Shown here: piece by piece, positions 1 to 64,000 of the stretch
Layout: the number at the start of each line of letters is the position of its first letter
How positions within the stretch are numbered: the first letter of the stretch is position 1
DNA from: Planctomycetota bacterium
GTDB taxonomy: Bacteria > Planctomycetota > PLA2 > JAEUHO01
Length of the DNA: 64,000 nucleotides
Reading direction: 5' to 3'
NCBI GenBank assembly: GCA_965223505.1
Contig: CBDCWP010000038.1
Span: 64,001 to 128,000, forward strand
Made by a program: the position numbers and the translations under genes
Notes under the pieces: model-generated
The model's input: the letters and a program-made list of their open reading frames with translations, nothing else
The model's database searches: none
What the model was told of the DNA's origin: nothing

Positions 1-3000
1 TCGCGATTGACGCCGAAGTGCTCCGCCAACGCCTTGCGATCGATCAGGTCGATCACCGCGTTTGCCGCCTTCACGACCTTCGCGGCCTGCTCCTCGTCCA
101 GCTCACCCTTTCCGAACGCGAGCGCCAACTCTTCGCTGTACACCGGCAGGTGCTTCGGATGCTGCTCGAGGATGCGCGCGGCGAGCTTGCCAAACGCCTC
201 GGTCTCTCCGCTCTTCCGCAGCTTCGCGAGCTGCTCGACCATGAAATCGCGCACCGCTTCGTTCGTCGCTTCGAGCGCGTCCGGCTCCTCGTCGTCCTCC
301 GCCGCGTCGTCCGGATCGTCGTCATCCAGGTCGGCGTGCTTCGGCGGTACCAGGTAGCGCACCGGGAAGCCCTCCGGACGCTTGCCCGGACCCGCCTCGA
401 GAGCATCCGGCGCGCCGTAGCTGATCGTCCCGATCAGCTCGTCGCCGGGCGATGCCGACTTGGGCAGCTTGCCCTTGATCGCGGAGAGGAAGACGGCCGC
501 AGACTCACCTGCCAGAAGCGTACGGTCCTCGAAGTCGGACCGCCCCACGAGCGCGGCCTCGCCGGTCGGGTGGACCCCGAGCGAGATCGCCTTGCCGAGG
601 TGGATGTCAAGGAGCAGCGCCGTCTGCTTCAGCGCCTCGACGCGCTTCGCGCTCTCGTGCCGGAAGTGGAACCGCACCCGATACGTACCCGCGTCCAGCT
701 TGACGTCTTCGTCGCCACCGCCGCCCGCGCGTAGCAGGCGACGATTCGCGTCGAAGAGCATCCAGAGGCTCGACGAGTGCGCGTCCCAGACGCCGTCTTC
801 GGTCGCCAGAGACGTCTTCAGATCGATCGTCGCGTCGTCTTCGAGCTCGAACTCGTACGTCAGCACGCACTGGTGGATCCGGCGCCCCTCGGGCAGCACG
901 TCCCGGTCGTCGTCCAGCGGCTTCGCCTCGAACGCAACCGGTCGATAGCGCTTGCGCAGCTTGGTCAGCTCGGCGCTCGGCTTGACGTCCTCGTTGCGGA
1001 ACGGGGCCGTCACGAGGACGCGTGTCGCGTGCTCCGCCCCGTCGACGCACACAGTGCGGCAGTCGGGCATCAGCCCGTGAAAGCGCACCTCGATCTCGCA
1101 CGTGCTCTCTCCGTGACTGGACCAATACTGCGACAGGCACACCTCGAGCGTGCGCCCACCCTCGACGATGACCCCGTAGCCCTCTTCCTCGTTCGGATCG
1201 AGCCGCGTCCACTCTTCGGTCTTCTGATAGGCCAGGCCCGGCACCAGGTGCGTCGTCTGCAACGCGTAGACGCGCGAGGCCTCGTTGTCGCCCGCGCGCA
1301 GCGTCACGTCGGCCCAGGTCGCTCCGGGCGGCACCGCCAGGAACGTACGCACGAGCTTGCCGGGCGTGAACGCGACGGTCTCGCGCCAACGGTAATCGTC
1401 CTCGGCCGACACCGCCGTCGGACGAATCACGGTCACGGGCACGCGGAACAACGGTCCTCGGTCCGGCGCACGATCGTCGTAGCCGCGCACCTCCCCTTCG
1501 TGAGCGCCCGGCGGGAGCGCGGTCGGATCGACCCTCACGTCGAACGTCTCGCCGCCGTGCGTGAGCAGGAGATGGCGCGGCGCCTCGATCCACACTGCGC
1601 TCGACTCGAGCCGGATCCGGTTCCGATACGCCACGCGACGGCGGTGGTCTTCGTCCTCGTGGAAATGCGGCTTCACGCGCACGCGCGCCTCGAGGACGCG
1701 GGCGGCTTCGAGGGGCTCGCGCACGTAGATGCCGCGCGCGTCCCGGCGCCGCGGGAGCGTCACCTCGTAGCGGACGTCCTCGTCGCTTCGTTCGCCGTTC
1801 TGCTCCAAGTAGGCCCACGCCCGGTCGATCTGGATCAGCCCCGCGCCGACGTCGTACGCGCGCGCGCCCTCGGGACGTCGCGCGGTGTTCTCGAGCGCCC
1901 GCCGCACGCGGTGCGGCGAATACGGCATCTTGTTGGCCTTCATCGCCGACCGCAACAGGGCGATGCCGCCGCACGCGTTGGGCGCCGACATGGACGTTCC
2001 GTTCATGTGCATCTGGCCCTGCAGCGACCAGGTCGGCACCGGCGCGATCGCGCCGCCCGGCGCGCTGAAGTCGACGCCGAAGGCGCCGTCGAGCGTCGGT
2101 CCACGCGACGACCACATGAAGTAGTTGGGCGGGACGTCCTTCCGCAACGCGTACTGCGCCTTCATCATCGACGGCGACAAGTACGCGCCGATGCCGAAGA
2201 TCGCCGACGTGGTCCCGCCGGGCCCGCCGACGGTCGAAAGGCCCGGCCCCTCGTTGCCCGCGCTCGCGACGAAGATCACGCCGTGCTTGTTGACGATCTC
2301 GGTGTAGAGCCGCGCCGTTCGAACGTCGTTCGGATAGGGGCTGGCGCCGCCGTAGCTCATGTTGATCAGGTCGCAGCCGTTCTCGAGCGCGGCGATGAGT
2401 CCACGCACGCTGCCGGTTCCGCTCGAGGACGAGTCGTTGCGCGTGTCGCCGATCTTGACCGAGACGATCTGCGCGCCGGGGGCGATGCCGTTCAGATCCG
2501 GGTCGTCGGGGAAGTGCGCCGCGACGATGCCCGCGACGTGGGTTCCGTGCGCGCCGGTGTCGACGACGATCGAGAGCGTGTCGCCGTCGTCGTAGACGTT
2601 CATGGCGTAGTTGAGCAGCGACTCGTCGCTGAACGTGGCGTACTGCCGCTCTGCGCGGAAGTTCGTGAGCACCGTCTCGTCGGTGAGGTCGCCGTCTTCG
2701 TCCGTGTCGAGCACGGCGCGCCACGTCGCGCCGTCGTGGAAGACGACGCAGTCGAAGACCGGGCCCGGGTCGTCGAACGAGAGCTTCTTCAGCTGTTCGA
2801 GTCGCAACTCGAGGTCTTCCTTCTGCTTCTTCGCCTCGGGCGTCTTGGCCTCGACGGCGTTCGCCGTCTCGAGCACCGCCTCCTGCGCCGCGATCGCAGC
2901 ACGCTGCTTCTCGTCCCACTTCTTGCGCGCCTTCTTCTTCAGCCGCCCGACCAACCGGCCGGGATACAGCTCGTAGGCGCGCTTGATGCCCAGGCGAACC

Positions 3001-3380
3001 TCGCCCTTCGGGCACTTCCAGTCCGGCGGAATCGCGATCGTACGGCCGGTCAGGCCCTCGACCTTTCCGTCCTTCACCTTCCGCACGGTGGACGTGTCGA
3101 CGTCGCCGCTGCCGGACCCGTCCACGACGTCGATGATCTTCGGATTGCCGTCCGAGGTCGTCTGCAGGCCGGCCGCGCCCGGATCGACGCCCGTGTCGAA
3201 GATCGCCACGACGACGCCGCGCCCGTCGTACTCGGGATGGGCCTGCAGGAAGCGGTCCGCCCCCGTTTCGGCCTTGGGCAACAGACCATGGTCCGGGAAT
3301 TCGTCTTCCGACGCAGCCGGCCGCATGCCCGCGGCCGTTAGCAACAACAGGAACAACCCGATCTGACGGGCGCGCACCAT
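1..3380 (-). CDS. Tripeptidyl-peptidase II-like subtilase (S8) with signal peptide; runs off the left edge of the window
   Basis: Not in the ORF track, translated by hand from ATG 3380 (GAGGAG RBS upstream): MVRARQIGLFLLLLTAAG...FPDHGLLPKAETGADRFLQAHPEYDGRGVVVAIFDTGVDPGA (catalytic Asp), GAHGTHVAGI (His), VASAGNEGP (oxyanion Asn), MNGTSMSAPNACGGIAL (Ser). These closely match eukaryotic TPP II signatures as recalled. Confidence 0.93.
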   Translation of the reverse strand, partial: MVRARQIGLFLLLLTAAGMRPAASEDEFPDHGLLPKAETGADRFLQAHPEYDGRGVVVAIFDTGVDPGAAGLQTTSDGNPKIIDVVDGSGSGDVDTSTVRKVKDGKVEGLTGRTIAIPPDWKCPKGEVRLGIKRAYELYPGRLVGRLKKKARKKWDEKQRAAIAAQEAVLETANAVEAKTPEAKKQKEDLELRLEQLKKLSFDDPGPVFDCVVFHDGATWRAVLDTDEDGDLTDETVLTNFRAERQYATFSDESLLNYAMNVYDDGDTLSIVVDTGAHGTHVAGIVAAHFPDDPDLNGIAPGAQIVSVKIGDTRNDSSSSGTGSVRGLIAALENGCDLINMSYGGASPYPNDVRTARLYTEIVNKHGVIFVASAGNEGPGLSTVGGPGGTTSAIFGIGAYLSPSMMKAQYALRKDVPPNYFMWSSRGPTLDGAFGVDFSAPGGAIAPVPTWSLQGQMHMNGTSMSAPNACGGIALLRSAMKANKMPYSPHRVRRALENTARRPEGARAYDVGAGLIQIDRAWAYLEQNGERSDEDVRYEVTLPRRRDARGIYVREPLEAARVLEARVRVKPHFHEDEDHRRRVAYRNRIRLESSAVWIEAPRHLLLTHGGETFDVRVDPTALPPGAHEGEVRGYDDRAPDRGPLFRVPVTVIRPTAVSAEDDYRWRETVAFTPGKLVRTFLAVPPGATWADVTLRAGDNEASRVYALQTTHLVPGLAYQKTEEWTRLDPNEEEGYGVIVEGGRTLEVCLSQYWSSHGESTCEIEVRFHGLMPDCRTVCVDGAEHATRVLVTAPFRNEDVKPSAELTKLRKRYRPVAFEAKPLDDDRDVLPEGRRIHQCVLTYEFELEDDATIDLKTSLATEDGVWDAHSSSLWMLFDANRRLLRAGGGGDEDVKLDAGTYRVRFHFRHESAKRVEALKQTALLLDIHLGKAISLGVHPTGEAALVGRSDFEDRTLLAGESAAVFLSAIKGKLPKSASPGDELIGTISYGAPDALEAGPGKRPEGFPVRYLVPPKHADLDDDDPDDAAEDDEEPDALEATNEAVRDFMVEQLAKLRKSGETEAFGKLAARILEQHPKHLPVYSEELALAFGKGELDEEQAAKVVKAANAVIDLIDRKALAEHFGVNR

Positions 3381-3484
3381 AGGACACTCCTCTTCCCCCG
3401 ACCGGAGGCGGGCGCCCCGTTCTACCGGGCTTGCAGCGCCTGACAACACCGCGGCGGTAGAATCGCCGTCAAGGAGACGACGCG

Positions 3485-4462
3485 ATGACCCGTGCCCTCT
3501 TGCTGGCAGCCGTGTTCGGCCTGTTCGTATTCTCCGCGCCGTACGCGCGCACGACCGATCTCGGTGACGGCAACGACGACGTCGCGAAGATGTTCGAGTC
3601 GTACAAGAAGGGCGGCCCCCGCACCAAGAAGAGCGACGCCAAGCGACGCGTGATGATGACCGGGTTCGGCCTCTTCTCCGGCGTCGACTACAACATCTCG
3701 GGCGTGGTCGTCGAGTCGATGGCGTCGGAGGACTTCTGGCCGACGGAAATCCTGGCGACCGCGATGTACGCGCCGCCGAAGCAGGAAAACGTCGGCAAGG
3801 GTGTGCTGAAGAAGAAGGACGGCGGCGCAAGAGTCTGGCAACGAACGCTGAAGGTCGCCGGCGAAGAGTACGAGGTCGCGTTCCTGTTGCTCGACGTCCT
3901 GTGGGACCTCGGGCCGGCCATCACGCTGTACGAAGCGCAGCACTTCCAGCCGCACCTGATCATCATGACGGGCCGCGGTGGCAAGCGGGCCGTGTTCGAA
4001 GGCGGCGCGGTCAACAACGCGACCAAGCACCCCGGCTTCCGCTACGACGGGAAGGCGGACGGCAAGAACCGCCCGGTGAGGTCCTTCGTGTTGGATCCCG
4101 AGCTCACCGGCATCGAAGCGGCCATCGCGACGACATGGGACAATCAGAAGCTGGCCGACATGGCGCGCGAGCAGATCCAGGCGATCGGCGACGCGAAGTT
4201 CGAGGTCGTCGCGCCCGCGAAGGCGCGGCCGGAGAACAACTACATCTGCAACAACATCACCGCGGCCGTCATGCACGGCCTCAAAGGCGTGGATGTCGAG
4301 CTCGCCGGGGGCAAGATCAAGCTGAAGGACGTCAAGCTGCCCGATACGCGCGGCGGGTTCTTCCACTATCCCGCGGCCGCGACGAACAAGGCGTGGCACG
4401 TCTGGCAGTGGTGCAGCGTGTGGCGGCACGTGATGCAACGGCACTTCGAGAAGCCGGACTAG
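3485..4462 (+). CDS. Secreted pyroglutamyl-peptidase I-like cysteine peptidase (C15)
   Basis: Signal peptide; MMTGFGLF..N.SG, FEGGAVN (Glu), NYICN (Cys), GFFHYP (His); AAGGAG RBS and a TAGAAT -10-like element upstream. Confidence 0.75.
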   Translation: MTRALLLAAVFGLFVFSAPYARTTDLGDGNDDVAKMFESYKKGGPRTKKSDAKRRVMMTGFGLFSGVDYNISGVVVESMASEDFWPTEILATAMYAPPKQENVGKGVLKKKDGGARVWQRTLKVAGEEYEVAFLLLDVLWDLGPAITLYEAQHFQPHLIIMTGRGGKRAVFEGGAVNNATKHPGFRYDGKADGKNRPVRSFVLDPELTGIEAAIATTWDNQKLADMAREQIQAIGDAKFEVVAPAKARPENNYICNNITAAVMHGLKGVDVELAGGKIKLKDVKLPDTRGGFFHYPAAATNKAWHVWQWCSVWRHVMQRHFEKPD

Positions 4463-4501
4463 GGTCTGCCTGAAGACTCGTCCTGCTGCGGTCGTCGGTC
4501 G

Positions 4502-5038
4502 TTAGTTGCCGTCCGCCATCTTGCTGGCCTCGGAGATGCCGACCGCCAGGCCCATGCAGAAGTACAACGCGCACGAGAACGCCCCCATGAATGAGGTCAG
4601 GATCGCGGTGTGCCCGGTGATCAGCATCGAGAGCACGCCCGTGAACAGGAACGTGAAGCCGCCCATCGGCCCTGTGAATCGCATGTAGGCGAGGACGACG
4701 CCGTAGACGGCGCCGAGCAACAGCTGCACCGGGAACAGCGCCCAGCCGACGGGTGTCATCACGTTGACCAGCACCAAGCCGATCGCGCCGCCGATGCCGT
4801 ACATGATCGCGCGTCGCTTCATGCGCTCGCCGGTCAGCGCGAAACGCTGTTCCTGCGCGAGACGCTTCATCATGAATTCGTCCTGGGCCTCCTGCGGCAG
4901 CATGCGCAGGCCCGCGCTGATGGGACGTCCCGTCACCGGGCACACGTCCTTCTCCCCCGGCGGCATGGCCTGCGGAGCGGGCGCGTTCGGCGCTTGCGGA
5001 GCGCGTGTCGGCGGCGCCTGGTGCTTGGTGGGGTCCAC
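4502..5038 (-). CDS. Hypothetical membrane protein
   Basis: 178-aa ORF with a Pro/Ala-rich N-terminus and several hydrophobic C-terminal segments; fits between neighbouring genes. Confidence 0.65.
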   Translation of the reverse strand: MDPTKHQAPPTRAPQAPNAPAPQAMPPGEKDVCPVTGRPISAGLRMLPQEAQDEFMMKRLAQEQRFALTGERMKRRAIMYGIGGAIGLVLVNVMTPVGWALFPVQLLLGAVYGVVLAYMRFTGPMGGFTFLFTGVLSMLITGHTAILTSFMGAFSCALYFCMGLAVGISEASKMADGN

Positions 5039-5103
5039 GCGTTCCTATCGTCCGGGCGCGCGAATCGACTGAAGCGTCCGACCTTACGGACGGCGAATTC
5101 CCG

Positions 5104-6051
5104 CTACGACCGCCAGGGAAGCCGCGACAGATCCACGTTGCCGCCGCTGAGAATCACGCCGACGCGCTTGCCCCTGACGAGCTCCGTCGCGCGAGCGACC
5201 GCCGCGACGGGCACCGCGCTCGACGGCTCGATGACGATCTTCATGCGCTCCCAGACCGTGCGCATGGCTTCCACGATCTCGGTTTCCGCCACGGCAACGA
5301 TGTCCGACAGGTGTTCGCGCAGGACGGCGAACGTGCGGTCGCTGAGCGACGTGCGCAGGCCGTCCGCGATCGTCTTCGCCGCGCCGACGGGGATCAGCGT
5401 GCCCGCGCGCAGCGACTGCAACGCGTCGTCCGCCTCGGCGGGCTCGGTCCCGTAGATGCCGACATCGGGATCGAGCCCGTGCGCCGCGATGCACGTGCCG
5501 CTCGCCAGTCCCCCACCGCCGACCGGCACGAAGAGCGCGTCGAGGTCCTCGACGTCTTCCATGAGCTCCAACGCCACCGTGCCCTGCCCTGCGATGATGC
5601 GGTCGTCGTCGTACGGGTGGATGAACGTCGCGCCGGTCTCCCGAACGACCTCGGTGGCGGTCGTCTCCCGCGCTGCGAGCGTCGGCTCGCACGGAACGAC
5701 GGTGGCGCCGTAGTCTTCGACCGCCGCGCGCTTGATCGCCGGCGCGTCGGTCGGCATGACGACGAACGCTCGGATCCCGCGCTGTTTCGCCGCCAGCGCG
5801 AGTGCCTGGGCATGATTGCCCGACGAGTGGGTCACGACGCCGCGTTCGGCCTCGGCGTCGGCGAGCATGCGCACGGCGTTGGTCGCGCCGCGGAACTTGA
5901 AGGCGCCGACCTTCTGGAAGTTCTCGCACTTGAAGTACAGCGAGCAGCCGTAGCGCTCGTCGAGATGGGCGTTCGTCAAGACCGGCGTTTGATGGGCCCG
6001 CCCCGCGATGCGGCGCGTGGCGTCCCGGACGTCGTCGAGCGTCACTCCCAT
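5104..6051 (-). CDS. PLP-dependent threonine/serine dehydratase or serine racemase family protein
   Basis: KCENFQKVGAFKFRG (PLP Lys), SSGNH, VGGGGL, EPSSA, SGGNVD; no regulatory domain; start overlaps the end of guaA. Confidence 0.9.
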   Translation of the reverse strand: MGVTLDDVRDATRRIAGRAHQTPVLTNAHLDERYGCSLYFKCENFQKVGAFKFRGATNAVRMLADAEAERGVVTHSSGNHAQALALAAKQRGIRAFVVMPTDAPAIKRAAVEDYGATVVPCEPTLAARETTATEVVRETGATFIHPYDDDRIIAGQGTVALELMEDVEDLDALFVPVGGGGLASGTCIAAHGLDPDVGIYGTEPAEADDALQSLRAGTLIPVGAAKTIADGLRTSLSDRTFAVLREHLSDIVAVAETEIVEAMRTVWERMKIVIEPSSAVPVAAVARATELVRGKRVGVILSGGNVDLSRLPWRS

Positions 6052-7592
6052 TCGATGGTGGACGGGGGCTTCGTGCTGATGTCGTAGACGACGCGGTTGA
6101 CACCCCGCACCTCGTTGATGATCCGGTTGCTGATCCGTCCGAGCACCTCGCGCGGCAGATCCGCCCAGTCGGCGGTCATTGCGTCGGTGCTTTCGACCGC
6201 GCGCACGGCGACGACGTTCTCGTACGTGCGCTCGTCGCCCATGACGCCGACCGTCTTCACGGGGACGAGCACGGCGAAGTACTGCCAGAGCTTCTCGTGT
6301 TCGCCGTCGCGCTCGATCTCCTGGCGCACGATCGCGTCGGCCTCGCGCAGCACGTGGAGACGCTCCGGGTCCACCGCGCCCGCGATCCGCACCGCCAACC
6401 CCGGCCCCGGGAACGGCTGCCGCTCGACGAAGCCGGCCGAGACGCCGAGCTCCCGGCCGATCGCGCGCACCTCGTCCTTGAAGAGGTCGCGAAACGGCTC
6501 GAGCAGCTCGAAGCCGAGCTCCTCAGGCAGCCCGCCGACGTTGTGGTGCGTCTTGATCGTCACGGACGCGCCGCCGAACGCCGACTGGCTCTCGATGACG
6601 TCCGGGTAGAGCGTGCCCTGCGCGAGCCACTTCACGTTCTCGACGCGCTCCGCCTCCGCCTTGAAGACGTCGACGAAGATGTGACCGATGCGCTTGCGCT
6701 TCTCCTCGGGATCCGTGACGTCCTTCAACGCGGCGACGAAGGTCTCGCCGGCGTCGGCAAACCGAACAGGCACATGGAAGTCGTTCTCGAACGCGTGGAG
6801 CACTGCCCGCGCCTCGTCCTTTCGAAGGAACCCGTTGTCCACGAAGATGCAGGTGAGGCGGTCGCCGATCGCCTTGTGGATGAGGACGGCGGCAACCGTC
6901 GAGTCCACGCCGCCACTGATGCCGCACAGGACCTTCTCGTCCTCGCCGACCTGCGCGCGGATCTTCGCGACGCACTCCTCGACGAACGAGGCCATCTGCC
7001 AGTCGCCGGATGCGCCGCAGACGTCGTAGAGGAAGTTGCGCAGCAGGTCGGTTCCCCGCGGCGTGTGGGTCACCTCGGGGTGGAACTGCACGCCGTAGAT
7101 CGGCTTGGCGGTGTGCCGCACGGCCGCGTACGGCGCGCTGGACGTTCGCGCGAGCGCTACGAACCCCTCCGGCACGCTCTCGACACGGTCGCCGTGGCTC
7201 ATCCACACGTCCATCTCATCGCCCAAGTCGTGGAAGAGCGCGTCGTCCTGCCCTGTGATCTCGATGCGCGCCGGACCGTACTCGCGCTCGACCGCGTGGT
7301 CGACCTCGCCGCCCAGCAGGTGGGTCGTGAGCTGCATGCCGTAGCAGATGCCGAGGATCGGGACGCCCTGGTCGTAAACGGCGACGTCCACGGTCGGCGC
7401 GTTGTCGGCGTACGCGCTCCAGGGACTGCCGGAGAAGAGGACGCCTTTGGCCTCGCCGATGCGCTCGGCGAGCTGCTGCGGCATGACGATCTCGGCGAAA
7501 CAGCCGAGCTCGCGCACGCGGCGCGCGATCAGCTGCGCGTACTGGCTGCCGAAGTCGACGACGAAGAAGCGCTGGTGTTCGACGTTCGTGCT
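6042..7592 (-). CDS. guaA: GMP synthase (glutamine-hydrolysing); start codon unresolved
   Basis: VVDFGSQYAQLIARRVRE, GICYGMQ, QFHPEV, SGGVDS, QGTLYPDVIES, KTHHNVGGLP, KPPSTIEWE. The conserved N-terminus lies upstream of the first in-frame GTG (7517). Confidence 0.95.
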   Translation of the reverse strand, partial: STNVEHQRFFVVDFGSQYAQLIARRVRELGCFAEIVMPQQLAERIGEAKGVLFSGSPWSAYADNAPTVDVAVYDQGVPILGICYGMQLTTHLLGGEVDHAVEREYGPARIEITGQDDALFHDLGDEMDVWMSHGDRVESVPEGFVALARTSSAPYAAVRHTAKPIYGVQFHPEVTHTPRGTDLLRNFLYDVCGASGDWQMASFVEECVAKIRAQVGEDEKVLCGISGGVDSTVAAVLIHKAIGDRLTCIFVDNGFLRKDEARAVLHAFENDFHVPVRFADAGETFVAALKDVTDPEEKRKRIGHIFVDVFKAEAERVENVKWLAQGTLYPDVIESQSAFGGASVTIKTHHNVGGLPEELGFELLEPFRDLFKDEVRAIGRELGVSAGFVERQPFPGPGLAVRIAGAVDPERLHVLREADAIVRQEIERDGEHEKLWQYFAVLVPVKTVGVMGDERTYENVVAVRAVESTDAMTADWADLPREVLGRISNRIINEVRGVNRVVYDISTKPPSTIEWE

Positions 7593-9074
<1,482 letters not shown>

Positions 9075-9079
9075 GACCC

Positions 9080-9108
9080 TTGGTACCGCCGCCGCCGGTA
9101 CCGGTCAA
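9080..9108 (-). promoter_or_regulatory. Putative sigma70-type promoter for a leaderless guaB transcript
   Basis: TTGACC (9108-9103), 17-nt spacer, TACCAA (9085-9080), then 5 nt to the ATG; no SD sequence. Confidence 0.5.
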
Positions 9109-9109
9109 G

Positions 9110-11023
9110 TTATGTCGTGCGAAGTCCGATCCGCCGCTTCCGGCGCGGAATCAGCAGCAGGTCGAGCACCAGGAACAGCACGGCGGCGGCGATCAGCCAG
9201 CGCCGCCAGATCTCGGACTCGGGGGTGATCTCGCCCACCGGCGGCGGCGCCTCGGACTGTTCGCGGGCGGGCGTGATGTCGCGCGCGGGGTCGAGATCGA
9301 CGAAGCCCGTTCGGCCCTGCCACACGGGTGACGCCGCCTCTCCGGTCGTGATCGTCGCTTCCCCGTGGGCGCCCGGCGGAACCCGCCACGCCGCACCTTC
9401 CGGATCCACGCGTGCCGTCACGGCGTCGCCCGCGCCGCCGTTCCGCCACCGCACGAGCGCGGTCGGTCCACCGGGCAGCGCCGTCCGCGGACGCAGTGCG
9501 TCACCCGTCCGGTAGAACGGCAGCAACGGCGCCTTGGGTGCGTGCGCGAGACGGCGGATCGCCTGCCGAATGAGGATCGGGATGCTGGGATCCATCAACA
9601 GCTCGGGATCGCCGTAGTCGAGACCGAGCACCACGTAGCGAACGCCGTCGCGCTCGCCTTCCGCGACGACGGGACGACCCTCGGCGTACGCCAACGGCCT
9701 GAGGCCTTCGCCGCGCACGGGTGTGGCGCGCTCGACGTACGGCGTGGTGAAGTCGAGTTGTCGAACGAGCGGATGATCGCGCTCCATCCGCCACACGAGC
9801 GGCTCGTCCATGACCTCGCCGACCTCGAACGGGAGGTCCCCGGCCAACGGCGCCAGGAACAGGTACGCGCCCGGTCGCAGCGCGCCCTCCGGCAACGCAA
9901 CGCCGTCGACGACGACGACGTCGCGCAGGTCCGCTTGCGCAAGCTCGGCGGGCGTCACGACCGTGCTTTCCGGCGCGTCGATGTCCTGCAGCGCGCCGAG
10001 CGTTTGCAGCGCCGCCACGGTGTGCCGGCGCGCCGCCTTGCCGCGCACGAGCATCACCGACGGCTTGAGCGGCGGCACCAGCCAGGCGCTCACTTGATCG
10101 TTGAGCACGAACGCGTCGCTGCCGCCGAGCGTCATCCGCAGCCACTCGCCCTGCGTCGGCGCCGCGGCGTCGAACGCGACGTCGACCGCGCCGTTCGGCT
10201 CCAGATCGAGCATCTCGTCGAAGACCACGCCGTCGCCGACGACCCCCACCAGCCGCCGCACCGTCTTGCGGTCCAGGCTGTTGCGCACGCGCGCCGTGAT
10301 GCGATACGCCGCGCCCTCCTGTTGCGGCGTCACGCCGAAGCCGACGATGCCCTGGTCGTCGCGCGCACGACCGGCGCCGAAGACCCAGATCTCGTCGGGT
10401 GTTGGACGTGCGGTGATCACGTGAACGGGCTCACCGAACATGTCCACTCCGGCAGCAGCGGCCGCCGCCTCTTCGGCCGCGCCCAGGTCGACACGCGACG
10501 AAGCCGGCTGGACTTCACCGCGTTCGACGCGGCGGCGCAACGCGTCGAGCTTCCCGGCGACGGCCTCGCGGTCCTCGGAGAGCGGTGACACGATTTGGAT
10601 CACGTCGCCCGCAACGAGGGCTCCGACGCGCCCGTCGGCATGCGCGCGGGCGTGCGCGGCGGCGAGCTCCAAGCCGTGCGCGAGACGCATGCGTCCATCG
10701 GCCTCGACGGCACGCGTCGTCACGTCCGCGTCGACGACGAGCATGAGGTCGAACGGCGACTTCTCGGCTTCCGCCGGACGCAGGCCGCCGATCGCCAACA
10801 CCACACACGCCAGCGCCAGCAACCGCGAACACAGCGCGGCCGTCTCCCGCAGCCTCCGGAAGCGCGCGATGGTGCGCGTCGTGCCGATCGTCTCGCGCAG
10901 GAGCCCGACGAACGGGACCTCGATGCGTCGCCGGCGCTTGAAGTACAGGTGCGCGACGATCACCGGCACACCGACCGCGAAGCCCCAGAGTGCGGCAGGC
11001 ATCGCGAGCTCGAGCCCCATCAT
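9110..11023 (-). CDS. BatA N-terminal / vWA-like domain membrane protein
   Basis: N-terminal P.ALWG..VGVPVIVAHLY.RRRR..VP (BatA-type double TM), degenerate vWA segment (LVVDADVTT), C-terminal TM anchor; coupled to the DUF58 gene. Confidence 0.7.
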   Translation of the reverse strand: MMGLELAMPAALWGFAVGVPVIVAHLYFKRRRRIEVPFVGLLRETIGTTRTIARFRRLRETAALCSRLLALACVVLAIGGLRPAEAEKSPFDLMLVVDADVTTRAVEADGRMRLAHGLELAAAHARAHADGRVGALVAGDVIQIVSPLSEDREAVAGKLDALRRRVERGEVQPASSRVDLGAAEEAAAAAAGVDMFGEPVHVITARPTPDEIWVFGAGRARDDQGIVGFGVTPQQEGAAYRITARVRNSLDRKTVRRLVGVVGDGVVFDEMLDLEPNGAVDVAFDAAAPTQGEWLRMTLGGSDAFVLNDQVSAWLVPPLKPSVMLVRGKAARRHTVAALQTLGALQDIDAPESTVVTPAELAQADLRDVVVVDGVALPEGALRPGAYLFLAPLAGDLPFEVGEVMDEPLVWRMERDHPLVRQLDFTTPYVERATPVRGEGLRPLAYAEGRPVVAEGERDGVRYVVLGLDYGDPELLMDPSIPILIRQAIRRLAHAPKAPLLPFYRTGDALRPRTALPGGPTALVRWRNGGAGDAVTARVDPEGAAWRVPPGAHGEATITTGEAASPVWQGRTGFVDLDPARDITPAREQSEAPPPVGEITPESEIWRRWLIAAAVLFLVLDLLLIPRRKRRIGLRTT

Positions 11024-11901
11024 GCCGAGGCCCCCACGACCACGCGCCGGCGCAGCATCTCCTGCAGGCTGTCCCAGAACGAGGTGCGTACGTCGACGCG
11101 CTGGTATTGGATCTCACGCGCCAGGCACCAACGCTCGATCGACTCCGCGCGGCGGCGCCAGGTGGCGTGCAGGGCCTCGAGCATCTCCGCCGTCACGTCG
11201 ACGTCGACGATCTCGCCCGTCTCGCGATCGACCGCGCGCACCGACGCGCCCTTCGGCAGCTCGACGTCGGTCTGGTCGAGCACGTGCAGCGCCGCGACGT
11301 CGAAGCCGCGCGTGCGCAGGTGCGCCATGCCGGCCACGGCTTCGCGCGGGTCGTAGAAGTCGGACACGACCAGCGCGACGCCGCGCGTGCGGGTCGCGCC
11401 GAGGATCTTGGCGAGGTCGCGCGTGTGATTCGTCTCGCCTTCGTCCGGCGTCTCGCCGAGCTCGTCGAGCAGCTTCTGGGCCCGCTCGCGCCCGCGGTGG
11501 ATCGTGATCGTCGCGTTCGAGGCCGACGGCAGCCACGCCAGCCGCACGTGCTCGAGATGCGCGAGCGCGATGTAGCCGAGCGCCGCCGCCAGCCGCCGCG
11601 CGGTGTGCGACTTGGCGCCCTCCATCGAGCGGCTGCGGTCGACGCAGAGCAGGAGGTTGAGGTTCTCCTCCTGCTCGAAGCGCTTGACGACGAGGTCGCC
11701 GAGGCGGCCGTACACGTTCCAGTCCACGTAGCGCAGGTCGTCGCCGGGCACGTAGTCGCGGTGGTCGGCGAACAGGCCGCCCGCGCCGGTTCGCGCGGTG
11801 CGCCAGTCCCCCATGCGATCGCCGAAGGACTGCCTGCGTTGCTGAACACGCAGACGCTTGAGGCGCATCAGCTCCTCGGGGGTAAAGAGCGGCGCGCTCA
11901 C
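11020..11901 (-). CDS. DUF58 (MoxR-associated vWA) protein
   Basis: FADHRDYVPGDDLRYVDWNVYGR, VDRSRSM (MIDAS), VVSDFYD. Confidence 0.9.
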   Translation of the reverse strand: MSAPLFTPEELMRLKRLRVQQRRQSFGDRMGDWRTARTGAGGLFADHRDYVPGDDLRYVDWNVYGRLGDLVVKRFEQEENLNLLLCVDRSRSMEGAKSHTARRLAAALGYIALAHLEHVRLAWLPSASNATITIHRGRERAQKLLDELGETPDEGETNHTRDLAKILGATRTRGVALVVSDFYDPREAVAGMAHLRTRGFDVAALHVLDQTDVELPKGASVRAVDRETGEIVDVDVTAEMLEALHATWRRRAESIERWCLAREIQYQRVDVRTSFWDSLQEMLRRRVVVGASA

Positions 11902-13244
11902 TTGGCGCCTCCGGCCCGCCGCCGCATCTCCTCGAAGTAGCGGCGCAGGAAGTCACGCATGCGCGGGGAGTAGCTCTCCCAGTCCACGGCGCGCTGCAAC
12001 ACCTTCTCGAAGTCGCGCAGCGCGTCTTCGAGCGGGACCCTCTTCGGCGGCTTGACGCCGGCGTCGTCGTCCGGCACGGCGACGATCGCGTCGTCCTTCT
12101 TGATCATGTCGCCTTCGCGCACGAACGGGTCGATGACCTCGATGTCGAGCTCGTCATCCGGGATCTCGGGCGGCGGGTCGGGCGGCGTCTGAGGTTGCGG
12201 TGTCGGCTGCGTCTCGTCTTCCTTCTTCTCTTCTTCCTGGTCTTGCGGCTGCGGCTGGTCCGGCGGCTTGTTGCTGTTGTCGTCGCCCCCCCCGCCGCCG
12301 CCCCCACCGTCGCCGGTCTCGATCCAGAGCAGCCCGACGTGCAGCGGGCCGTCGCTGAACTTGAACGAGCCGGGTTCCGGCCGGATGTAGAAGTCGAGGC
12401 GGTGCCGGCCCTTCGTTCGAAGCGGCTGCAGCTCCTCGTACGCGTCGAAGCGCACGACGACCTTCTCGTCGACCTCTTCGCCCGGCGTCAGCATCACGTT
12501 GCCCACGTCGAACGGCCCCGAGCCGTCCCAGTACATCGTGACGCGCGCGTAGAGCTTCTCGCCCTCGTTGCCGTCGACGAGCTTCGGAAGCGGCAAGTCC
12601 CAGCGCAGGTCGACCTCGAGGCCGGGCATGTCCTCGCCGACGGGGAGCGCGTTTGCCGGATCGCCGCCTTGTCGGGCCGGCGGGGTCGCGCGCACCAGCG
12701 CGTGCCCGATCTCCGGACTGTCGGGCGGCACCGGGTCCGCGCGGCGCGCACCCAGGTCGAGCAGTGTCAGCAGCGCGTCCACGCTGTCCTGCCCCGGCGC
12801 GGCCCGCCAGTCGTCCTGGCGCGCGAGCAGACGCGTCCCGGTGGCGTCGACGATCAGGTGCATGGGCCCCTGCAACGGCTGCGGCGCCCTGGGACGCATG
12901 TCCACCGTCGAATCTTCGGGCCGCGGCGCCACCGGAATCGGCGGGCCGCCGACCATGCGGAGCACACACGCGAAGCCGCGGCTCTTGGCGACGAGCGCCG
13001 CGTCGCCGTAGACGGTCTTCCACAGCGCGACGCGCAGCGGCCACTTGGCGTCGGCCTCGGCGATGCGCGGGTGCAGCGCGATCCAGATCGGACGGCCGAG
13101 CTTCGTCGCCGCCGCGCGCGCCGTCGGGATGTCGTCGAACCACGCCACGGTCGGCGCCTTGCGCGGTGCGTCCCCGTCGTCGGCAGCCACCGGCGACCAG
13201 CCGGCCAACAGCGCGAGCAGAACCAGGAGGCGACGGCGCGTCAC
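11898..13244 (-). CDS. Secreted hypothetical protein, possible thioredoxin-like N-terminal fold, Gly/Pro/acidic linker
   Basis: GTG start overlaps the upstream TGA (GTGA); signal peptide VTRRRLLVLLALLAG; VAWFDDIPTARAAA..GRPIWI; poly-Gly and PQ-rich linker; C-terminal RDFLRRYF. The longer ORF-track N-terminus overlaps another gene. Confidence 0.65.
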   Translation of the reverse strand: MTRRRLLVLLALLAGWSPVAADDGDAPRKAPTVAWFDDIPTARAAATKLGRPIWIALHPRIAEADAKWPLRVALWKTVYGDAALVAKSRGFACVLRMVGGPPIPVAPRPEDSTVDMRPRAPQPLQGPMHLIVDATGTRLLARQDDWRAAPGQDSVDALLTLLDLGARRADPVPPDSPEIGHALVRATPPARQGGDPANALPVGEDMPGLEVDLRWDLPLPKLVDGNEGEKLYARVTMYWDGSGPFDVGNVMLTPGEEVDEKVVVRFDAYEELQPLRTKGRHRLDFYIRPEPGSFKFSDGPLHVGLLWIETGDGGGGGGGGDDNSNKPPDQPQPQDQEEEKKEDETQPTPQPQTPPDPPPEIPDDELDIEVIDPFVREGDMIKKDDAIVAVPDDDAGVKPPKRVPLEDALRDFEKVLQRAVDWESYSPRMRDFLRRYFEEMRRRAGGAK

Positions 13245-13963
13245 TTGTCGTCCTCCTTGGGTTCGTCGCCGGGTTGCACCGGGTCCGCGCCGTCGTCGGG
13301 CTTCGGCTCCGGCGGCAACGGCGTCGCCGCCAGCGGGTCCTCCGCGAAGATCATCAGGAACCGGTCCGCGGCGAACGGATCCGCGGCGCCGAACGCGCGG
13401 TCGGGGGTCTGGCCGAGTCCGGCCGTCGTGCCGGTCCCGGCGCCGCGCTCGCCCAGCAGTCCGTCCACGCCGGGCGCGAGCAGGCAGAACACGAAGAGGA
13501 ACACGAGCACGTAGCGAACGAACTTGCGCGGGAGGTGCTTCGGCCAGAGCGACTCGGCGTTCAGCTCCCGGAGCCGGCCCAGTGTCTGCGCGACGAGCAG
13601 CGCCGGAACGGTCGCCGTCGCCGCGTCGTCGCTCAGGCCCGCGGCGGTGTTCGTGTCGTCGCGCCAGGCGTTCGCGTCGTCGAGCCGCCGCGCGGTGGTT
13701 CGAGGGCGGGGCCGCACGGTCTGGGTCATGAGCGTGCGCAACACCCAGCCGAAGAGCAGCAACGCGATCCCCACCAGCGGGGCGCGGATCCAGTCGTGCT
13801 CGAGGGCGCGTACGCCCGGCAAGGGGACGACCGCGCGGCTGACGAACGCGGCGAGGGCGGCGACGGCCAGCAGGGCGATGTGCAGACGCGCCGCACGGCG
13901 CGCGCCGACCGACGTCGCATAGGCGCGCCCGAGGCGTCCGAGCTCCTTGTGCACTTCGCTCAT
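13241..13963 (-). CDS. Hypothetical membrane protein, first gene of the DUF58/BatA operon
   Basis: Three hydrophobic segments; ARRLD motif; translationally coupled to the next gene. Confidence 0.65.
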   Translation of the reverse strand: MSEVHKELGRLGRAYATSVGARRAARLHIALLAVAALAAFVSRAVVPLPGVRALEHDWIRAPLVGIALLLFGWVLRTLMTQTVRPRPRTTARRLDDANAWRDDTNTAAGLSDDAATATVPALLVAQTLGRLRELNAESLWPKHLPRKFVRYVLVFLFVFCLLAPGVDGLLGERGAGTGTTAGLGQTPDRAFGAADPFAADRFLMIFAEDPLAATPLPPEPKPDDGADPVQPGDEPKEDDK

Positions 13964-14166
13964 CGGCGCCCAAGGTACCCGCCGGACGGCCCGGCGTCCG
14001 TCGCCCGGTCACAGCGCGGTGACACGCACGCGACCGGGCAGGGACGAGAGTGTAGCGGGCGGCGAAGCGCCGGCGCGCATCCGGCAAGCCGCGTGCCCGC
14101 ACGGATCCGCAAACCGACGCACTACCCTTGACGCCAAGGGCCCGCCGTGGGGTACCTTCCGGGCCG

Positions 14167-14817
14167 ATGGACTACTTCCAACGCGAGATCGTCGGCTGGC
14201 TCTGCATCCTCGTCGGGAACTTCTTTCTCGCGAAGTCGGTCATCTCGCGCCGCGACCGGGGACAGATGCGCGAGCTGCTCGGGCTGCCGACCGACAAGGT
14301 CAAGCGCTTCCGCAACTTCTTCCGGCAGCGGCTCGAGCGCATCGTCGGGTTCCTGTTCCTGTTGGTCGGCGTCGGGCTGCAGCTGTACGTGGTCGTTCGC
14401 CGCGCGCAGAAGGCCGAGGGCTTCAACGACCCGCGCGAGGCCCTGGGCGAGATCAGCACGTACCTGGCGGTGGCGATCGTCGCGCTGCTGCTGTTCGTCG
14501 CGCTGCTGCACCTCATCACCGACTACTTCAGCAAGCGCATCTTCATGGACAACCTGGGCTACCTCATGGTGCGCCAGCGCTACAGGCTCGCGGACGACCC
14601 GGCGCTCATGAAGCAGATCGGCGAGCTCCTCGGCGCCGACCGCGAGGACGACGACACCGTCGAGAGCTACACCTTGCGGTTGCAGGAAGCCCTCAAGCTC
14701 GACGAGATCCGGGCCAAGCTCCTGGCGCGCGGCAAGCTGCCCGACCTGGGCCCCTCGACCTACGAGCGCCGCGCGACCGAGACGGGAGAGATGGAGGCCG
14801 CGCCGCGCCCCGAGTGA
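14167..14817 (+). CDS. Hypothetical membrane protein
   Basis: ATG 14167 (MDYFQREIVGW...), three TM segments, strong GC3 codon bias. Confidence 0.75.
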   Translation: MDYFQREIVGWLCILVGNFFLAKSVISRRDRGQMRELLGLPTDKVKRFRNFFRQRLERIVGFLFLLVGVGLQLYVVVRRAQKAEGFNDPREALGEISTYLAVAIVALLLFVALLHLITDYFSKRIFMDNLGYLMVRQRYRLADDPALMKQIGELLGADREDDDTVESYTLRLQEALKLDEIRAKLLARGKLPDLGPSTYERRATETGEMEAAPRPE

Positions 14818-14874
14818 GCGCGGCTACGCGGCGACGGTATCCTCTCGGCCTTCCCCGAACCGCGCAGGTGCACC

Positions 14875-17328
14875 ATGTTGGAAGGCAAGTACGACCCGAC
14901 GATCGTCGAACCGAAGGCCCAGGCCTTGTGGGACGAGGTCGGCGTATACCGCTTCGACCCGGATGCGCCAGGTGAGATCTTCTCGATCGACACGCCGCCG
15001 CCGACCGTGTCGGGCAGCCTGCACGTGGGCCACGTGTTCTCCTACACACAGGCCGAGTGCATCGCGCGCTACATGCGCATGAAGGGCCGTAACGTCTTCT
15101 ACCCGTTCGGGTTCGACGGCAACGGCCTGCCCACGGAGCGGCTGACGGAGAAGGAGCGCGGTGTCCTCGGCATCGACATGCCGCGCGAGGACTTCGTGAA
15201 GCTGTGCCGCGAGACCTGCAGCAAGTACGAGCACGAATTCGAGGAGATGTGGCGCAGCCTGGGCTTCTCCGCCGACTGGTCGCTGGCCTACAGCACGATC
15301 GACGAGCGCGCGATCCGCATCTCGCAGCGCGGGTTTCTCGACATGCACGCGAAGGGCGAGGTCTACTTGCACCACAGCCCCTCGCTGTGGGACACCGAGG
15401 CCCAGACGACGCTGGCCCAGGCGGAGCTGGAGGAGAAGACCCAGCGCACGTTCATGAACGACGTGCGGTTCGACCTCGCCGACGGCGGTGAGGTCGTGAT
15501 CGCGACGACGCGGCCCGAGCTGCTCTCGGCCTGCGTGGCGATGTTCATCCACCCCGATCACCCGAAGGCGGCGACGCTGCTGGGCAAGAAGGCGATCGTG
15601 CCGCTCTACGGGCACGAGGTAACGATCCTGGCCGACGAGAAGGCCGATCCCGAGAAGGGCACCGGCATCGTGATGTGCTGCACCTTCGGCGACAAGACCG
15701 ACGTCGAGTGGTACCAGAAGCACGACCTCGAGCTGCGGCAGGCCATCGGCAAGGACGGCAAGCTCACCGAGATCGCGGGATCCGAAGCGGGCATGTACGT
15801 CAAGCCGGCGCGGCGCAGCATCCTCGAGCGGCTCGAGCAGTCCGGACACCTCCTGGGCCGCGAAGAGGTCGAGAACGTCGTCAAGATCGGTGAGCGCACC
15901 AAGCGCGAGATCGAGTTCCTGCCGATGCGGCAGTGGTTCGTACGCGTCCTCGAGCACAAGTCCGAGCTGATCGAGCTCGGGAACAAGGTACGCTGGTTCC
16001 CCGCGCACATGGGGAAGCGCTACGCCAACTGGGTCGAGGGCCTCGAGTGGGACTGGTGCATTTCGCGCCAGCGCTTCTACGGCGTGCCGTTCCCGGTCTG
16101 GTACTGCGAGGGCTGCGAGGCCGTGTTCGTCGCGCCCGACGAGTGGCTGCCGATCCTCGATCACGGCAAGCACGACGTGAGCCACGCGTGCGCGTCATGC
16201 GGCGGGACCGCGTGGCGCCCCGAGATGGACGTCATGGACACGTGGGCGACGTCGAGCGAGACGCCGGAGATCAACGCGCGCTGGGGCGATCCCGAGGACG
16301 GCGAGCGGCGCTGCCCGATGCCGATGACGCTGCGGCCGCAGGCGCACGACATCATCCGCACCTGGGCCTTCTACACCATCGTGAAGAGCCGCATCCACTT
16401 CGACGACATCCCGTGGCAGGACGCGATGGTGTCGGGGCACGTGCAGGCGCCGGGCCGGCAGAAGATCGGCAAGTCGCTCGGAAACGCGCCGGCGGACCCG
16501 CGCGACATGATCACGCAGCACGGCGCCGACCCCACGCGCTACTGGGCCCTCTCGGCCACGCTGGGCAACGACTACGTCTACAACGACGACGACTTCAAGC
16601 AGGGCCGACGGCTTTGCGTCAAGCTGTGGAACGCGAGCAAGTTCGCGCAGCAGCGGCTCGAGGACTTCGACCCGAAGGCCGAGACGGCGCCCCCGGAGCC
16701 GATCGACACGTGGATTCGCGCGCGGCTCGCCAAGACCGTGGCATTGGTGTCGGCGAACCTGGACCGCTACGAGTTCGGGATCGCCAAGGGCGACGTCGAG
16801 CGCTTCTTCTGGGGCGACCTCTGCGACAACTACCTCGAGATGATCAAGAACCGGCTCTACGACGACTCGCCCGAGGGCGCCGCGTCGCGCCGGGCCGCGC
16901 AGGCGGGGCTGTACGACGTGCTCTGCGGCGTGTTGCGCCTGCTCACGCCGTACGTGCCGCACGTGTGCGAGATCGTTCATCAGTCGTTGTTCCGCGCGTC
17001 GGAAGGCGTGCCCGCGATCGCCGCGGCGCCGTGGCCGGCCGCGGAGGCGCCGTCGAGCGCGGAGGACGCCGAGGCCGACGGGCAAGCGGCCGTGGCGGTG
17101 CTGACCGCGATTCGCCGATGGCGCTCCGAACAGAAGCTGTCACCGGGCAAGCCGCTCGCGCGCGCGCACCTGAACGTCGCCTCGGAAGGGTTCGCGCGAT
17201 TCGACGGCGTGCGCGAGGCGGTGCGCGCGGCGGGCAGGGTCGAGACACTGGACATCGACCACGACGACGCGCTGCCGGCCGGCGAGGTTCGCCTCTTGAC
17301 CGCGGAGGCCGTGCCCCCTAAGTCGTAG
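14875..17328 (+). CDS. valS: Valyl-tRNA synthetase, short archaeal-type (type 2)
   Basis: DTPPPTVSGSLHVGH (HIGH), TTRPELL and GTGIVMCCTFGD editing motifs, WCISRQR, MDTWATSS, QAHDIIRTW, KIGKS in place of KMSKS; 817 aa with no evident C-terminal coiled coil. Confidence 0.93.
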   Translation: MLEGKYDPTIVEPKAQALWDEVGVYRFDPDAPGEIFSIDTPPPTVSGSLHVGHVFSYTQAECIARYMRMKGRNVFYPFGFDGNGLPTERLTEKERGVLGIDMPREDFVKLCRETCSKYEHEFEEMWRSLGFSADWSLAYSTIDERAIRISQRGFLDMHAKGEVYLHHSPSLWDTEAQTTLAQAELEEKTQRTFMNDVRFDLADGGEVVIATTRPELLSACVAMFIHPDHPKAATLLGKKAIVPLYGHEVTILADEKADPEKGTGIVMCCTFGDKTDVEWYQKHDLELRQAIGKDGKLTEIAGSEAGMYVKPARRSILERLEQSGHLLGREEVENVVKIGERTKREIEFLPMRQWFVRVLEHKSELIELGNKVRWFPAHMGKRYANWVEGLEWDWCISRQRFYGVPFPVWYCEGCEAVFVAPDEWLPILDHGKHDVSHACASCGGTAWRPEMDVMDTWATSSETPEINARWGDPEDGERRCPMPMTLRPQAHDIIRTWAFYTIVKSRIHFDDIPWQDAMVSGHVQAPGRQKIGKSLGNAPADPRDMITQHGADPTRYWALSATLGNDYVYNDDDFKQGRRLCVKLWNASKFAQQRLEDFDPKAETAPPEPIDTWIRARLAKTVALVSANLDRYEFGIAKGDVERFFWGDLCDNYLEMIKNRLYDDSPEGAASRRAAQAGLYDVLCGVLRLLTPYVPHVCEIVHQSLFRASEGVPAIAAAPWPAAEAPSSAEDAEADGQAAVAVLTAIRRWRSEQKLSPGKPLARAHLNVASEGFARFDGVREAVRAAGRVETLDIDHDDALPAGEVRLLTAEAVPPKS

Positions 17329-17330
17329 GC

Positions 17331-18848
17331 GTGACCGGCAAGCCGAAGAAACGCAAGCGCAAGAGCGCCCAGCAGACGCTTGCCGCCGTCGACCTCGGTT
17401 CGAACAGCTTTCACATGGTCGTCGCACGCGTCGTGAAGGGGCAGCTGCGCGTCGTCGACCGTCTGCGCGAGCCCGTGCGGCTCGCCATGGGCCTGGACGG
17501 GCGTCATCGTCTGGACGCCGGCGCCCGCGCACGGGCCTTCAGCGCGTTGCGGCGGTTCGGCGAGCGCATCGAGCACTTGCCGCGCGGATCGGTGCGCGCG
17601 GTCGGCACCAACACGCTGCGCAAGGCGGGAACCCGCCCCTTCATGGAGCTCGCCCAGGCGGCGCTCGGCCACCCCATCGAGGTCATCTCCGGCCAGGAGG
17701 AAGCGCGCCTCATCTACCAGGGGGTGATCCACGACGTGCAGCCGAGCGCGGCGAGTCGTCTGGTCGTCGACATCGGTGGCGGCAGCACCGAGATCATCCT
17801 CGGGAAGGGCGCCACGATCCGGAAGTCGGACAGCCTGCACATGGGCTGCGTGTCCTACACACGGCGCTTCTTCCCCAAGCGCCGGATCACGCCGAAGACG
17901 TTCGAGCGCGCGTTGACCGGGGCGCAGCTCCAGCTCGAGCCGATCAAGCGCACGCTGCGTCGATCGACCTGGAACCAGGCCATGGGCGCCTCCGGGACGA
18001 TCCGCGCCGTGAGTCGCTACATCGAGCGGCGCGGCCTCGCCGCAGGCGCCATCGACGCGGCGTCGCTGCAGGCGCTGCGCGACGAGCTGATCGAGGCGCG
18101 CGACTTCGCGGCCTTCGACCCCCAGCTGGTCAGTCCGGCGCGCGCGGCGGTCTTCGCCGGCGGCCTCGCCATCCTGACGGCGATCTTCGAGGACTTGCGC
18201 ATCGAGCGCATGGAAGCGGTCAACGGGGCGCTGCGCGACGGCGTGCTCTACGACCTGATCGGCCGGATCCGGCATCAGGACATGCGGGACAGCACGATTC
18301 GCAGCTTCATGAAGCGCTACGCCGTCGATCGCGCGCAGGCGCGGCGCATCGAGAACACCGCGCTCGATCTCCTGGAGCAGGTCTTCGCCGACTGGTCTCT
18401 CGAGGGTGCCTGGTCGAAGCGGGCGCTTTCCTGGGCGGCCCGGCTGCACGCCATCGGCATGACCGTGGCCTACAGCGGCTACCACAAGCACGGCGCGTAT
18501 CTGATCGCCCACACCAACATGCCCGGGTTCTCGCGCGAGGATCAGATCCTGCTGGCCGCGCTGGTGATGTCGCATCGGCGCCGGCTGCGGCCGCAGCCCT
18601 TCACGGCGTTGCCCAAGGAGCGCCGGCGCGCCGCGCGCCGGCTGGCGATCCTGCTACGCCTCGCCGTGCGCCTGCACCGCAGTCGCTCGCCGAGCCGGCT
18701 GCCCCCCATCGTCGCGTCGGCGCGCGGCGACCGCATTCGCTTGCGCATGCCCGCGGGCTGGCTGGACGCGCACCCCCTGACGGCGGCGGACCTCGAGGTG
18801 GAGCGCAAGCGCCTCGCGAGGGCGAAGGTCGAGCTGACGTACGAGTAG
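17331..18848 (+). CDS. ppx: Exopolyphosphatase / pppGpp phosphohydrolase (Ppx/GppA)
   Basis: AAVDLGSNSFHM, ISGQEEARLIY, DIGGGSTE, GASGT, ALRDG, C-terminal HD-like region YHKHGAY. Confidence 0.93.
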   Translation: MTGKPKKRKRKSAQQTLAAVDLGSNSFHMVVARVVKGQLRVVDRLREPVRLAMGLDGRHRLDAGARARAFSALRRFGERIEHLPRGSVRAVGTNTLRKAGTRPFMELAQAALGHPIEVISGQEEARLIYQGVIHDVQPSAASRLVVDIGGGSTEIILGKGATIRKSDSLHMGCVSYTRRFFPKRRITPKTFERALTGAQLQLEPIKRTLRRSTWNQAMGASGTIRAVSRYIERRGLAAGAIDAASLQALRDELIEARDFAAFDPQLVSPARAAVFAGGLAILTAIFEDLRIERMEAVNGALRDGVLYDLIGRIRHQDMRDSTIRSFMKRYAVDRAQARRIENTALDLLEQVFADWSLEGAWSKRALSWAARLHAIGMTVAYSGYHKHGAYLIAHTNMPGFSREDQILLAALVMSHRRRLRPQPFTALPKERRRAARRLAILLRLAVRLHRSRSPSRLPPIVASARGDRIRLRMPAGWLDAHPLTAADLEVERKRLARAKVELTYE

Positions 18849-18854
18849 CCGTCG

Positions 18855-18891
18855 GCCGGCGGCCGGTCGGCCGAGCACCGGCCGCGCCGGC
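18855..18891. terminator. GC-rich hairpin downstream of ppx
   Basis: GCGGCCGGT (18859-18867) pairs with ACCGGCCGC (18877-18885), extendable; no U-tract, so terminator function is uncertain. Confidence 0.3.
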
Positions 18892-18973
18892 GGGCGATCC
18901 GCTCCCGCAATCCGCACGCGTCCGAGGGTCCTCCCACGTACACTCCGCGCTCACTCGGAGTCGTCACTCTCCC

Positions 18974-20515
18974 ATGTGCGGTTTCATCGGTCTCCACGCC
19001 GGTTCCGACGCGGCCTTCGAAATGACGGACGCGCTCCTCGTCCTGCAACATCGTGGGCAAGACGCCGCGGGCGTTGCGACGTTCGACGGCGACACGTTTC
19101 ACATCCAACGCGACGTCGGCCTCGTCAAGGAGGTCTTCACCGACCGCGCGATGACGCAGCTGACGGGACGTCAGGCCATCGGTCACACGCGCTACCCCAC
19201 GGTGGGCACCGGCACCGCGTCGGACGCGCAGCCGCTGTACACCAACTCGCCGTACGGCATCGCGATGGCGCACAACGGCAACGTCACGAACTACCTCGAC
19301 CTGAAGAAGGAGCTCTCCGAACGCGACGGACGCCGCCTCGGGACGAGCTGTGACGTCGAAGCGATTCTCAACGTCTTCGCTGCGGCGCTGCGCCGGCGTC
19401 GAAGCGCCCAGTGGCCCGACGCCGCCTACGCCGCGATGAAGGAAGTGTTCCGCCGCGTGAAGGGTTCGTACTCGGGCGCGGCGCTCGTCGGCGGAAAGGG
19501 ACTCGTCGCGTTCCGCGATCCGTTCGGCATCAAGCCGGCGATCCTCGGCCGTCGCAAGGTCGCCAAGCAGGGCCCCAAGCGCAACGGTAGGGCGCGGAGT
19601 CGGAACGAGTGGCACTACTGCGTCGCAAGCGAGAGCGCGGCGCTGAACGTGCTCGGCTTCGAGATCGTCGGCGATCTCGATCCGGGCGAAGTCGTGGTGA
19701 TCGAGCCGTCGGGCAGGCTGCACCGCAAGGTCGTCGCCGGACGGGGCTCGCGCCAGCATCGGCCGTGCGTGTTCGAGTTCGTGTACTTCGCGCGTCCCGA
19801 CAGCGTGCTGGACGACATCTCGGTCTACCGCGCGCGGTTGCGCCTCGGCGAGGCGCTGGCCGAGCGCGTGCGGCGGCGCAAGATCGAGCCCGACGTCGTG
19901 GTTCCGGTGCCGGACTCGGCCCGGCCGGCGGCGTTGGAGTGCGCCCGCACACTGAAGGTGCGCTACCGCGAGGGTTTGCTCAAGAACCGCTACGTCGGCC
20001 GCACGTTCATCATGCCGGGCAAGACGAACCGCGAGAAGAACGTGCGCGCGAAGCTGACGACGCTTCCCATGGAGCTCGACGGAAAGAAGGTTCTGCTCAT
20101 CGACGACTCGGTCGTGCGCGGGACGACCACGAAGGCGGTCGTCTCGATGGTGCGCGAGGCGGGCGCCACCGAGGTCTACGTCGGCGTCGCGTCACCCAAG
20201 ATCAAGCACCCGTGCGTGTACGGCATCGACATGCAGACGCGCAACGAGTTCATCGCGCGGCAGCAGCGCACGGACGACGGCATCGCCAAGGCGATCGGCG
20301 CGAACGGCGTCGTCTACATGACCGTCGACGAGATGGTGAAGGCGGTGCGGGGCCCGACGGAGCGCGTGTCGAAGTTCTGCCGCGCGTGCATGGACGGCAA
20401 CTACCCGACGGGCGACGTGACGAAGAAGGTGTTGCGTACGCTCGAGTCGGAGCGTAACCGCCAGAGCCGCGACGCGCGCAAGAGGCGCGACGGTCGTTCA
20501 CTGCAGTCGAACTGA
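18974..20515 (+). CDS. purF: Amidophosphoribosyltransferase
   Basis: N-terminal MCG (Ntn Cys), LQHRGQDAAG, GHTRYPT, AHNGN, CVFEFVYFARPDS, IDDSVVRGTT, PCVYGID, FCRAC. Confidence 0.97.
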   Translation: MCGFIGLHAGSDAAFEMTDALLVLQHRGQDAAGVATFDGDTFHIQRDVGLVKEVFTDRAMTQLTGRQAIGHTRYPTVGTGTASDAQPLYTNSPYGIAMAHNGNVTNYLDLKKELSERDGRRLGTSCDVEAILNVFAAALRRRRSAQWPDAAYAAMKEVFRRVKGSYSGAALVGGKGLVAFRDPFGIKPAILGRRKVAKQGPKRNGRARSRNEWHYCVASESAALNVLGFEIVGDLDPGEVVVIEPSGRLHRKVVAGRGSRQHRPCVFEFVYFARPDSVLDDISVYRARLRLGEALAERVRRRKIEPDVVVPVPDSARPAALECARTLKVRYREGLLKNRYVGRTFIMPGKTNREKNVRAKLTTLPMELDGKKVLLIDDSVVRGTTTKAVVSMVREAGATEVYVGVASPKIKHPCVYGIDMQTRNEFIARQQRTDDGIAKAIGANGVVYMTVDEMVKAVRGPTERVSKFCRACMDGNYPTGDVTKKVLRTLESERNRQSRDARKRRDGRSLQSN

Positions 20516-20628
20516 TCGTCCACGACGGCGCGTTGGATGGGGAGCGGAAGGCTGGACGTGGCGTGGTCTGCCACGCGAGGACGACGAGGCGGTCCTGAGC
20601 GCCCCCAGACCAGCGCGCCGTCCGCGTG

Positions 20629-23379
20629 TCAGTCGTCGAGGCGCTGCATGGTGAAGATCAACTTCGTGATGTTGCCGGCGTACTTCTCGCCGGTGTCCTG
20701 GTCGATCAGCTCCAGGACGTTCTGATCCTTCGTCAGCACCGTCAGCTTCTTCTGGATCGGCGCGTAGCCCGGCCGCTCGATCCAGACCTGGTACGGCCCC
20801 GGCAGGGCCGGGCCGATGAAGTACACGCCGGGCTCGTCTTCGATCAGGAACAGATCCGATGCCGTTCGCCACTCCTCCGTCGTCCCCAGCGGCCCGCCCA
20901 GCGTGCCGCGGTGCAGCAGGTCGAGCCAGTCCGACGCGTCGCGACCATGTTCCATGTCGACCATCGCGTCTTCGACAGGGCGTGACGATCCTTCTTCCTG
21001 GAGCAACAGCCGCAGCCAACCGCCCTCTTCGAGCTGCATGTCGCAGACCGTGCGCACGTTGTCGGAGAACCGCTCGAGCTCGACGCGTTTGGCCCGCGGC
21101 GCGTACCCGGGCGCCCAGAAGGCGAGATCCGCCGGCTCCTGCGGGTCGAATCCCTGCAGCACGTACTCGCCCTTCTCGTTCGTACGCGTGGTGCGGAACA
21201 GCACCTCGCGCGCGAGCGCCGCGCTGAACAACCCGCGCCGCGCGACGAGCTGGTCGCTGCTCAGCTTGCGCCAGCCGTCGTCGAAGGCGGCCACCCGGGC
21301 GCCGGCGACGGGATCGCCCGCCTTGTTCGTGACGACGCCGCGCACCTGCATGCCGCGGCCCAACGTCACGTCGCCGAGGTCCTCGGACGTTCCGGCCTTC
21401 AGCGGCAGCGTCTTCAGGGATCGGCGGCTGTGCGTGAGCAGTGCGAGCTTCACGCCGCGCGAAGGCAGGTCCGGGATCGTGTACGCGCCGTCGCGCGTGG
21501 CGACGCCGCGGTCGAACAGGATGCGCCCCTTGTCGGTACGAACCATGACGTGCAGGAAGCTGATCGGCGTGTCGTCGACGCCGTCGACGGCCCGGAACGA
21601 TACGGCGGCGGACTCGGCGAGCACGAGCTTGTGCGTGGCCTTGCGGCCGGGCGTGATCAGGACGAAGTCGCGCGGCAGGTACGGGCGCGGATGCGGCGCG
21701 TCTGCCGCGAGCGGCCCCGGCTCGTAGCCGTACGCGAGCACGACGTTGGGCGACATGCTCTCGACGCCTTCGAGGCGGAATCGCCCCTCCGCGTCGCTGA
21801 CGGCGCTGATGCCGGCCGCGCGCACGGTCACGCCGCGCAACGGCTCGTTGCGCTGGTTCGTGACCGTCCCTTCGACGCGGCGCGCATCGTCGGTGATCGC
21901 CGTTTCCATCGTCATCAACAAGGGGCCGTTGGTCGGGAGCTCGACCTGGCGCAGCAGGCTTCGGCGCCCCGGAACGTAGGCGCGAACGAAGTACGTGAGG
22001 CCGGGCAACCCGCGCAGCCGAAATCCGCCCTTGGGGCCGGTGTAGGCCACGAGATCGTCGGGTCGCGGCTGATCGCCGTCGCGCGGCTCGCGCGACACGA
22101 GCACGCGTACGCCCCGCGCCGGTTCGCCGTCCGGGTGTCGCAGCACCCCCTCGAGCACCTCGCCGTCGGGCGGGTCGAACGTGATCGAGACGGTCTCGCC
22201 GGGGGCGCCCTGCACGATCGAGTCCACGGGCACGCCGGCGCCCCGCACGGACACGCGCAACGGCACGTTCGGCAGCAGGCCGGTGAAGGTGGCCTCGCCG
22301 TGCTCGTCGAGCGGCAACTTGCGCGGTTCGTCGAGCACCTGTCCGGGGCCGAACACCTCGCGCAACAAGGCGGCGACCTGGGGCTCGACCATCACGTAGG
22401 CGCCGGGGTCCCCCGCGGTCGAGAGCACCTCGCATTCGATCCGCGTCTCGGCGTCCGTGAGCTGAAGGTCGCCGACCTCGGTCTCGGTCGCGCCGACGGC
22501 GGGCGGACTGAGCTCGACGGCGTGCTCGGCATAGCCCGTCGCGCGCGCACGCAGTGAGAGCAAGGCCGTAACGGGCCCTCGCCAGGTGAAGGAACCGTCC
22601 TTCGCTGTGGTCGTTTCGACGCCGAGAGGGCCGGGCACGCCGTAGCCGCTGACGCGCGCGTCGGGAACGGGCTTGCCGTCCGGATTGACGACGCGCCCTC
22701 GAATCCGCCAGGCGGCCTCCAGTATCGCTTCCACGTCCTTGTCGACGCCGGTTCGAAGTCGAAGGCGCGGGCCGCGACGCTCGGTCGTGGTGCAATCGAC
22801 AATGACGAACCCGGGCGTGAGGTCGTCGAGGATCAACGCGCCGCCTTCGTCGGTGCGTCGCAGCCCCCATGGACTCGCCGGCTCCACGCGAACGGCGACG
22901 TTCTCAGCCGGTCGTCCGTCGGGCTCGCGCACGCGAACGACGATCGAAGGCGCGGCCTCCGGCAGCTCGATCCGCGTTTCGGGCCCGAGCTCGGCGGCGC
23001 TGACCCAGTGCCACTGATGTCCGACCGCGCCGAAGGCGACGCGCGGCTGCTCGGCGAAGACCCGCAGCCGCTGCACGGGTTCGCCTTCCTCGGAGCGACG
23101 CTCGATGCGCGCCCCGAACGTCGCCTTCAGGGGGCCGCGCAGGATGCCGTTCGGACCGGTGACCTCGATGTCGACCCAGTCGGTGGCGGCGCCGATGGCG
23201 TCGGCGACATCGGCCGGCGGCGTCGCCGCCTCGGAATCGGGGTCGTCGATCTCGGGGATCGGGTCGTCGTAGGGGTCGCGCGGGCCGCGGCCGCCGTCCA
23301 GGAGCCGCGGGACGATGAGAAAGCCGCCGACGCCGATGATGACGAAGAAGGCGATGACGTAGATCCAGCCCTCGCGCAT
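20629..23379 (-). CDS. Membrane-anchored protein with multiple carboxypeptidase-regulatory-like (beta-sandwich) repeats
   Basis: ATG 23379 then an N-terminal TM; repeated G.V...G.P...A.V and T...G.F/Y.L.GL motifs. Confidence 0.75.
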   Translation of the reverse strand: MREGWIYVIAFFVIIGVGGFLIVPRLLDGGRGPRDPYDDPIPEIDDPDSEAATPPADVADAIGAATDWVDIEVTGPNGILRGPLKATFGARIERRSEEGEPVQRLRVFAEQPRVAFGAVGHQWHWVSAAELGPETRIELPEAAPSIVVRVREPDGRPAENVAVRVEPASPWGLRRTDEGGALILDDLTPGFVIVDCTTTERRGPRLRLRTGVDKDVEAILEAAWRIRGRVVNPDGKPVPDARVSGYGVPGPLGVETTTAKDGSFTWRGPVTALLSLRARATGYAEHAVELSPPAVGATETEVGDLQLTDAETRIECEVLSTAGDPGAYVMVEPQVAALLREVFGPGQVLDEPRKLPLDEHGEATFTGLLPNVPLRVSVRGAGVPVDSIVQGAPGETVSITFDPPDGEVLEGVLRHPDGEPARGVRVLVSREPRDGDQPRPDDLVAYTGPKGGFRLRGLPGLTYFVRAYVPGRRSLLRQVELPTNGPLLMTMETAITDDARRVEGTVTNQRNEPLRGVTVRAAGISAVSDAEGRFRLEGVESMSPNVVLAYGYEPGPLAADAPHPRPYLPRDFVLITPGRKATHKLVLAESAAVSFRAVDGVDDTPISFLHVMVRTDKGRILFDRGVATRDGAYTIPDLPSRGVKLALLTHSRRSLKTLPLKAGTSEDLGDVTLGRGMQVRGVVTNKAGDPVAGARVAAFDDGWRKLSSDQLVARRGLFSAALAREVLFRTTRTNEKGEYVLQGFDPQEPADLAFWAPGYAPRAKRVELERFSDNVRTVCDMQLEEGGWLRLLLQEEGSSRPVEDAMVDMEHGRDASDWLDLLHRGTLGGPLGTTEEWRTASDLFLIEDEPGVYFIGPALPGPYQVWIERPGYAPIQKKLTVLTKDQNVLELIDQDTGEKYAGNITKLIFTMQRLDD

Positions 23380-23544
23380 GGTGGCGATCGTACTCTCGCG
23401 CGGACCATTCCACGTGAACGATTGGACGACACGGTCGGGCGTCACCGGCCCGGACCCCCGATCACCGCCGAATTTCCCGGGGCCCCCCAAACGTGTCATC
23501 GCGCGAGCGGCCGCCGCGGCTACGCCTCGGCCTGCGCGCCGACG

Positions 23545-24153
23545 CTAGCGGGCCCCGCGCTCGACGTCCGACGCGACCCGATCCATCCAGTCGCACATCC
23601 ACGACGGCAAGGAGAGCGAACGACGCACCGCCTCGCCGCCGTCCGCCAGCACCGCCGCGGCCCGCGAGTCGCGCGTGCTGCGAAGCCACGCCGACTCGGT
23701 CGACGCCGGATCCTCGGCCGCGTCGGCGACGCCCGTCACCCGCTGCAACGACGGTCCGCCGGACGGCCCGTGCGGATAACCCAAGACGGCGTACCCCGCG
23801 ACGAACAAGACGCCGATGCCCGTGACCAAGCCGAGCGCGGCCCCGAGGCCGCGACGCAACGCGCCGTCCGTTCGTCGCGTCTCGAACCAACCACCGAGAA
23901 ACGAGAAGAGCACCGCGCCGGCAACGAGGGTCGCGACGAACACGACCACCCACGCGGTCGCGTCACGCATCGAACCGTCGAGGCCGGCGACCTTGGAGAC
24001 CGTCGTGGCGACCGCTGACCCGAAACGCGTCGCGACGAAGAGCCCCGCGCCGATCACCAGGACCGTCATGAGCTGGCGCAGCGCGCCCCGCAACGCACCC
24101 CACACCGCGAAGAGCAGGAGCACCGCCAGCACACAAACGTCCGCTGTGTTCAT
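23545..24153 (-). CDS. cvpA: CvpA (colicin V production) family membrane protein
   Basis: MNTADVCVLAVLLLFAVWGALRGALRQL and RGLGAALGLVTG motifs typical of CvpA; near purF. Confidence 0.7.
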   Translation of the reverse strand: MNTADVCVLAVLLLFAVWGALRGALRQLMTVLVIGAGLFVATRFGSAVATTVSKVAGLDGSMRDATAWVVVFVATLVAGAVLFSFLGGWFETRRTDGALRRGLGAALGLVTGIGVLFVAGYAVLGYPHGPSGGPSLQRVTGVADAAEDPASTESAWLRSTRDSRAAAVLADGGEAVRRSLSLPSWMCDWMDRVASDVERGAR

Positions 24154-24162
24154 CGCACGAAC

Positions 24163-24657
24163 CTACGGAAACGCCCGGAGCGAGGAGATGGCGCGAAGGT
24201 CGACCTCACCCTCGTCGGTGACGTGCGCTACGCCCTTCGCCGAGATGCCGTCGCGCTCCGCCTCGACGAGCACGCTTCCGTCGTCCTCGATGTCCAACAA
24301 CACGACACACTCGTATCCCTGCGCCCGCATGTGACGCCGCACGATCTCACCGGCGTCGAGGGACGTCTGCGGGGACGACGAACGCCCCATCGGAACGCCG
24401 CGCTCCATCAGGTCGCGCGTCCGTTTCTCGATCGCGTCGATTCGTGGCGCGATCGACGAGGTCACCCTCGCCGCCTGGTCCGCGATCTCGGCTTCGGCGC
24501 GCTCGCGCTGCGCGTCCTGTTCGCCGTGCAGCCGCGCGATCTTGTCGCGAAGCTGAACCATCTCCAACGCGAGCTGCTTCGTGGCGGCACGGTTGCCGAG
24601 TGCGATGAACAACGCGACGGCAGCAACGACACAGGCGATGACGGCGAGCCAGATCAC
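24163..24657 (-). CDS. Hypothetical protein, N-terminal TM plus coiled coil
   Basis: GTG 24657 lies 6 nt after a TACAAT element; hydrophobic N-terminus, then a heptad-like region. Confidence 0.65.
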   Translation of the reverse strand: MIWLAVIACVVAAVALFIALGNRAATKQLALEMVQLRDKIARLHGEQDAQRERAEAEIADQAARVTSSIAPRIDAIEKRTRDLMERGVPMGRSSSPQTSLDAGEIVRRHMRAQGYECVVLLDIEDDGSVLVEAERDGISAKGVAHVTDEGEVDLRAISSLRAFP

Positions 24658-24778
24658 GGGCGCATTGTAGAAGCCAAACTGGCTTCGCCTCATCCCTTGT
24701 CCCGAGTCGATGCGAACAACGCAAGGCGCTCTCGAGTGTTCTCGCGCGGGTCCAGCGCTGCGAGAGGATCGATGCGGG

Positions 24779-25558
24779 CTAGAAGGAGATCAGGACCGCG
24801 CCCGTCACGAAGAGGAACGACATCAGGGAGAACAGCGAGAACCCCATCAGCAGCACGGAGCGCGAGATCGGCCCGCCGAGCACCAGTCTCGATGCCCCGC
24901 ACCAGCCCAGGATCTGGAGCGGCAGGACCCACACGGCGCGGTCGCTGCGCAAGATGATGTGCGGGTACATCAGGTCGCCGATCACGATGCCGCCCAGCAG
25001 CAGCGAAAGCAGGACGAGGTTCGCCCAGGACGGCGGCTCGAGATCCACGAGCCGCACGCCGACACCGACGAGCAGCATCAGCACGCCCAGCACCAGGGCG
25101 GCGAGGATCAGCTGCCCCTTGAGGCTGTCGGGTGTCGCGTCGTGGGCGACGCGCGCAAAGCGGATGAAGAACACCTCTTCGTCCGCACTCGGGAGCTCCG
25201 CCGGAAGCCGCGGCCTCGTCGGCTGCGGAAGCGGGAAGTAGGCCTCGGTCGCGTCGGCGTCGACCGGCAACGGCTCGGCGCCGGACGCAGGCGCAGGCCG
25301 CACCGGAGCCTTCGATCGCGCGACGTAGTGGCTCGTCGTGTAGCGGCGCACGATCTCGCTGCGGCGCACCGTGATGCGGTTGTCGGCGTGCATGCCGGTG
25401 AGGCGCACGACAATGCTGTCGTCCGTCTCGCTCATGGCGTAGCCACGCAGCACGACCCCGTTGTCGAGGACGAAGATCTCGTCGGCTTCGGCAGCCGGGG
25501 CGCAGGCGAGCCACGCCGATCCGGTTAGGCAGATGATGAGGAGTATGCGCAGGGCCAC
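24779..25558 (-). CDS. Hypothetical exported/membrane protein
   Basis: Signal peptide, D.....NG..L.G small beta domain, C-terminal 4 TM segments. Confidence 0.65.
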   Translation of the reverse strand: MALRILLIICLTGSAWLACAPAAEADEIFVLDNGVVLRGYAMSETDDSIVVRLTGMHADNRITVRRSEIVRRYTTSHYVARSKAPVRPAPASGAEPLPVDADATEAYFPLPQPTRPRLPAELPSADEEVFFIRFARVAHDATPDSLKGQLILAALVLGVLMLLVGVGVRLVDLEPPSWANLVLLSLLLGGIVIGDLMYPHIILRSDRAVWVLPLQILGWCGASRLVLGGPISRSVLLMGFSLFSLMSFLFVTGAVLISF

Positions 25559-25623
25559 GGTTTCTCATCGGCCATCGGGAGGCCCACGCCCAAGCGCATC
25601 CTTCGGAAGCGGCCAATTCGCGG

Positions 25624-26334
25624 CTAGGGGGCGCTGTCCTGCTCCGCGACGACGCCGTCGAAGATGGTGAGCCAGCGGCGCGCGTGACGGGCGACGTTGT
25701 CGTCGTGCGTGATCAGAACGACGGTCGTCCCGCGGGCGTTCTCTTCGTCGATCAGCTCCAGCACGCGGCCGCCCGCGGTGCTGTCGAGGTTGCCCGTGGG
25801 CTCGTCGGCCAAGAGCAGCTTCGGATGTTTCACGAGCGCTCGGGCCAGCGCAACGCGCTGCTGTTCCCCGCCCGAGAGCTGGCCGGGATAGTGCGTCACC
25901 CGCTCGGCCAGCGCGACGCGGTCGAGCGCCTCGGCCGCGCGGCGGCGACGCTCGGCTCGCGTCAGTCCCCCGTACAGCAACGGCAGCTCCACGTTGCGCA
26001 GTGCCGTCTCGTCACGCAACAGGTTGAAGCGCTGAAAGACGAAGCCGATCGTCCGGTTGCGCACGGCCGCGAGCTCCCGGTCCGACAGGCCGGACACGTC
26101 ACGCCCTTCGAGCAGGTAGCGCCCGGCGCTGGGACGGTCGAGACAACCGAGCATGTGCAACAACGTGGACTTGCCGGAGCCGGACGGACCGGTCACGGCG
26201 ACGTACTCGCCGGTCTGAAGCTCGAGATCGACCGGCTTCAGCGCCTCGACGTCCACCGCGCCCGACTTGTAGGTGCGCGCGACCCCGTCCATGTGAACAA
26301 GCGCGCCGTTGTGCTGATGGGCGTCCTGGGTCAC
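25624..26334 (-). CDS. ABC transporter ATP-binding protein (LolD/MacB-type)
   Basis: [46 protein letters not shown] overlaps the upstream stop. Confidence 0.93.
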
Positions 26335-27623
26335 GTGAGCCTCCGGCTGAGAACGCGAGCGGGCTGCAACCTGGCCGCCCGGCGCGCGGGAACGACCGAC
26401 GAAAACAGGCCGAGCACGATCGCGATCCCGGTCGCGACCAATGCGTACCCGGCATCGAAGCGGAAGGGGAACTCGACGATGTCGCGCAACACCGATGCGC
26501 CCCAATAGCCGAGCGGCAGGCCCGCCAGTCCGCCGACCAACGACAACAACACGCCTTCGACCGTGATCTGCAGCGCGACGTCGCGGCGTCGCGCGCCCTC
26601 GCAGCGGCGCACGGCAAGCTCGTCGTAGCGCTCGCGGATCGTGATCAGGTTGAGAGTCGAGATCATGATCACAGCCACACCGACGATGATGATCCAAACG
26701 ATGTTGCCGATCAACGCACCTTGCTGCGTCTGCGCGCCCATCGCATCCATCCAGTCGCGCCGGCAGAACACCCCGATGTTGCTCGTGAGCCCCAGGAGGC
26801 CCTTGGTGGCGTCTTGCTTGAACACGGTCAGTAGGCGGTCGCGCGCTTTCGTGACGGCCGCATCGTCCGGCAGCGCGACCGAGATGCCGGTGAACTGGTC
26901 CGACTCGACCGCGGACGCAGGCACGTAGACGTTGCGGAACGAGAGCAGGCTGCTGGTGAGGGTGCGCGCGCCGCGGCCTTCGTCGAACGTCTCGAAGAGG
27001 GCGCGGTAGGTGAGCGGATCCGACAGCACCCCCACCACCGTCATCCGGCGCGTCGCGTCCGGTAACGTGACCTCGACGGTGCGGCCGACCACGTCGTCGG
27101 GCGTAACGCCGGGGAAGAGCTGACTTGCGGTCTCCGCGTCGAGCGTGCAGCTTGCCAGGGTCGCGTCGTCGCCGTTCCGCAGCCAGCGTCCGGCAGCCAG
27201 CTCGATGTTCAGGGTGCGCACGTACCCCGGCGCGGCGGCGACGATCTGTACGCGGTCGAGCTTGACGTCGCCCTCGATGCCGCCGCTCACCTGCCGGCGC
27301 GGCACCACGACGGCGTTCGGAATGTCGCCCATCAGGTCACGAATGCGCTGCACCTGCTCGTCGCCCAGCTCTTCGCGGCGCATGCCGGGCCGCAGGATCG
27401 GGAGGCGTCCGACGTCGACGGTGAAGCGGCCGAACTGCCGTACGTCGCGCTGGATGTCCTCGTCCATGCCGTAGGAAAGCGAGATGACGTTCACCGTGAC
27501 CGCGATCGCGACGGCGCTCGTGAGCGCCGTGAGGAGACTGCGGAGCGGGCGACGCAACACGTGCAAGACGCCTTCGCGGACGACGTCCCAGAAGCGCGCG
27601 AACCGGGGCGTACCGTCACTCAT
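26331..27623 (-). CDS. ABC transporter permease (MacB/FtsX family)
   Basis: RPLRSLLT, periplasmic domain (AGRWL), RERYDELAVRRCEGARRRD, PARRAARLQP. Confidence 0.88.
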   Translation of the reverse strand: MSDGTPRFARFWDVVREGVLHVLRRPLRSLLTALTSAVAIAVTVNVISLSYGMDEDIQRDVRQFGRFTVDVGRLPILRPGMRREELGDEQVQRIRDLMGDIPNAVVVPRRQVSGGIEGDVKLDRVQIVAAAPGYVRTLNIELAAGRWLRNGDDATLASCTLDAETASQLFPGVTPDDVVGRTVEVTLPDATRRMTVVGVLSDPLTYRALFETFDEGRGARTLTSSLLSFRNVYVPASAVESDQFTGISVALPDDAAVTKARDRLLTVFKQDATKGLLGLTSNIGVFCRRDWMDAMGAQTQQGALIGNIVWIIIVGVAVIMISTLNLITIRERYDELAVRRCEGARRRDVALQITVEGVLLSLVGGLAGLPLGYWGASVLRDIVEFPFRFDAGYALVATGIAIVLGLFSSVVPARRAARLQPARVLSRRLT

Positions 27624-28896
27624 CGGCGAGCCCCCGCACGGGCTCCTGCTTGCTCGCCCGAATGGCCGGCAACAGCGCTGCCAGCAGCCCGATGATCATC
27701 GCCACGGCGCAGGCCCAGGCGGCTTCCCGAAACGGGAACGTCCACGTGAAGCCGGCCACCGGCTCGAGCTCCGCACGCAGCTCCGCCAGCATCATGCCGA
27801 ATACGCAACCCAGCCCGCAGCCGATCGCGCTCAGCAGGAGGCCTTCGATGAGGAAATGCGACGCGATGTCCCGCCGCGTCGCGCCTTCGACCCGGCGAAT
27901 CGCGATCTCGCGCGAGCGGCTGAGGACGTTGAGCAGTCCGAGATTCGCCATCACGACCGCGCCCATCGCAAGACACGCGAGGAACATGGCGATGTTCACG
28001 GCGCCGAAGCGATCGACCTCGTTGCCGGTGACGACGGGCAGGACGAGGGGGTACAGCGTGACGACCGTCTTGTCGCGCTCGACCATCGACTGACGCATCG
28101 CCGTGGCGGCATCCGAGACGTTGACCGTGTCCACGCGCATGTAGATCCAGTCGAGCACCGCCGCCTCGCCCGCGACCTGCGCGGGCACGTACACGCATTG
28201 CTCGGACCGTTTCCACTCGTCGGACACCACGAGCGGAATGCCCATCACCAGCAGGAACTGCTGCGCGACGCTCTGATAGAGCGGATGCGCGAGGTCCATG
28301 CCGAGGTCGTCGGTCGTCAGCGCGGTCTCGTTGCGCGCCTTCGTCACGCCCACGACCTCGAGATCGCCCATCCGGCTCGAGACGCGAATGGTGTCGCCCG
28401 GCTCGATCGACGGCCGGCCCAGCCAGCGGGCGACGCGCGCTTCGACGACGCACTTCTCGCCGTCGTCGTCCGCACGCAGCCAGCGGCCCTTCTCGAGCTC
28501 CATCCCGCGAGCGCGGGGACCGTCGGGCGTCGAAGCCAGCACGGTGCACACGTCGTCGGTGTCGCCCCCGGGCTTCGGCACACGTTGACCGATCTTGAAT
28601 CCGCCGAGCGCGCGAACGCCGAAGCCCTTCTGCTCGACCGCGTCCCGCAGGTGGGTCATGTCGTCGGTACGCAGAACGGTGTCGCGCGCCGACGTCGGGT
28701 CGGCCGTGACGGCGATGCGATTGGCGCCGAGCTCCGTGCCCTGATTGAGCGCGGCATCGCGGGTGCCCTGGATGACCGCGCTCGGGAAGATCGCGACCGC
28801 GACGCCCCATACCGTGCCCTGCAAGAGCAGGAGCGAGCGGATCGGACGGCGACGCAAGCGGCGCAGCGCCAAGCCGAGGGTGGAGGCGACCTTCAT
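27616..28896 (-). CDS. ABC transporter permease (MacB/FtsX family)
   Basis: RPIRSLL, KGRWL, RSREIAIRRVEGATRRDI..HFLIEG, PAIRASKQEP. Confidence 0.88.
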   Translation of the reverse strand: MKVASTLGLALRRLRRRPIRSLLLLQGTVWGVAVAIFPSAVIQGTRDAALNQGTELGANRIAVTADPTSARDTVLRTDDMTHLRDAVEQKGFGVRALGGFKIGQRVPKPGGDTDDVCTVLASTPDGPRARGMELEKGRWLRADDDGEKCVVEARVARWLGRPSIEPGDTIRVSSRMGDLEVVGVTKARNETALTTDDLGMDLAHPLYQSVAQQFLLVMGIPLVVSDEWKRSEQCVYVPAQVAGEAAVLDWIYMRVDTVNVSDAATAMRQSMVERDKTVVTLYPLVLPVVTGNEVDRFGAVNIAMFLACLAMGAVVMANLGLLNVLSRSREIAIRRVEGATRRDIASHFLIEGLLLSAIGCGLGCVFGMMLAELRAELEPVAGFTWTFPFREAAWACAVAMIIGLLAALLPAIRASKQEPVRGLADE

Positions 28897-28948
28897 GCCA
28901 CCGAAAGGCTACGAAGGAGCGCGGGGGCGGCCGCCCTGGGTCCGAGCG

Positions 28949-30457
28949 CTACGCCGAATGTCCAAGCGCGGCCGTGGGCTGCGAACGACGGGCGCGAAGC
29001 AGGGGCAACGACCACAGGGCGAGGAGGCACAGCAGCCCGGCCACCGTAAGCGGCGCTCGCAGCGATGTCGGCGGCGGGACCACGTCGGGCTTCGCCGCCG
29101 TGATCCAGGTCGGATCGAACGGCGCAACGTCGCGGCCCAGTCGCGATGCATCGAGATCGAGCAGCCCGCGAATGCGCACGCCGGCGGAAGCCGCCTCGCC
29201 GCCGATCAGGTTCTCGAGGAACAGCGGCCAGAACGCGGTGTCGATCAGCGGCGTCGCGCCGCGCGTCGGATCCGGCGCGAATCGAAGGGCGCCGTTGCTG
29301 CGCGCGACGAGCACGGGCCAGTTCGAGCCGCCACCGCGTCCCAGCAGGAGGGTCTCCCCGTCCCGCATCCGCTGCGCACCGCGACGGTACTGAAGGTCCG
29401 CGCCGCGCACGCTCAGATCCCGGGTCAACGCGTGGCGACGCACGATGTCGACGCCAGCGGGCGCGGACACGACGGCGTCGTCACGGATGGGATCGAAGGA
29501 GACGCGCGACGCCGCACCGACGGGCTTGCGGCCGCTGACGAACGCGATGTCGCCGTCCTCGGACTCCCGGTAGCCGGCTTCGCCCACCGCGGCGATCAGC
29601 CCGTCGCGAATCGCGTCGCGAAGACGCGAAGGCAAGTCGGGGTCGATCGACACGCTCGCGGGACGCGGATCGAGCACGACCTCGTCGTCGGCCGGCAGAT
29701 CGTCGACGGGGAGATCGCTCGTGCACACGAGCTTTGCGCCCGCTTCGATCGACGACGTCTCCAGGGTGAACGAACGGTACGAACCGGGCTGCATGTCGTC
29801 GAGCGTGACCTGCTGTTCGCCCAGCCGTACCGTCGCTGACGTCACTCTGGTCGCGTCGTTGAGGACCGTCCCGAACACCTCGTACCCGCCGTCCTTCGCC
29901 GAAACGTCGACGGCGACGATGCCGACGTTGCCGGCGTCCGGGTTCCCGATCGCGACCCAGCGCACGTCGCCGGGGTCCGTCTCCGGCAGGCGATCGGAGA
30001 TGACGATGCGAACCGCCGCCGGCGCGGCGCGGGCGGCCGCGAGCAGGTCGTCGTCGCTCGGCCGCAGCAGTCCCAAGGCTGGCTCGTGGATGACGACGGG
30101 GTCGGCGCGCGTCGTCGCCGCGACGTGCGCGAGGACCTGCCCGTACCGATCCGCGTAGCCCTCCGACGCCTCGACCGAACCTGCCGCGACGACGACGCGC
30201 ACCCGCCGCTCGGGATCGCCGCCGTCGATGCGCGGTCCCATGGCGGCCAGCGTGAGCAGCGCGGCTGCGCACATCGCGAGCACGGCTTCCAGATCGAGAC
30301 GCCGCGTGCGGGGCCGATGCTCGCGCTCGTCCTCGTCGACGAGGAAGAGCAACGTGGGCAGCTCGACGATCTGCGGCTTCGCCTTCCGCTTGTGGAGCCA
30401 GTAGATGACCGGCACGACCACCAGCCCGGCAAGGGCCCAGAATGCGGCGAACGTCAC
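28949..30457 (-). CDS. BatA N-terminal domain membrane protein
   Basis: GTG 30457 overlaps the DUF58 stop, GGAGG SD; FWALAGLVVVPVIYWLH.RK...ELPTLLFL; C-terminal TM. Confidence 0.7.
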   Translation of the reverse strand: MTFAAFWALAGLVVVPVIYWLHKRKAKPQIVELPTLLFLVDEDEREHRPRTRRLDLEAVLAMCAAALLTLAAMGPRIDGGDPERRVRVVVAAGSVEASEGYADRYGQVLAHVAATTRADPVVIHEPALGLLRPSDDDLLAAARAAPAAVRIVISDRLPETDPGDVRWVAIGNPDAGNVGIVAVDVSAKDGGYEVFGTVLNDATRVTSATVRLGEQQVTLDDMQPGSYRSFTLETSSIEAGAKLVCTSDLPVDDLPADDEVVLDPRPASVSIDPDLPSRLRDAIRDGLIAAVGEAGYRESEDGDIAFVSGRKPVGAASRVSFDPIRDDAVVSAPAGVDIVRRHALTRDLSVRGADLQYRRGAQRMRDGETLLLGRGGGSNWPVLVARSNGALRFAPDPTRGATPLIDTAFWPLFLENLIGGEAASAGVRIRGLLDLDASRLGRDVAPFDPTWITAAKPDVVPPPTSLRAPLTVAGLLCLLALWSLPLLRARRSQPTAALGHSA

Positions 30458-31341
30458 ATCACCTCCAGGATGATGCGTCGCAACAACGCCTCGGGCTCGA
30501 GGTCCGGCGCGAACGGCAGATAGTGCAACCCGACGGCGTGCGCGTGATGGGCCCACAGATCCGCGTGCGCCTTCGCGCGCGCCGCGACACGCGCGGCTGC
30601 AGGGGCGTTCAGTCGGATGCGACGCTCGACGCCCGACTCGACATCGCGCGCGAGGAACGCGCGCTGGGGCGCCGGCGCGGTCACCTCGGGTACGCGCATG
30701 TGCATCAGGGCGCCGCGTACGCTTCGGCCGGCGAGCGTGTGCAAGATGCCCGGGTCGGCGCGGGTGAGCAGATCGGAGATGAACTGAAAGCGCGCACCGC
30801 GGGGCACGCGCTTGACCAGCTTGGGCAACGCGGTCTCCAGACCCGCGCGGTCGGACGGGACGTCGCTCGAGAGCGCCTCCAAGACGGTGCGGATCTGCCC
30901 CGAGTTGGACGCTTCGAACAGGACGTTCGCGTCGCCGTCGCGCAGGCAGCCCAGGCGCACGCGCCCGCCCGCGCCGAGACCGACGGCACACGAAAGCGCG
31001 GCGGCGCGAGCGCTCGCGCCGCGTCCGCCGAACGGCGCCATGGACGCGCTGCCGTCCAACCACACCTCCGTGAGCACGTCCTTCTCGGCGTCGAACTGTC
31101 GCACCTGCAGCTTGCCGAGACGCGCCTCGACGTTCCAGTCGACGCGCCGCAGGTCGTCGCCCGGTCGGTACTCGCGATGCCCCCGGAACAGAAAACGCCC
31201 ACCCTCGCCACGGACGGCGCGTTGGCCGTCGGCCACACCCGCGTGCAACCGCCTGACCGCGGCCGGGACGATGGACAGCAGACGCAGGAACGAGATCGGG
31301 AAGATCGCGCTGTCGATGTCGGCTTGCCGGCGCATCGCCAT
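30454..31341 (-). CDS. DUF58 (MoxR-associated vWA) protein
   Basis: FRGHREYRPGDDLRRVDWNVEAR, LDGSASM, ISDLL. Confidence 0.88.
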   Translation of the reverse strand: MAMRRQADIDSAIFPISFLRLLSIVPAAVRRLHAGVADGQRAVRGEGGRFLFRGHREYRPGDDLRRVDWNVEARLGKLQVRQFDAEKDVLTEVWLDGSASMAPFGGRGASARAAALSCAVGLGAGGRVRLGCLRDGDANVLFEASNSGQIRTVLEALSSDVPSDRAGLETALPKLVKRVPRGARFQFISDLLTRADPGILHTLAGRSVRGALMHMRVPEVTAPAPQRAFLARDVESGVERRIRLNAPAAARVAARAKAHADLWAHHAHAVGLHYLPFAPDLEPEALLRRIILEVM

Positions 31342-31383
31342 GTGGAACGGTTCCCGTCGTCCTGCGTTCGAAGCGGCCCGGCG

Positions 31384-32259
31384 CTAATCGGCGTGTTCGA
31401 CCGGGTCCTCTTCGCGATACGAAGGCCGGCCGCGCCACCCGAGCTTGCTTCGCAGCGCATCGTAGAACGGGCGGCCCGATACACGCAGCAGTCGGACCGG
31501 GACGTGCGCGTCGAAGACCTCGACGACGTGGTCGGCCGTGAGCGGATAGGGCTCAGCGCCGTCGACGGTCACGCTGGCGGGGGAACGGCTCTCCCCGCAC
31601 TGGAGCTCGATCCTGTGGTCGCCGGCCAGCACGACGGGACGGGTGGCCAGGCTGTGCGGCGCGATCGGCGCCATGACGATCGCGTTCACGGTCGGATCGA
31701 GCAAGGGTCCGCCGGCCGCCATCGCGTGCGCCGTGGATCCGGTGGCCGTCGCGAGGATGAGGCCGTCGCCCGAGTAGCGAATCGCCTCGCGGCCGTCGAT
31801 GCGCACGTCCACGTCCACCATGCGGCCGATGTTGTCTCGGCCGAGGACGACGTCGTTGAAGGCGAGCTCCTCGTGCTCGACCGCGCCGTCCTTGAGGAAG
31901 CGCACCCGGAGGCGCGTGCGCTCGCTGGTCGTGAACTTGCCCGCGAGGTAGTTGCGAATGCCCTCCTCGAGGTTGCCGGGCGAGACGTCGGCGAGAAAAC
32001 CGAACCGCCCGTAGTTCACGCCGAGAATGGGAATCGGATTGTCGGCGAGACGCCGCGCGACGTGAAGGATCGAGCCGTCGCCGCCGAAGACCAGGATGAA
32101 GTCCGCGTCGACGTTCGAGAGGTCGATGTCCGTGTCGAGATCGACGGCGACGATCTCGAGATGCTGCTCGAGAAAGTCGCGGTGGTCGGCGACCCCTTCC
32201 GCGACGCCCTTGCGGCGGCGGTCACCGACGATCAGTACGCGGGGCCTTCGGGTGGCCAT
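31384..32259 (-). CDS. nadK: NAD(+) kinase
   Basis: GGDGSIL, GVNYGRFGFL, FND, DGLILATATGSTAHAMAAGGP. Confidence 0.93.
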   Translation of the reverse strand: MATRRPRVLIVGDRRRKGVAEGVADHRDFLEQHLEIVAVDLDTDIDLSNVDADFILVFGGDGSILHVARRLADNPIPILGVNYGRFGFLADVSPGNLEEGIRNYLAGKFTTSERTRLRVRFLKDGAVEHEELAFNDVVLGRDNIGRMVDVDVRIDGREAIRYSGDGLILATATGSTAHAMAAGGPLLDPTVNAIVMAPIAPHSLATRPVVLAGDHRIELQCGESRSPASVTVDGAEPYPLTADHVVEVFDAHVPVRLLRVSGRPFYDALRSKLGWRGRPSYREEDPVEHAD

Positions 32260-32321
32260 CGGCGCAAGGGTAACGGACGGACTGCGATCGGGGGCCGATC
32301 GGACCTGGACGGCGTTCGTAG

Positions 32322-33716
<1,395 letters not shown>

Positions 33717-33727
33717 CCCCTCCCCGC

Positions 33728-33976
33728 CTGCTGCGCCCGGCGATGCTCTCGCTGCGCCGGCTTCTGACTCGGAACCCGGTCCTCGACGTGCAATCGCACG
33801 CCTCCGGCCGGAACCCTCGTCCGAACCCAGGCTCGCTTCGGCCTCCCCGGGCTCGCGACGGCGGGTGACTGCTACGCCCGGCGATGCTCTCGCTGCGCCG
33901 GGTTCCGACTCGGAACCCGGTCCTCGACGTGCCGATGCACGCCTCCGGCCGGGACCCTCCTCCGAACCCAGGCTCG
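33728..33976. repeat. Tandem direct repeat, 2 x ~108 nt at a 141-nt period, palindromic (REP-like)
   Basis: Copies at 33728-33835 and 33869-33976; the central stem CGTGC-N4-GCACG is kept while the loop differs (AATC vs CGAT); located between convergent genes. Confidence 0.85.
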
Positions 33977-33980
33977 TCGT

Positions 33981-34397
33981 TTAGTTGCCGTCGCCCTCGG
34001 GCTTCGGGAGGTCGGGCAGCGGCCCGCTCGAACCGAAGAGGTCGTACGTCTGACCCGACGCGGTCCGCAGCGACCCGGCCGTGACCTTCTCCTTGTCGCC
34101 CTGCGTGACGACCGTCGCGGTGAGCTCCCCCGAGCCCTTCGATCCCTAGAGGTTGAACACGAACTCGTCCTCGGCGCCGGAGGCCGAGGACTTCGTCAGG
34201 TCGAGCTCGATCTCGTTGATGTTGCCGATGTGCTCGAGAATGACGGGGTTGTCACGGATGTCCGTCTTCACCTGTTCCGCGATCACGTCGAAGCCGAACT
34301 GCACGACGAAGTAGCCACCGACACCGATCACGACGAGCACCGCCACGATGATCAGGATGATCATCCCGGCTCCGCCGGACTCACGACTGCGCCTCAT
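33981..34397 (-). pseudogene. Small membrane-anchored protein (possibly Coa1-like) interrupted by an in-frame TAG
   Basis: GGAGG SD and ATG 34397; one TM; ...EFVFNL*GSKGSGELTATVVT...DGN* reads on in frame past TAG 34148-34146 to TAA 33983-33981. Confidence 0.6.
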
Positions 34398-34459
34398 GGT
34401 TGATTCCTCCGGCGCCAAGCGTACCCAGGCGCGCCGGACGATGCATCCGACTCGACGGA

Positions 34460-35272
34460 CTACTCCTTCGAATCCACCGGCAGGTGGGCCAGATGCAGGA
34501 TCTGCGCAGCGTGATTGGCCTGCTGAGGATCCTCGGCGTTCTCGTCGAGGATGCGTGACTCGAATGTCGAACGGAATGCCAGGTATCGGTCTTTGTGAGC
34601 GCGCACGACGTACTCGTACGTGAATCCGCTCGACTCGCCGGGGTTCAGTTTCGCAAGCCCACCCTGGCCGCCGTCCACGAATTCGATCGACTCCTGGACC
34701 TTCCACTGAACCCGGCCCAAAACCGAGTCCGAAGTTCCGGGCACGTTGACACGCAGCACCGACTCCTTCGCGCTCGAGTCTTCGATGAGGGTGCCGAGAT
34801 AGGGAACGATCACGTTGCGAAGGATACGAATGGGAACCTGGCCGATGTTCTTGAACGTCATCCCGAAGGTAGCAACGTAGCGGCCCGTGCCGTCGTCGGC
34901 ATGCTCACTGATCGCCCGCGCGTTCATCGTCACCGTCCACTCGAGATTGCGATCGACCTCACCGCGAAACCGCACCTGTTGGAGCCGCAGATCGAGTTCC
35001 TTCAGGCTCAGCTCCGTACGAGACTTCTCCAGGGCGATCTCGTTTCGCTCGGCCTCATACGCGAAGTACTTGATGATGGCGAAGCAAAACGCGAAGACGA
35101 CGCCCGCGATCTTGAGAACACGCTCGAGCTTGTCGAAGTCCCGCCACCATTTCGTTGGAGCCGCCGCGCGCGGCGGCGGCTGCTTGAAGCCCTCGATCGT
35201 CTTCAGCGCCGCGGCAAGCTGATCGCCATCGAACTTGAAGACGCCCCTCGATCCGCTTGACTCCGCCGCCAT
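34460..35272 (-). CDS. Hypothetical protein, single TM plus coiled coil and beta domain
   Basis: ATG 35272, 4 nt after the upstream stop; TM IAGVVFAFCFAII; FKNIG.VP motif. Confidence 0.55.
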   Translation of the reverse strand: MAAESSGSRGVFKFDGDQLAAALKTIEGFKQPPPRAAAPTKWWRDFDKLERVLKIAGVVFAFCFAIIKYFAYEAERNEIALEKSRTELSLKELDLRLQQVRFRGEVDRNLEWTVTMNARAISEHADDGTGRYVATFGMTFKNIGQVPIRILRNVIVPYLGTLIEDSSAKESVLRVNVPGTSDSVLGRVQWKVQESIEFVDGGQGGLAKLNPGESSGFTYEYVVRAHKDRYLAFRSTFESRILDENAEDPQQANHAAQILHLAHLPVDSKE

Positions 35273-35276
35273 GGCG

Positions 35277-35810
35277 CTAGTTGGAGATGTCCTGGATCGA
35301 CACGCTCCATTGGAAGCGACACACCGTCGACGGGCTGCCGTCCTCGGCGGGGAGGCACTCGAACTCGACCATGTCGATGCCTTCGGAGCAACACACGGTG
35401 TGGTCACTCGTGACGATCACCGGCTCCTTCGCCCCTCCGACCCTGCAGTGCGTGGTGACCTGCAGCCGGCAATTGCCGGTCGCGACGAACAGAATATCGA
35501 GCTTGAGACATTGATCTTCCGGCCGGAAGAGTCGAAGTTCGTCGTTGTCGCCGCAACGCAAGATCATCGTGCCCTTGGACGCACCGCCGACGGACGCCGC
35601 GTCGCCGGTGGAGCCGGAGCTTGCCGCTGCCGAAGCCTGCTTCAATGCGAAGCGCGGCTCTTCGAGCGCCTCGGCGCGAAGCAGGTCGTCTTGAAGGCCG
35701 GGCTCGTCAGCGACCGCGGGCGCGCGGCAAGGCTGTCGACACACACACCCTGTCAGGATCGCCACCGCACCCAACAACACTCCAAAACGCGCAATTCGCG
35801 CCATACGCAT
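35277..35810 (-). CDS. Cysteine-rich putative lipoprotein
   Basis: Signal peptide ending in the lipobox LTGC; 11 Cys in 177 aa; AAGGGG SD. Confidence 0.6.
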   Translation of the reverse strand: MRMARIARFGVLLGAVAILTGCVCRQPCRAPAVADEPGLQDDLLRAEALEEPRFALKQASAAASSGSTGDAASVGGASKGTMILRCGDNDELRLFRPEDQCLKLDILFVATGNCRLQVTTHCRVGGAKEPVIVTSDHTVCCSEGIDMVEFECLPAEDGSPSTVCRFQWSVSIQDISN

Positions 35811-35955
35811 CGCCCCTTTCCCACGTACTGCGTCCCCACGGCACATCGAGCAACCGCCTGAATCTGGCGAATCAGCCGCACGGCGTCAACGACATTTCAG
35901 TCACGGCACCCGGATGGTCGACAGGAGTGCAGTTCGTACGCACAGGGGGTTGCCC

Positions 35956-36789
35956 GTGTTCGACAACCGCAGACAGGCCCAGCGCATCGCCTTCGGCGGC
36001 TCCGCGACCGTCGCCACCGCCCGCGGTGCAGTCGAGGCCGAGATCCAGGATCTGAGCTACGCCGGCATTCGCGTCCGCGTGCGCGCGGAGTCGCTCGGGT
36101 TCGCGTCGAGCTCTCAACTGGCGTCGACGGCGAAGAACGTCCAGGCGACCCTCGGCGCCCGTTTCGACGTGTCGCTCCACGAGTCCGAGCTCGGTTCCTT
36201 GGTGCAGCGACGCGTCGACCTGACCCGCATCTCGATTCCGAGCAATGCGCCCGAGTCCATCGACCTGGGTTGCCGGTTCGAGACACCGCTCACCATCGAG
36301 GAGACCGAGGTCCTGGGTGCCGAGCTGCCTCCGCAAAGAGCCCGCTTCCATCCGAACGCCGGCGGCCCGAAGGCGCGGACGCCGCTGTCCGACTGGGACG
36401 ATCTCCCGTTCAACGAACGCTGGATCCGGTTCGCGCCGAACAAGTTCCGCGCCTACGTCAACGCCCGGGTCTCGCTCGATCCGGCGCTTGCCTGTGACAC
36501 GAAGTCGGTGTCGCCGGACGCGCTTCGTGTCTGGTGCCGGCGCGACGGGAACCGATTCGCGCTCGGCGAGTCCCACAACATTCTCAATGCGGCCGTGCTG
36601 TTCAGCGAGCGGTACGGCGACTACGTCGAGTTGCGTGTCACGCAGGGCGCCGACGAAGTCTGGAACGGCGTGGCGTGCGTGCGCGGGGTCGAGATCAACC
36701 CCGACAAGCCCAGTGTCATGCTGCTCACACTCGGCTTCGGGCGCGCGCTCGATCGTGAAGAGCGCACGCGTTTCGGCCTGACCGGCTGA
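35956..36789 (+). CDS. PilZ-domain (c-di-GMP receptor-like) protein, probably tandem PilZ
   Basis: NRRQAQR (RxxxR) and DLSYAG (D/NxSxxG), LGCRF; second degenerate unit ending LGFGR; start chosen at the GTG after AGGGGG. Confidence 0.65.
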   Translation: MFDNRRQAQRIAFGGSATVATARGAVEAEIQDLSYAGIRVRVRAESLGFASSSQLASTAKNVQATLGARFDVSLHESELGSLVQRRVDLTRISIPSNAPESIDLGCRFETPLTIEETEVLGAELPPQRARFHPNAGGPKARTPLSDWDDLPFNERWIRFAPNKFRAYVNARVSLDPALACDTKSVSPDALRVWCRRDGNRFALGESHNILNAAVLFSERYGDYVELRVTQGADEVWNGVACVRGVEINPDKPSVMLLTLGFGRALDREERTRFGLTG

Positions 36790-36807
36790 TCGACGCGTCA
36801 CGCCGCG

Positions 36808-37190
36808 CTACGCCTCCGAGCGGATCAACCCGTCGAGCCAGTCATTGCGCCCGCAGTCGATGACGAGGTGCACCCGCGGCGTCGTTCCGCGATAGTCGAC
36901 GGCATGCGGGCGGATCCAATCGGACACTCGAACGCGCCCAGCACGTCGCGCAAGTAGGCACACCGATCGAGCCAGGCCGTCTCGATCCAATCTCCGCCGC
37001 CCCAGTGCGTGGTCAGCTGGAGAATGGGATGGTCCGCGCCCGAGCGCGCGCGCAGCGCGATGCCGCCCCACGACCCTTCGTAGTCCGCCTGGTTGAAGTG
37101 CGCCGTCCAGTCCTCGTCGCGGAAGCCCTTGATCGACGTGTCCAGCCGGTCGGGGTCGAAGTGCAACGGAAGTCGCGCGAACGCGTGCAA
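36808..37190 (-). pseudogene. Aspartyl/asparaginyl beta-hydroxylase-like (2OG-Fe(II)) gene with internal deletion and frameshift
   Basis: N-part LPLHFDP..W..HFN..YEGSW..IALR..CPIGSAR joins at ~36908, in another frame, to PHAV..G...RVHLVID; the central HxD-containing segment is absent. Confidence 0.7.
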
Positions 37191-37212
37191 CGCGGATATC
37201 GTGCAGCGCGAG

Positions 37213-38322
37213 ATGAGCATCAGGTCCCTCCTCGCGTCGGCATTCCTCCTCGCGATCCTCGGCGCCGCGTGGGCCGGCGACGAACCGAAGATCGTGGAGA
37301 AGCGCGACGGACGCTACCTCCGGCTGTCGCTGAAGGACGACCCCAAGGCGCAAGGCTGGCTCTATGAAGTCTGGGACGATGCCGAAGGGGAAGCCGAGAA
37401 GCACGCCGAGCTGATCGTCGCGCTTCACGGCGCCGGCGGCGACCCGCGCAACTTCATCCTGCCGAGACTGATGACGGACCGGCACGCGTTCTGCCTCGCC
37501 GTTGCGGGACGACGCGAGGTCGCGCACGCGACGGGCCGGGGATTCATGTGGAGCCGCGACGACGTGGCGTACGTGCTAGCTTTGACACGCCACGTCATCA
37601 AGACGCGCCGCGTGGACCCCAGGCGCGTTCTGGTCTGGGGCCACTCCGCCGGCGGCGTCATGACGCTCGACGTGCTAGCGCAGGCGCCCGAGCTCTTCGC
37701 CGGTGCGCTGACGTCGGCGGCGGGCGCCGCGCCGGGCACGCCGCACGCCGCGAAGCGCGTCTTCGTGATCCTGGGCGAGGACGACCCGAACTACCGCATC
37801 GCACCGCGCGTACGCGAGCACATCGAGCGAGCCGAGAAGGCGCCCGGCTCGTGCGCCCTGCTGTCCGTCGAGTGGCTCGAGCACGTGCTGCCGGCCAACG
37901 ACTTCCTCGACCTCGGCTTCGACTGGGTGATGCACGGCAAGGGGCGCGGCGGCGAGGCGAAGGTGGGGCTCGTTCCGAAGGGTCGTGCCGGCCCCTGGCG
38001 GCACATTCTCATCCGTCACACCGAGGCGAAGGAGCGCGACGAGGACGTGGAACGAAGCAAGAAGGACGCCGTCGCGCTGCTGGACGACGTCCGCAAGGCC
38101 GTGACCGACGGGACGGCGTTCTTTCCCTTCGAAGCGGCGCGCCTCTCCGAGGACACCCGCAGCAGATCCGCGGGCGGCGGGCTGTCACCGAGGCGCGTGG
38201 TGTCGTACTTCGGCGAGGCGCCGGCACTGGAACCGGGCGCATCCCCCGAGGTGATCGCGTCGTCGTTCGGCCTTCATCTCGTCCTGCGCGAGATCGACGA
38301 GGACGGCGAAGAAGAAGACTAG
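37213..38322 (+). CDS. Secreted alpha/beta-hydrolase fused to a parvulin-type PPIase domain
   Basis: Signal peptide; ALHGAGG, GHSAGG (Ser), GEDDP (Asp), LEH (His); C-terminal RHILI, AARLSED..S...GG.L, SSFGLHLV. Confidence 0.72.
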   Translation: MSIRSLLASAFLLAILGAAWAGDEPKIVEKRDGRYLRLSLKDDPKAQGWLYEVWDDAEGEAEKHAELIVALHGAGGDPRNFILPRLMTDRHAFCLAVAGRREVAHATGRGFMWSRDDVAYVLALTRHVIKTRRVDPRRVLVWGHSAGGVMTLDVLAQAPELFAGALTSAAGAAPGTPHAAKRVFVILGEDDPNYRIAPRVREHIERAEKAPGSCALLSVEWLEHVLPANDFLDLGFDWVMHGKGRGGEAKVGLVPKGRAGPWRHILIRHTEAKERDEDVERSKKDAVALLDDVRKAVTDGTAFFPFEAARLSEDTRSRSAGGGLSPRRVVSYFGEAPALEPGASPEVIASSFGLHLVLREIDEDGEEED

Positions 38323-38338
38323 TCGCTCCGAGCGCCGC

Positions 38339-39895
38339 CTACTTCGCCTTCGCCCAATCGGGAAGCGTGCCGGGGTCGATGCCCATCACGGGACCCGACA
38401 GGAGCGTGAAGATCAGCGCGACGAGAATGATCCCGATGATGTTGAACCAGATGCCGGCACGAACCATGTCGCGAATGGGCACCCAGCCCGAGCCGAACAC
38501 GATGGCTTGCGTCGGCGATGCGACCGGCATCATGAACGCACAGCTCGCGGACAACGTGGCCGGGATCATCAGGAAGCGCGGGTCGGTGCCGATCGCCGTG
38601 CCCGCGGACGCCAGGATGGGCAGGACCATCTCCGTCGTCGCGGTGTTGCTGGTGAGCTCGGTGAGAAACGTGAGGACCACGCACACGAGGATCATCACGA
38701 GAATCGGCGACTGTCCCTGCAGACCCGCGAACTGACCGCCGAGCCAGTCGGAGAGCCCCGACGACTTGAAGCCGGCCGCGAGCGCGAAGCCGCCGCCGAA
38801 CAACAGGAGCATCCCCCAGGGGACGTTCCTCGTGTGCCGCCACTCGAGCAGTCGCTCGCCTTTGCGCTCCTTCGACGGGATCACGAACAGGGAGATGGCC
38901 ATCGCCATCGCGACGACGGCGTCGCCGACGAAGTCCCTCACGCCGTCGTCCGTCACCTCCTTCTGAAGGAACGGCAGCGAACCCCACCCGCGGAGCGATA
39001 CGCCGCCGATGTCGAAGCCCTTGCGGGTCATCCACAACAGCGCCGTGGTGCCGAACACGACCGCCGTGATCACCTCGTCACGACGAAGCGGGCCGAGCTC
39101 GCTGCGTAGCTGCCGGACCGCGTCGCGCCCGCCGAGCAACGACGCCCCCGGCAGCTTGAACGTGACGTGCGTCAGCATGAACCAGCCGGAGACGAGGAAG
39201 GCGACGGAGATGGGCAACCCCAGCAGCATCCACTCGGCGAAGGAAGGCGCCGGCGCCCCTTCGAAGAGACGCACGAGCTGTTCCTTGTACGACAGGTTGG
39301 GCGGCGTTCCGACCAACGTCGACATGCCGCCGATGTCGGCGGCGTACGCGATCCCGAGCATGACCGTGACGCCGAGCAGCTTCAGATCGCGCTCGCCGAC
39401 ACCGCGGTCCTTCGCCGCGGCGAGGACGGCGAGGCCGATCGGCAGCAGCACCATGACCGTCGCAGTGTTCGAGATCCACATCGACAACATCGCCGAGGCG
39501 AGCATGAAACCGAGCACCAGACGCTTCGGCTGACCACCGACGGTGCCGACGATCGCGAGCGCCATGCGACGGTGCACGCCGGACGCCTGGAGTCCGAGCG
39601 CGAGCAGGAAGCCACCGAGAAAGAGAAAGATCGTCGAGCGCGCGTAGTTCGGCGCGACCTTGTACATGGGGTCGATGCCCAGGACCGGCAGGAGCACGAG
39701 CGGGAGCACCGCCGTGACCGGGATCGGCACGGCTTCCGTAACCCACCACACGGCCATCCAGACGGCGACCGCCGCCATGCGCGCGACGCCCGGATCGTCG
39801 CCGGGACCCAGCAGCCAGACCACGCCCGCCAGGGCCGGTCCGAGCGCGAGCTTCCAGCGCCGGCCCCGCACGTCGGGGTTGTCCGAGTTGTTCAT
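38339..39895 (-). CDS. DASS/SLC13 family anion (dicarboxylate/sulfate):Na+ symporter
   Basis: WWVTEAVP, LSMWISNTAT, TLVGTPPN, LLFGGG, TELTSNTAT, AFMMPVASP. Confidence 0.93.
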   Translation of the reverse strand: MNNSDNPDVRGRRWKLALGPALAGVVWLLGPGDDPGVARMAAVAVWMAVWWVTEAVPIPVTAVLPLVLLPVLGIDPMYKVAPNYARSTIFLFLGGFLLALGLQASGVHRRMALAIVGTVGGQPKRLVLGFMLASAMLSMWISNTATVMVLLPIGLAVLAAAKDRGVGERDLKLLGVTVMLGIAYAADIGGMSTLVGTPPNLSYKEQLVRLFEGAPAPSFAEWMLLGLPISVAFLVSGWFMLTHVTFKLPGASLLGGRDAVRQLRSELGPLRRDEVITAVVFGTTALLWMTRKGFDIGGVSLRGWGSLPFLQKEVTDDGVRDFVGDAVVAMAMAISLFVIPSKERKGERLLEWRHTRNVPWGMLLLFGGGFALAAGFKSSGLSDWLGGQFAGLQGQSPILVMILVCVVLTFLTELTSNTATTEMVLPILASAGTAIGTDPRFLMIPATLSASCAFMMPVASPTQAIVFGSGWVPIRDMVRAGIWFNIIGIILVALIFTLLSGPVMGIDPGTLPDWAKAK

Positions 39896-39913
39896 AGGCT
39901 CCCGCTCGGATCG

Positions 39914-41782
39914 CTAGGCGACGCCACCCGGCGTCGGCAGCGCGTTTCCCACGAATTCGAGCAGCACGGTAGGCGTGAAGGGCTTCTGAAGGAAGTGCAC
40001 CTCGACGCCGACCGGCACCTCCAGCGCCTGGAAGGTATAGCCGGACACGAAGAGCGTCACGAGGCCGGGACGACGGCGCGCGAGCTCTTGCGCGAGCTCG
40101 ACACCGCCCAGACGCGGCATCACGACGTCGGTGAGGAGCAGGTCGATGTCGCCGGCGTGCTCGTCGGCCACTTCCAGCGCGTGGCGGCCGTCGCTCGCCA
40201 CCAGGACCCGATACCCGCGGCTCTCCAGCACGTCGCTTGTCAGACGTCGTATTTGTTCCTCGTCCTCGACGACGAGAACGGTCGCGCGGCATTGGTCGGC
40301 ATGGGGCGCCTCTCGCGACTCGAGCGCCGCATGCGAGGGCGCCTCGACCGTCGGAAACACGGCCGTGAAGCACGAACCGCGTCCGGGACGGCTGCGCACG
40401 TTGACGAACCCGCCGTTTTGCCTGACCAGGCCGTACACGGTCGCGAGACCCATGCCGGTTCCCGCTCCCACCTCCTTGGTCGTGAAGAAGGGCTCGAAGA
40501 TGCGCGCGCGCGTCTCGGCATCCATGCCGCAGCCGGTGTCGGCAACGGAGACCACGGCGTGCCGAGCCGGGTCGAAGGACCCGTCGTCCTCGCGAGCATC
40601 CTCCGGGCGCGCAGGACGCGACTCGATCGTCAAGACGCCGCCGGACGGCATCGCATCGCGGGCGTTGACGACGAGGTTCAGGACAACCTGCTCGATCTGG
40701 GTTCCGTCGGCGCGAATGCACGCGGCGTCCGAGGTCGTCTTGAGATCGAGCTGAATGTGCTCACCGATGATCCGTCGAAGCATCGTCGCCATCGCCTGCG
40801 CGAGGTTGTTGAGATTCAGGACCTCCGGCGTGCGCGGCTGCTTGCGACTGAACGCGAGCAGCTGCGTGGTGATCTTGGCGGCGCGCTCGGCCGCCTCGAC
40901 GATGCCCTCGACGTCGGCCTTGTTGTCCGCGTCGGACGCGACCCGCTCGAGCAGCATGTGTCCGTGTCCCAGGATCACCGTCAACAGATTGTTGAAGTCG
41001 TGTGCGATGCCGCCCGCGAGCCGCCCGATCGCCTGCATCTTCTGCGACTGCAAGAGCTGCCGCTGCGTGCGCTCCAGATGGTCGAGGCTCGACTGCAGCT
41101 GTCGATTCGCGTCCGCGAGCTGGCCACCGCGCTGACGCAGGTCGGAGGTCATCTGCGTGGCCTGGATCGCGCGTTCGAGGTGGGACGCGAACAGCTGCAG
41201 GAACGGCAGGCACGACTCGTCGACCGGCGCCTTGAAGAAAGCGCGAGAGCGCCCGGTTCGACGGCTGACCACGAACGCGACAAGACGGCCCTGGGTCGAT
41301 CGAAGCGGCATGTACACGCACGTCGCCTTTGCGTCCGCGCTCTGCTCGATGCAAAGGTGCGACAGCTCTTCGACCAGCGGTTTCGCGGCGTCCTCTCCGG
41401 TGCAGAGCTCGGCGCGATCGACCGCAGACGCCCACTGCACGAATGCCGCCGACGCAGGCTCGGGTTCCGCATCGGACGCACCGGCGACGTATCCGACGAG
41501 ATGCCCCTCCGGAGTGGCGCGAAACAGAACGACCTGGTCGAGATCGAACACGGAAAGCAACAGCTCGGCGCCGCGGTCGAGAACGACGCTCGCGTCGTCG
41601 AGTCCGGAGCACCGCAGCGCAAGATCGCTCAGGGCCTGGATCTGCGTCAGCTGCCGGTCGAGGTCCTTCTGCGTTCGGTACAGCTTCTGCTCGGTCCGCA
41701 CGAGCAACTTGATCTGGTCGGCCAGCGCGTCGTTCTCGGAGCGCAGGGCGCCGGCGGTGCGTTCGTTGGAGTTGGTCGTCAA
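39914..41782 (-). CDS. Cytoplasmic hybrid histidine kinase (GAF-like, HisKA, HATPase, REC)
   Basis: AGGIAHDFNNLL, NLVVNARDAM, DTGCGM, FEPFFTTK, GTGMGL, VVEDE, LTDVVMP, LQKPF. Confidence 0.93.
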   Translation of the reverse strand: MTTNSNERTAGALRSENDALADQIKLLVRTEQKLYRTQKDLDRQLTQIQALSDLALRCSGLDDASVVLDRGAELLLSVFDLDQVVLFRATPEGHLVGYVAGASDAEPEPASAAFVQWASAVDRAELCTGEDAAKPLVEELSHLCIEQSADAKATCVYMPLRSTQGRLVAFVVSRRTGRSRAFFKAPVDESCLPFLQLFASHLERAIQATQMTSDLRQRGGQLADANRQLQSSLDHLERTQRQLLQSQKMQAIGRLAGGIAHDFNNLLTVILGHGHMLLERVASDADNKADVEGIVEAAERAAKITTQLLAFSRKQPRTPEVLNLNNLAQAMATMLRRIIGEHIQLDLKTTSDAACIRADGTQIEQVVLNLVVNARDAMPSGGVLTIESRPARPEDAREDDGSFDPARHAVVSVADTGCGMDAETRARIFEPFFTTKEVGAGTGMGLATVYGLVRQNGGFVNVRSRPGRGSCFTAVFPTVEAPSHAALESREAPHADQCRATVLVVEDEEQIRRLTSDVLESRGYRVLVASDGRHALEVADEHAGDIDLLLTDVVMPRLGGVELAQELARRRPGLVTLFVSGYTFQALEVPVGVEVHFLQKPFTPTVLLEFVGNALPTPGGVA

Positions 41783-41797
41783 CGGCGTGGCTCTCGG

Positions 41798-42991
41798 TCA
41801 GTCGTCGTAGACGGCGCACAGCGCCACCGTGTAGTTGTGATAGCGCGTGTCGGTGCCGATCGGCGCGATCTCGCCGTAGCTGTGAAAGCCGATCCACGGA
41901 ACATCCTGCCCTAGCGCGGTCTGCAGTGGCGCGACGATCTCCTTTCCGGCGTTGAGACCGAAGAGGACGCGGCCGCGCCCCGCGCAGTCGAACTGCATGA
42001 CGAATGCGGGTTCGCGATTCGGCTGCTTCTCGAGGATCGTCGTGGCGCACGCGCGGGCGCTCTCCTTGATCGCGTCCGGGTCACGGCGCGTCAGGCGAAT
42101 CGGGTTGCCGCCGCGCAAGCCGCCGCCGGGAAAGAACAGCGCTCCCGACTCCTTGTCGAGACCGAACGGCGTTCGAATCACGTACGGCGCATACTCCTCG
42201 GCGGCCTTGCCCGCGAGCGGCTCGCCGATGCACAGATGTACGACGCCCTCCGCGTTGAGGTCTTCGGGATCTCCGTCGAGATACTCCTTGAACACCGACC
42301 ACGCAGGTTCGCCGTCGATCTCGTACACCCAGCCCCCGTCGGCGCGCGTGACGGTGCGTTCGAGCCCGATCGGCGAGCATCCGTGACTGACCGCGACCTC
42401 GAGCCGCCCACTGCCGCGCATCACGAGCGCGGAGATCGCGTCGGACGCGACCTTGTCGTCGGCGTACTGAAAGGTCTGCTCGAAGACCATCGCATCCGCT
42501 GACGTTCCGCCCACCACGGCGACAGGCGCCGAGAGCCGGGCATGCAGAGCACTCAGGAACTCCGCGCAGTTGCCCTTCAGGCCGTCAGGGAAGACGAGGA
42601 CGCCGATCAGGTCGTCGACACCCTCGGACACGATGCGCTGCGCGAGCTCCGCGCCGCGCCCTGCGGGATCGGCCGAGTAGTCTTCGAGCAGATGAGGTTC
42701 GAAGGCGATGCTGTCGGACTGGATGGCCATCACCGACGCGGCGAGCTCGCACTCCAAGGATGCCCCGGTGACGATCACGCCCTCGCCGGAGCAGCCGACC
42801 AGACGGGCATCGCCCATCTCGCTGCGCACGCCCTCCAGCAGCTTGGCCTGGTCGTAGCCGGTCGTGGCGAAGACGATCACGAGATCGGCGCGCCGGTCAG
42901 GCAGCCCGTCCAATGCCTCGCGCGCGCAGGTGCGCCCCGCTTCGAACGAATCCGCCGTTTGACAGTGTCCAACTGCGGCGGCCGTCGCCAT
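41798..42991 (-). CDS. FIST-domain (NosP-like) sensory protein
   Basis: GCSGEG, VVGGTSAD, HGCSPIG..TVTRA.G..VYEIDGEPA, FDCAGRG, GFHSYGEI, HNYT; GAGGGG SD before ATG 42991. Confidence 0.88.
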   Translation of the reverse strand: MATAAAVGHCQTADSFEAGRTCAREALDGLPDRRADLVIVFATTGYDQAKLLEGVRSEMGDARLVGCSGEGVIVTGASLECELAASVMAIQSDSIAFEPHLLEDYSADPAGRGAELAQRIVSEGVDDLIGVLVFPDGLKGNCAEFLSALHARLSAPVAVVGGTSADAMVFEQTFQYADDKVASDAISALVMRGSGRLEVAVSHGCSPIGLERTVTRADGGWVYEIDGEPAWSVFKEYLDGDPEDLNAEGVVHLCIGEPLAGKAAEEYAPYVIRTPFGLDKESGALFFPGGGLRGGNPIRLTRRDPDAIKESARACATTILEKQPNREPAFVMQFDCAGRGRVLFGLNAGKEIVAPLQTALGQDVPWIGFHSYGEIAPIGTDTRYHNYTVALCAVYDD

Positions 42992-43133
42992 GCAGCCCCC
43001 CTCGAATAGACCCAACCCTTCCAGTCTACGCGATTCGGCGCTGTGTTGCGTCCCCCAACGACCGGAAGCGACGATTGGGTGGATTCGGAGCGAGGGTCGC
43101 GTAACCGGGTGCGCACCTCAACGAGTCACGACG

Positions 43134-43685
43134 TCAGGCCGAGCCCGTGACGTCGTCGCTCAGCCCGGTCGTTCCCCAGATGCCGCGGCGCATCCCGTCG
43201 GGCGCTTGGACTTCGAACAGGGGCCCAAAACCGAGGCGCTCGTGAAATCGTACGGACGCGTCGTTGCGCGGCTCGAGCACGACGGCCGCAAAGCGCGGGA
43301 GGCCGCCGGCCGCGCGCGCAACGGTGTCGTAGAGCGCCGCGGCATACCCGCGTCCCGTGGAACTCGGCTCCACGCAAACCTGCTTGATGAGCACGAACGA
43401 CGTCGCGACCCGCCGGCGGATCTCCCGGCCGACGCTTTCGTCGGACCCGATCCGCTCGTCTCCGTGCGCGATCACGAACGCGCGGATCGCGCCGTTCGCC
43501 TCGAGCACGAACGCGTGGTCCGCCTCCACCGCGAGGCGTCGATAGTCGGTGGCATCGAATTGCGAGACGAGAAACCCGCGTGCGGCGTCGGGCCGCGCCG
43601 GATCGAGCGTCAGCGCCCCCGCCAGCTCCGCCAGTCGGTCGGCGTCGTCGGGCGTCGTGCGGCGGATGGTCGTCCGGGGGTCCAC
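43134..43685 (-). CDS. GNAT family N-acetyltransferase
   Basis: QVCVEP..TGRGYAAALY, NDASVRFHERLGF; GTG 43685. Confidence 0.8.
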   Translation of the reverse strand: MDPRTTIRRTTPDDADRLAELAGALTLDPARPDAARGFLVSQFDATDYRRLAVEADHAFVLEANGAIRAFVIAHGDERIGSDESVGREIRRRVATSFVLIKQVCVEPSSTGRGYAAALYDTVARAAGGLPRFAAVVLEPRNDASVRFHERLGFGPLFEVQAPDGMRRGIWGTTGLSDDVTGSA

Positions 43686-43705
43686 GCCGTGAGCGTACCG
43701 ACGGG

Positions 43706-44827
43706 TCAGCCGTCCAGGCGCTTCTTGAGCGCCCGAAGGCCGGGAACCCTGCGGGCGAGCTTGCGCAGCCGGATCGGCAGTACGCCGCCGAGCCAGGGAA
43801 GCGGTCCGTGCGGACACAACCGCAGGCGGTGATAGCCGCTCAACTTCATCCGCCAGCGCCGGCACCAGGGGTAATCGGTCACGAGGTTGATCTCGCTGCC
43901 GCCGCCCCGCCGGAACTCGCGCTCGATGGCCGCGCGGAGCAGCAGGTTGCCCGCGCCAAAGCGTTTGAGCTCGTCATCGTAGGCGTGACGCAGCAACATC
44001 AGATTGCGACCCAGCCGCACCGCCATGTGCGCGGCGGCAAGACGGTCTCCGAGTCGAAGCGAGTGCCACTCGAGGATGCCGCGCTCGTGAAAGCGGCGCG
44101 CGAGCGCTTCGTACTTCGCGACGGACCCGGCGTCGGTGGCGATGGCCGTGCCGTCCTCGGACGACCCCTTCCAGCCGGAGGCTTCGAGCCGCATCAGGGG
44201 ACCGAGGTGATCGGGGGTGGCTTCGGGCCCGGCGAGGAACGTGATCGCCGGTTCCCGGCCGCCCTTGCGGATCCTGTTCTCCGCACGCCGCATGTCGCTG
44301 CGCAGGTTCTTGCTGATCGACTTCTGCCACGTCTCGAAGTCGCCGTCGATCGCCAGGGACGATCCGTCGACGGCGCGCTCGCCTGCGACGGACCAGCCCG
44401 GCACACCCGCGTCGACGGCGGTGCGTGTCGGCGAGTTGTCGCGCACGCCGCCGAGCTCCAGGTAGGCGATGCGCGCCTCCGACCGAAGCGCGGCCAGCAA
44501 GGCGCCGAGCGCGCCGTCATGGCCGGGTCGCAACAACACGTCACCTTCATCGGTGTGGTAGTCGAACGGAACGAATGCGCGCGGCCGTGGGACGCCGAGG
44601 ATCCGCTTGGGTTCCAAGACGGCCGGCAAGACACCGGCTACCGTCTCGCCGTCGAGCGCGATGAAGCAAACCCAACGCGACGGCGCGCGGACCTTCTGCT
44701 CGAGATAGGTCGCAATCCACCCGTGGGTCAGCATCGGCAGCCCCTGCGGCAGGCTGCCCGCCAGGTCGTCCCAGCGTTCCGCGTAGTGGGCGAGCTCATC
44801 GAGCGTCTCGATGCGTTCAACTCTCAC
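43706..44827 (-). CDS. GNAT family protein (CelD/BcsL-like)
   Basis: W..L..P..H.W, S.NLR...RR, LEASGWKG, AYD.......G.LL; paralogue of 45631-46773. Confidence 0.75.
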   Translation of the reverse strand: MRVERIETLDELAHYAERWDDLAGSLPQGLPMLTHGWIATYLEQKVRAPSRWVCFIALDGETVAGVLPAVLEPKRILGVPRPRAFVPFDYHTDEGDVLLRPGHDGALGALLAALRSEARIAYLELGGVRDNSPTRTAVDAGVPGWSVAGERAVDGSSLAIDGDFETWQKSISKNLRSDMRRAENRIRKGGREPAITFLAGPEATPDHLGPLMRLEASGWKGSSEDGTAIATDAGSVAKYEALARRFHERGILEWHSLRLGDRLAAAHMAVRLGRNLMLLRHAYDDELKRFGAGNLLLRAAIEREFRRGGGSEINLVTDYPWCRRWRMKLSGYHRLRLCPHGPLPWLGGVLPIRLRKLARRVPGLRALKKRLDG

Positions 44828-45545
44828 GGGACGGCGCCCCGATCTCGAAGGTGACAGCGTGGTCGTCGCGGCGAAGCAGCGTCAGAAGGGCGTGCAGGAA
44901 CACGACCAGCCCGATCATCTCGAGCGTCTCCTCGGCGGTGACGAACAGACCGTACCCGAGGTTGTGAATCCCGTGCGCTTCGACGTGCCGGCCCTCGAAG
45001 AGCTCGACGCCCAGCGCCCCGCCCAGGTACAGCAGGGCGGCGAGCAGGAACTGATTGCGCGTGCGCCGCGGCAGATGGCGCAGGAACCGCAAGAACGCCA
45101 CACCGACGCCGAGCACGACGGCGAACCCGACGACGACCCAGGCGTAGTGCAAGAGCCCGCCGACGCCGAGCGCGCCTCGCAGCGGCTCGATGAGCAGCTC
45201 GTGGAACGAGGCGGCCTCGTCGAGCGCCATCAGCAGGAAGCCCAGCGCCAGCACGAGCCAGTGCCTGGCGAAGCGGTCCATGGAGCTGCGCCGCATCGCG
45301 GCGATGACGGCGAGCGCCGCGGCGTTGAGCAGTAGCAGCAGTGTGGCGAAGAACGTCGCGGGGCCACTTTCCGTGTCCATGTAGAACTTCGGGATCAGGC
45401 CGAAGCCCCAATCGTGCTCGGTGAGGTGCATGAGCAGCGCGCTCGCGAGACCGGCCACGAACAGCAGCAGGACGCACGCGCTCAACCAGCGCGTGACGCG
45501 GCGCGGATCCAGTCGAACCGGCGATGAGCTCGGGGATCGGCCCAT
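44817..45545 (-). CDS. Hypothetical multi-pass membrane protein
   Basis: About 6 TM segments; E....TFF, LDE..SFHE, EETLEMIG motifs; overlaps the GNAT start. Confidence 0.72.
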   Translation of the reverse strand: MGRSPSSSPVRLDPRRVTRWLSACVLLLFVAGLASALLMHLTEHDWGFGLIPKFYMDTESGPATFFATLLLLLNAAALAVIAAMRRSSMDRFARHWLVLALGFLLMALDEAASFHELLIEPLRGALGVGGLLHYAWVVVGFAVVLGVGVAFLRFLRHLPRRTRNQFLLAALLYLGGALGVELFEGRHVEAHGIHNLGYGLFVTAEETLEMIGLVVFLHALLTLLRRDDHAVTFEIGAPSRES

Positions 45546-45630
45546 GTCTACCCCATCGGCGTGATCGGCCCGGGGATGAATGACACGGTTGGGAGTTAGG
45601 GTTCGCTCCGCATCGATCCGATGATGGAGC

Positions 45631-46773
45631 GTGATGGCCGAGCCGATGCTCATCGACGGTCTCGAGATCGTCTGCGTGGACGACGTGGACGGGCTCGACC
45701 AACGCACCGAAGCCTGGGACGCGTTGGCGTCGCGGCAGGGACCGTGCATTCCCATGTTCGGCCACGCCTGGATCTCCATGCTCTTCCGCATCTACGCCGG
45801 GCCCGACGACCGGTGGTTCGTGCTCTTCTGCTACGACGCCGGCGAGCTGGTCGGCGTGATGCCGATCTGGATGGTCCCCCACCGCGTCTTCGGCGCTTCG
45901 CGCCCGCGCGCGCGGGTTCCGTGCGACTACCAGACGTCGGAAGGCGACGTGTTGCTCGAGCGCGACCGCGCTTCGCGGGTCCTACGCGCGTTGATCGCCG
46001 GTCTTCGGACGCAGGAGCCGAACGTGTGGCGGCTCGAGCTCGGCTGCGTGCGCGACGACAGTCCGACCCACGACGTCCTGTCCGCGTTCGCCGCCGTGAC
46101 GCAACCCGACGGCCGGGGATCCCGCATTCCGATTCACGGCGAACTGGACACGTGGGCGGCGTCTCTCAGCAAGAGCCTGCGTCGCGACATTCGGCGTGGC
46201 GAGAACAAGATCGCGCGCGAGGGCGTCGAGGCGACGTTCGAGTTCCTCGCGGGCGCCGACGCCGACCCCACGTTCCTCGACGAGGTGATGAGGATCGAGG
46301 CGTCGGGGTGGAAAGGCAAGCAGGGCCTGCCGATGTCCTCGGACCCGGTGAACACGGAAAAGCACCGCTACCTCGCGTCGAAGTTCGCCGAGCGGGGACA
46401 GCTCGAGTGGCACGCGTTGCGGCTCGACGGCGCCGTCGCCGCCGTACACTTCGCCGTCCGCATGGGTGAGAGTCTCATGCTGCTCAAGCAGGCGTACGAC
46501 GACGCGTTCTCGAAGTACCACGTCGGCCATCTGCTCTTGAAGCGGGCCGTCGAGCGTGAGTACGAGCGCGGCGAAGGCCACGAGCTCAATCTGGTGACCG
46601 ACTGGGCCTGGTGCCGGCGCTGGAACATGTCGGTGCATCCGTATCAGCGCGCCTCGATCTATCCCGGCCGCCCGCTCGCACGCCTCGCGCACGCAGCGCG
46701 CTCCGGACTGCGGCGCATGGTCGGGCAGGTGCCGGGCGTACGCCGGTTGCGGCAGCGAACGCAGCCGGACTGA
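45631..46773 (+). CDS. GNAT family protein (CelD/BcsL-like)
   Basis: Same motif set as 43706-44827 (IEASGWKG, EWHALRLDG, ELNLVTDW.WCRRW). Confidence 0.75.
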   Translation: MMAEPMLIDGLEIVCVDDVDGLDQRTEAWDALASRQGPCIPMFGHAWISMLFRIYAGPDDRWFVLFCYDAGELVGVMPIWMVPHRVFGASRPRARVPCDYQTSEGDVLLERDRASRVLRALIAGLRTQEPNVWRLELGCVRDDSPTHDVLSAFAAVTQPDGRGSRIPIHGELDTWAASLSKSLRRDIRRGENKIAREGVEATFEFLAGADADPTFLDEVMRIEASGWKGKQGLPMSSDPVNTEKHRYLASKFAERGQLEWHALRLDGAVAAVHFAVRMGESLMLLKQAYDDAFSKYHVGHLLLKRAVEREYERGEGHELNLVTDWAWCRRWNMSVHPYQRASIYPGRPLARLAHAARSGLRRMVGQVPGVRRLRQRTQPD

Positions 46774-46834
46774 GCCGCTCGACGAAACGCATCCCGGTGT
46801 TCAGAGGATCGCGTTTCCCCTACCCTCGGCGGCC

Positions 46835-47584
46835 ATGGGGACCGCGGAGACCATCGACGAGGTCATCGAGCAGCTGACGGCGATCATCGATCGGTGCGTC
46901 GAGGACGAGCTGCGGCTCGGCTACTTTGCGGCGCTCTACCGGAAGGTCACCGTCGAGGTCAAGACGGGGATCGCGGAGGGCTTCTTCGACGACGGCGCCC
47001 GCATGGAGCGGCTCGACGTCATCTTCGCGAACCGCTACCTGACCGCCTACGACGCGCACCGTGCCGGTAGGCCGACGACAGAGGCATGGGCGTACGCGTT
47101 CGAGATCGCCGATCAGTGGTGGCCGATCGTGCTGCAACACCTGCTGCTCGGCATGAACGCGCACATCAACCTCGACCTGGGCGTCGCTGCGGCGAAGACG
47201 GTGCCCGCAGACGAGCTGCCCAACCTGCACGGCGACTTCAACAGGATCAACGACATCCTGAGCCGCCTGGTCGCCGAGGTGAAGGAAGAGCTCGCCGAGA
47301 TCTGGTGGACGCTACGGCTCTTCAACCGGTACCTGGGGAGCGTCGAAGACGCGATCATCAACTTCAGCATGACCAACGCGCGGGACGCGGCATGGGACGT
47401 GGCACTGCGGCTCGCGCCGATGGACGACGAAGAGCGGGGCGTGGCGATCGCCGCTCTGGACGCCGACGTAAGGCGCTTCGGGCGCGTCATTCGCCATCCG
47501 GGCGTCCTCGCGAGCACCGTCCTGAAGACGGTCCGGCTCGGCGAGCGAGGCTCGGTGCGGAGGAAGATCGAGATCCTCTCCTGA
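46835..47584 (+). CDS. Conserved hypothetical protein (DUF5995-like)
   Basis: GYFAALY..VT, LDVIFANRY, HLLLGMNAHINLDL, DFNRIN. Confidence 0.7.
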   Translation: MGTAETIDEVIEQLTAIIDRCVEDELRLGYFAALYRKVTVEVKTGIAEGFFDDGARMERLDVIFANRYLTAYDAHRAGRPTTEAWAYAFEIADQWWPIVLQHLLLGMNAHINLDLGVAAAKTVPADELPNLHGDFNRINDILSRLVAEVKEELAEIWWTLRLFNRYLGSVEDAIINFSMTNARDAAWDVALRLAPMDDEERGVAIAALDADVRRFGRVIRHPGVLASTVLKTVRLGERGSVRRKIEILS

Positions 47585-47588
47585 CGAA

Positions 47589-49427
47589 CTATGCCGGCGC
47601 CGGCGTGGGGTCGGACTCGTTCTTCCGCTCTTCGACCTGCGCCTTGTCGAGGTCCTTGCCGCTCTCGAGCCTGAGCAGGCGGTCGAGCGAGAACGGGCCG
47701 GAACCGCGCCAGACGATCATGCAGAGGGTGAAGAACACGAAGAACGTGAACTGGAACCCGAGGTTGGTCGTCAACAGGCCGCCCTCGGCGCCCGCGCCGA
47801 ACACGTGCACGCCGACCGCACCGAGCATCACGAGGGCGTTCAACCCCGCGGCGATGCGGGTCACGAAGCCCAGCGCGAGCGCAAGCCCGCCGACGACGTG
47901 CGCGAACACGACGCCCCACGACATGAACGTCGTCCACGTCTCCATCTCCTCGCCCTGCGGCAAGCTGGACTCGAGCGTGTTCATGTCGGTGATGAAGGCC
48001 ATGCCCTTGATGAAGAGGGCGATGCCCAGATAGACGCGCAGCAGGTCGATGGGTCGAACGTGCTTGAGACCCGGGATGAGCGGCTTGCGTGTCGGCTTGG
48101 CGGCCATCGCCTCGCGGCGGCGCGCCATGGCTTTCGCGTGCTCTTCCTTCGCCACCGCTTCCTGCTCCGGCGTGAACCGGACGAGCCACGCGAAGAAGGA
48201 GAAGCCGAGCACCAGGAAGCCCAGAATCATCAGGAACGTCGGCCGGTGCGGCTCCCACTTGAGCAGGAACCCGGCCGCGACCGCGCCCATGTTCCCTCCG
48301 GCGCCGACGATCCCCGCGACGGCGCCCAACGCCTTCTTGTTGATGAACGGCACGACCGAGTACGTCGCGCCCTCAGACATCTGCACGAACAAGCTGAACA
48401 GGATCATCGTCGGGATCGCGAGGGCCAGCACCTCCATCCGGGAGAAGAGCAGCAGGGCGATGCCCTCGATGAACAGCGCGATGAACAGCCAGCGCACGCG
48501 GCCCTTGAGTCCGCCCTTCTGCACGAACTTGTCACTGATGTACCCGCCGAGCGTGCGCGCGAAGATGTTCATCAAGCCGAAGAGGCCGGCCACGAGACCG
48601 GCCGTGGCGATGCCGAGCCCGAAGTAGTCGGCGTAGTACAGCGCCGCGATGTTGTTGATCGTGAGCTCGATGCCGAAACAGGCCGCATAGATGAAGAACA
48701 GCGCCCAGACGCGCTTGTCCTTGACGGCCAGCATGAAGGACCCCTTGGTCTTCTTCCGGGGTTCGAGCTCGCCGCTGGCGCGCAGCTCTTTGAAGTTGCC
48801 GTTCGGCAGGTCGGTCGTGAAGAAGAAGTAGCAGAGGCCCACGATGAAGCAGACGGCGCCGGCGACGACCATCGAGAGGCGCCAGCTCCAAAAGTCGCCG
48901 AAACCCATCGCGAGGAAACCGGCGAGCAGCAGCGGCATGACCATCTGCGTGACGCCGCCACCGAGGTTACCCCAGCCGGCGGAGGTCGCATTGGCCGTTC
49001 CGACGACGTTCGGCGCGAACATCACCGACGTGTGATACTGCGTGATGACGAACGACGCTCCGATGACGCCGATGCCGAGCCGGAAGATCATCAACGCCTC
49101 GTAGCTCTGCGCGAAGCCGATGCTCATGACGGGAATGGACCCGAAAATCAGCAGCCCCGTGTAGCAGAGGCGCGGCCCGATCTTGTCGCAGAGCCACCCG
49201 ATGAAGAGCCGGGCGATGATCGTGATGGCGACCGAGGCAATGATGAGGTTGGCCACCTGCTGGTCATCGAGCTTCAACTCGTCGCGCACGACCTTCATGA
49301 GCGGCGCGATGCCGAACCAGGCGAAGAAGCACAGGAAGAACGCGAACCAGCTCATGTGGAAGGCGCGCATCGGCCGCGTCTTCAAGCTGAGCAGATTGAT
49401 CCTGGTGGCCTTGTTCTGGACTTCCAT
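47589..49427 (-). CDS. NRT2/NarK-family nitrate/nitrite MFS transporter fused to a C-terminal DoxX domain
   Basis: MRAFHMSW..FF.CF..WF, nitrate signature ANATSAGWGNLGGG, FGIELT, ARTLGG; after a charged linker LLRVYLG..F..KG, GG..L.LGFVTRIAA, GSGPFSLD. Confidence 0.85.
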   Translation of the reverse strand: MEVQNKATRINLLSLKTRPMRAFHMSWFAFFLCFFAWFGIAPLMKVVRDELKLDDQQVANLIIASVAITIIARLFIGWLCDKIGPRLCYTGLLIFGSIPVMSIGFAQSYEALMIFRLGIGVIGASFVITQYHTSVMFAPNVVGTANATSAGWGNLGGGVTQMVMPLLLAGFLAMGFGDFWSWRLSMVVAGAVCFIVGLCYFFFTTDLPNGNFKELRASGELEPRKKTKGSFMLAVKDKRVWALFFIYAACFGIELTINNIAALYYADYFGLGIATAGLVAGLFGLMNIFARTLGGYISDKFVQKGGLKGRVRWLFIALFIEGIALLLFSRMEVLALAIPTMILFSLFVQMSEGATYSVVPFINKKALGAVAGIVGAGGNMGAVAAGFLLKWEPHRPTFLMILGFLVLGFSFFAWLVRFTPEQEAVAKEEHAKAMARRREAMAAKPTRKPLIPGLKHVRPIDLLRVYLGIALFIKGMAFITDMNTLESSLPQGEEMETWTTFMSWGVVFAHVVGGLALALGFVTRIAAGLNALVMLGAVGVHVFGAGAEGGLLTTNLGFQFTFFVFFTLCMIVWRGSGPFSLDRLLRLESGKDLDKAQVEERKNESDPTPAPA

Positions 49428-49486
49428 GACGCCTCTCCGGGTTACGCCCTACGAGGCTCCGCTATGCGCCCGGCCCGCTACGGCGG

Positions 49487-50716
49487 CTAGGCGTGATAGT
49501 GAAGACTCTCGCCGAGATACGGATCGCCCTCCGGAACAGGCTTGGCGTTCCCCAGTCCGCGCAGGAAGAACCAAGTGAACCCGGCGAGCAGCGCGGCGAG
49601 CGGGGCGATCCCCCACAGCACCGACACGAAGTGGTCACCGACCAGCGGCGGCGCGACCATCAGATGCAGGTCGAGCCAGCGACCGGCCAGCAGCAGTACC
49701 GCGACACGCAGCATCGTCGTGCGATTGCGCTTGGCGGGTCGCGGGAGCAGCAACAGGAACGGGATGAGCCAGTTGACGCCGACGTTGATTACCATCCACG
49801 GGCCCCACGTCGCGTTCATGCGCGGGACGTAGTAGGTCGTCTCCTCGGGGATGTTGCTGTACCAGATGAGCATGTACTGGCAGAACCAGATGTACGCCCA
49901 GAAGGTGGCGAACCCGAGCATGAGCTTGCCGAGGTCGTGAAGATGGTCGTCGCGCAGAATGCCGCGCAGCGGTCCGGCGCGCTCCAGCAGGATCGCGATC
50001 ACCGCGATCGCGGCCAGCGACGACAAGAACAGGCTCGAGAAGTTGTAGACCGCGTATACGGTGCTGTACCAGTGCGGCTCCAGCGACATGACCCAGTCGA
50101 ACGCAGCGAACGAGTACGTCAGCGCGAACACGACCAGGAACCCGCAGGACAGCTTCACGGCGCGGCCGTGCAGCGCGTGTTCGCCCGGCTTGTCGTCCTG
50201 CCGGCGCGAGACGCCGCGCAGCATCCAGGCGAACGCGATCCAGATCCCGAGGAACAGGACGGAGCGCACTAGCACGCCCGCAACCGACAGCCATCCGCTC
50301 TTGTGTTGCAGCAACGGATCGCTCTCGACCGCCTCGGTGTGGGTCCACTCGTAGGCGCCGAGCGTGATGAGCAGGATGACGAACACGCAGGCCGCCGTGT
50401 AGGGCAGGGTCGTGGCCAACGCCTCCGGTACACGCCGGATCGCGACGCTCCAGCCGGCGCGGGTGACGAACCCGAACACCAGGAACAGGAGCCCGCCGAG
50501 CGACAGGCCGAGGGCGTACTGGCCCGCGACGATGAGCCCGGCCCAGCCCGCCTCCGTGTCGATGAAACAGCCCCCGAGGGTCACGACCACGGCGACGGCA
50601 GCGACGACGATCAATCGCTGGGTCAGCGCGCCGTCGATCAGTCGCGGTCCCGCGGAAGCGGGCTCGACTACTGCTTCGGCTTCTGCAGCGTGCGAATGTA
50701 GCGAATCACCTTCCAT
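49487..50716 (-). CDS. actF: Alternative complex III subunit ActF (NrfD-like membrane subunit)
   Basis: AGWSVAIRRVPEA, DWVMSLEPHWYSTVY, HLHDLGKLM..F..FWAY..FCQYMLIWYSNIPEE; start uncertain (overlaps actE by 49 nt). Confidence 0.88.
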   Translation of the reverse strand: MEGDSLHSHAAEAEAVVEPASAGPRLIDGALTQRLIVVAAVAVVVTLGGCFIDTEAGWAGLIVAGQYALGLSLGGLLFLVFGFVTRAGWSVAIRRVPEALATTLPYTAACVFVILLITLGAYEWTHTEAVESDPLLQHKSGWLSVAGVLVRSVLFLGIWIAFAWMLRGVSRRQDDKPGEHALHGRAVKLSCGFLVVFALTYSFAAFDWVMSLEPHWYSTVYAVYNFSSLFLSSLAAIAVIAILLERAGPLRGILRDDHLHDLGKLMLGFATFWAYIWFCQYMLIWYSNIPEETTYYVPRMNATWGPWMVINVGVNWLIPFLLLLPRPAKRNRTTMLRVAVLLLAGRWLDLHLMVAPPLVGDHFVSVLWGIAPLAALLAGFTWFFLRGLGNAKPVPEGDPYLGESLHYHA

Positions 50717-51312
50717 CGGTCGTCTCTCGTTACCTGGTTTGCGTGCGAGGCCATGTCGCCCTTGCCGACCGTGATGACGCGGTACATCTGTCCGTCGCTC
50801 ATCTTGATCAGCGCGGGATCGGTCAACACCGGCGGCGGGCGCATGCCGCGCCGGCTGACGGGTGTGTTGGCGGCGCCGAACTGTCCGTGGCACGTCGCGC
50901 AGACGTTCATCCAGACCTGCCTGCCGCGCGTAAGGTGCGCGGCCTGCGCCGCCTCGGTCAGCTCGTCGAAGTTCCACGACGGCTTGTAGGCGTTCCAGCG
51001 CGCCTGCTCTTCCGGCGGAAGCTTGACCCACTCGCCGGCGGGCCGGCTCTCGTCGATGTTCAGAAGGCCGTCCCCCTGGTGCATCGGCAGGAACCCGCGC
51101 GCCACCGTGCCCTCGACCGGCCGGCGCAGCGTGCGCCCGTCGTCGAAGAGCGGATTGACGTCCTGCGACTCGAAGCCGGGGTTCTCGCCCATGTTGTGCA
51201 TGAACTCGAGATTGCGCTTGCCGTAGTCCGGCTCGGCGAACAGATGCAGGCCGATGCCGACCGCGATCAGGAGCACCAACAGCCCCTCGAACGGATGGAG
51301 GCCCTTGATCAT
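50668..51312 (-). CDS. actE: Alternative complex III subunit ActE (monoheme cytochrome c)
   Basis: PVEGTVARG, CATCHG, DG..Y..IT.G.G.M, DRWKVI.YIRTLQ; N-terminal TM. Confidence 0.88.
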   Translation of the reverse strand: MIKGLHPFEGLLVLLIAVGIGLHLFAEPDYGKRNLEFMHNMGENPGFESQDVNPLFDDGRTLRRPVEGTVARGFLPMHQGDGLLNIDESRPAGEWVKLPPEEQARWNAYKPSWNFDELTEAAQAAHLTRGRQVWMNVCATCHGQFGAANTPVSRRGMRPPPVLTDPALIKMSDGQMYRVITVGKGDMASHANQVTRDDRWKVIRYIRTLQKPKQ

Positions 51313-51832
51313 GCGTCCTCCTCCACGTAGTCGGTCACCGACTCGGCCCCGTGGTGCGTGAGCAGCTCGCGCGCGTCGTCGACGGTGCGCTGCGCGCCCT
51401 CGAGGCGCAGCAGCAGCACGAAGCGGTCGTCCGTGACGGCGATCTCGGGCTGCTTGCCGCGCTTGCCGGGCCACAGCCCGCAACGCATGAACAACGCAAG
51501 GACCACACCGAGGCCGGCGAACAGCACCGTGATCTCGAACGCGATCGGAATGAACGCCGGAAGCGAGTTGAACGGCTTGCCGCCGACGTTGAGCGGCCAG
51601 TCCACCGACGACGTCCAGAACTGGAAGTAGAGGATCAGCGCCGCGCCGAGCAGGCCGGCGAGAAAGCACACCCAGGTCAAGCGGGACGAGCGGATGCCCA
51701 TCGCCTTCTCGATCCCGTGAATCGCGTAGGGCGAGTAGACGTCGACGATCGAGTACGACCCGTCGCGCGCCGCGCGCGTGGCATCGAGCACGCTCGCCTC
51801 GGACGCGAAGACGCCGTGGACCATGCGAGCGC

Positions 51833-51836
<4 letters not shown>
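51309..51836 (-). CDS. actD: Alternative complex III subunit ActD (DUF3341)
   Basis: [40 protein letters not shown]. Confidence 0.9.
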
Positions 51837-53186
<1,350 letters not shown>

Positions 53187-53194
<8 letters not shown>

Positions 53195-56177
53195 GCTTCT
53201 CTCCTTCGCCCGTGTCGGGCTTGTCCGCGACACGCGTCAAGTACGCGACCGAGGGTTTCACACCGATCTCTCCCAGGGCCTGCGCGGCGCGAGGTGACTT
53301 CATCTGCGCGGTCACGGAGCTCTTCGGGTCGTTGGTGTTTCCGAAGACGATCGCGTCGGCCGGACAGGCCTGCATGCACGCGGTCTGGATGTCGCCGTCG
53401 CGCAGGCCGCGTCCCTCCCGCTTGGCCGTCGCCTTGGCCTCCTGGATGCGCTGGATGCAGAAGGTGCACTTCTCCATCACGCCGCGCGACCGGACGGTCA
53501 CGTCCGGGTTCAACACCATGTTCTGCAGCCGGTCCTCGCGCGGATAGTCGAACCAGTTGAAGCGGCGGACCTTGTACGGACAGTTGTTCGAGCAATACCG
53601 CGTCCCGACGCAGCGGTTGTAGACCTGTTGGTTGAGGCCTTCCGAGCCGTGCACCGTCGCCAGCACCGGACACACGGTCTCGCAGGGCGCGTGATCACAC
53701 TGCTGGCACATCATCGGCTGGTGAATCGTCTCGAGCTCGTCGCCCTCGCCCTGGAAGTAGCGGTCGATGCGGAGCCAGTGCATCTCGCGCTGACGGCGCA
53801 CCTCGTCCTTCCCCACGACCGGGATGTTGTTCTCGGCCTGGCACGCGATGACGCACGAGGCGCAGCCGGTGCAGGCCGACAGATCGATCGCCAGCCCCCA
53901 GTGGTTGCCCTTGTACGGGTGGTCCTCTTCCCACAGCTCGTCGAACGCATGCGGGTGCGGTACACCCGATGACGGATCTTCCCGATAGGCCGACAGCGTC
54001 GTGTGCGACGCGACGTTGCGGCGCTGCTTGCCGTCGGGCGCGAGATGCGCCGGAACGTCGAGCGAGTGATAGAGCTGCGTGCGGGCGAGCCGCGCCGTCA
54101 GCCCCGTCTTCTTGATCGCGACGACGGCGGCGCCAGCCAAGGGCGCCGCGTTCACGCCCACGATTCCGTTCGGCTCGACCGTCGGCGTCGCTTCGATCCA
54201 GTCGGGCCCGACGTCGTGGAACCGTCCCGTGCCCTGGCGTCCGTATCCCAACGCGACGGCGACCGTGTCGTCGGCCTGTCCGACCTGAACGAGCGCGGGC
54301 AGCGAGACCGCGACGGCGCCGTCCGCCTCGAGCTTGACGATGTCGCCGTCTTCGACCCCGAGCCGCTTCGCCGTCGCCGGCGAAAGGCAAGCGTAGTTGT
54401 CCCAGGAGACCTTCGAGACGGGGTCCGGAAGCTCCTGCAGCCAGGGATTGTGCGCGTGCCGCCCGTCGGTCATCGCGACTTTGGGATAGAGCACGAGATC
54501 GAGACGCTTCTGCTCGTCGGGCTTCCATGCCGCCGGCGATTCGAGCGCGCCCGCGTCGAACGATCGCGACGAGGCTTCCACCTGGTACCGGCAGAATCCG
54601 TCGTGCAGCGACTGGTTCCAGAACACGTCGAACGACGTCGGTTCCAATACGTTCGGGAAGATCGCCGTCTTCCAGACCGCGCGCATGATCGCGCGATCGT
54701 CGCGATCGTCGCCGCTCCACTTCGCCAGACTCTCGACGACCGCACGCGTCTGACCCAACGGCGCGATCGTCGGCTGACTGACGGTGATCGTTCCCTTGAC
54801 CGGCTCCGCGTCGCCCCAGGCCTCCAGCGGATGGTGGTCGGGGCAGACGTAGTGGGCGACCGACGCGGTCTCATCGACGCGCTCGGCGAAGCTCACGACG
54901 AGGTCGACCTGCGCGATGCCCTCGCGCAGCGTCTCGGCATCCGGAAGGTCGAAGAGCGGGTTACAACCCGCGATGAAGAGTGCGCCGACCTCGCCGGCCG
55001 CCAGCTCGTCGCGCAGCGCCGCGAGCGCGCGGTCGTCGCCGGTCCGCTGTAGGGACGGACGATCGAGATCGATGACGCGCTGCTTGTTCGACGCGTCGTC
55101 CGCGCCCAACAGGTGGTTGAGATACGCGGCGATGCGCTGTGTGTTCGCGTCGTCGACGTCGCAGACGACGACCGCGCTGCCTGCGGGTGCGGTCGCGAGG
55201 CGCTCGGCGACCTCGTCGAGCAGTGCGGGGTCGGTCTTCGGCGCCGGGCCCTGCGCCCACGGCGCCTTCGTGCCCTTGCGGCCCGCGACGCGTTCGGCGA
55301 GCGCCGAGACTACCAGCGGCAGATCGCGCGGCGCCGTGACGACGCGCCGGTCGGCGTTCGTCCCCGTCAACGACACGCGCGACTCGAACTGCACGTGGTG
55401 GCAGAAGGCGGTCGCACCGGCATCGAGGTTCCGCGCGGCCTGCCATCCGCGGGTGTGGTCCACCGGTGCGACCCAAGTTCCCAGGAAGTCCGCGTCGACG
55501 GACACGATCACGCGCGCGTTCTCGAGCCGGAAGCGCGGCAGCATGCGCTCGCCGTAGAGCGCCTCGTACGCGTCGAGCATCGCCGAGCTGGAGAGCGCGT
55601 CGTAGCTGACGTGCTTGCTGTCGTCGAACCCGCCGAGGAAACGCTCGATCGTCGCGCGCGCGGTCACGCCGTTCACCGTGCCGCTGAGGAACCGAACGCG
55701 CTTGCCGGCGCGCTTGATCTCGCCGAGCTTCTGCTTGATGGCGCCGTCGACGGCGTCCCACGTTCCCGGATTGCCCTTCACCAGGGGTTGCTTCAGCCGT
55801 TGGCCGTCATAGAGCGACAGAATGGAGGCCTGGCCGACGGCGCACGTGCTGCCCTTCCCGCCGGCGAACGGATGCAGGCTGTTGCCCTCGATCTTGATCG
55901 GCCGGCCGTCCCGGACCTTCGCGACGACGCCGCAGGCGGCGGGACACGCGCCGCACTGGGTCGCGTAGTACGCGGACGTTCCCGGCGTCACCTCTTCCGG
56001 CTTGTCGTGGAAGGGCACGATGTCGTGCTCTTCGCCGCGCGAGCAGCCCGGCAGCACGGCGACGCCGAACGAGAATCCGGCGAGCTTCAAGAACGCGCGA
56101 CGGGACGGCGAGAGACCCGCGAGCAGCGGGATGCCCTCCTCGTCGAGCCGGATGGCTTGTGTGTCGTGTTCCGACAT
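53187..56177 (-). CDS. actB: Alternative complex III subunit ActB (Tat-exported; molybdopterin-enzyme-like plus Fe-S domain)
   Basis: SRRAFLK Tat motif then [23 protein letters not shown]; Fe-S motifs [44 protein letters not shown]. Confidence 0.93.
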
Positions 56178-56186
56178 GTCGGCGTC

Positions 56187-56840
56187 CTAGTAGTGGCACG
56201 CGGCGCAATCGAGCGACGCGTTCACCTGTTTCCCTGCGACGCCGTTCTCGTTGACGTCGCGATGGCAGTTCACACACCAGCCCATGCGCAGCGTTTCGTG
56301 CTGGTGCATGCGCTCCATGTTCCGCACCTCCCCGTGGCACGTCTCGCAGCTGACATCGGCGTTCACGTGCACGCTGTGGTTGAAGTAGACGAAGTCGGGA
56401 AGCCGATGGACCTGCTTCCACTTGATGGCGCTGGCCGGCGTCGATTCGTCCGGATTGAGGTTCTCGTCCAGGCCCTGCGCCTCGTAGAGCCTCCGCAGCT
56501 GCTCGGAGACCAGATGACGCACCGGGCGTCCCTGCGCCTTTGCGTCCTCTTCTTCGGCGCGCATCGCGCCGAACGACGTCCGCACGATCTTGTGGCAGTT
56601 CATGCAGATGTCGGTCGACGGCACGGCGGCGTGACGTCCCCGCTCCGCCGAGAAGTGGCAGTAGAGGCAGGGAATCTCGAGCTCACCTGCGTGCAGGCGG
56701 TGCGAGTAGTCGATCGGCTGCTGCGGGCTGTAGCCCTGGTTGTTGCCCGGAAACCGGGTCTCGGCGAGACGCGGCCACAGTGTCAAGTAGACGACCGCGA
56801 CGGCGACGACCAGGAACGTGATGCGCGTGTGTCTCGGCAT
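56187..56840 (-). CDS. actA: Alternative complex III subunit ActA (pentaheme cytochrome c)
   Basis: N-terminal TM, QPIDYSH..HAG, five CxxCH (CLYCH, CMNCH, CETCH, CVNCH, CAACH), LPDFVYFNHS.H, MGWC. Confidence 0.93.
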   Translation of the reverse strand: MPRHTRITFLVVAVAVVYLTLWPRLAETRFPGNNQGYSPQQPIDYSHRLHAGELEIPCLYCHFSAERGRHAAVPSTDICMNCHKIVRTSFGAMRAEEEDAKAQGRPVRHLVSEQLRRLYEAQGLDENLNPDESTPASAIKWKQVHRLPDFVYFNHSVHVNADVSCETCHGEVRNMERMHQHETLRMGWCVNCHRDVNENGVAGKQVNASLDCAACHY

Positions 56841-56853
56841 GTTGGTTTCCCCG

Positions 56854-58509
56854 TTAGCAGGGAATCTCTGCGTTCTTCCTCGCGTAGAACCACCAGTTGA
56901 CGACCAGGCACGAGAGGTAGTAGACGGCGAAGCCGTACAAGGCGTACTCAGGCGTGCCGGCCTTGATCTGCGTCGCGAAGATCTTCGGAATCAAGAAGGC
57001 GCCGTACGCCGCGACGGCCGACGTCCAACCCAGGACGGGGCCGGCTTGATCCTTCGGGAAGATGATCGGGATCATCCGGAACGTGGATCCGTTCCCGACA
57101 CCCGTCGTCGCGAAGAGCAAGATGAACAGAAGCAGGAACGGAACGAAGTACTCCTCCGGGGTGTGAGAAGCGTTCGCCTGCGAGACGAAATACCCGGCGC
57201 CGATGGTGGCGCCGATCATGATGACCGTGTCCCACTGCGTGACCTTCGCGCCGCCCCACTTGTCGGAGAGCCAACCGCCCAAGGGGCGAATCAGCGCGCC
57301 GACGCCCGCGCCGATCCAGATGTACAGAGCGGTCTTCGGCGCGGCCGGGTTGCCGACCGCCTCGGCGAGCACGCTGCCGTCCTCACCCACTCGAATGAAG
57401 CCGAAGACGTCGTCGATCAGCTTGGGGAAGGCGTTGGCGTAGCCGATGAACGACCCGAAGGTCATCGTGTAGAGCCACGTCATGACCCAGTTGTGCTTGT
57501 TGCGGAAGATCGCGAACTGCCCGCGCAGGTTCTCCTGTGTCGCCTTCTGCGTCAGATAGCGCATCGAGAGCAACGTGACGCAGACGCAGACGACGAGGAT
57601 CATGAAGATCTTGAGCAGGACCGGGAAACCGCCCCACGGCGTGATCAGCAGCACGACTCCGACGGTGGCGCCGACGTAGCCGAGCGTCGTCAGCCACAGG
57701 TACTTGCCGATCGCGGCGGACGTCGAGCCGTACTTGTGCTGCGGCAGGTTGTTCATGCCGAAGAAGGCCAGCACGCCGAAGAACGCCAGGATCGGCACCC
57801 AGACGAGTCCCGCGTTCTGAATCCACAGCTCATGATGAACGACTTCGGTCGTTCCCTCGGGCGTGGTCGTCCAGGTGTACGGGGCGCCGCCCAGGCCGCC
57901 GAACGCCCCGAACGTGATGATCCACGGCAGCAGGAACTGCATCACGCTCACGCCGAGATTGCCGAGGCCGGCGTTCAGCCCGAGCGAGAGCCCCTGCATG
58001 CGCTTCGGGAAGAAGAAGCTGATGTTCGACATGGAGGACGCGAACGCGCCGCCGCCGACGCCGGAGAGCGCGGCGAGCACGACGAGCGTCAGGAACGAGA
58101 CGTTCGGATCCTGCAGCGCGACGCCCGCGCCGACCGCCGGGATCAACAGCAACGCGGTCGTCATGAACTTGACGTTGCGCCCGCCGCAGATCGCGATCAT
58201 GAACGAGTTGGGGATTCGCAACGTCGCCCCGGCCAGGCCGGCGACGGCGGGCAGCGTGAACATGAGCGCGCGGTAGCCGTCGCCGTCGTACGACTGCCCG
58301 TCGTTCATGAACGTGAAGTCGAACAGGCTCTTGTCGGCGAAGTGCACCTTCTGGATGAACTTCGCGACCATTCCCCAGTACAGCCAGACCGCGAACCCGC
58401 AAAGCAGGTTGGGAATCGAGATCCACAGGTTCCGGTTGGCGATCTTCTTGCCTTCGCCTTCCCAGAACTGCTCGTCCTCGACGTCCCAGCGCTCGAGCTG
58501 TCTACTCAT
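56854..58509 (-). CDS. narK: Nitrate/nitrite transporter, NarK/NarU (NarK2) type
   Basis: W..ED..FW..G..IA.RNLWIS, GGG.FASSMSNISFFFPK..QG..LGLNAGLGNLG, TFGSFIG, GNGSTFRMIP. Confidence 0.93.
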   Translation of the reverse strand: MSRQLERWDVEDEQFWEGEGKKIANRNLWISIPNLLCGFAVWLYWGMVAKFIQKVHFADKSLFDFTFMNDGQSYDGDGYRALMFTLPAVAGLAGATLRIPNSFMIAICGGRNVKFMTTALLLIPAVGAGVALQDPNVSFLTLVVLAALSGVGGGAFASSMSNISFFFPKRMQGLSLGLNAGLGNLGVSVMQFLLPWIITFGAFGGLGGAPYTWTTTPEGTTEVVHHELWIQNAGLVWVPILAFFGVLAFFGMNNLPQHKYGSTSAAIGKYLWLTTLGYVGATVGVVLLITPWGGFPVLLKIFMILVVCVCVTLLSMRYLTQKATQENLRGQFAIFRNKHNWVMTWLYTMTFGSFIGYANAFPKLIDDVFGFIRVGEDGSVLAEAVGNPAAPKTALYIWIGAGVGALIRPLGGWLSDKWGGAKVTQWDTVIMIGATIGAGYFVSQANASHTPEEYFVPFLLLFILLFATTGVGNGSTFRMIPIIFPKDQAGPVLGWTSAVAAYGAFLIPKIFATQIKAGTPEYALYGFAVYYLSCLVVNWWFYARKNAEIPC

Positions 58510-59245
58510 CGGCGCCCTCGCTGTTCGGGGCCGTCGGCAGCACGCGCTGCGTTCGACGCTCGTAGTTCCAGCGCACGACCTGCGTCTTGCGCCAGAGGTA
58601 CATGTTCGGGATGACCAGCACGTGCACGAGCCGCGTGAACGGGAAGAAGGCGATGAGCACGAAGTTGCCGACGATGTGCCACTTCACGAGCGCCGGCATC
58701 GGCGTCACGTAGGAGATGTCGGGGTTGAGCTTGACCAGCGACCAGAGATAGGGCGACAGGGTCGACGCGAACCAGGACGATCCCCAGTTGTAGGTGACGG
58801 CGATCGCGATGCCCGTTCCGATCTGCCCGAGAAGCATGAGGTACAGGATCCAGTCGGCGGGGCTGGTCACGATGCGCGCGCGCGACGAGCGCATGCGCCG
58901 AATGATGATGTTCACCATGCCGATGACGGTCAGGACGGCCGCGATCAGCGCTGTCACCTCGAGGATGATCAAGCGCAGCGGGTCGCCGTTCCACCAGAGG
59001 ATGGAACGCGGAATCAGGAACGCGACGACGTGTCCGAGCAGCACGAACAGCAGGCCGTAGTGAAACGGGACGAGCGCCCAGAAGTGGCGGTCGTTCTCCA
59101 GGAACTGGGACGAGAGGCTCGAGTACGTGAACGCCCGTTGGCGGTACCGCTGGATCGTCACCACGAAGAACAGGATCATCGCGACGTACGGGAACACCGC
59201 GTAGAGCAGGGTGTCGAGGTAACCGAATTCAGAGCTTCCGGGCAT
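58502..59245 (-). CDS. narI: Respiratory nitrate reductase gamma subunit (diheme cytochrome b)
   Basis: FPY, SSQFLE, FHYG.....LGH, WH.......FPFTRLVH (four heme His); GGAGG SD. Confidence 0.93.
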   Translation of the reverse strand: MPGSSEFGYLDTLLYAVFPYVAMILFFVVTIQRYRQRAFTYSSLSSQFLENDRHFWALVPFHYGLLFVLLGHVVAFLIPRSILWWNGDPLRLIILEVTALIAAVLTVIGMVNIIIRRMRSSRARIVTSPADWILYLMLLGQIGTGIAIAVTYNWGSSWFASTLSPYLWSLVKLNPDISYVTPMPALVKWHIVGNFVLIAFFPFTRLVHVLVIPNMYLWRKTQVVRWNYERRTQRVLPTAPNSEGADE

Positions 59246-59875
59246 GGTCCACCTCCACGCCGTCCGTGTACGCCTTGGGCGGGTACTGGGGCGGCAGCGC
59301 GCACGAGGAGCCGCACTCGTAGGGCTCCGCCTGCGTCGCGGGAACGTCGACGGCTTCGACCTGCGTCTCGCCGTATTCCGCTTCGAGCGCCGTAAGCAGG
59401 TCGCGCAGCACCTGCCGGTACGGACTGTCCTTGTCATCGAAACCGGCGTTCATCTTGAAGAGCGCCGGCTGGACGTAGGTCGTGCTGAAGAGGCCCGCCT
59501 TGCCTTCCGGCAGGCGTCCGAGGACGCGCAGGCCGGCGGTGAGGTGGTCGGGCAGTTCCGTGCCTTCCTCGACACCGAGCGCTCGCAGGAGCTGGCGCAT
59601 CTCGACCAACATCGCGCCGCGCGCGTAGTCCTCGCCGTACAGGTGCCAGCCCATCTCGAGCGAGCAGACCGGATTGATGTCGAACGTACGCGTGTAGTGC
59701 TCTTCGGCATCTTCCGGCGTGCTGTCGTTCAGGAACACGCTCAGCGCCAACGCGCCCTCGCCGGGGAACTCGTCGTCGCGAGCGATCAGGTCGCATGCTC
59801 GGATCAAGCCGCACGTGCGATCGGCGTCCGGATAGCGCAGGATCTCCGCCACCGCGTCGAGAACGTCGCGCTTCA

Positions 59876-59876
<1 letters not shown>
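59229..59876 (-). CDS. narJ: Nitrate reductase Mo-cofactor assembly chaperone
   Basis: LRYP, EEHYTRTFD, YGEDYARG, ELPDHL. Confidence 0.9.
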
Positions 59877-61366
<1,490 letters not shown>

Positions 61367-61386
61367 GTGCCCTATTCCTCTCTCTC

Positions 61387-64000
61387 TCACCACATGAGCC
61401 GGGGCAGCTTGCGCACGTAGACGTGCGTGTCGCGGTTGCACCCGGTGGGGCCCCAGTAGTTGAAGTGGAATGTGAACTGCCCGTAGCCGCCGACCATCAA
61501 GTTCGGCTTCAGACGCGTACGCGTCAGACTGTTGTGCCCACCGGCGCGCCGGTTCTTGCGCAGCGGGGAGCGCGGAACGCCGTAGGTGCGTTCCGGCGAG
61601 TGGTAGATGATGCAGATGCCGCGCGGAATGCGCGCGGAGACCGCGGAACGCGTGACGACGACGCCGTGGTCGTTGTGGACCTCGACCCAGTCGTTGTCGT
61701 CGATGCCGAGGTGCTCGGCGTCCTTGTCGTTCATCCAGAACGGCTCGCAGCCGCGGGACAGCGTCGTCATGCGCTCGTTGTCGCCGTACGTGGAGTGGAT
61801 GTGCCACTTGCCGTGCGGCGTGAGGTAGTTGAGCATCAGCGTAGGGCCGACCTCCTCACTCACGCGCAGGTCCGCGTACTCCGTCGGGAGCGGCTTCGGC
61901 TTGTACGTCGGTAGGTGCTCGCCGAACTGGATGTAGCCCGGATGATCCAGATACAGATGCTGGCGTCCGGTCAAGGTGCGGAACGGAACCAGCGTGTCCT
62001 TCTGGAAGGTGAACGGCGCGTAGGGCCGGCCGTCGTTGATGAGCCCCGACCACATCGGGCTGTTGATGAAGCGCTGGGGGCGCGCCTGGATGGTCTCGAA
62101 GTCGCACCGCACCGCACGCGTGTCCTCGGCCAGGTGCGTGAGCGGAATCCCCGTCTTCTTCTCGAGGTTCTTGTACGAGCGGAAGGCCAGCTCGCCGTTG
62201 GTCACCGTCGCGAGGTTGAGTACGGCGTTGCAGGCCTGCTTCGCGTCCTTGATGGACGGATAGGTGCTGCCGCCCCAGTGCTCGACCGGCCAGGTCGCGA
62301 CCATCTCGTCGTAGAAGTCCTCGCACATGTAGTGCGTGCCGTGGGCCCCGAGGCCACCGGAGCGCACGTTCGGACCGAGCGAGATGTACTGGTTGTAGAG
62401 GTTCTTGTAGTCGCGCGTGACGACCTTGAGGCCGGGCATGGTCTTGCCGGGAATCGCATCGACCTCGCCGTCGATCCACTCCTTCATGTCGGTCTGCGCG
62501 ATCTCGGCCGGCGTGTCATGCGCGAGCGGCGCCGCGACGATGTCCTTCACGGGCTCGGGGAAGTGGCGCTCGGCGAGCTCAGAGAACCGCTTCGCGATCG
62601 CCTTGAAGATGTCCCAGTCGCTCTTCGACTCCCAGCACGGCGGCACCGCGGGCGCCAGCGGGTGAATGAACGAGTGCATGTCCGTCGAGTTGAGATCGGC
62701 CTTCTCGTACCAGGTGGCCGCCGGCAGGACGATGTCGGAGTAGAGCGCCGACGTGTCCATGCGGAAGTTCAGGTCGACGACGAGGTCCATCTTCCCCTGC
62801 GGCGCGATCTTGTGCCACGCGACCTCCTTGATGGAGTCCTCGGCGATCGGCGTCGCGATGTCGTTGTGGTGCGTTCCGAGGTAGTGCTTGAGGAAGTACT
62901 CGTGTCCTTTGCTGGACGACATGAGCGCGTTGCCGCGCCAGATGTACCAGACGCGGGGCCAGTTCTCGGGCGCGTCCGGATCCTCGACGGAGAACTTCAT
63001 GTCGCGGTTCTTGAGCTGCTCGATGACGTGCTTGACGACGCCCTTCTCGTCTTTCGCGCCCGCCTCTTCGGCCTCCTTGACGAGGTCGATGGGGTTCTTC
63101 TCGAACTGCGGGTAGAAGGGCAGCCAGCCGTTGCGCACGGCGCGCACCTGCGCGTCGATCGTGTGGCCCTTCGCGAGACTGTTCTCGGGCTGCACCTGCG
63201 GCACGGTGTGGTAGTCGGTGAACTCCTTCTCGTAGCGCCACTGGTCGGTGTTCACGTAGTGCCATGACGGTGCGTTCTGAAGCCGCACGGCCGGATACCA
63301 GTCCTTGCCGAACGCGATCGAGCCCCACGACTCGCCGGGCGCGAGCTTCTCCTGGCCGACGTAGTGGGCCAAGCCGCCGCCGTTCGTCCCGACGCATCCG
63401 CAGAAGAGCAGCGCGTGGATGCCCGCGCGGTACATGAGATTGGCGTGGTACCAGTGGTTGATGCCCGCGCCGATGATGATGGTGCACTTGCCGCCGGTGT
63501 GCTCGGCGGTGCTCCCCCACTCGCGCGCGAACTGGATGAGGTCCTTGCGGCCGATGCCGGTGTACTTCTCGGACCACGCCGGGGAGTACGGCGCGTTCTC
63601 GTCGTCGTAGCTGGTGGGGTAGTCGCCCTCGAGCCCGCGCGGTACGCCGTACTGAGCCATCATGAGGTCGTAGACGGTCGCGACCTTCACGGTCGACCCG
63701 TCTGCCAGCGTGATGTGCTTGACGGGCACGCCGCGCAGGAGCGGACGCGCGTCGGCGAAGTCGTCCAGCTCCACCGACATCTGCTCGTCTTCCTGGCCGA
63801 GCAGCGTCAGCGCCGGGTCGATGTCCTCGCCGCTCTCCGGGTCCTTGAAGAGCAGGTTCCAGCTGCCGTTCTCCTCGCCCCAGCGGTGTCCGGACGAACC
63901 GCCGGGCATGCGCGCGTCCCTGGACAGCTCGTCCCAGATGAGGAACTTCCAGTCGCCGTTCTCGCTCTTCCCGTAGCGCTCCGTACGGCCGGCGCGCAGC
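61387..64000 (-). CDS. narG: Nitrate reductase / nitrite oxidoreductase alpha subunit (5' part outside window)
   Basis: [87 protein letters not shown]. Confidence 0.96.

Follow-up and report, generated by a model that had tools for sequence, protein, structure and literature searches.

Subtilases have a textbook exception in tripeptidyl-peptidase II (TPP II), an exopeptidase. Two glutamates (the double Glu) at the mouth of its S4 site bind the free amino group of the substrate and halt the chain at three residues, and the work of Lindas in 2008, Chuang in 2010 and Peters in 2011 is said to have described how this pair, in binding the amino group, blocks the cleft at P4. The stretch of Planctomycetota DNA analysed here (64,000 nucleotides; hereafter the window) encodes a TPP II homologue in which, according to an initial annotation, both glutamates are lacking. 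This raises the question of whether such a protein can still be a tripeptidyl peptidase, or whether the TPP II scaffold has here taken on another specificity.

The peptidase gene and its missing glutamates

The gene lies on the minus strand with an ORF start at window position 3380 and runs past the left edge of the window. In the genome it occupies G000:C38:63610-67380, with a product of 1256 aa (hereafter the window protein), and it is present in single copy, being the sole tblastn match in its genome. Named close matches of the peptidase come from Planctomycetota and Verrucomicrobiota. The Pfam domains above the cut-off were S8 (PF00082, residues 53-514), TPP II Ig-like and galactose-binding-like domains (PF21223 and PF21316) and PF12580, with PF12583 (TPPII_C) falling just under threshold (score 25.5, cut-off 27.7). 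The nearest solved relative is Drosophila TPP II (PDB accession no. 3LXU; phmmer, E 8e-173), and Foldseek analysis with an AlphaFold model of residues 1-1126 (pLDDT 92.8) returned the same structure as its top match (TM 0.73, E 1.5e-82). Pfam and the model together show the architecture and fold of TPP II, with its insert, Ig-like domain, galactose-binding domain, PF12580 and C-terminal helices. The features of the gene are as follows (window coordinates).

1..3380, minus strand: TPP II-like S8 peptidase gene, residues 1-1126 of 1256 (Pfam; best fold match 3LXU; runs past the left edge)
3312..3380, minus strand: signal-peptide-like N-terminus, approximately residues 1-23 (sequence; helix 2-18 in the model; no propeptide after it)
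3195..3197, minus strand: catalytic Asp62 (phmmer against 3LXU and alignment)
2547..2549, minus strand: catalytic His278 (phmmer against 3LXU and alignment)
2433..2435, minus strand: Asp316, at the position of subtilisin Asp99 (alignment; not a subfamily-specific substitute)
2424..2426, minus strand: Ser319 (codon TCG), equivalent to Drosophila Glu312 and subtilisin Gly102 (phmmer, profile search)
2409..2411, minus strand: Ser324, equivalent to subtilisin Ile107 (S4 pocket) and Drosophila Leu317 (alignment)
2346..2348, minus strand: Gly345 (codon GGC), equivalent to Drosophila Glu343 and subtilisin Gly128 (phmmer, profile search)
2253..2255, minus strand: oxyanion-hole Asn376 (phmmer against 3LXU and alignment)
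1992..1994, minus strand: catalytic Ser463 (phmmer against 3LXU and alignment)
720..815, minus strand: second co-varying patch, residues 856-887, central domain (the Leu-Tyr-Asp/Glu motif and Asp of double-Glu enzymes are absent)

With Drosophila 3LXU as the reference for both glutamates (residue numbers counted from the printed alignment), phmmer aligned the two motifs without gaps and placed Ser319 opposite Glu312 and Gly345 opposite Glu343. A profile search placed both residues in the same register. The two motifs fall within 2340-2460 of the minus strand (Lys309 at 2456-2454). The absence of both glutamates that had been claimed from the sequence was thus confirmed, as was the accompanying claim that the catalytic Asp, His, Ser and Asn are intact (Asp62, His278, Ser463 and Asn376). 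As the defining double Glu is missing, the window protein should not be filed as tripeptidyl-peptidase II, although it is of TPP II lineage. A search of full-text literature for the residue numbers of the two glutamates gave no matching paper.

Sequence error was considered as a source of these substitutions and rejected. The codon TCG is at least two changes away from any Glu codon, Ser/Ala319 with Gly345 recurs in 118 homologues, and contigs of runs X1, X2 and X3, which derive from one sample that is possibly the window's own source and so are not independent support, span codons 319 and 345 with no variant letters.

The Glu-less subfamily and its history

Alignment with Drosophila and bacterial TPP II, proposed in the initial annotation as a check, shows that the Glu pair absent here is kept in Drosophila and in 219 of 347 aligned proteins (the query and homology-search matches, ranked by likeness to two queries and not a census). 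Residue 319 is Ser or Ala in 126 of the 347 (hereafter Glu-less proteins), 118 of which have Gly345 and eight Glu345; two proteins show other combinations. Chance was rejected as an explanation, since 146 new representatives of 50% clusters (from the best 150 of 1191 at 1e-30) split into 127 Glu/Glu, 17 Ser/Gly and two other, and intermediates are rare (the eight with Glu345 among the 347). Because kin share states, these counts are to be read as the signature of a subfamily and not as many independent events; on the sequences compared, Glu loss is a trait of a large bacterial subfamily rather than a one-off. Its named members are Blastopirellula marina (P0401, P0402), B. sediminis, four Bremerella proteins, Phycisphaerae and Verrucomicrobiota, and the proteins of B. 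marina, Bremerella and Verrucomicrobiota are still called tripeptidyl-peptidase II in databases. Eight proteins (P0010, P0011, P0016, P0023, P0025, P0041, P0042 and P0048) combine Ser319, Glu324 and Glu345 and are nested in the Glu-less group; a regained or alternative double-Glu arrangement is possible for these.

Among the Glu-less proteins His278, Asn376 and Ser463 are kept in 126/126 and Asp62 in 125/126 (one gap), and the S1-forming segments are as well conserved as in double-Glu enzymes. Conservation of the S8 core is 0.74 in Glu-less and 0.68 in double-Glu proteins, the two samples differing in breadth. The six most discriminating of 1227 columns are 319, 324, 863, 318, 887 and 345, of which 863 and 887 lie in the second patch. 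Here a Leu-Tyr/Phe-Asp/Glu motif occurs in 191/213 double-Glu versus 5/126 Glu-less proteins, and column 887 holds Asp in 203/213 versus 2/126 (six truncated double-Glu rows are omitted from these counts, and the motif was defined from this alignment, not from literature); the window protein has neither. The motif is conserved from bacteria to Drosophila, the 3LXU counterparts of the patch being Leu875-Tyr876-Glu877 and Asp899 (numbers counted from the phmmer alignment). In the Glu-less subfamily the patch is replaced by an acid-rich loop of variable length, with acids in 60% of members at 863 and 69% at 866 (Asp866 in the window protein). No account of a role for this patch was found in the full-text literature covered.

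Across the phylum, 24 of 401 genomes had a match at 1e-80, one each (at most three candidates were scored per genome). In the loci taken from the phylum genomes, families f1 and f80 have Glu-less forms, nine of ten f5 genomes the double-Glu form (one was not extracted), and families f74 and f39 a third, more distant homologue type. Within the window's own family, 11 of 28 other genomes gave a match, comprising seven Glu-less orthologues and four of the distant type, and the comparison of related loci contained two close loci among seven. The same exonuclease gene is found close to the peptidase gene in all four family genomes compared, and PALP and IMP-dehydrogenase-like genes in three of the four (the latter label was read from the translation); as these neighbours are kept, the peptidase gene is inherited in place. 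The distant group (L048:5475-9161 and L049:5483-8719, both minus strand, also L010-L013 and L033-L038; 36-44% over the catalytic domain) possesses by Pfam the S8 and TPP II Ig-like domains only, and has Thr319/Gly345 with a hydrophobic residue 324, so combining the absence of both glutamates with an S4 site of subtilisin type. The family f1 genomes in which this group occurred lacked the closer form.

Divergent from the peptidase gene, across a gap of 104 bp, lies a 325-aa ORF with a signal-like start (window 3485-4462, plus strand). It had no Pfam or PDB match; its motifs resemble those of pyroglutamyl-peptidase I (C15), and its Atlas features stand at 0.87-0.89 to PF01470 clusters, which is a lead only. 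A functional link between this ORF and the peptidase was rejected: of 23 genomes searched, one gave a match to the ORF, and the 11 family genomes with a TPP II-like match gave none. Window 5104-9074 (minus strand) holds ordinary housekeeping neighbours, namely a PALP enzyme followed by GMP synthase-like and IMP dehydrogenase-like genes (the last two identified by reading translations). Outside the window, at G000:C38:59626-62827 (locus L001), two paralogous ORFs stand in tandem, each about 500 aa long and with a signal-like start and a repeat-like helical C-terminus; the pair is apparently single copy in the family relatives compared.

A quick mixture-model tree of 66 chosen rows, with the diagnostic columns removed, had a branch (SH-aLRT 96) with 30 of the 31 Glu-less rows together on the same side, and a separate one (99) for 14 eukaryote-type rows. 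A single origin of Glu loss was nevertheless not upheld, as a second tree (49 rows, second patch removed, rooted on five distant rows) needed two changes; its backbone was open and its root lay among double-Glu bacteria (87). Judged from these trees, Glu loss is probably derived, with one or two origins. FastTree analysis of 367 rows nested the double-Glu clade without signal-like starts (eukaryote-type) among Glu-less proteins, although on a weakly supported backbone (0.4-0.9). This nesting was absent from the mixture-model trees, and a direct descent of eukaryotic TPP II from Glu-less bacteria is not claimed. In PMC6713707, TPP II (SBT6) is reported in two bacteria only, B. marina and Rubinisphaera brasiliensis (citing Rockel 2012), and its transfer from eukaryotes to bacteria is proposed. 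Bacterial TPP II homologues are far more numerous than the two species named in that text, which reopens the direction of the transfer.

The S4 pocket and the predicted mode of action

Residues 319, 321, 324 and 345 correspond to Gly102, Tyr104, Ile107 and Gly128 of subtilisin BPN' (an alignment with Vpr agrees for 319, 324 and 345), and the positions of Gly102 and Gly128 flank the S4 pocket. PMC5118797 places this pocket between strands 101-104 and 126-128, with Leu96, Tyr104, Ile107 and Leu126 as its lining. By alignment, the window protein has small residues at both 102 and 128, as in an unblocked non-prime cleft, and Gly321, Ser324 and Tyr343 stand in place of the hydrophobic S4 lining of S8A enzymes (Tyr104, Ile107, Leu126). 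Residue 324 is hydrophobic (Leu, Ile, Met, Val or Phe) in 219/219 double-Glu proteins. Among the 126 Glu-less proteins it is Glu in 84, Pro in 10, Gln in 10, Ser in 8, Asp in 6, Thr in 4, Gly in 2, and Val and Phe in one each; all seven family orthologues have Glu324 and the window protein has Ser324. As 36 of the 126, the window protein among them, possess no acid at 319, 324 or 345, an acid is not obligatory at these positions.

The Asp of the RNDS motif (Asp316) had been named at the outset as a residue that, if placed at the amino-binding site, would speak against a changed specificity. Position 316 is Gly in 103/126 Glu-less proteins and Asp in just 12/126, yet Asp in 57/219 double-Glu proteins; Asp316 is not subfamily-specific and was therefore rejected as a substitute amino anchor. 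The proposal of an altered specificity on a TPP II scaffold gains indirect support, in that the S4 residue 324 and the second patch co-vary with Glu loss while the catalytic residues are invariant. Its variant of an enzyme for N-blocked peptides fared less well, since nothing favours a dedicated one beyond what any endopeptidase does. Not foreseen in the initial annotation were the spread of the trait through a subfamily, the export-like start, and Glu324 in most relatives as a possible anchor that is missing here.

Likeness to 3LXU begins at residue 26 and the S8 domain at residue 53, leaving no propeptide of the S8A type. The start of the peptidase was judged signal-like by eye and by a crude hydrophobicity rule; this rule assigns such N-termini to 117 of the 122 Glu-less proteins whose start is intact and also to 123 of 219 double-Glu proteins. 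Eight double-Glu proteins without a signal-like start were looked up, five of which are eukaryotic by source. The N-terminus suggests that the peptidase is probably exported, either periplasmic or secreted. Double-Glu bacterial homologues with signal-like N-termini were also seen (P0117, P0190 and about 120 others), and these are probably exported true tripeptidyl peptidases. A lipobox-like N-terminal pattern, loose and applied with no control, is present in 16/126 Glu-less proteins (for example P0005, P0058, P0082, P0108, P0113, P0120, P0206, P0208, P0209, P0211 and P0215), some of which may be lipoproteins.

We consider it probable that the window protein is exported and acts as an endo- or oligopeptidase whose S4 site is polar and open again and which has no need of a free N-terminus; as far as sequence can tell, its mode of action is most likely that of a subtilisin-type endopeptidase with the body of TPP II. 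With Ser and Gly in place of the Glu pair, S4 would be open as in subtilisin and the substrate would continue beyond P3. The enzyme would then cleave within oligopeptides or unfolded proteins, a free N-terminus being unnecessary. As the TPP II S1 site is retained, a hydrophobic P1 would probably be preferred. Lined by small residues and polar (Gly321, Ser324), the S4 site would confer a loose P4 preference on the window protein, and relatives with Glu324 would lean towards a basic P4. The likely role would be extracytoplasmic peptide breakdown, in nutrition or turnover. Against this reading, the giant assembly of TPP II (a complex over 5 MDa), if kept, could still restrict substrates to short peptides. 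PMC9549277 describes S8 members as endopeptidases except for TPP II and TPP-S, and PMC2933905 describes weak endopeptidase activity of TPP II itself. TPP-S of Streptomyces, which the former source places in S8 outside the TPP II group as a tripeptidyl peptidase, counts against certainty of the endopeptidase reading.

Another carboxylate could bind the amino group, as the family orthologues have Glu324 and the replacement loop is acid-rich. The enzymes would then be N-terminal exopeptidases with a shifted ruler, Glu324 or the acidic loop holding the amino group and tetrapeptides or longer products being released, and the window protein would be loop-dependent or relaxed. Glu or Asp at 324 in 90/126 Glu-less and 0/219 double-Glu proteins, Glu324 together with Glu345 in eight members, and the acids gained at 863 and 866 are consistent with such a ruler. 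Residue 324 is, however, Pro, Gln, Ser, Thr, Gly, Val or Phe in 36/126, unlike the invariant double-Glu anchors, the window protein itself has Ser324, and an acid at subtilisin position 107 is equally readable as a binder of basic P4 residues, as in furin. We regard a shifted ruler as rather unlikely.

It is quite improbable that the window protein is an ordinary tripeptidyl peptidase in which Asp316, or contacts with backbone and water, would hold the amino group. Its TPP II architecture and fold are complete, Asp316 lies on the same loop and relatives are named tripeptidyl-peptidase II in databases, but such names track overall similarity, the distribution of Asp316 given above argues against it, and a concerted change at three sites would be unexpected under unchanged function. 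Eriksson is said to have found in 2009 that the homologue in B. marina has apparently not conserved TPP II function. The proteins of this species are Glu-less, and its lack of the glutamates may have been published already, in which case part of the loss would be known. That report would also suit a weakly active or inactive scaffold, from which the glutamates were lost once catalysis ceased to matter. Such decay is very improbable in view of the invariant catalytic residues in 126 proteins, an S8 core at least as conserved as in double-Glu enzymes (with the difference in sample breadth already mentioned) and the chromosomal place of the gene, kept in four of four family genomes compared.

Relation to known peptidases and implications

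TPP II (MEROPS S08.090; 3LXU) and the window protein share the catalytic residues, the large insert between Asp and His, the lack of a propeptide, and the Ig-like, galactose-binding-like, PF12580 and helical C-terminal domains. They differ in that Glu312, Glu343 and Leu317 (S4) of 3LXU are replaced by Ser, Gly and Ser, and in that the Leu-Tyr-Glu motif and Asp899 are both missing from the window protein; eukaryotic TPP II is cytosolic, whereas the window protein has a signal-like N-terminus. Bacterial double-Glu homologues (such as P0117, and P0190 of Thalassoroseus pseudoceratinae) resemble it in length, domains and signal-like N-termini at about 45% identity, but retain the Glu pair, a hydrophobic residue 324 and the Leu-Tyr-Asp/Glu and Asp patch. 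The B. marina homologue (P0401, P0402) has the same domains, Ser319/Gly345, a signal-like start and no second patch; it differs in having Glu324 instead of Ser324 and falls in a different tree subgroup.

Endopeptidases of the subtilisin type (S8A) carry an N-terminal propeptide. Subtilisins BPN' and Carlsberg and Vpr share with the window protein a small residue at 102 and Gly128, and a subtilisin-like Pro at 129 is found in 77 of 120 nearest matches, but the window protein has no propeptide, about 700 extra residues of TPP II type and a polar instead of a hydrophobic S4 lining. Furin-type convertases (S8B), compared here together with the engineered furilisin, have acidic S4 and S1 sites. The acid at the Ile107 position in most Glu-less relatives is reminiscent of the acidic S4 site of furin; the window protein, by contrast, has Ser324, and its S1 segments, which resemble those of TPP II, are not acidic. 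In the full-text literature covered, outside which key subscription papers fall, neither a subfamily lacking the glutamates nor position 107 nor the second patch was found described.

A bolder and unlikely interpretation is that the Glu-less branch constitutes a new giant S8 specificity class with its ruler one site deeper (Glu at subtilisin 107). In Planctomycetota and Verrucomicrobiota its members would act as tetrapeptidyl peptidases, the first among subtilases, or as processing enzymes for a basic P4, the window protein being ruler-free. The lost patch would be a hitherto unrecognised component of the exopeptidase wall or of the assembly switch, and eukaryotic TPP II would derive from an exported enzyme of these bacteria, contrary to PMC6713707.

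The window protein is best regarded as a specificity variant in a known family, partly foreshadowed, and not as a new kind of system; it is testable in cultured species. More than 100 sequences, including proteins of cultured Blastopirellula and Bremerella, are probably misnamed. A second conserved patch has been shown to travel with the ruler, and a natural ruler-less branch on the TPP II scaffold would permit a direct test of exo-/endopeptidase interconversion and of the purpose of the extra domains.

Follow-up and report, generated by a model that had tools for sequence, protein, structure and literature searches.

A predicted Alternative Complex III embedded in a conserved nar operon: a candidate module of nitrate respiration

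Among the closest described counterparts of the operon analysed here is narCGHJIKT of Thermus thermophilus. According to a review (PMC7694296), this operon opens with the gene of a dihaem, membrane-bound periplasmic cytochrome c, continues with narGHJI and NarK-type transporters, and is horizontally mobile as a unit (in Thermus, the nitrate respiration conjugative element). The same source describes a NarCGHI heterotetramer in which NarC, bound to NarI, forms a bridge for electrons to periplasmic redox partners. The present operon resembles this system in gene order, in mobility and in the predicted linking role of NarC, whereas the Thermus operon carries no Alternative Complex III (ACIII), its dedicated partner being an NADH dehydrogenase, Nrc, whose genes adjoin nar. 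Quinol:cytochrome-type coupling modules encoded with nitrate reductase, as in our case, are also reported elsewhere: bc1 genes adjoin narGHI in Thermogutta terrifontis (PMC5673643) and haloarchaeal nar operons carry a Rieske (narB) and cytochrome b (narC) pair with pNarGH (PMC2483277), with extra energy conservation proposed in both papers. These modules are, however, Rieske/cytochrome b complexes and not ACIII, and the haloarchaeal Nar has an outward-facing active site and lacks NarI.

ACIII of known structure (Flavobacterium johnsoniae 6BTM, Rhodothermus marinus 6F0K, Roseiflexus 6LOD and Chloroflexus 8K9E) is oxidase-linked and matches our block in all six subunits and their order, including pentahaem ActA, monohaem ActE and Tat-exported ActB. 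The oxidase-linked genes are located before SCO1 and cox genes, while ours lie inside a nar operon; in addition, the nar-linked ActC proteins form a separate group in the tree, and none of the four solved ActB chains has the four-Cys FS0-type site that nar-linked ActB keeps. The gene cluster itself is already in print, as a 2023 study (PMC10732223) listed nar together with genes for a five-haem cytochrome, a Mo-oxidoreductase-4Fe4S protein, NrfD, actD, ccoP and ccoII in 13 instances from Planctomycetota and KSB1 MAGs, evidently the same arrangement. In section 10 of that study, the block was not recognised as ACIII but proposed to be a novel NrfAH-like nitrite reductase or part of a respiratory chain, and narC, the paralogy with oxidase-linked ACIII and phylogeny are unmentioned. 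A first, sequence-only reading of the locus had stated that no characterised example was known; full-text literature searches indeed retrieved no characterised nar and ACIII arrangement, but the cluster as such was not new.

The operon lies on the minus strand of the window (the whole 64,000-nt stretch that was analysed) in the order narC-narGHJI-narK-actABCDEF-narK::doxX, with narG cut at the window end and narC outside. Its genes are intact, co-directional and tightly packed, and profile matches together with start-codon analysis confirmed the gene order, strand, identities and gaps or overlaps given by the sequence-only reading. Junction lengths, computed with the best-supported start codons, comprised gaps of at most 20 nt except before the last gene: a 20-nt gap between narG and narH, an ATGA-type overlap of narH and narJ, overlaps of 17 nt (narJ/narI) and 8 nt (narI/narK), gaps of 13 nt (narK/actA) and 9 nt (actA/actB), an 8-nt overlap of actB and actC, 4-nt overlaps at both actC/actD and actD/actE, an overlap of actE and actF, and a 59-nt gap between actF and narK::doxX. 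The boundary is set by a convergent DUF5995 gene on the plus strand (46835..47584; PF19458, 259 bits), whose end is 4 nt away from the stop codon of narK::doxX; therefore, no oxidase follows the operon, which bears out the earlier claim that no heme-copper oxidase comes after the act block. Logan contigs spanned the narK/actA/actB junction with zero differences (54377-57244 and 56160-57241), although the underlying runs may be the source sample and not independent.

The 3' 870 codons of narG (61387..64000) scored 951 bits against TIGR01580, whose cut-off of 1084 refers to the whole protein, the full gene encoding 1232 aa and extending beyond the window. Over its first 1028 aa, NarG scored 1048 bits against E. 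coli NarG (1q16_A) versus 87 bits against NxrA of a periplasmic NXR (7b04), and in this comparison an NXR of the periplasmic type was rejected. No RRxFLK motif was found when the N-terminus was checked for a twin-arginine signal, and the operon carries two NarK-family genes; NarG is thus of the E. coli type and predicted to face the cytoplasm. It is followed by narH for the iron-sulfur subunit (59876..61366, 496 aa; TIGR01660, 654.7 bits, cut-off 524), which starts at 61366 with the ribosome-binding site GGAATAGGG, by narJ for the assembly chaperone (59229..59876, 215 aa; PF02613, and TIGR00684 with 58.2 bits, slightly below the cut-off of 59.35), and by narI for the dihaem b membrane subunit (58502..59245, 247 aa; PF02665, 196 bits; TIGR00351, 113.4 bits, cut-off 105.55). 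Four His residues of NarI aligned with the haem ligands of E. coli NarI and were invariant in 32/32 sequences, while Arg occupied the position of E. coli Lys86 in 31 of them; in E. coli numbering the haem ligands are H56, H66, H187 and H205, and the quinol-site residue is K86. With these ligands and a basic quinol-site residue retained in NarI, Nar needs no ACIII for its electrons.

Two nitrate/nitrite transporters flank the act block, as had been noted. The first, narK (56854..58509), encodes an MFS protein of 551 aa that matched TIGR00886 with 266 bits and NarU with 255 bits. The second (47589..49427, 612 aa) is a NarK-family protein (TIGR00886, 304 bits) fused to a C-terminal DoxX domain (PF07681, residues 462-538). 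At the other end, the region upstream of narG was found to hold narC, the first gene of the operon, which the sequence-only reading, confined to the window, had missed; its addition alters the probable wiring. On contig L001 the gene spans 3031-3978 (window-equivalent 65031-65978, same strand), directly upstream of narG and overlapping its start, and it encodes a dihaem cytochrome c of 297-315 aa with a signal-like N-terminal segment and a hydrophobic C-terminal helix at residues 260-278. Both CxxCH motifs and two Met residues are invariant in this conserved protein, and 120 homologues bear no other name than 'cytochrome c'. By analogy with Thermus in gene position and in haem and membrane features, NarC is a predicted periplasmic, membrane-anchored fourth subunit of Nar.

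Between the transporters lies a complete actABCDEF set in the canonical order. ActA (56187..56840, 217 aa; PF14522) is an N-terminally anchored pentahaem cytochrome c, whose five CxxCH motifs were invariant in 27 nar-linked homologues. ActB (53187..56177, 996 aa) combines a Tat signal (SRRAFLK), a MopB-like domain and an iron-sulfur (4Fe-4S) domain according to Pfam and NCBIfam matches. ActC (51833..53194, 453 aa; PF03916) is the NrfD-type quinol-binding membrane subunit and scored 507-647 bits against the solved ActC chains, including 647 bits for 6btm_C and 607 bits for 6f0k_C. It is followed by actD (51309..51836, 175 aa; PF11821, 180 bits) and by actE (50668..51312, 214 aa; PF13442) for a monohaem cytochrome c, in which C138, C141 and H142 of the single CxxCH were invariant in 20 homologues. 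The last gene, actF (49487..50716, about 409 aa, uncertain start codon), had no Pfam match; its product shares 37% identity with the oxidase-linked ActF of the same genome, shows about nine hydrophobic segments as a second NrfD-like membrane subunit, and its position is conserved in all related loci. From these features we assign the six-gene block to ACIII, with predicted quinol:cytochrome c oxidoreductase activity.

When 400 genomes from the phylum of the window, probably Planctomycetota, were surveyed, 45 of 56 Nar (NarI) loci had actA-F directly after narI or narK, and the nar-act block was also present in Acidobacteriota and Methylomirabilota MAGs. This conservation across genomes and phyla answers the earlier concern that the synteny might be unique or a misassembly. 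Among 80 GTDB ActB loci, the six closest relatives with enough flank all had narC/GHJI directly upstream, while of the remaining 74 loci, 39 carried cox genes and 35 neither nar nor cox in the flank covered. ActA of this type occurred in 17 of 40 relatives (13 nar-adjacent on one contig, three on split contigs and one non-adjacent), and in 15 metagenome loci sampled via NarI, actA came next in 7/7 with sufficient reach. The act genes directly follow narI in three loci (L007, L008 and L013), and 3' of act other loci encode NarK-like MFS, TehA-like, MoeA, MoaA or HemN proteins. ACIII is embedded in these nar loci and more than adjacent to them. Trees, which the sequence-only reading had suggested as a test, supported co-inheritance: all 17 nar-linked ActC proteins, a group mixing three phyla, fell on one side of a branch with SH-aLRT 90, and 16 of them at 97. 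The NarH and ActC trees share supported groups, and their pairwise distances correlated with r = 0.84, a value reached in 0/2000 permutations. The nar-act block is inherited, and transferred between phyla, as one unit. Five loci showed no act gene within 6.4-7.8 kb after narK, and four of these five had narC; since narC-led operons without act exist, Thermus included, NarC is not tied to ACIII.

The genome also encodes a second, divergent ACIII (ACIII-2) with an A-type oxidase, to which the nar-linked complex (ACIII-1) is 31-57% identical, and two Rieske/cytochrome b loci, so oxygen respiration is not short of a complex III. The sequence-only reading had called for an oxidase-linked ACIII or bc1 to be sought; the presence of the oxidase-linked ACIII, together with the co-inheritance of its divergent paralogue with nar, upholds the idea of a dedicated ACIII. 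As for reductases of nitrogen oxides, sought on the same suggestion, this genome yielded a quinol-dependent NO reductase (qNOR) but no NirS, NirK, NrfA or NosZ; at its completeness of 92%, these absences are soft. None of the 16 nar-act relatives yielded NirS, NirK or NosZ. The controls for NirS and nos_propeller were silent, and NarI is absent from the control Thermus genome. NrfA was present in 12 of the 16 nar-act relatives versus 12 of 24 other relatives, and undetected in this genome and in the nar-act relatives G015, G026, G029 and G033. The genome further encodes two cbb3-like oxidases, one of which (on C30) adjoins its own Rieske/cytochrome b genes, as does the gene for an HAO-like multihaem protein (on C24).

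The failure to detect NirS, NirK, NrfA or NosZ, combined with an NO reductase that depends on quinol, favours a route from ACIII through NarC to NarIHG. We therefore propose, tentatively and at somewhat short of an even chance, a single nitrate-respiration module of NarCGHI and a dedicated ACIII in which this route from quinol forms an extra coupling site. During nitrate respiration, menaquinol would be oxidised by ACIII at ActC on the periplasmic side and the electrons handed via ActA and ActE to NarC, then to the outer haem of NarI, from which they would cross the membrane and reach nitrate at NarG by way of NarH; NarI would also go on oxidising quinol directly. Should ACIII pump protons, a second coupling site would result, for which the menaquinol-nitrate span of about 0.5 V leaves room. 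NarC might just as well deliver electrons from ACIII or NarI elsewhere in the periplasm, in genomes that encode other acceptors. The conserved linkage, the co-inheritance and the embedded act block speak for the route to Nar, as do the conserved dihaem NarC, the presence of further complexes III for oxygen respiration, the lack of any other detected cytochrome-c-dependent N-oxide reductase in the genome and the occurrence of a non-homologous complex III at the same place elsewhere, namely in Thermogutta, in haloarchaea and in one genome of the window's phylum (G039), where a cytochrome b gene follows narI. Against it stand the retained haem ligands and quinol-site Arg of NarI, by which direct quinol use is possible, and the need for electrons to pass from a c-type haem to the haems of NarI against the membrane potential. 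The sequence-only reading had considered Nar being fed by ACIII in reverse from periplasmic donors; flow between ACIII and Nar via a periplasmic cytochrome appears to fit best, in this modified form.

In a rival reading, ACIII-1 would be a nar-co-regulated anaerobic or micro-oxic quinol:cytochrome c oxidoreductase for periplasmic or membrane acceptors employed alongside nitrate, such as NrfA, HAO-like nitrite reductases, cbb3-type oxidases or peroxidases, with no path into Nar. We consider this rather unlikely, but the NrfA of most nar-act relatives may be the real acceptor there, and the cbb3-like oxidases and HAO-like protein of this genome are further candidates. Since every relative but one, a genome of 57% completeness, has haem-copper oxidases, a cbb3-type oxidase could be what ACIII-1 supplies at low oxygen. 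According to PMC7694296, NarC of Thermus directs electrons outwards, to Nir and Nor, and two other papers (PMC9270275; PMC5317091) propose that ACIII donates to periplasmic N-oxide reductases. However, the module occurs in five genomes without detected NrfA, this one included, the nar-act relatives yielded no NirS, NirK or NosZ, the C30 oxidase and C24 HAO-like gene sit beside Rieske/cytochrome b genes of their own, and the strict joint transfer of act and narC-narI between phyla would not be required. The earlier suggestion that ACIII feeds periplasmic nitrite or N2O reductases is weakened by the same absences and by the qNOR. A further reading, very improbable in our view, takes NarGHI-NarC as a Nitrobacter-type nitrite oxidoreductase donating to cytochrome c, with ACIII reversed so that reduced quinone could serve NADH synthesis. 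NXR that faces the cytoplasm is a close relative of NarG, a Methylomirabilis MAG is among the carriers, the Nitrobacter cluster resembles that of Thermus down to a NarC homologue (PMC7694296), and ACIII is described as common in nitrite-oxidising Gallionellaceae (PMC10734462). Yet no RuBisCO was detected in this genome, the carriers are diverse, NrfA for nitrite ammonification accompanies the module in 12 of 16 nar-act relatives, and the HemN, MoaA, MoeA and Rrf2-type regulator genes neighbouring related nar-act loci are typical of anaerobic nitrate respiration, so that the nitrite-oxidation relay considered earlier retains little support.

The FS0-type motif of ActB (C75, C78, C82 and C112; CX2CX3C...C) aligns with that of ArrA and was present in 30/30 nar-linked, 12/38 cox-linked and 0/4 solved ActB sequences. 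Our ActB therefore departs from the solved complexes, in which the MopB-like domain is devoid of cofactor sites, and ActB1 still matches PF04879 and PF00384 while the oxidase-linked ActB2 does not. These features would suit a block that is itself a periplasmic reductase, with a MopB-like domain that binds a cofactor and reduces a substrate such as nitrite, an idea raised in PMC10732223. We regard it as highly improbable: the rest of the domain aligned far better with cofactor-less ActB (458-515 bits; 6btm_B 515 with the profile) than with any molybdoenzyme (≤99), no sign of a retained active site was derived, and because 12 of 38 oxidase-linked ActB keep the motif, it is not nar-specific. In the favoured module, the retained site may lengthen the iron-sulfur wire of ACIII to another docking point. 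Extending the proposed module, NarCGHI and the nar-type ACIII may, at well below even chance, form a supercomplex in which Nar acts as a cytochrome c:nitrate oxidoreductase with a pumping ACIII and the FS0-type cluster of ActB as an extra port. If so, the charge moved per electron would be about twice that of textbook NarGHI, ACIII would serve generally as an anaerobic coupling site, and nitrate would be respired predominantly in this way in Planctomycetota and several other menaquinone-using phyla; the pairing of nar with ACIII points to an unstudied wiring of nitrate respiration.

The terminal NarK::DoxX fusion recurs upstream of narC in metagenome contig L122 (68% identity over residues 1-589), and in L105 DoxX is encoded by a separate gene upstream of narC.

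ORF listing together with Pfam and NCBIfam scans of the source assembly (5.15 Mb in 44 contigs, 68% GC, 92% complete) placed narG, which the window end truncates, in series with narH, narJ, narI, narK, actA-F and a gene for a NarK-family::DoxX fusion on the minus strand. With start codons picked by ribosome-binding sites, the junctions are overlaps or gaps of at most 20 nt, with 59 nt ahead of the last gene, and the series, strand and spacing thereby agree with the sequence-only reading. The last stop codon lies 4 nt from the end of a convergent DUF5995 gene (window 46835-47584, plus strand); therefore nothing further follows on the operon strand, and the earlier statement that no oxidase lies 3' of the act block holds. 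Reading upstream of narG, as had been proposed, revealed in the 18 kb beyond the window end (L001) the complete gene of 1232 aa and, overlapping its 5' end, a dihaem cytochrome c gene, narC (L001:3031-3978). Its product of 297-315 aa has two CxxCH motifs, a signal-like segment at the N-terminus and, at the C-terminus, a hydrophobic helix; the annotated start (297 aa) is a GTG at L001:3924. The operon is therefore narC-narGHJI-narK-actABCDEF-narK::doxX. NarG scores 1048 bits to E. coli NarG versus 87 bits to periplasmic NXR and lacks a Tat motif, and ActB bears the Tat motif SRRAFLK.

A promoter scan of 45000-64000 returned no promoter-like site, which does not exclude an internal promoter, and a terminator scan of the same range gave 16 terminator-like matches versus 8.2 ± 3.5 in shuffles, every one of them within a coding sequence and the narK/actA junction free of any. 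The listed sequencing runs that contain this DNA belong to a single study, and no RNA run is among those listed. Two copies of the octamer GTGCACGG, spaced by about 19 nt, directly precede the ribosome-binding site of narC (L001:3925-3990, minus strand) and may be a regulator site. A second DUF5995 paralogue lies divergently upstream of narC (L001:4033-5085, plus strand); such paralogues on the opposite strand at both operon ends are seen in the source genome (G000) only, with none beside the module at other loci. Genes for a FIST-domain sensor and a hybrid histidine kinase/response regulator lie on the minus strand some 5 kb away from the end of the operon (window 39914-43015), separated from it by GNAT-like genes and with no connection to nar shown.

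To assess the linkage elsewhere, an ActB-based sample of 80 loci was compiled with one genome per GTDB species. All six of the closest loci with enough flank, from two Acidobacteriota MAGs, Ca. Sulfotelmatobacter, a member of the Blastocatellia, a Planctomycetia MAG and a Ca. Methylomirabilis MAG, show co-directional narGHJI immediately ahead of actABCDEF, and narC precedes narG in each of the five whose flank extends there (the sixth, L006, ends inside narG). The remaining loci comprise 39 with cox genes downstream and 35 with neither nar nor cox in the sequence examined. Among the 40 nearest relatives, nar-type ActA (>170 bits) was detected in 17, with nar adjacent on the same contig in 13 and both genes on separate small contigs in three. 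In the seventeenth, G037 (L110, contig C267), the nar-type ActA is 45% identical and nar is not upstream; genes for a 532-aa NapC/NirT-and-c554-like multihaem protein and a 1252-aa CCP/MauG-PKD protein are found there. The phylum is probably Planctomycetota, as indicated by the Planctomycetaceae affiliation of the nearest named relative of ActC2 (the ActC of the second ACIII in the genome) and by several named NarC homologues. A sample of 400 genomes of this phylum contained 43 with ActA of at least 190 bits, of which 39 have a co-directional narI gene no more than 4 kb away. Counted from NarI, present in 56 of the 400 genomes, act is adjacent in 45, including five with a more diverged ActA seen in the loci themselves; three are split across contigs, two fall outside the tally, five run from narC to narK and are act-free over the next 6.4-7.8 kb, and in one a cytochrome b gene takes the place of ACIII immediately 3' of narI (G039, L141 = G039:C14:40000-55696; NarI 40% identical). 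Metagenome contigs sampled by NarI gave 15 loci, and actA comes next in all seven that are long enough. The nar-linked loci observed in this study are all from MAGs. These synteny counts, which extend to other phyla, rule out both chance adjacency and misassembly, the latter of which the sequence-only reading had considered fatal to its proposal.

Phylogenetic analysis of ActC (86 rows, IQ-TREE quick mode, LG+G4; 10 of 94 loci left out for no clean ActC HSP at ≥85% coverage) grouped the 17 nar-linked rows together on the same side of a branch with an SH-aLRT of 90, and 16 of them at 97. As the loci were picked by similarity to the nar-linked ActB of the window (ActB1), the sample is biased to this clade, while the nar label is independent of the ActC sequence. 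ActC of Acidobacteriota and Methylomirabilis is nested among the relatives of the window, and ActC2, from the second ACIII of the same genome, is sister to cox-linked Planctomycetaceae ActC with a support of 100. Co-inheritance, which the sequence-only reading had suggested testing, was borne out by comparison with a NarH tree: in the 24 loci with both proteins, supported groups are held in common, and pairwise distances correlate at r = 0.84, a value reached by none of 2000 permutations and due in part to shared host ancestry. The recovery of the cross-phylum group in both trees indicates transfer of the whole block.

The genes 3' of actF in other carriers encode a NarK-like MFS protein, a TehA/SLAC1-type channel, MoeA, MoaA, HemN and hemerythrin, and in G015, another genome of the comparison, a qNOR-like gene lies 1.7 kb 3' of actF; with nitrate-respiration genes thus surrounding act, ACIII is embedded among them beyond mere abutting. 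The NarK::DoxX fusion could be ruled out as a fixed member of the module, as it is not downstream of actF in relatives; in L122 a fusion 68% identical to it stands 5' of narC, a position taken in L105 by a DoxX gene on its own. Rrf2-family (NsrR-like) genes stand beside the block in L007, L009, L013 and L111 (Acidobacteriota, Methylomirabilis and one relative), next to narC in the first three, and no Rrf2-family gene adjoins the operon in the window.

The search for a second, oxidase-linked ACIII or a bc1 complex, also suggested earlier, yielded such an ACIII and two Rieske/cytochrome b loci. The ActD family (PF11821) occurs at two places in the genome, and the second, on contig C10, carries actABCDEF followed by SCO1, COX1, COX3, COX2-cytochrome c and a UbiA-family (haem O synthase-like) gene, which is the textbook oxidase-linked form (ACIII-2); the subunits of the two sets are 31-57% identical. 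A Rieske complex of the split cytochrome b6/subunit IV type (C30:133271-145393, L100) adjoins a 1324-aa multihaem cytochrome c and a cbb3-like oxidase with a 682-aa fusion as its CcoO/CcoP-like subunit. Further Rieske and cytochrome b genes (C24:30018-35488, L103) precede a 468-aa HAO/hydrazine-dehydrogenase-like multihaem cytochrome, followed by a 348-aa protein and a weakly cytochrome bd subunit I-like protein; the layout is reminiscent of anammox Rieske/b-HAO clusters, in a host that is probably a non-anammox planctomycete. Another cbb3-like oxidase is encoded on C34, a divergent haem-copper family member on C31, and an A-type oxidase with CoxB and CtaD in a 919-aa open frame on the compositionally odd C13 (150001-168000, L098). 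With 54.6% GC in this stretch, 61.3% over C13 and about 68% on other contigs, the stretch could represent a foreign island or belong to a mis-binned or chimeric contig. NarI is present in a single copy. Regarding the nitrogen-oxide reductases that the sequence-only reading had suggested looking for, qNOR is encoded on C21 (505 bits to 3ayf), while NirS, NirK, true NrfA and NosZ, as well as RuBisCO, were not found in this 92%-complete MAG, all of these being soft absences.

Two positive controls remained silent, namely nos_propeller PF18764 and NirS at 1e-10 over the relatives; neither search is relied on by itself, and NosZ was re-tested with TIGR04246. None of 16 nar-act relatives showed NirS (the silent control), NirK over the cut-off or NosZ, the last matching only three non-carriers among the relatives searched. 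NrfA, which usually has its own quinol dehydrogenase, occurs in 12 of the 16 carriers versus 12 of 24 other relatives, and none was found in G015, G026, G029 and G033. A carrier devoid of haem-copper oxidases, which would force the route from ACIII to Nar, was sought in vain, as every one of the 39 relatives of adequate completeness encodes one or more. In the source genome, NarC is the only c-type cytochrome encoded with the nar-linked complex (ACIII-1) besides its own subunits, and the other complex-III-type enzymes each adjoin their own acceptors. NarI retains the four haem-ligand histidines in 32 of 32 sequences and an arginine at the position of E. coli Lys86 in 31 of 32. According to the review PMC7694296, Thermus NarC is a fourth Nar subunit that interacts with NarI and relays electrons between Nar and partners in the periplasm, and a similar cluster in Nitrobacter operates in reverse; homologues of the NarC described here are named "cytochrome c" alone, which does not confirm homology to Thermus NarC. 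Rieske/cytochrome b modules stand at the nar locus in G039 and also in Thermogutta (PMC5673643) and haloarchaea (PMC2483277). Taken together, the acceptor survey, Thermus NarC and these modules make coupling of ACIII-1, as a quinol:cytochrome c oxidoreductase, to Nar via NarC the simplest reading. Complex prediction of ActA (25-217) and ActE (30-214) with NarC (44-262) from custom alignments gave a score close to zero, which is evidence neither way. As NarI keeps its haem ligands and arginine, and narC operons without act exist, we propose that the ACIII-NarC-Nar route would be a parallel, higher-yield branch beside direct quinol oxidation and not its replacement, the energetic plausibility of which depends on textbook midpoint potentials. 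The Nar-ACIII operon first described from the sequence is confirmed and extended by narC, which lay outside the window, while we infer the direction of electron flow and the partner of ACIII-1.

In the textbook view, NarGHI is a self-sufficient quinol:nitrate oxidoreductase (2 H+ per 2 e-) and ACIII a partner of oxygen reductases. The full-text literature searched, with subscription ACIII papers outside its coverage, contained no characterised Nar-ACIII system, in line with the earlier claim, though the gene arrangement is in print. Refojo et al. (2010-2013) reportedly treated ACIII gene contexts, and such clusters may be mentioned there. PMC10732223 describes 13 instances from Planctomycetota and KSB1 MAGs with nar genes upstream of an evident actABCDEF, a cluster that, according to its authors, fits no described complex and for which a nitrite reductase or a part of the respiratory chain was proposed. 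We conclude that the nar-act module is a genuine, intact and widespread system, as yet uncharacterised, in which known parts are assembled in a variant way and whose gene arrangement had already been noticed. The co-inherited unit is the majority Nar form in the 400-genome sample of one phylum and is common to Acidobacteriota and Methylomirabilota too, and this implies that environmental nitrate reduction includes an electron route that has gone unstudied. Should ACIII provide an additional coupling site, the growth yields and competitiveness of carriers would differ from model-organism values, with bearing on how nitrite release, ammonification and denitrification are balanced in soil and sediment. 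In addition, the module offers a defined, testable setting for asking whether protons are pumped by ACIII and what role its dead-end iron-sulfur wire plays.

Concerning the latter, ActB1 contains a CX2CX3C...C motif (C75, C78, C82, C112) that lines up with the FS0 cluster motif in ArrA, an arsenate reductase. It is present in 30 of 30 nar-linked, 12 of 38 oxidase-linked and 8 of 27 ActB of unassigned context, and neither ActB2 of the same genome nor any of the four solved ActB has it; the site is thus a retained feature and not one exclusive to nar-linked ActB. It may prolong the unexplained iron-sulfur branch of ACIII. A molybdenum ligand in ActB was dismissed as uninformative, as the region aligns to ArrA but cofactor-less solved ActB have the same residues. 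The first haem domain of NarC resembles residues 51-144 of 6btm_A, the 444-aa ActA chain of F. johnsoniae (E = 7e-9).
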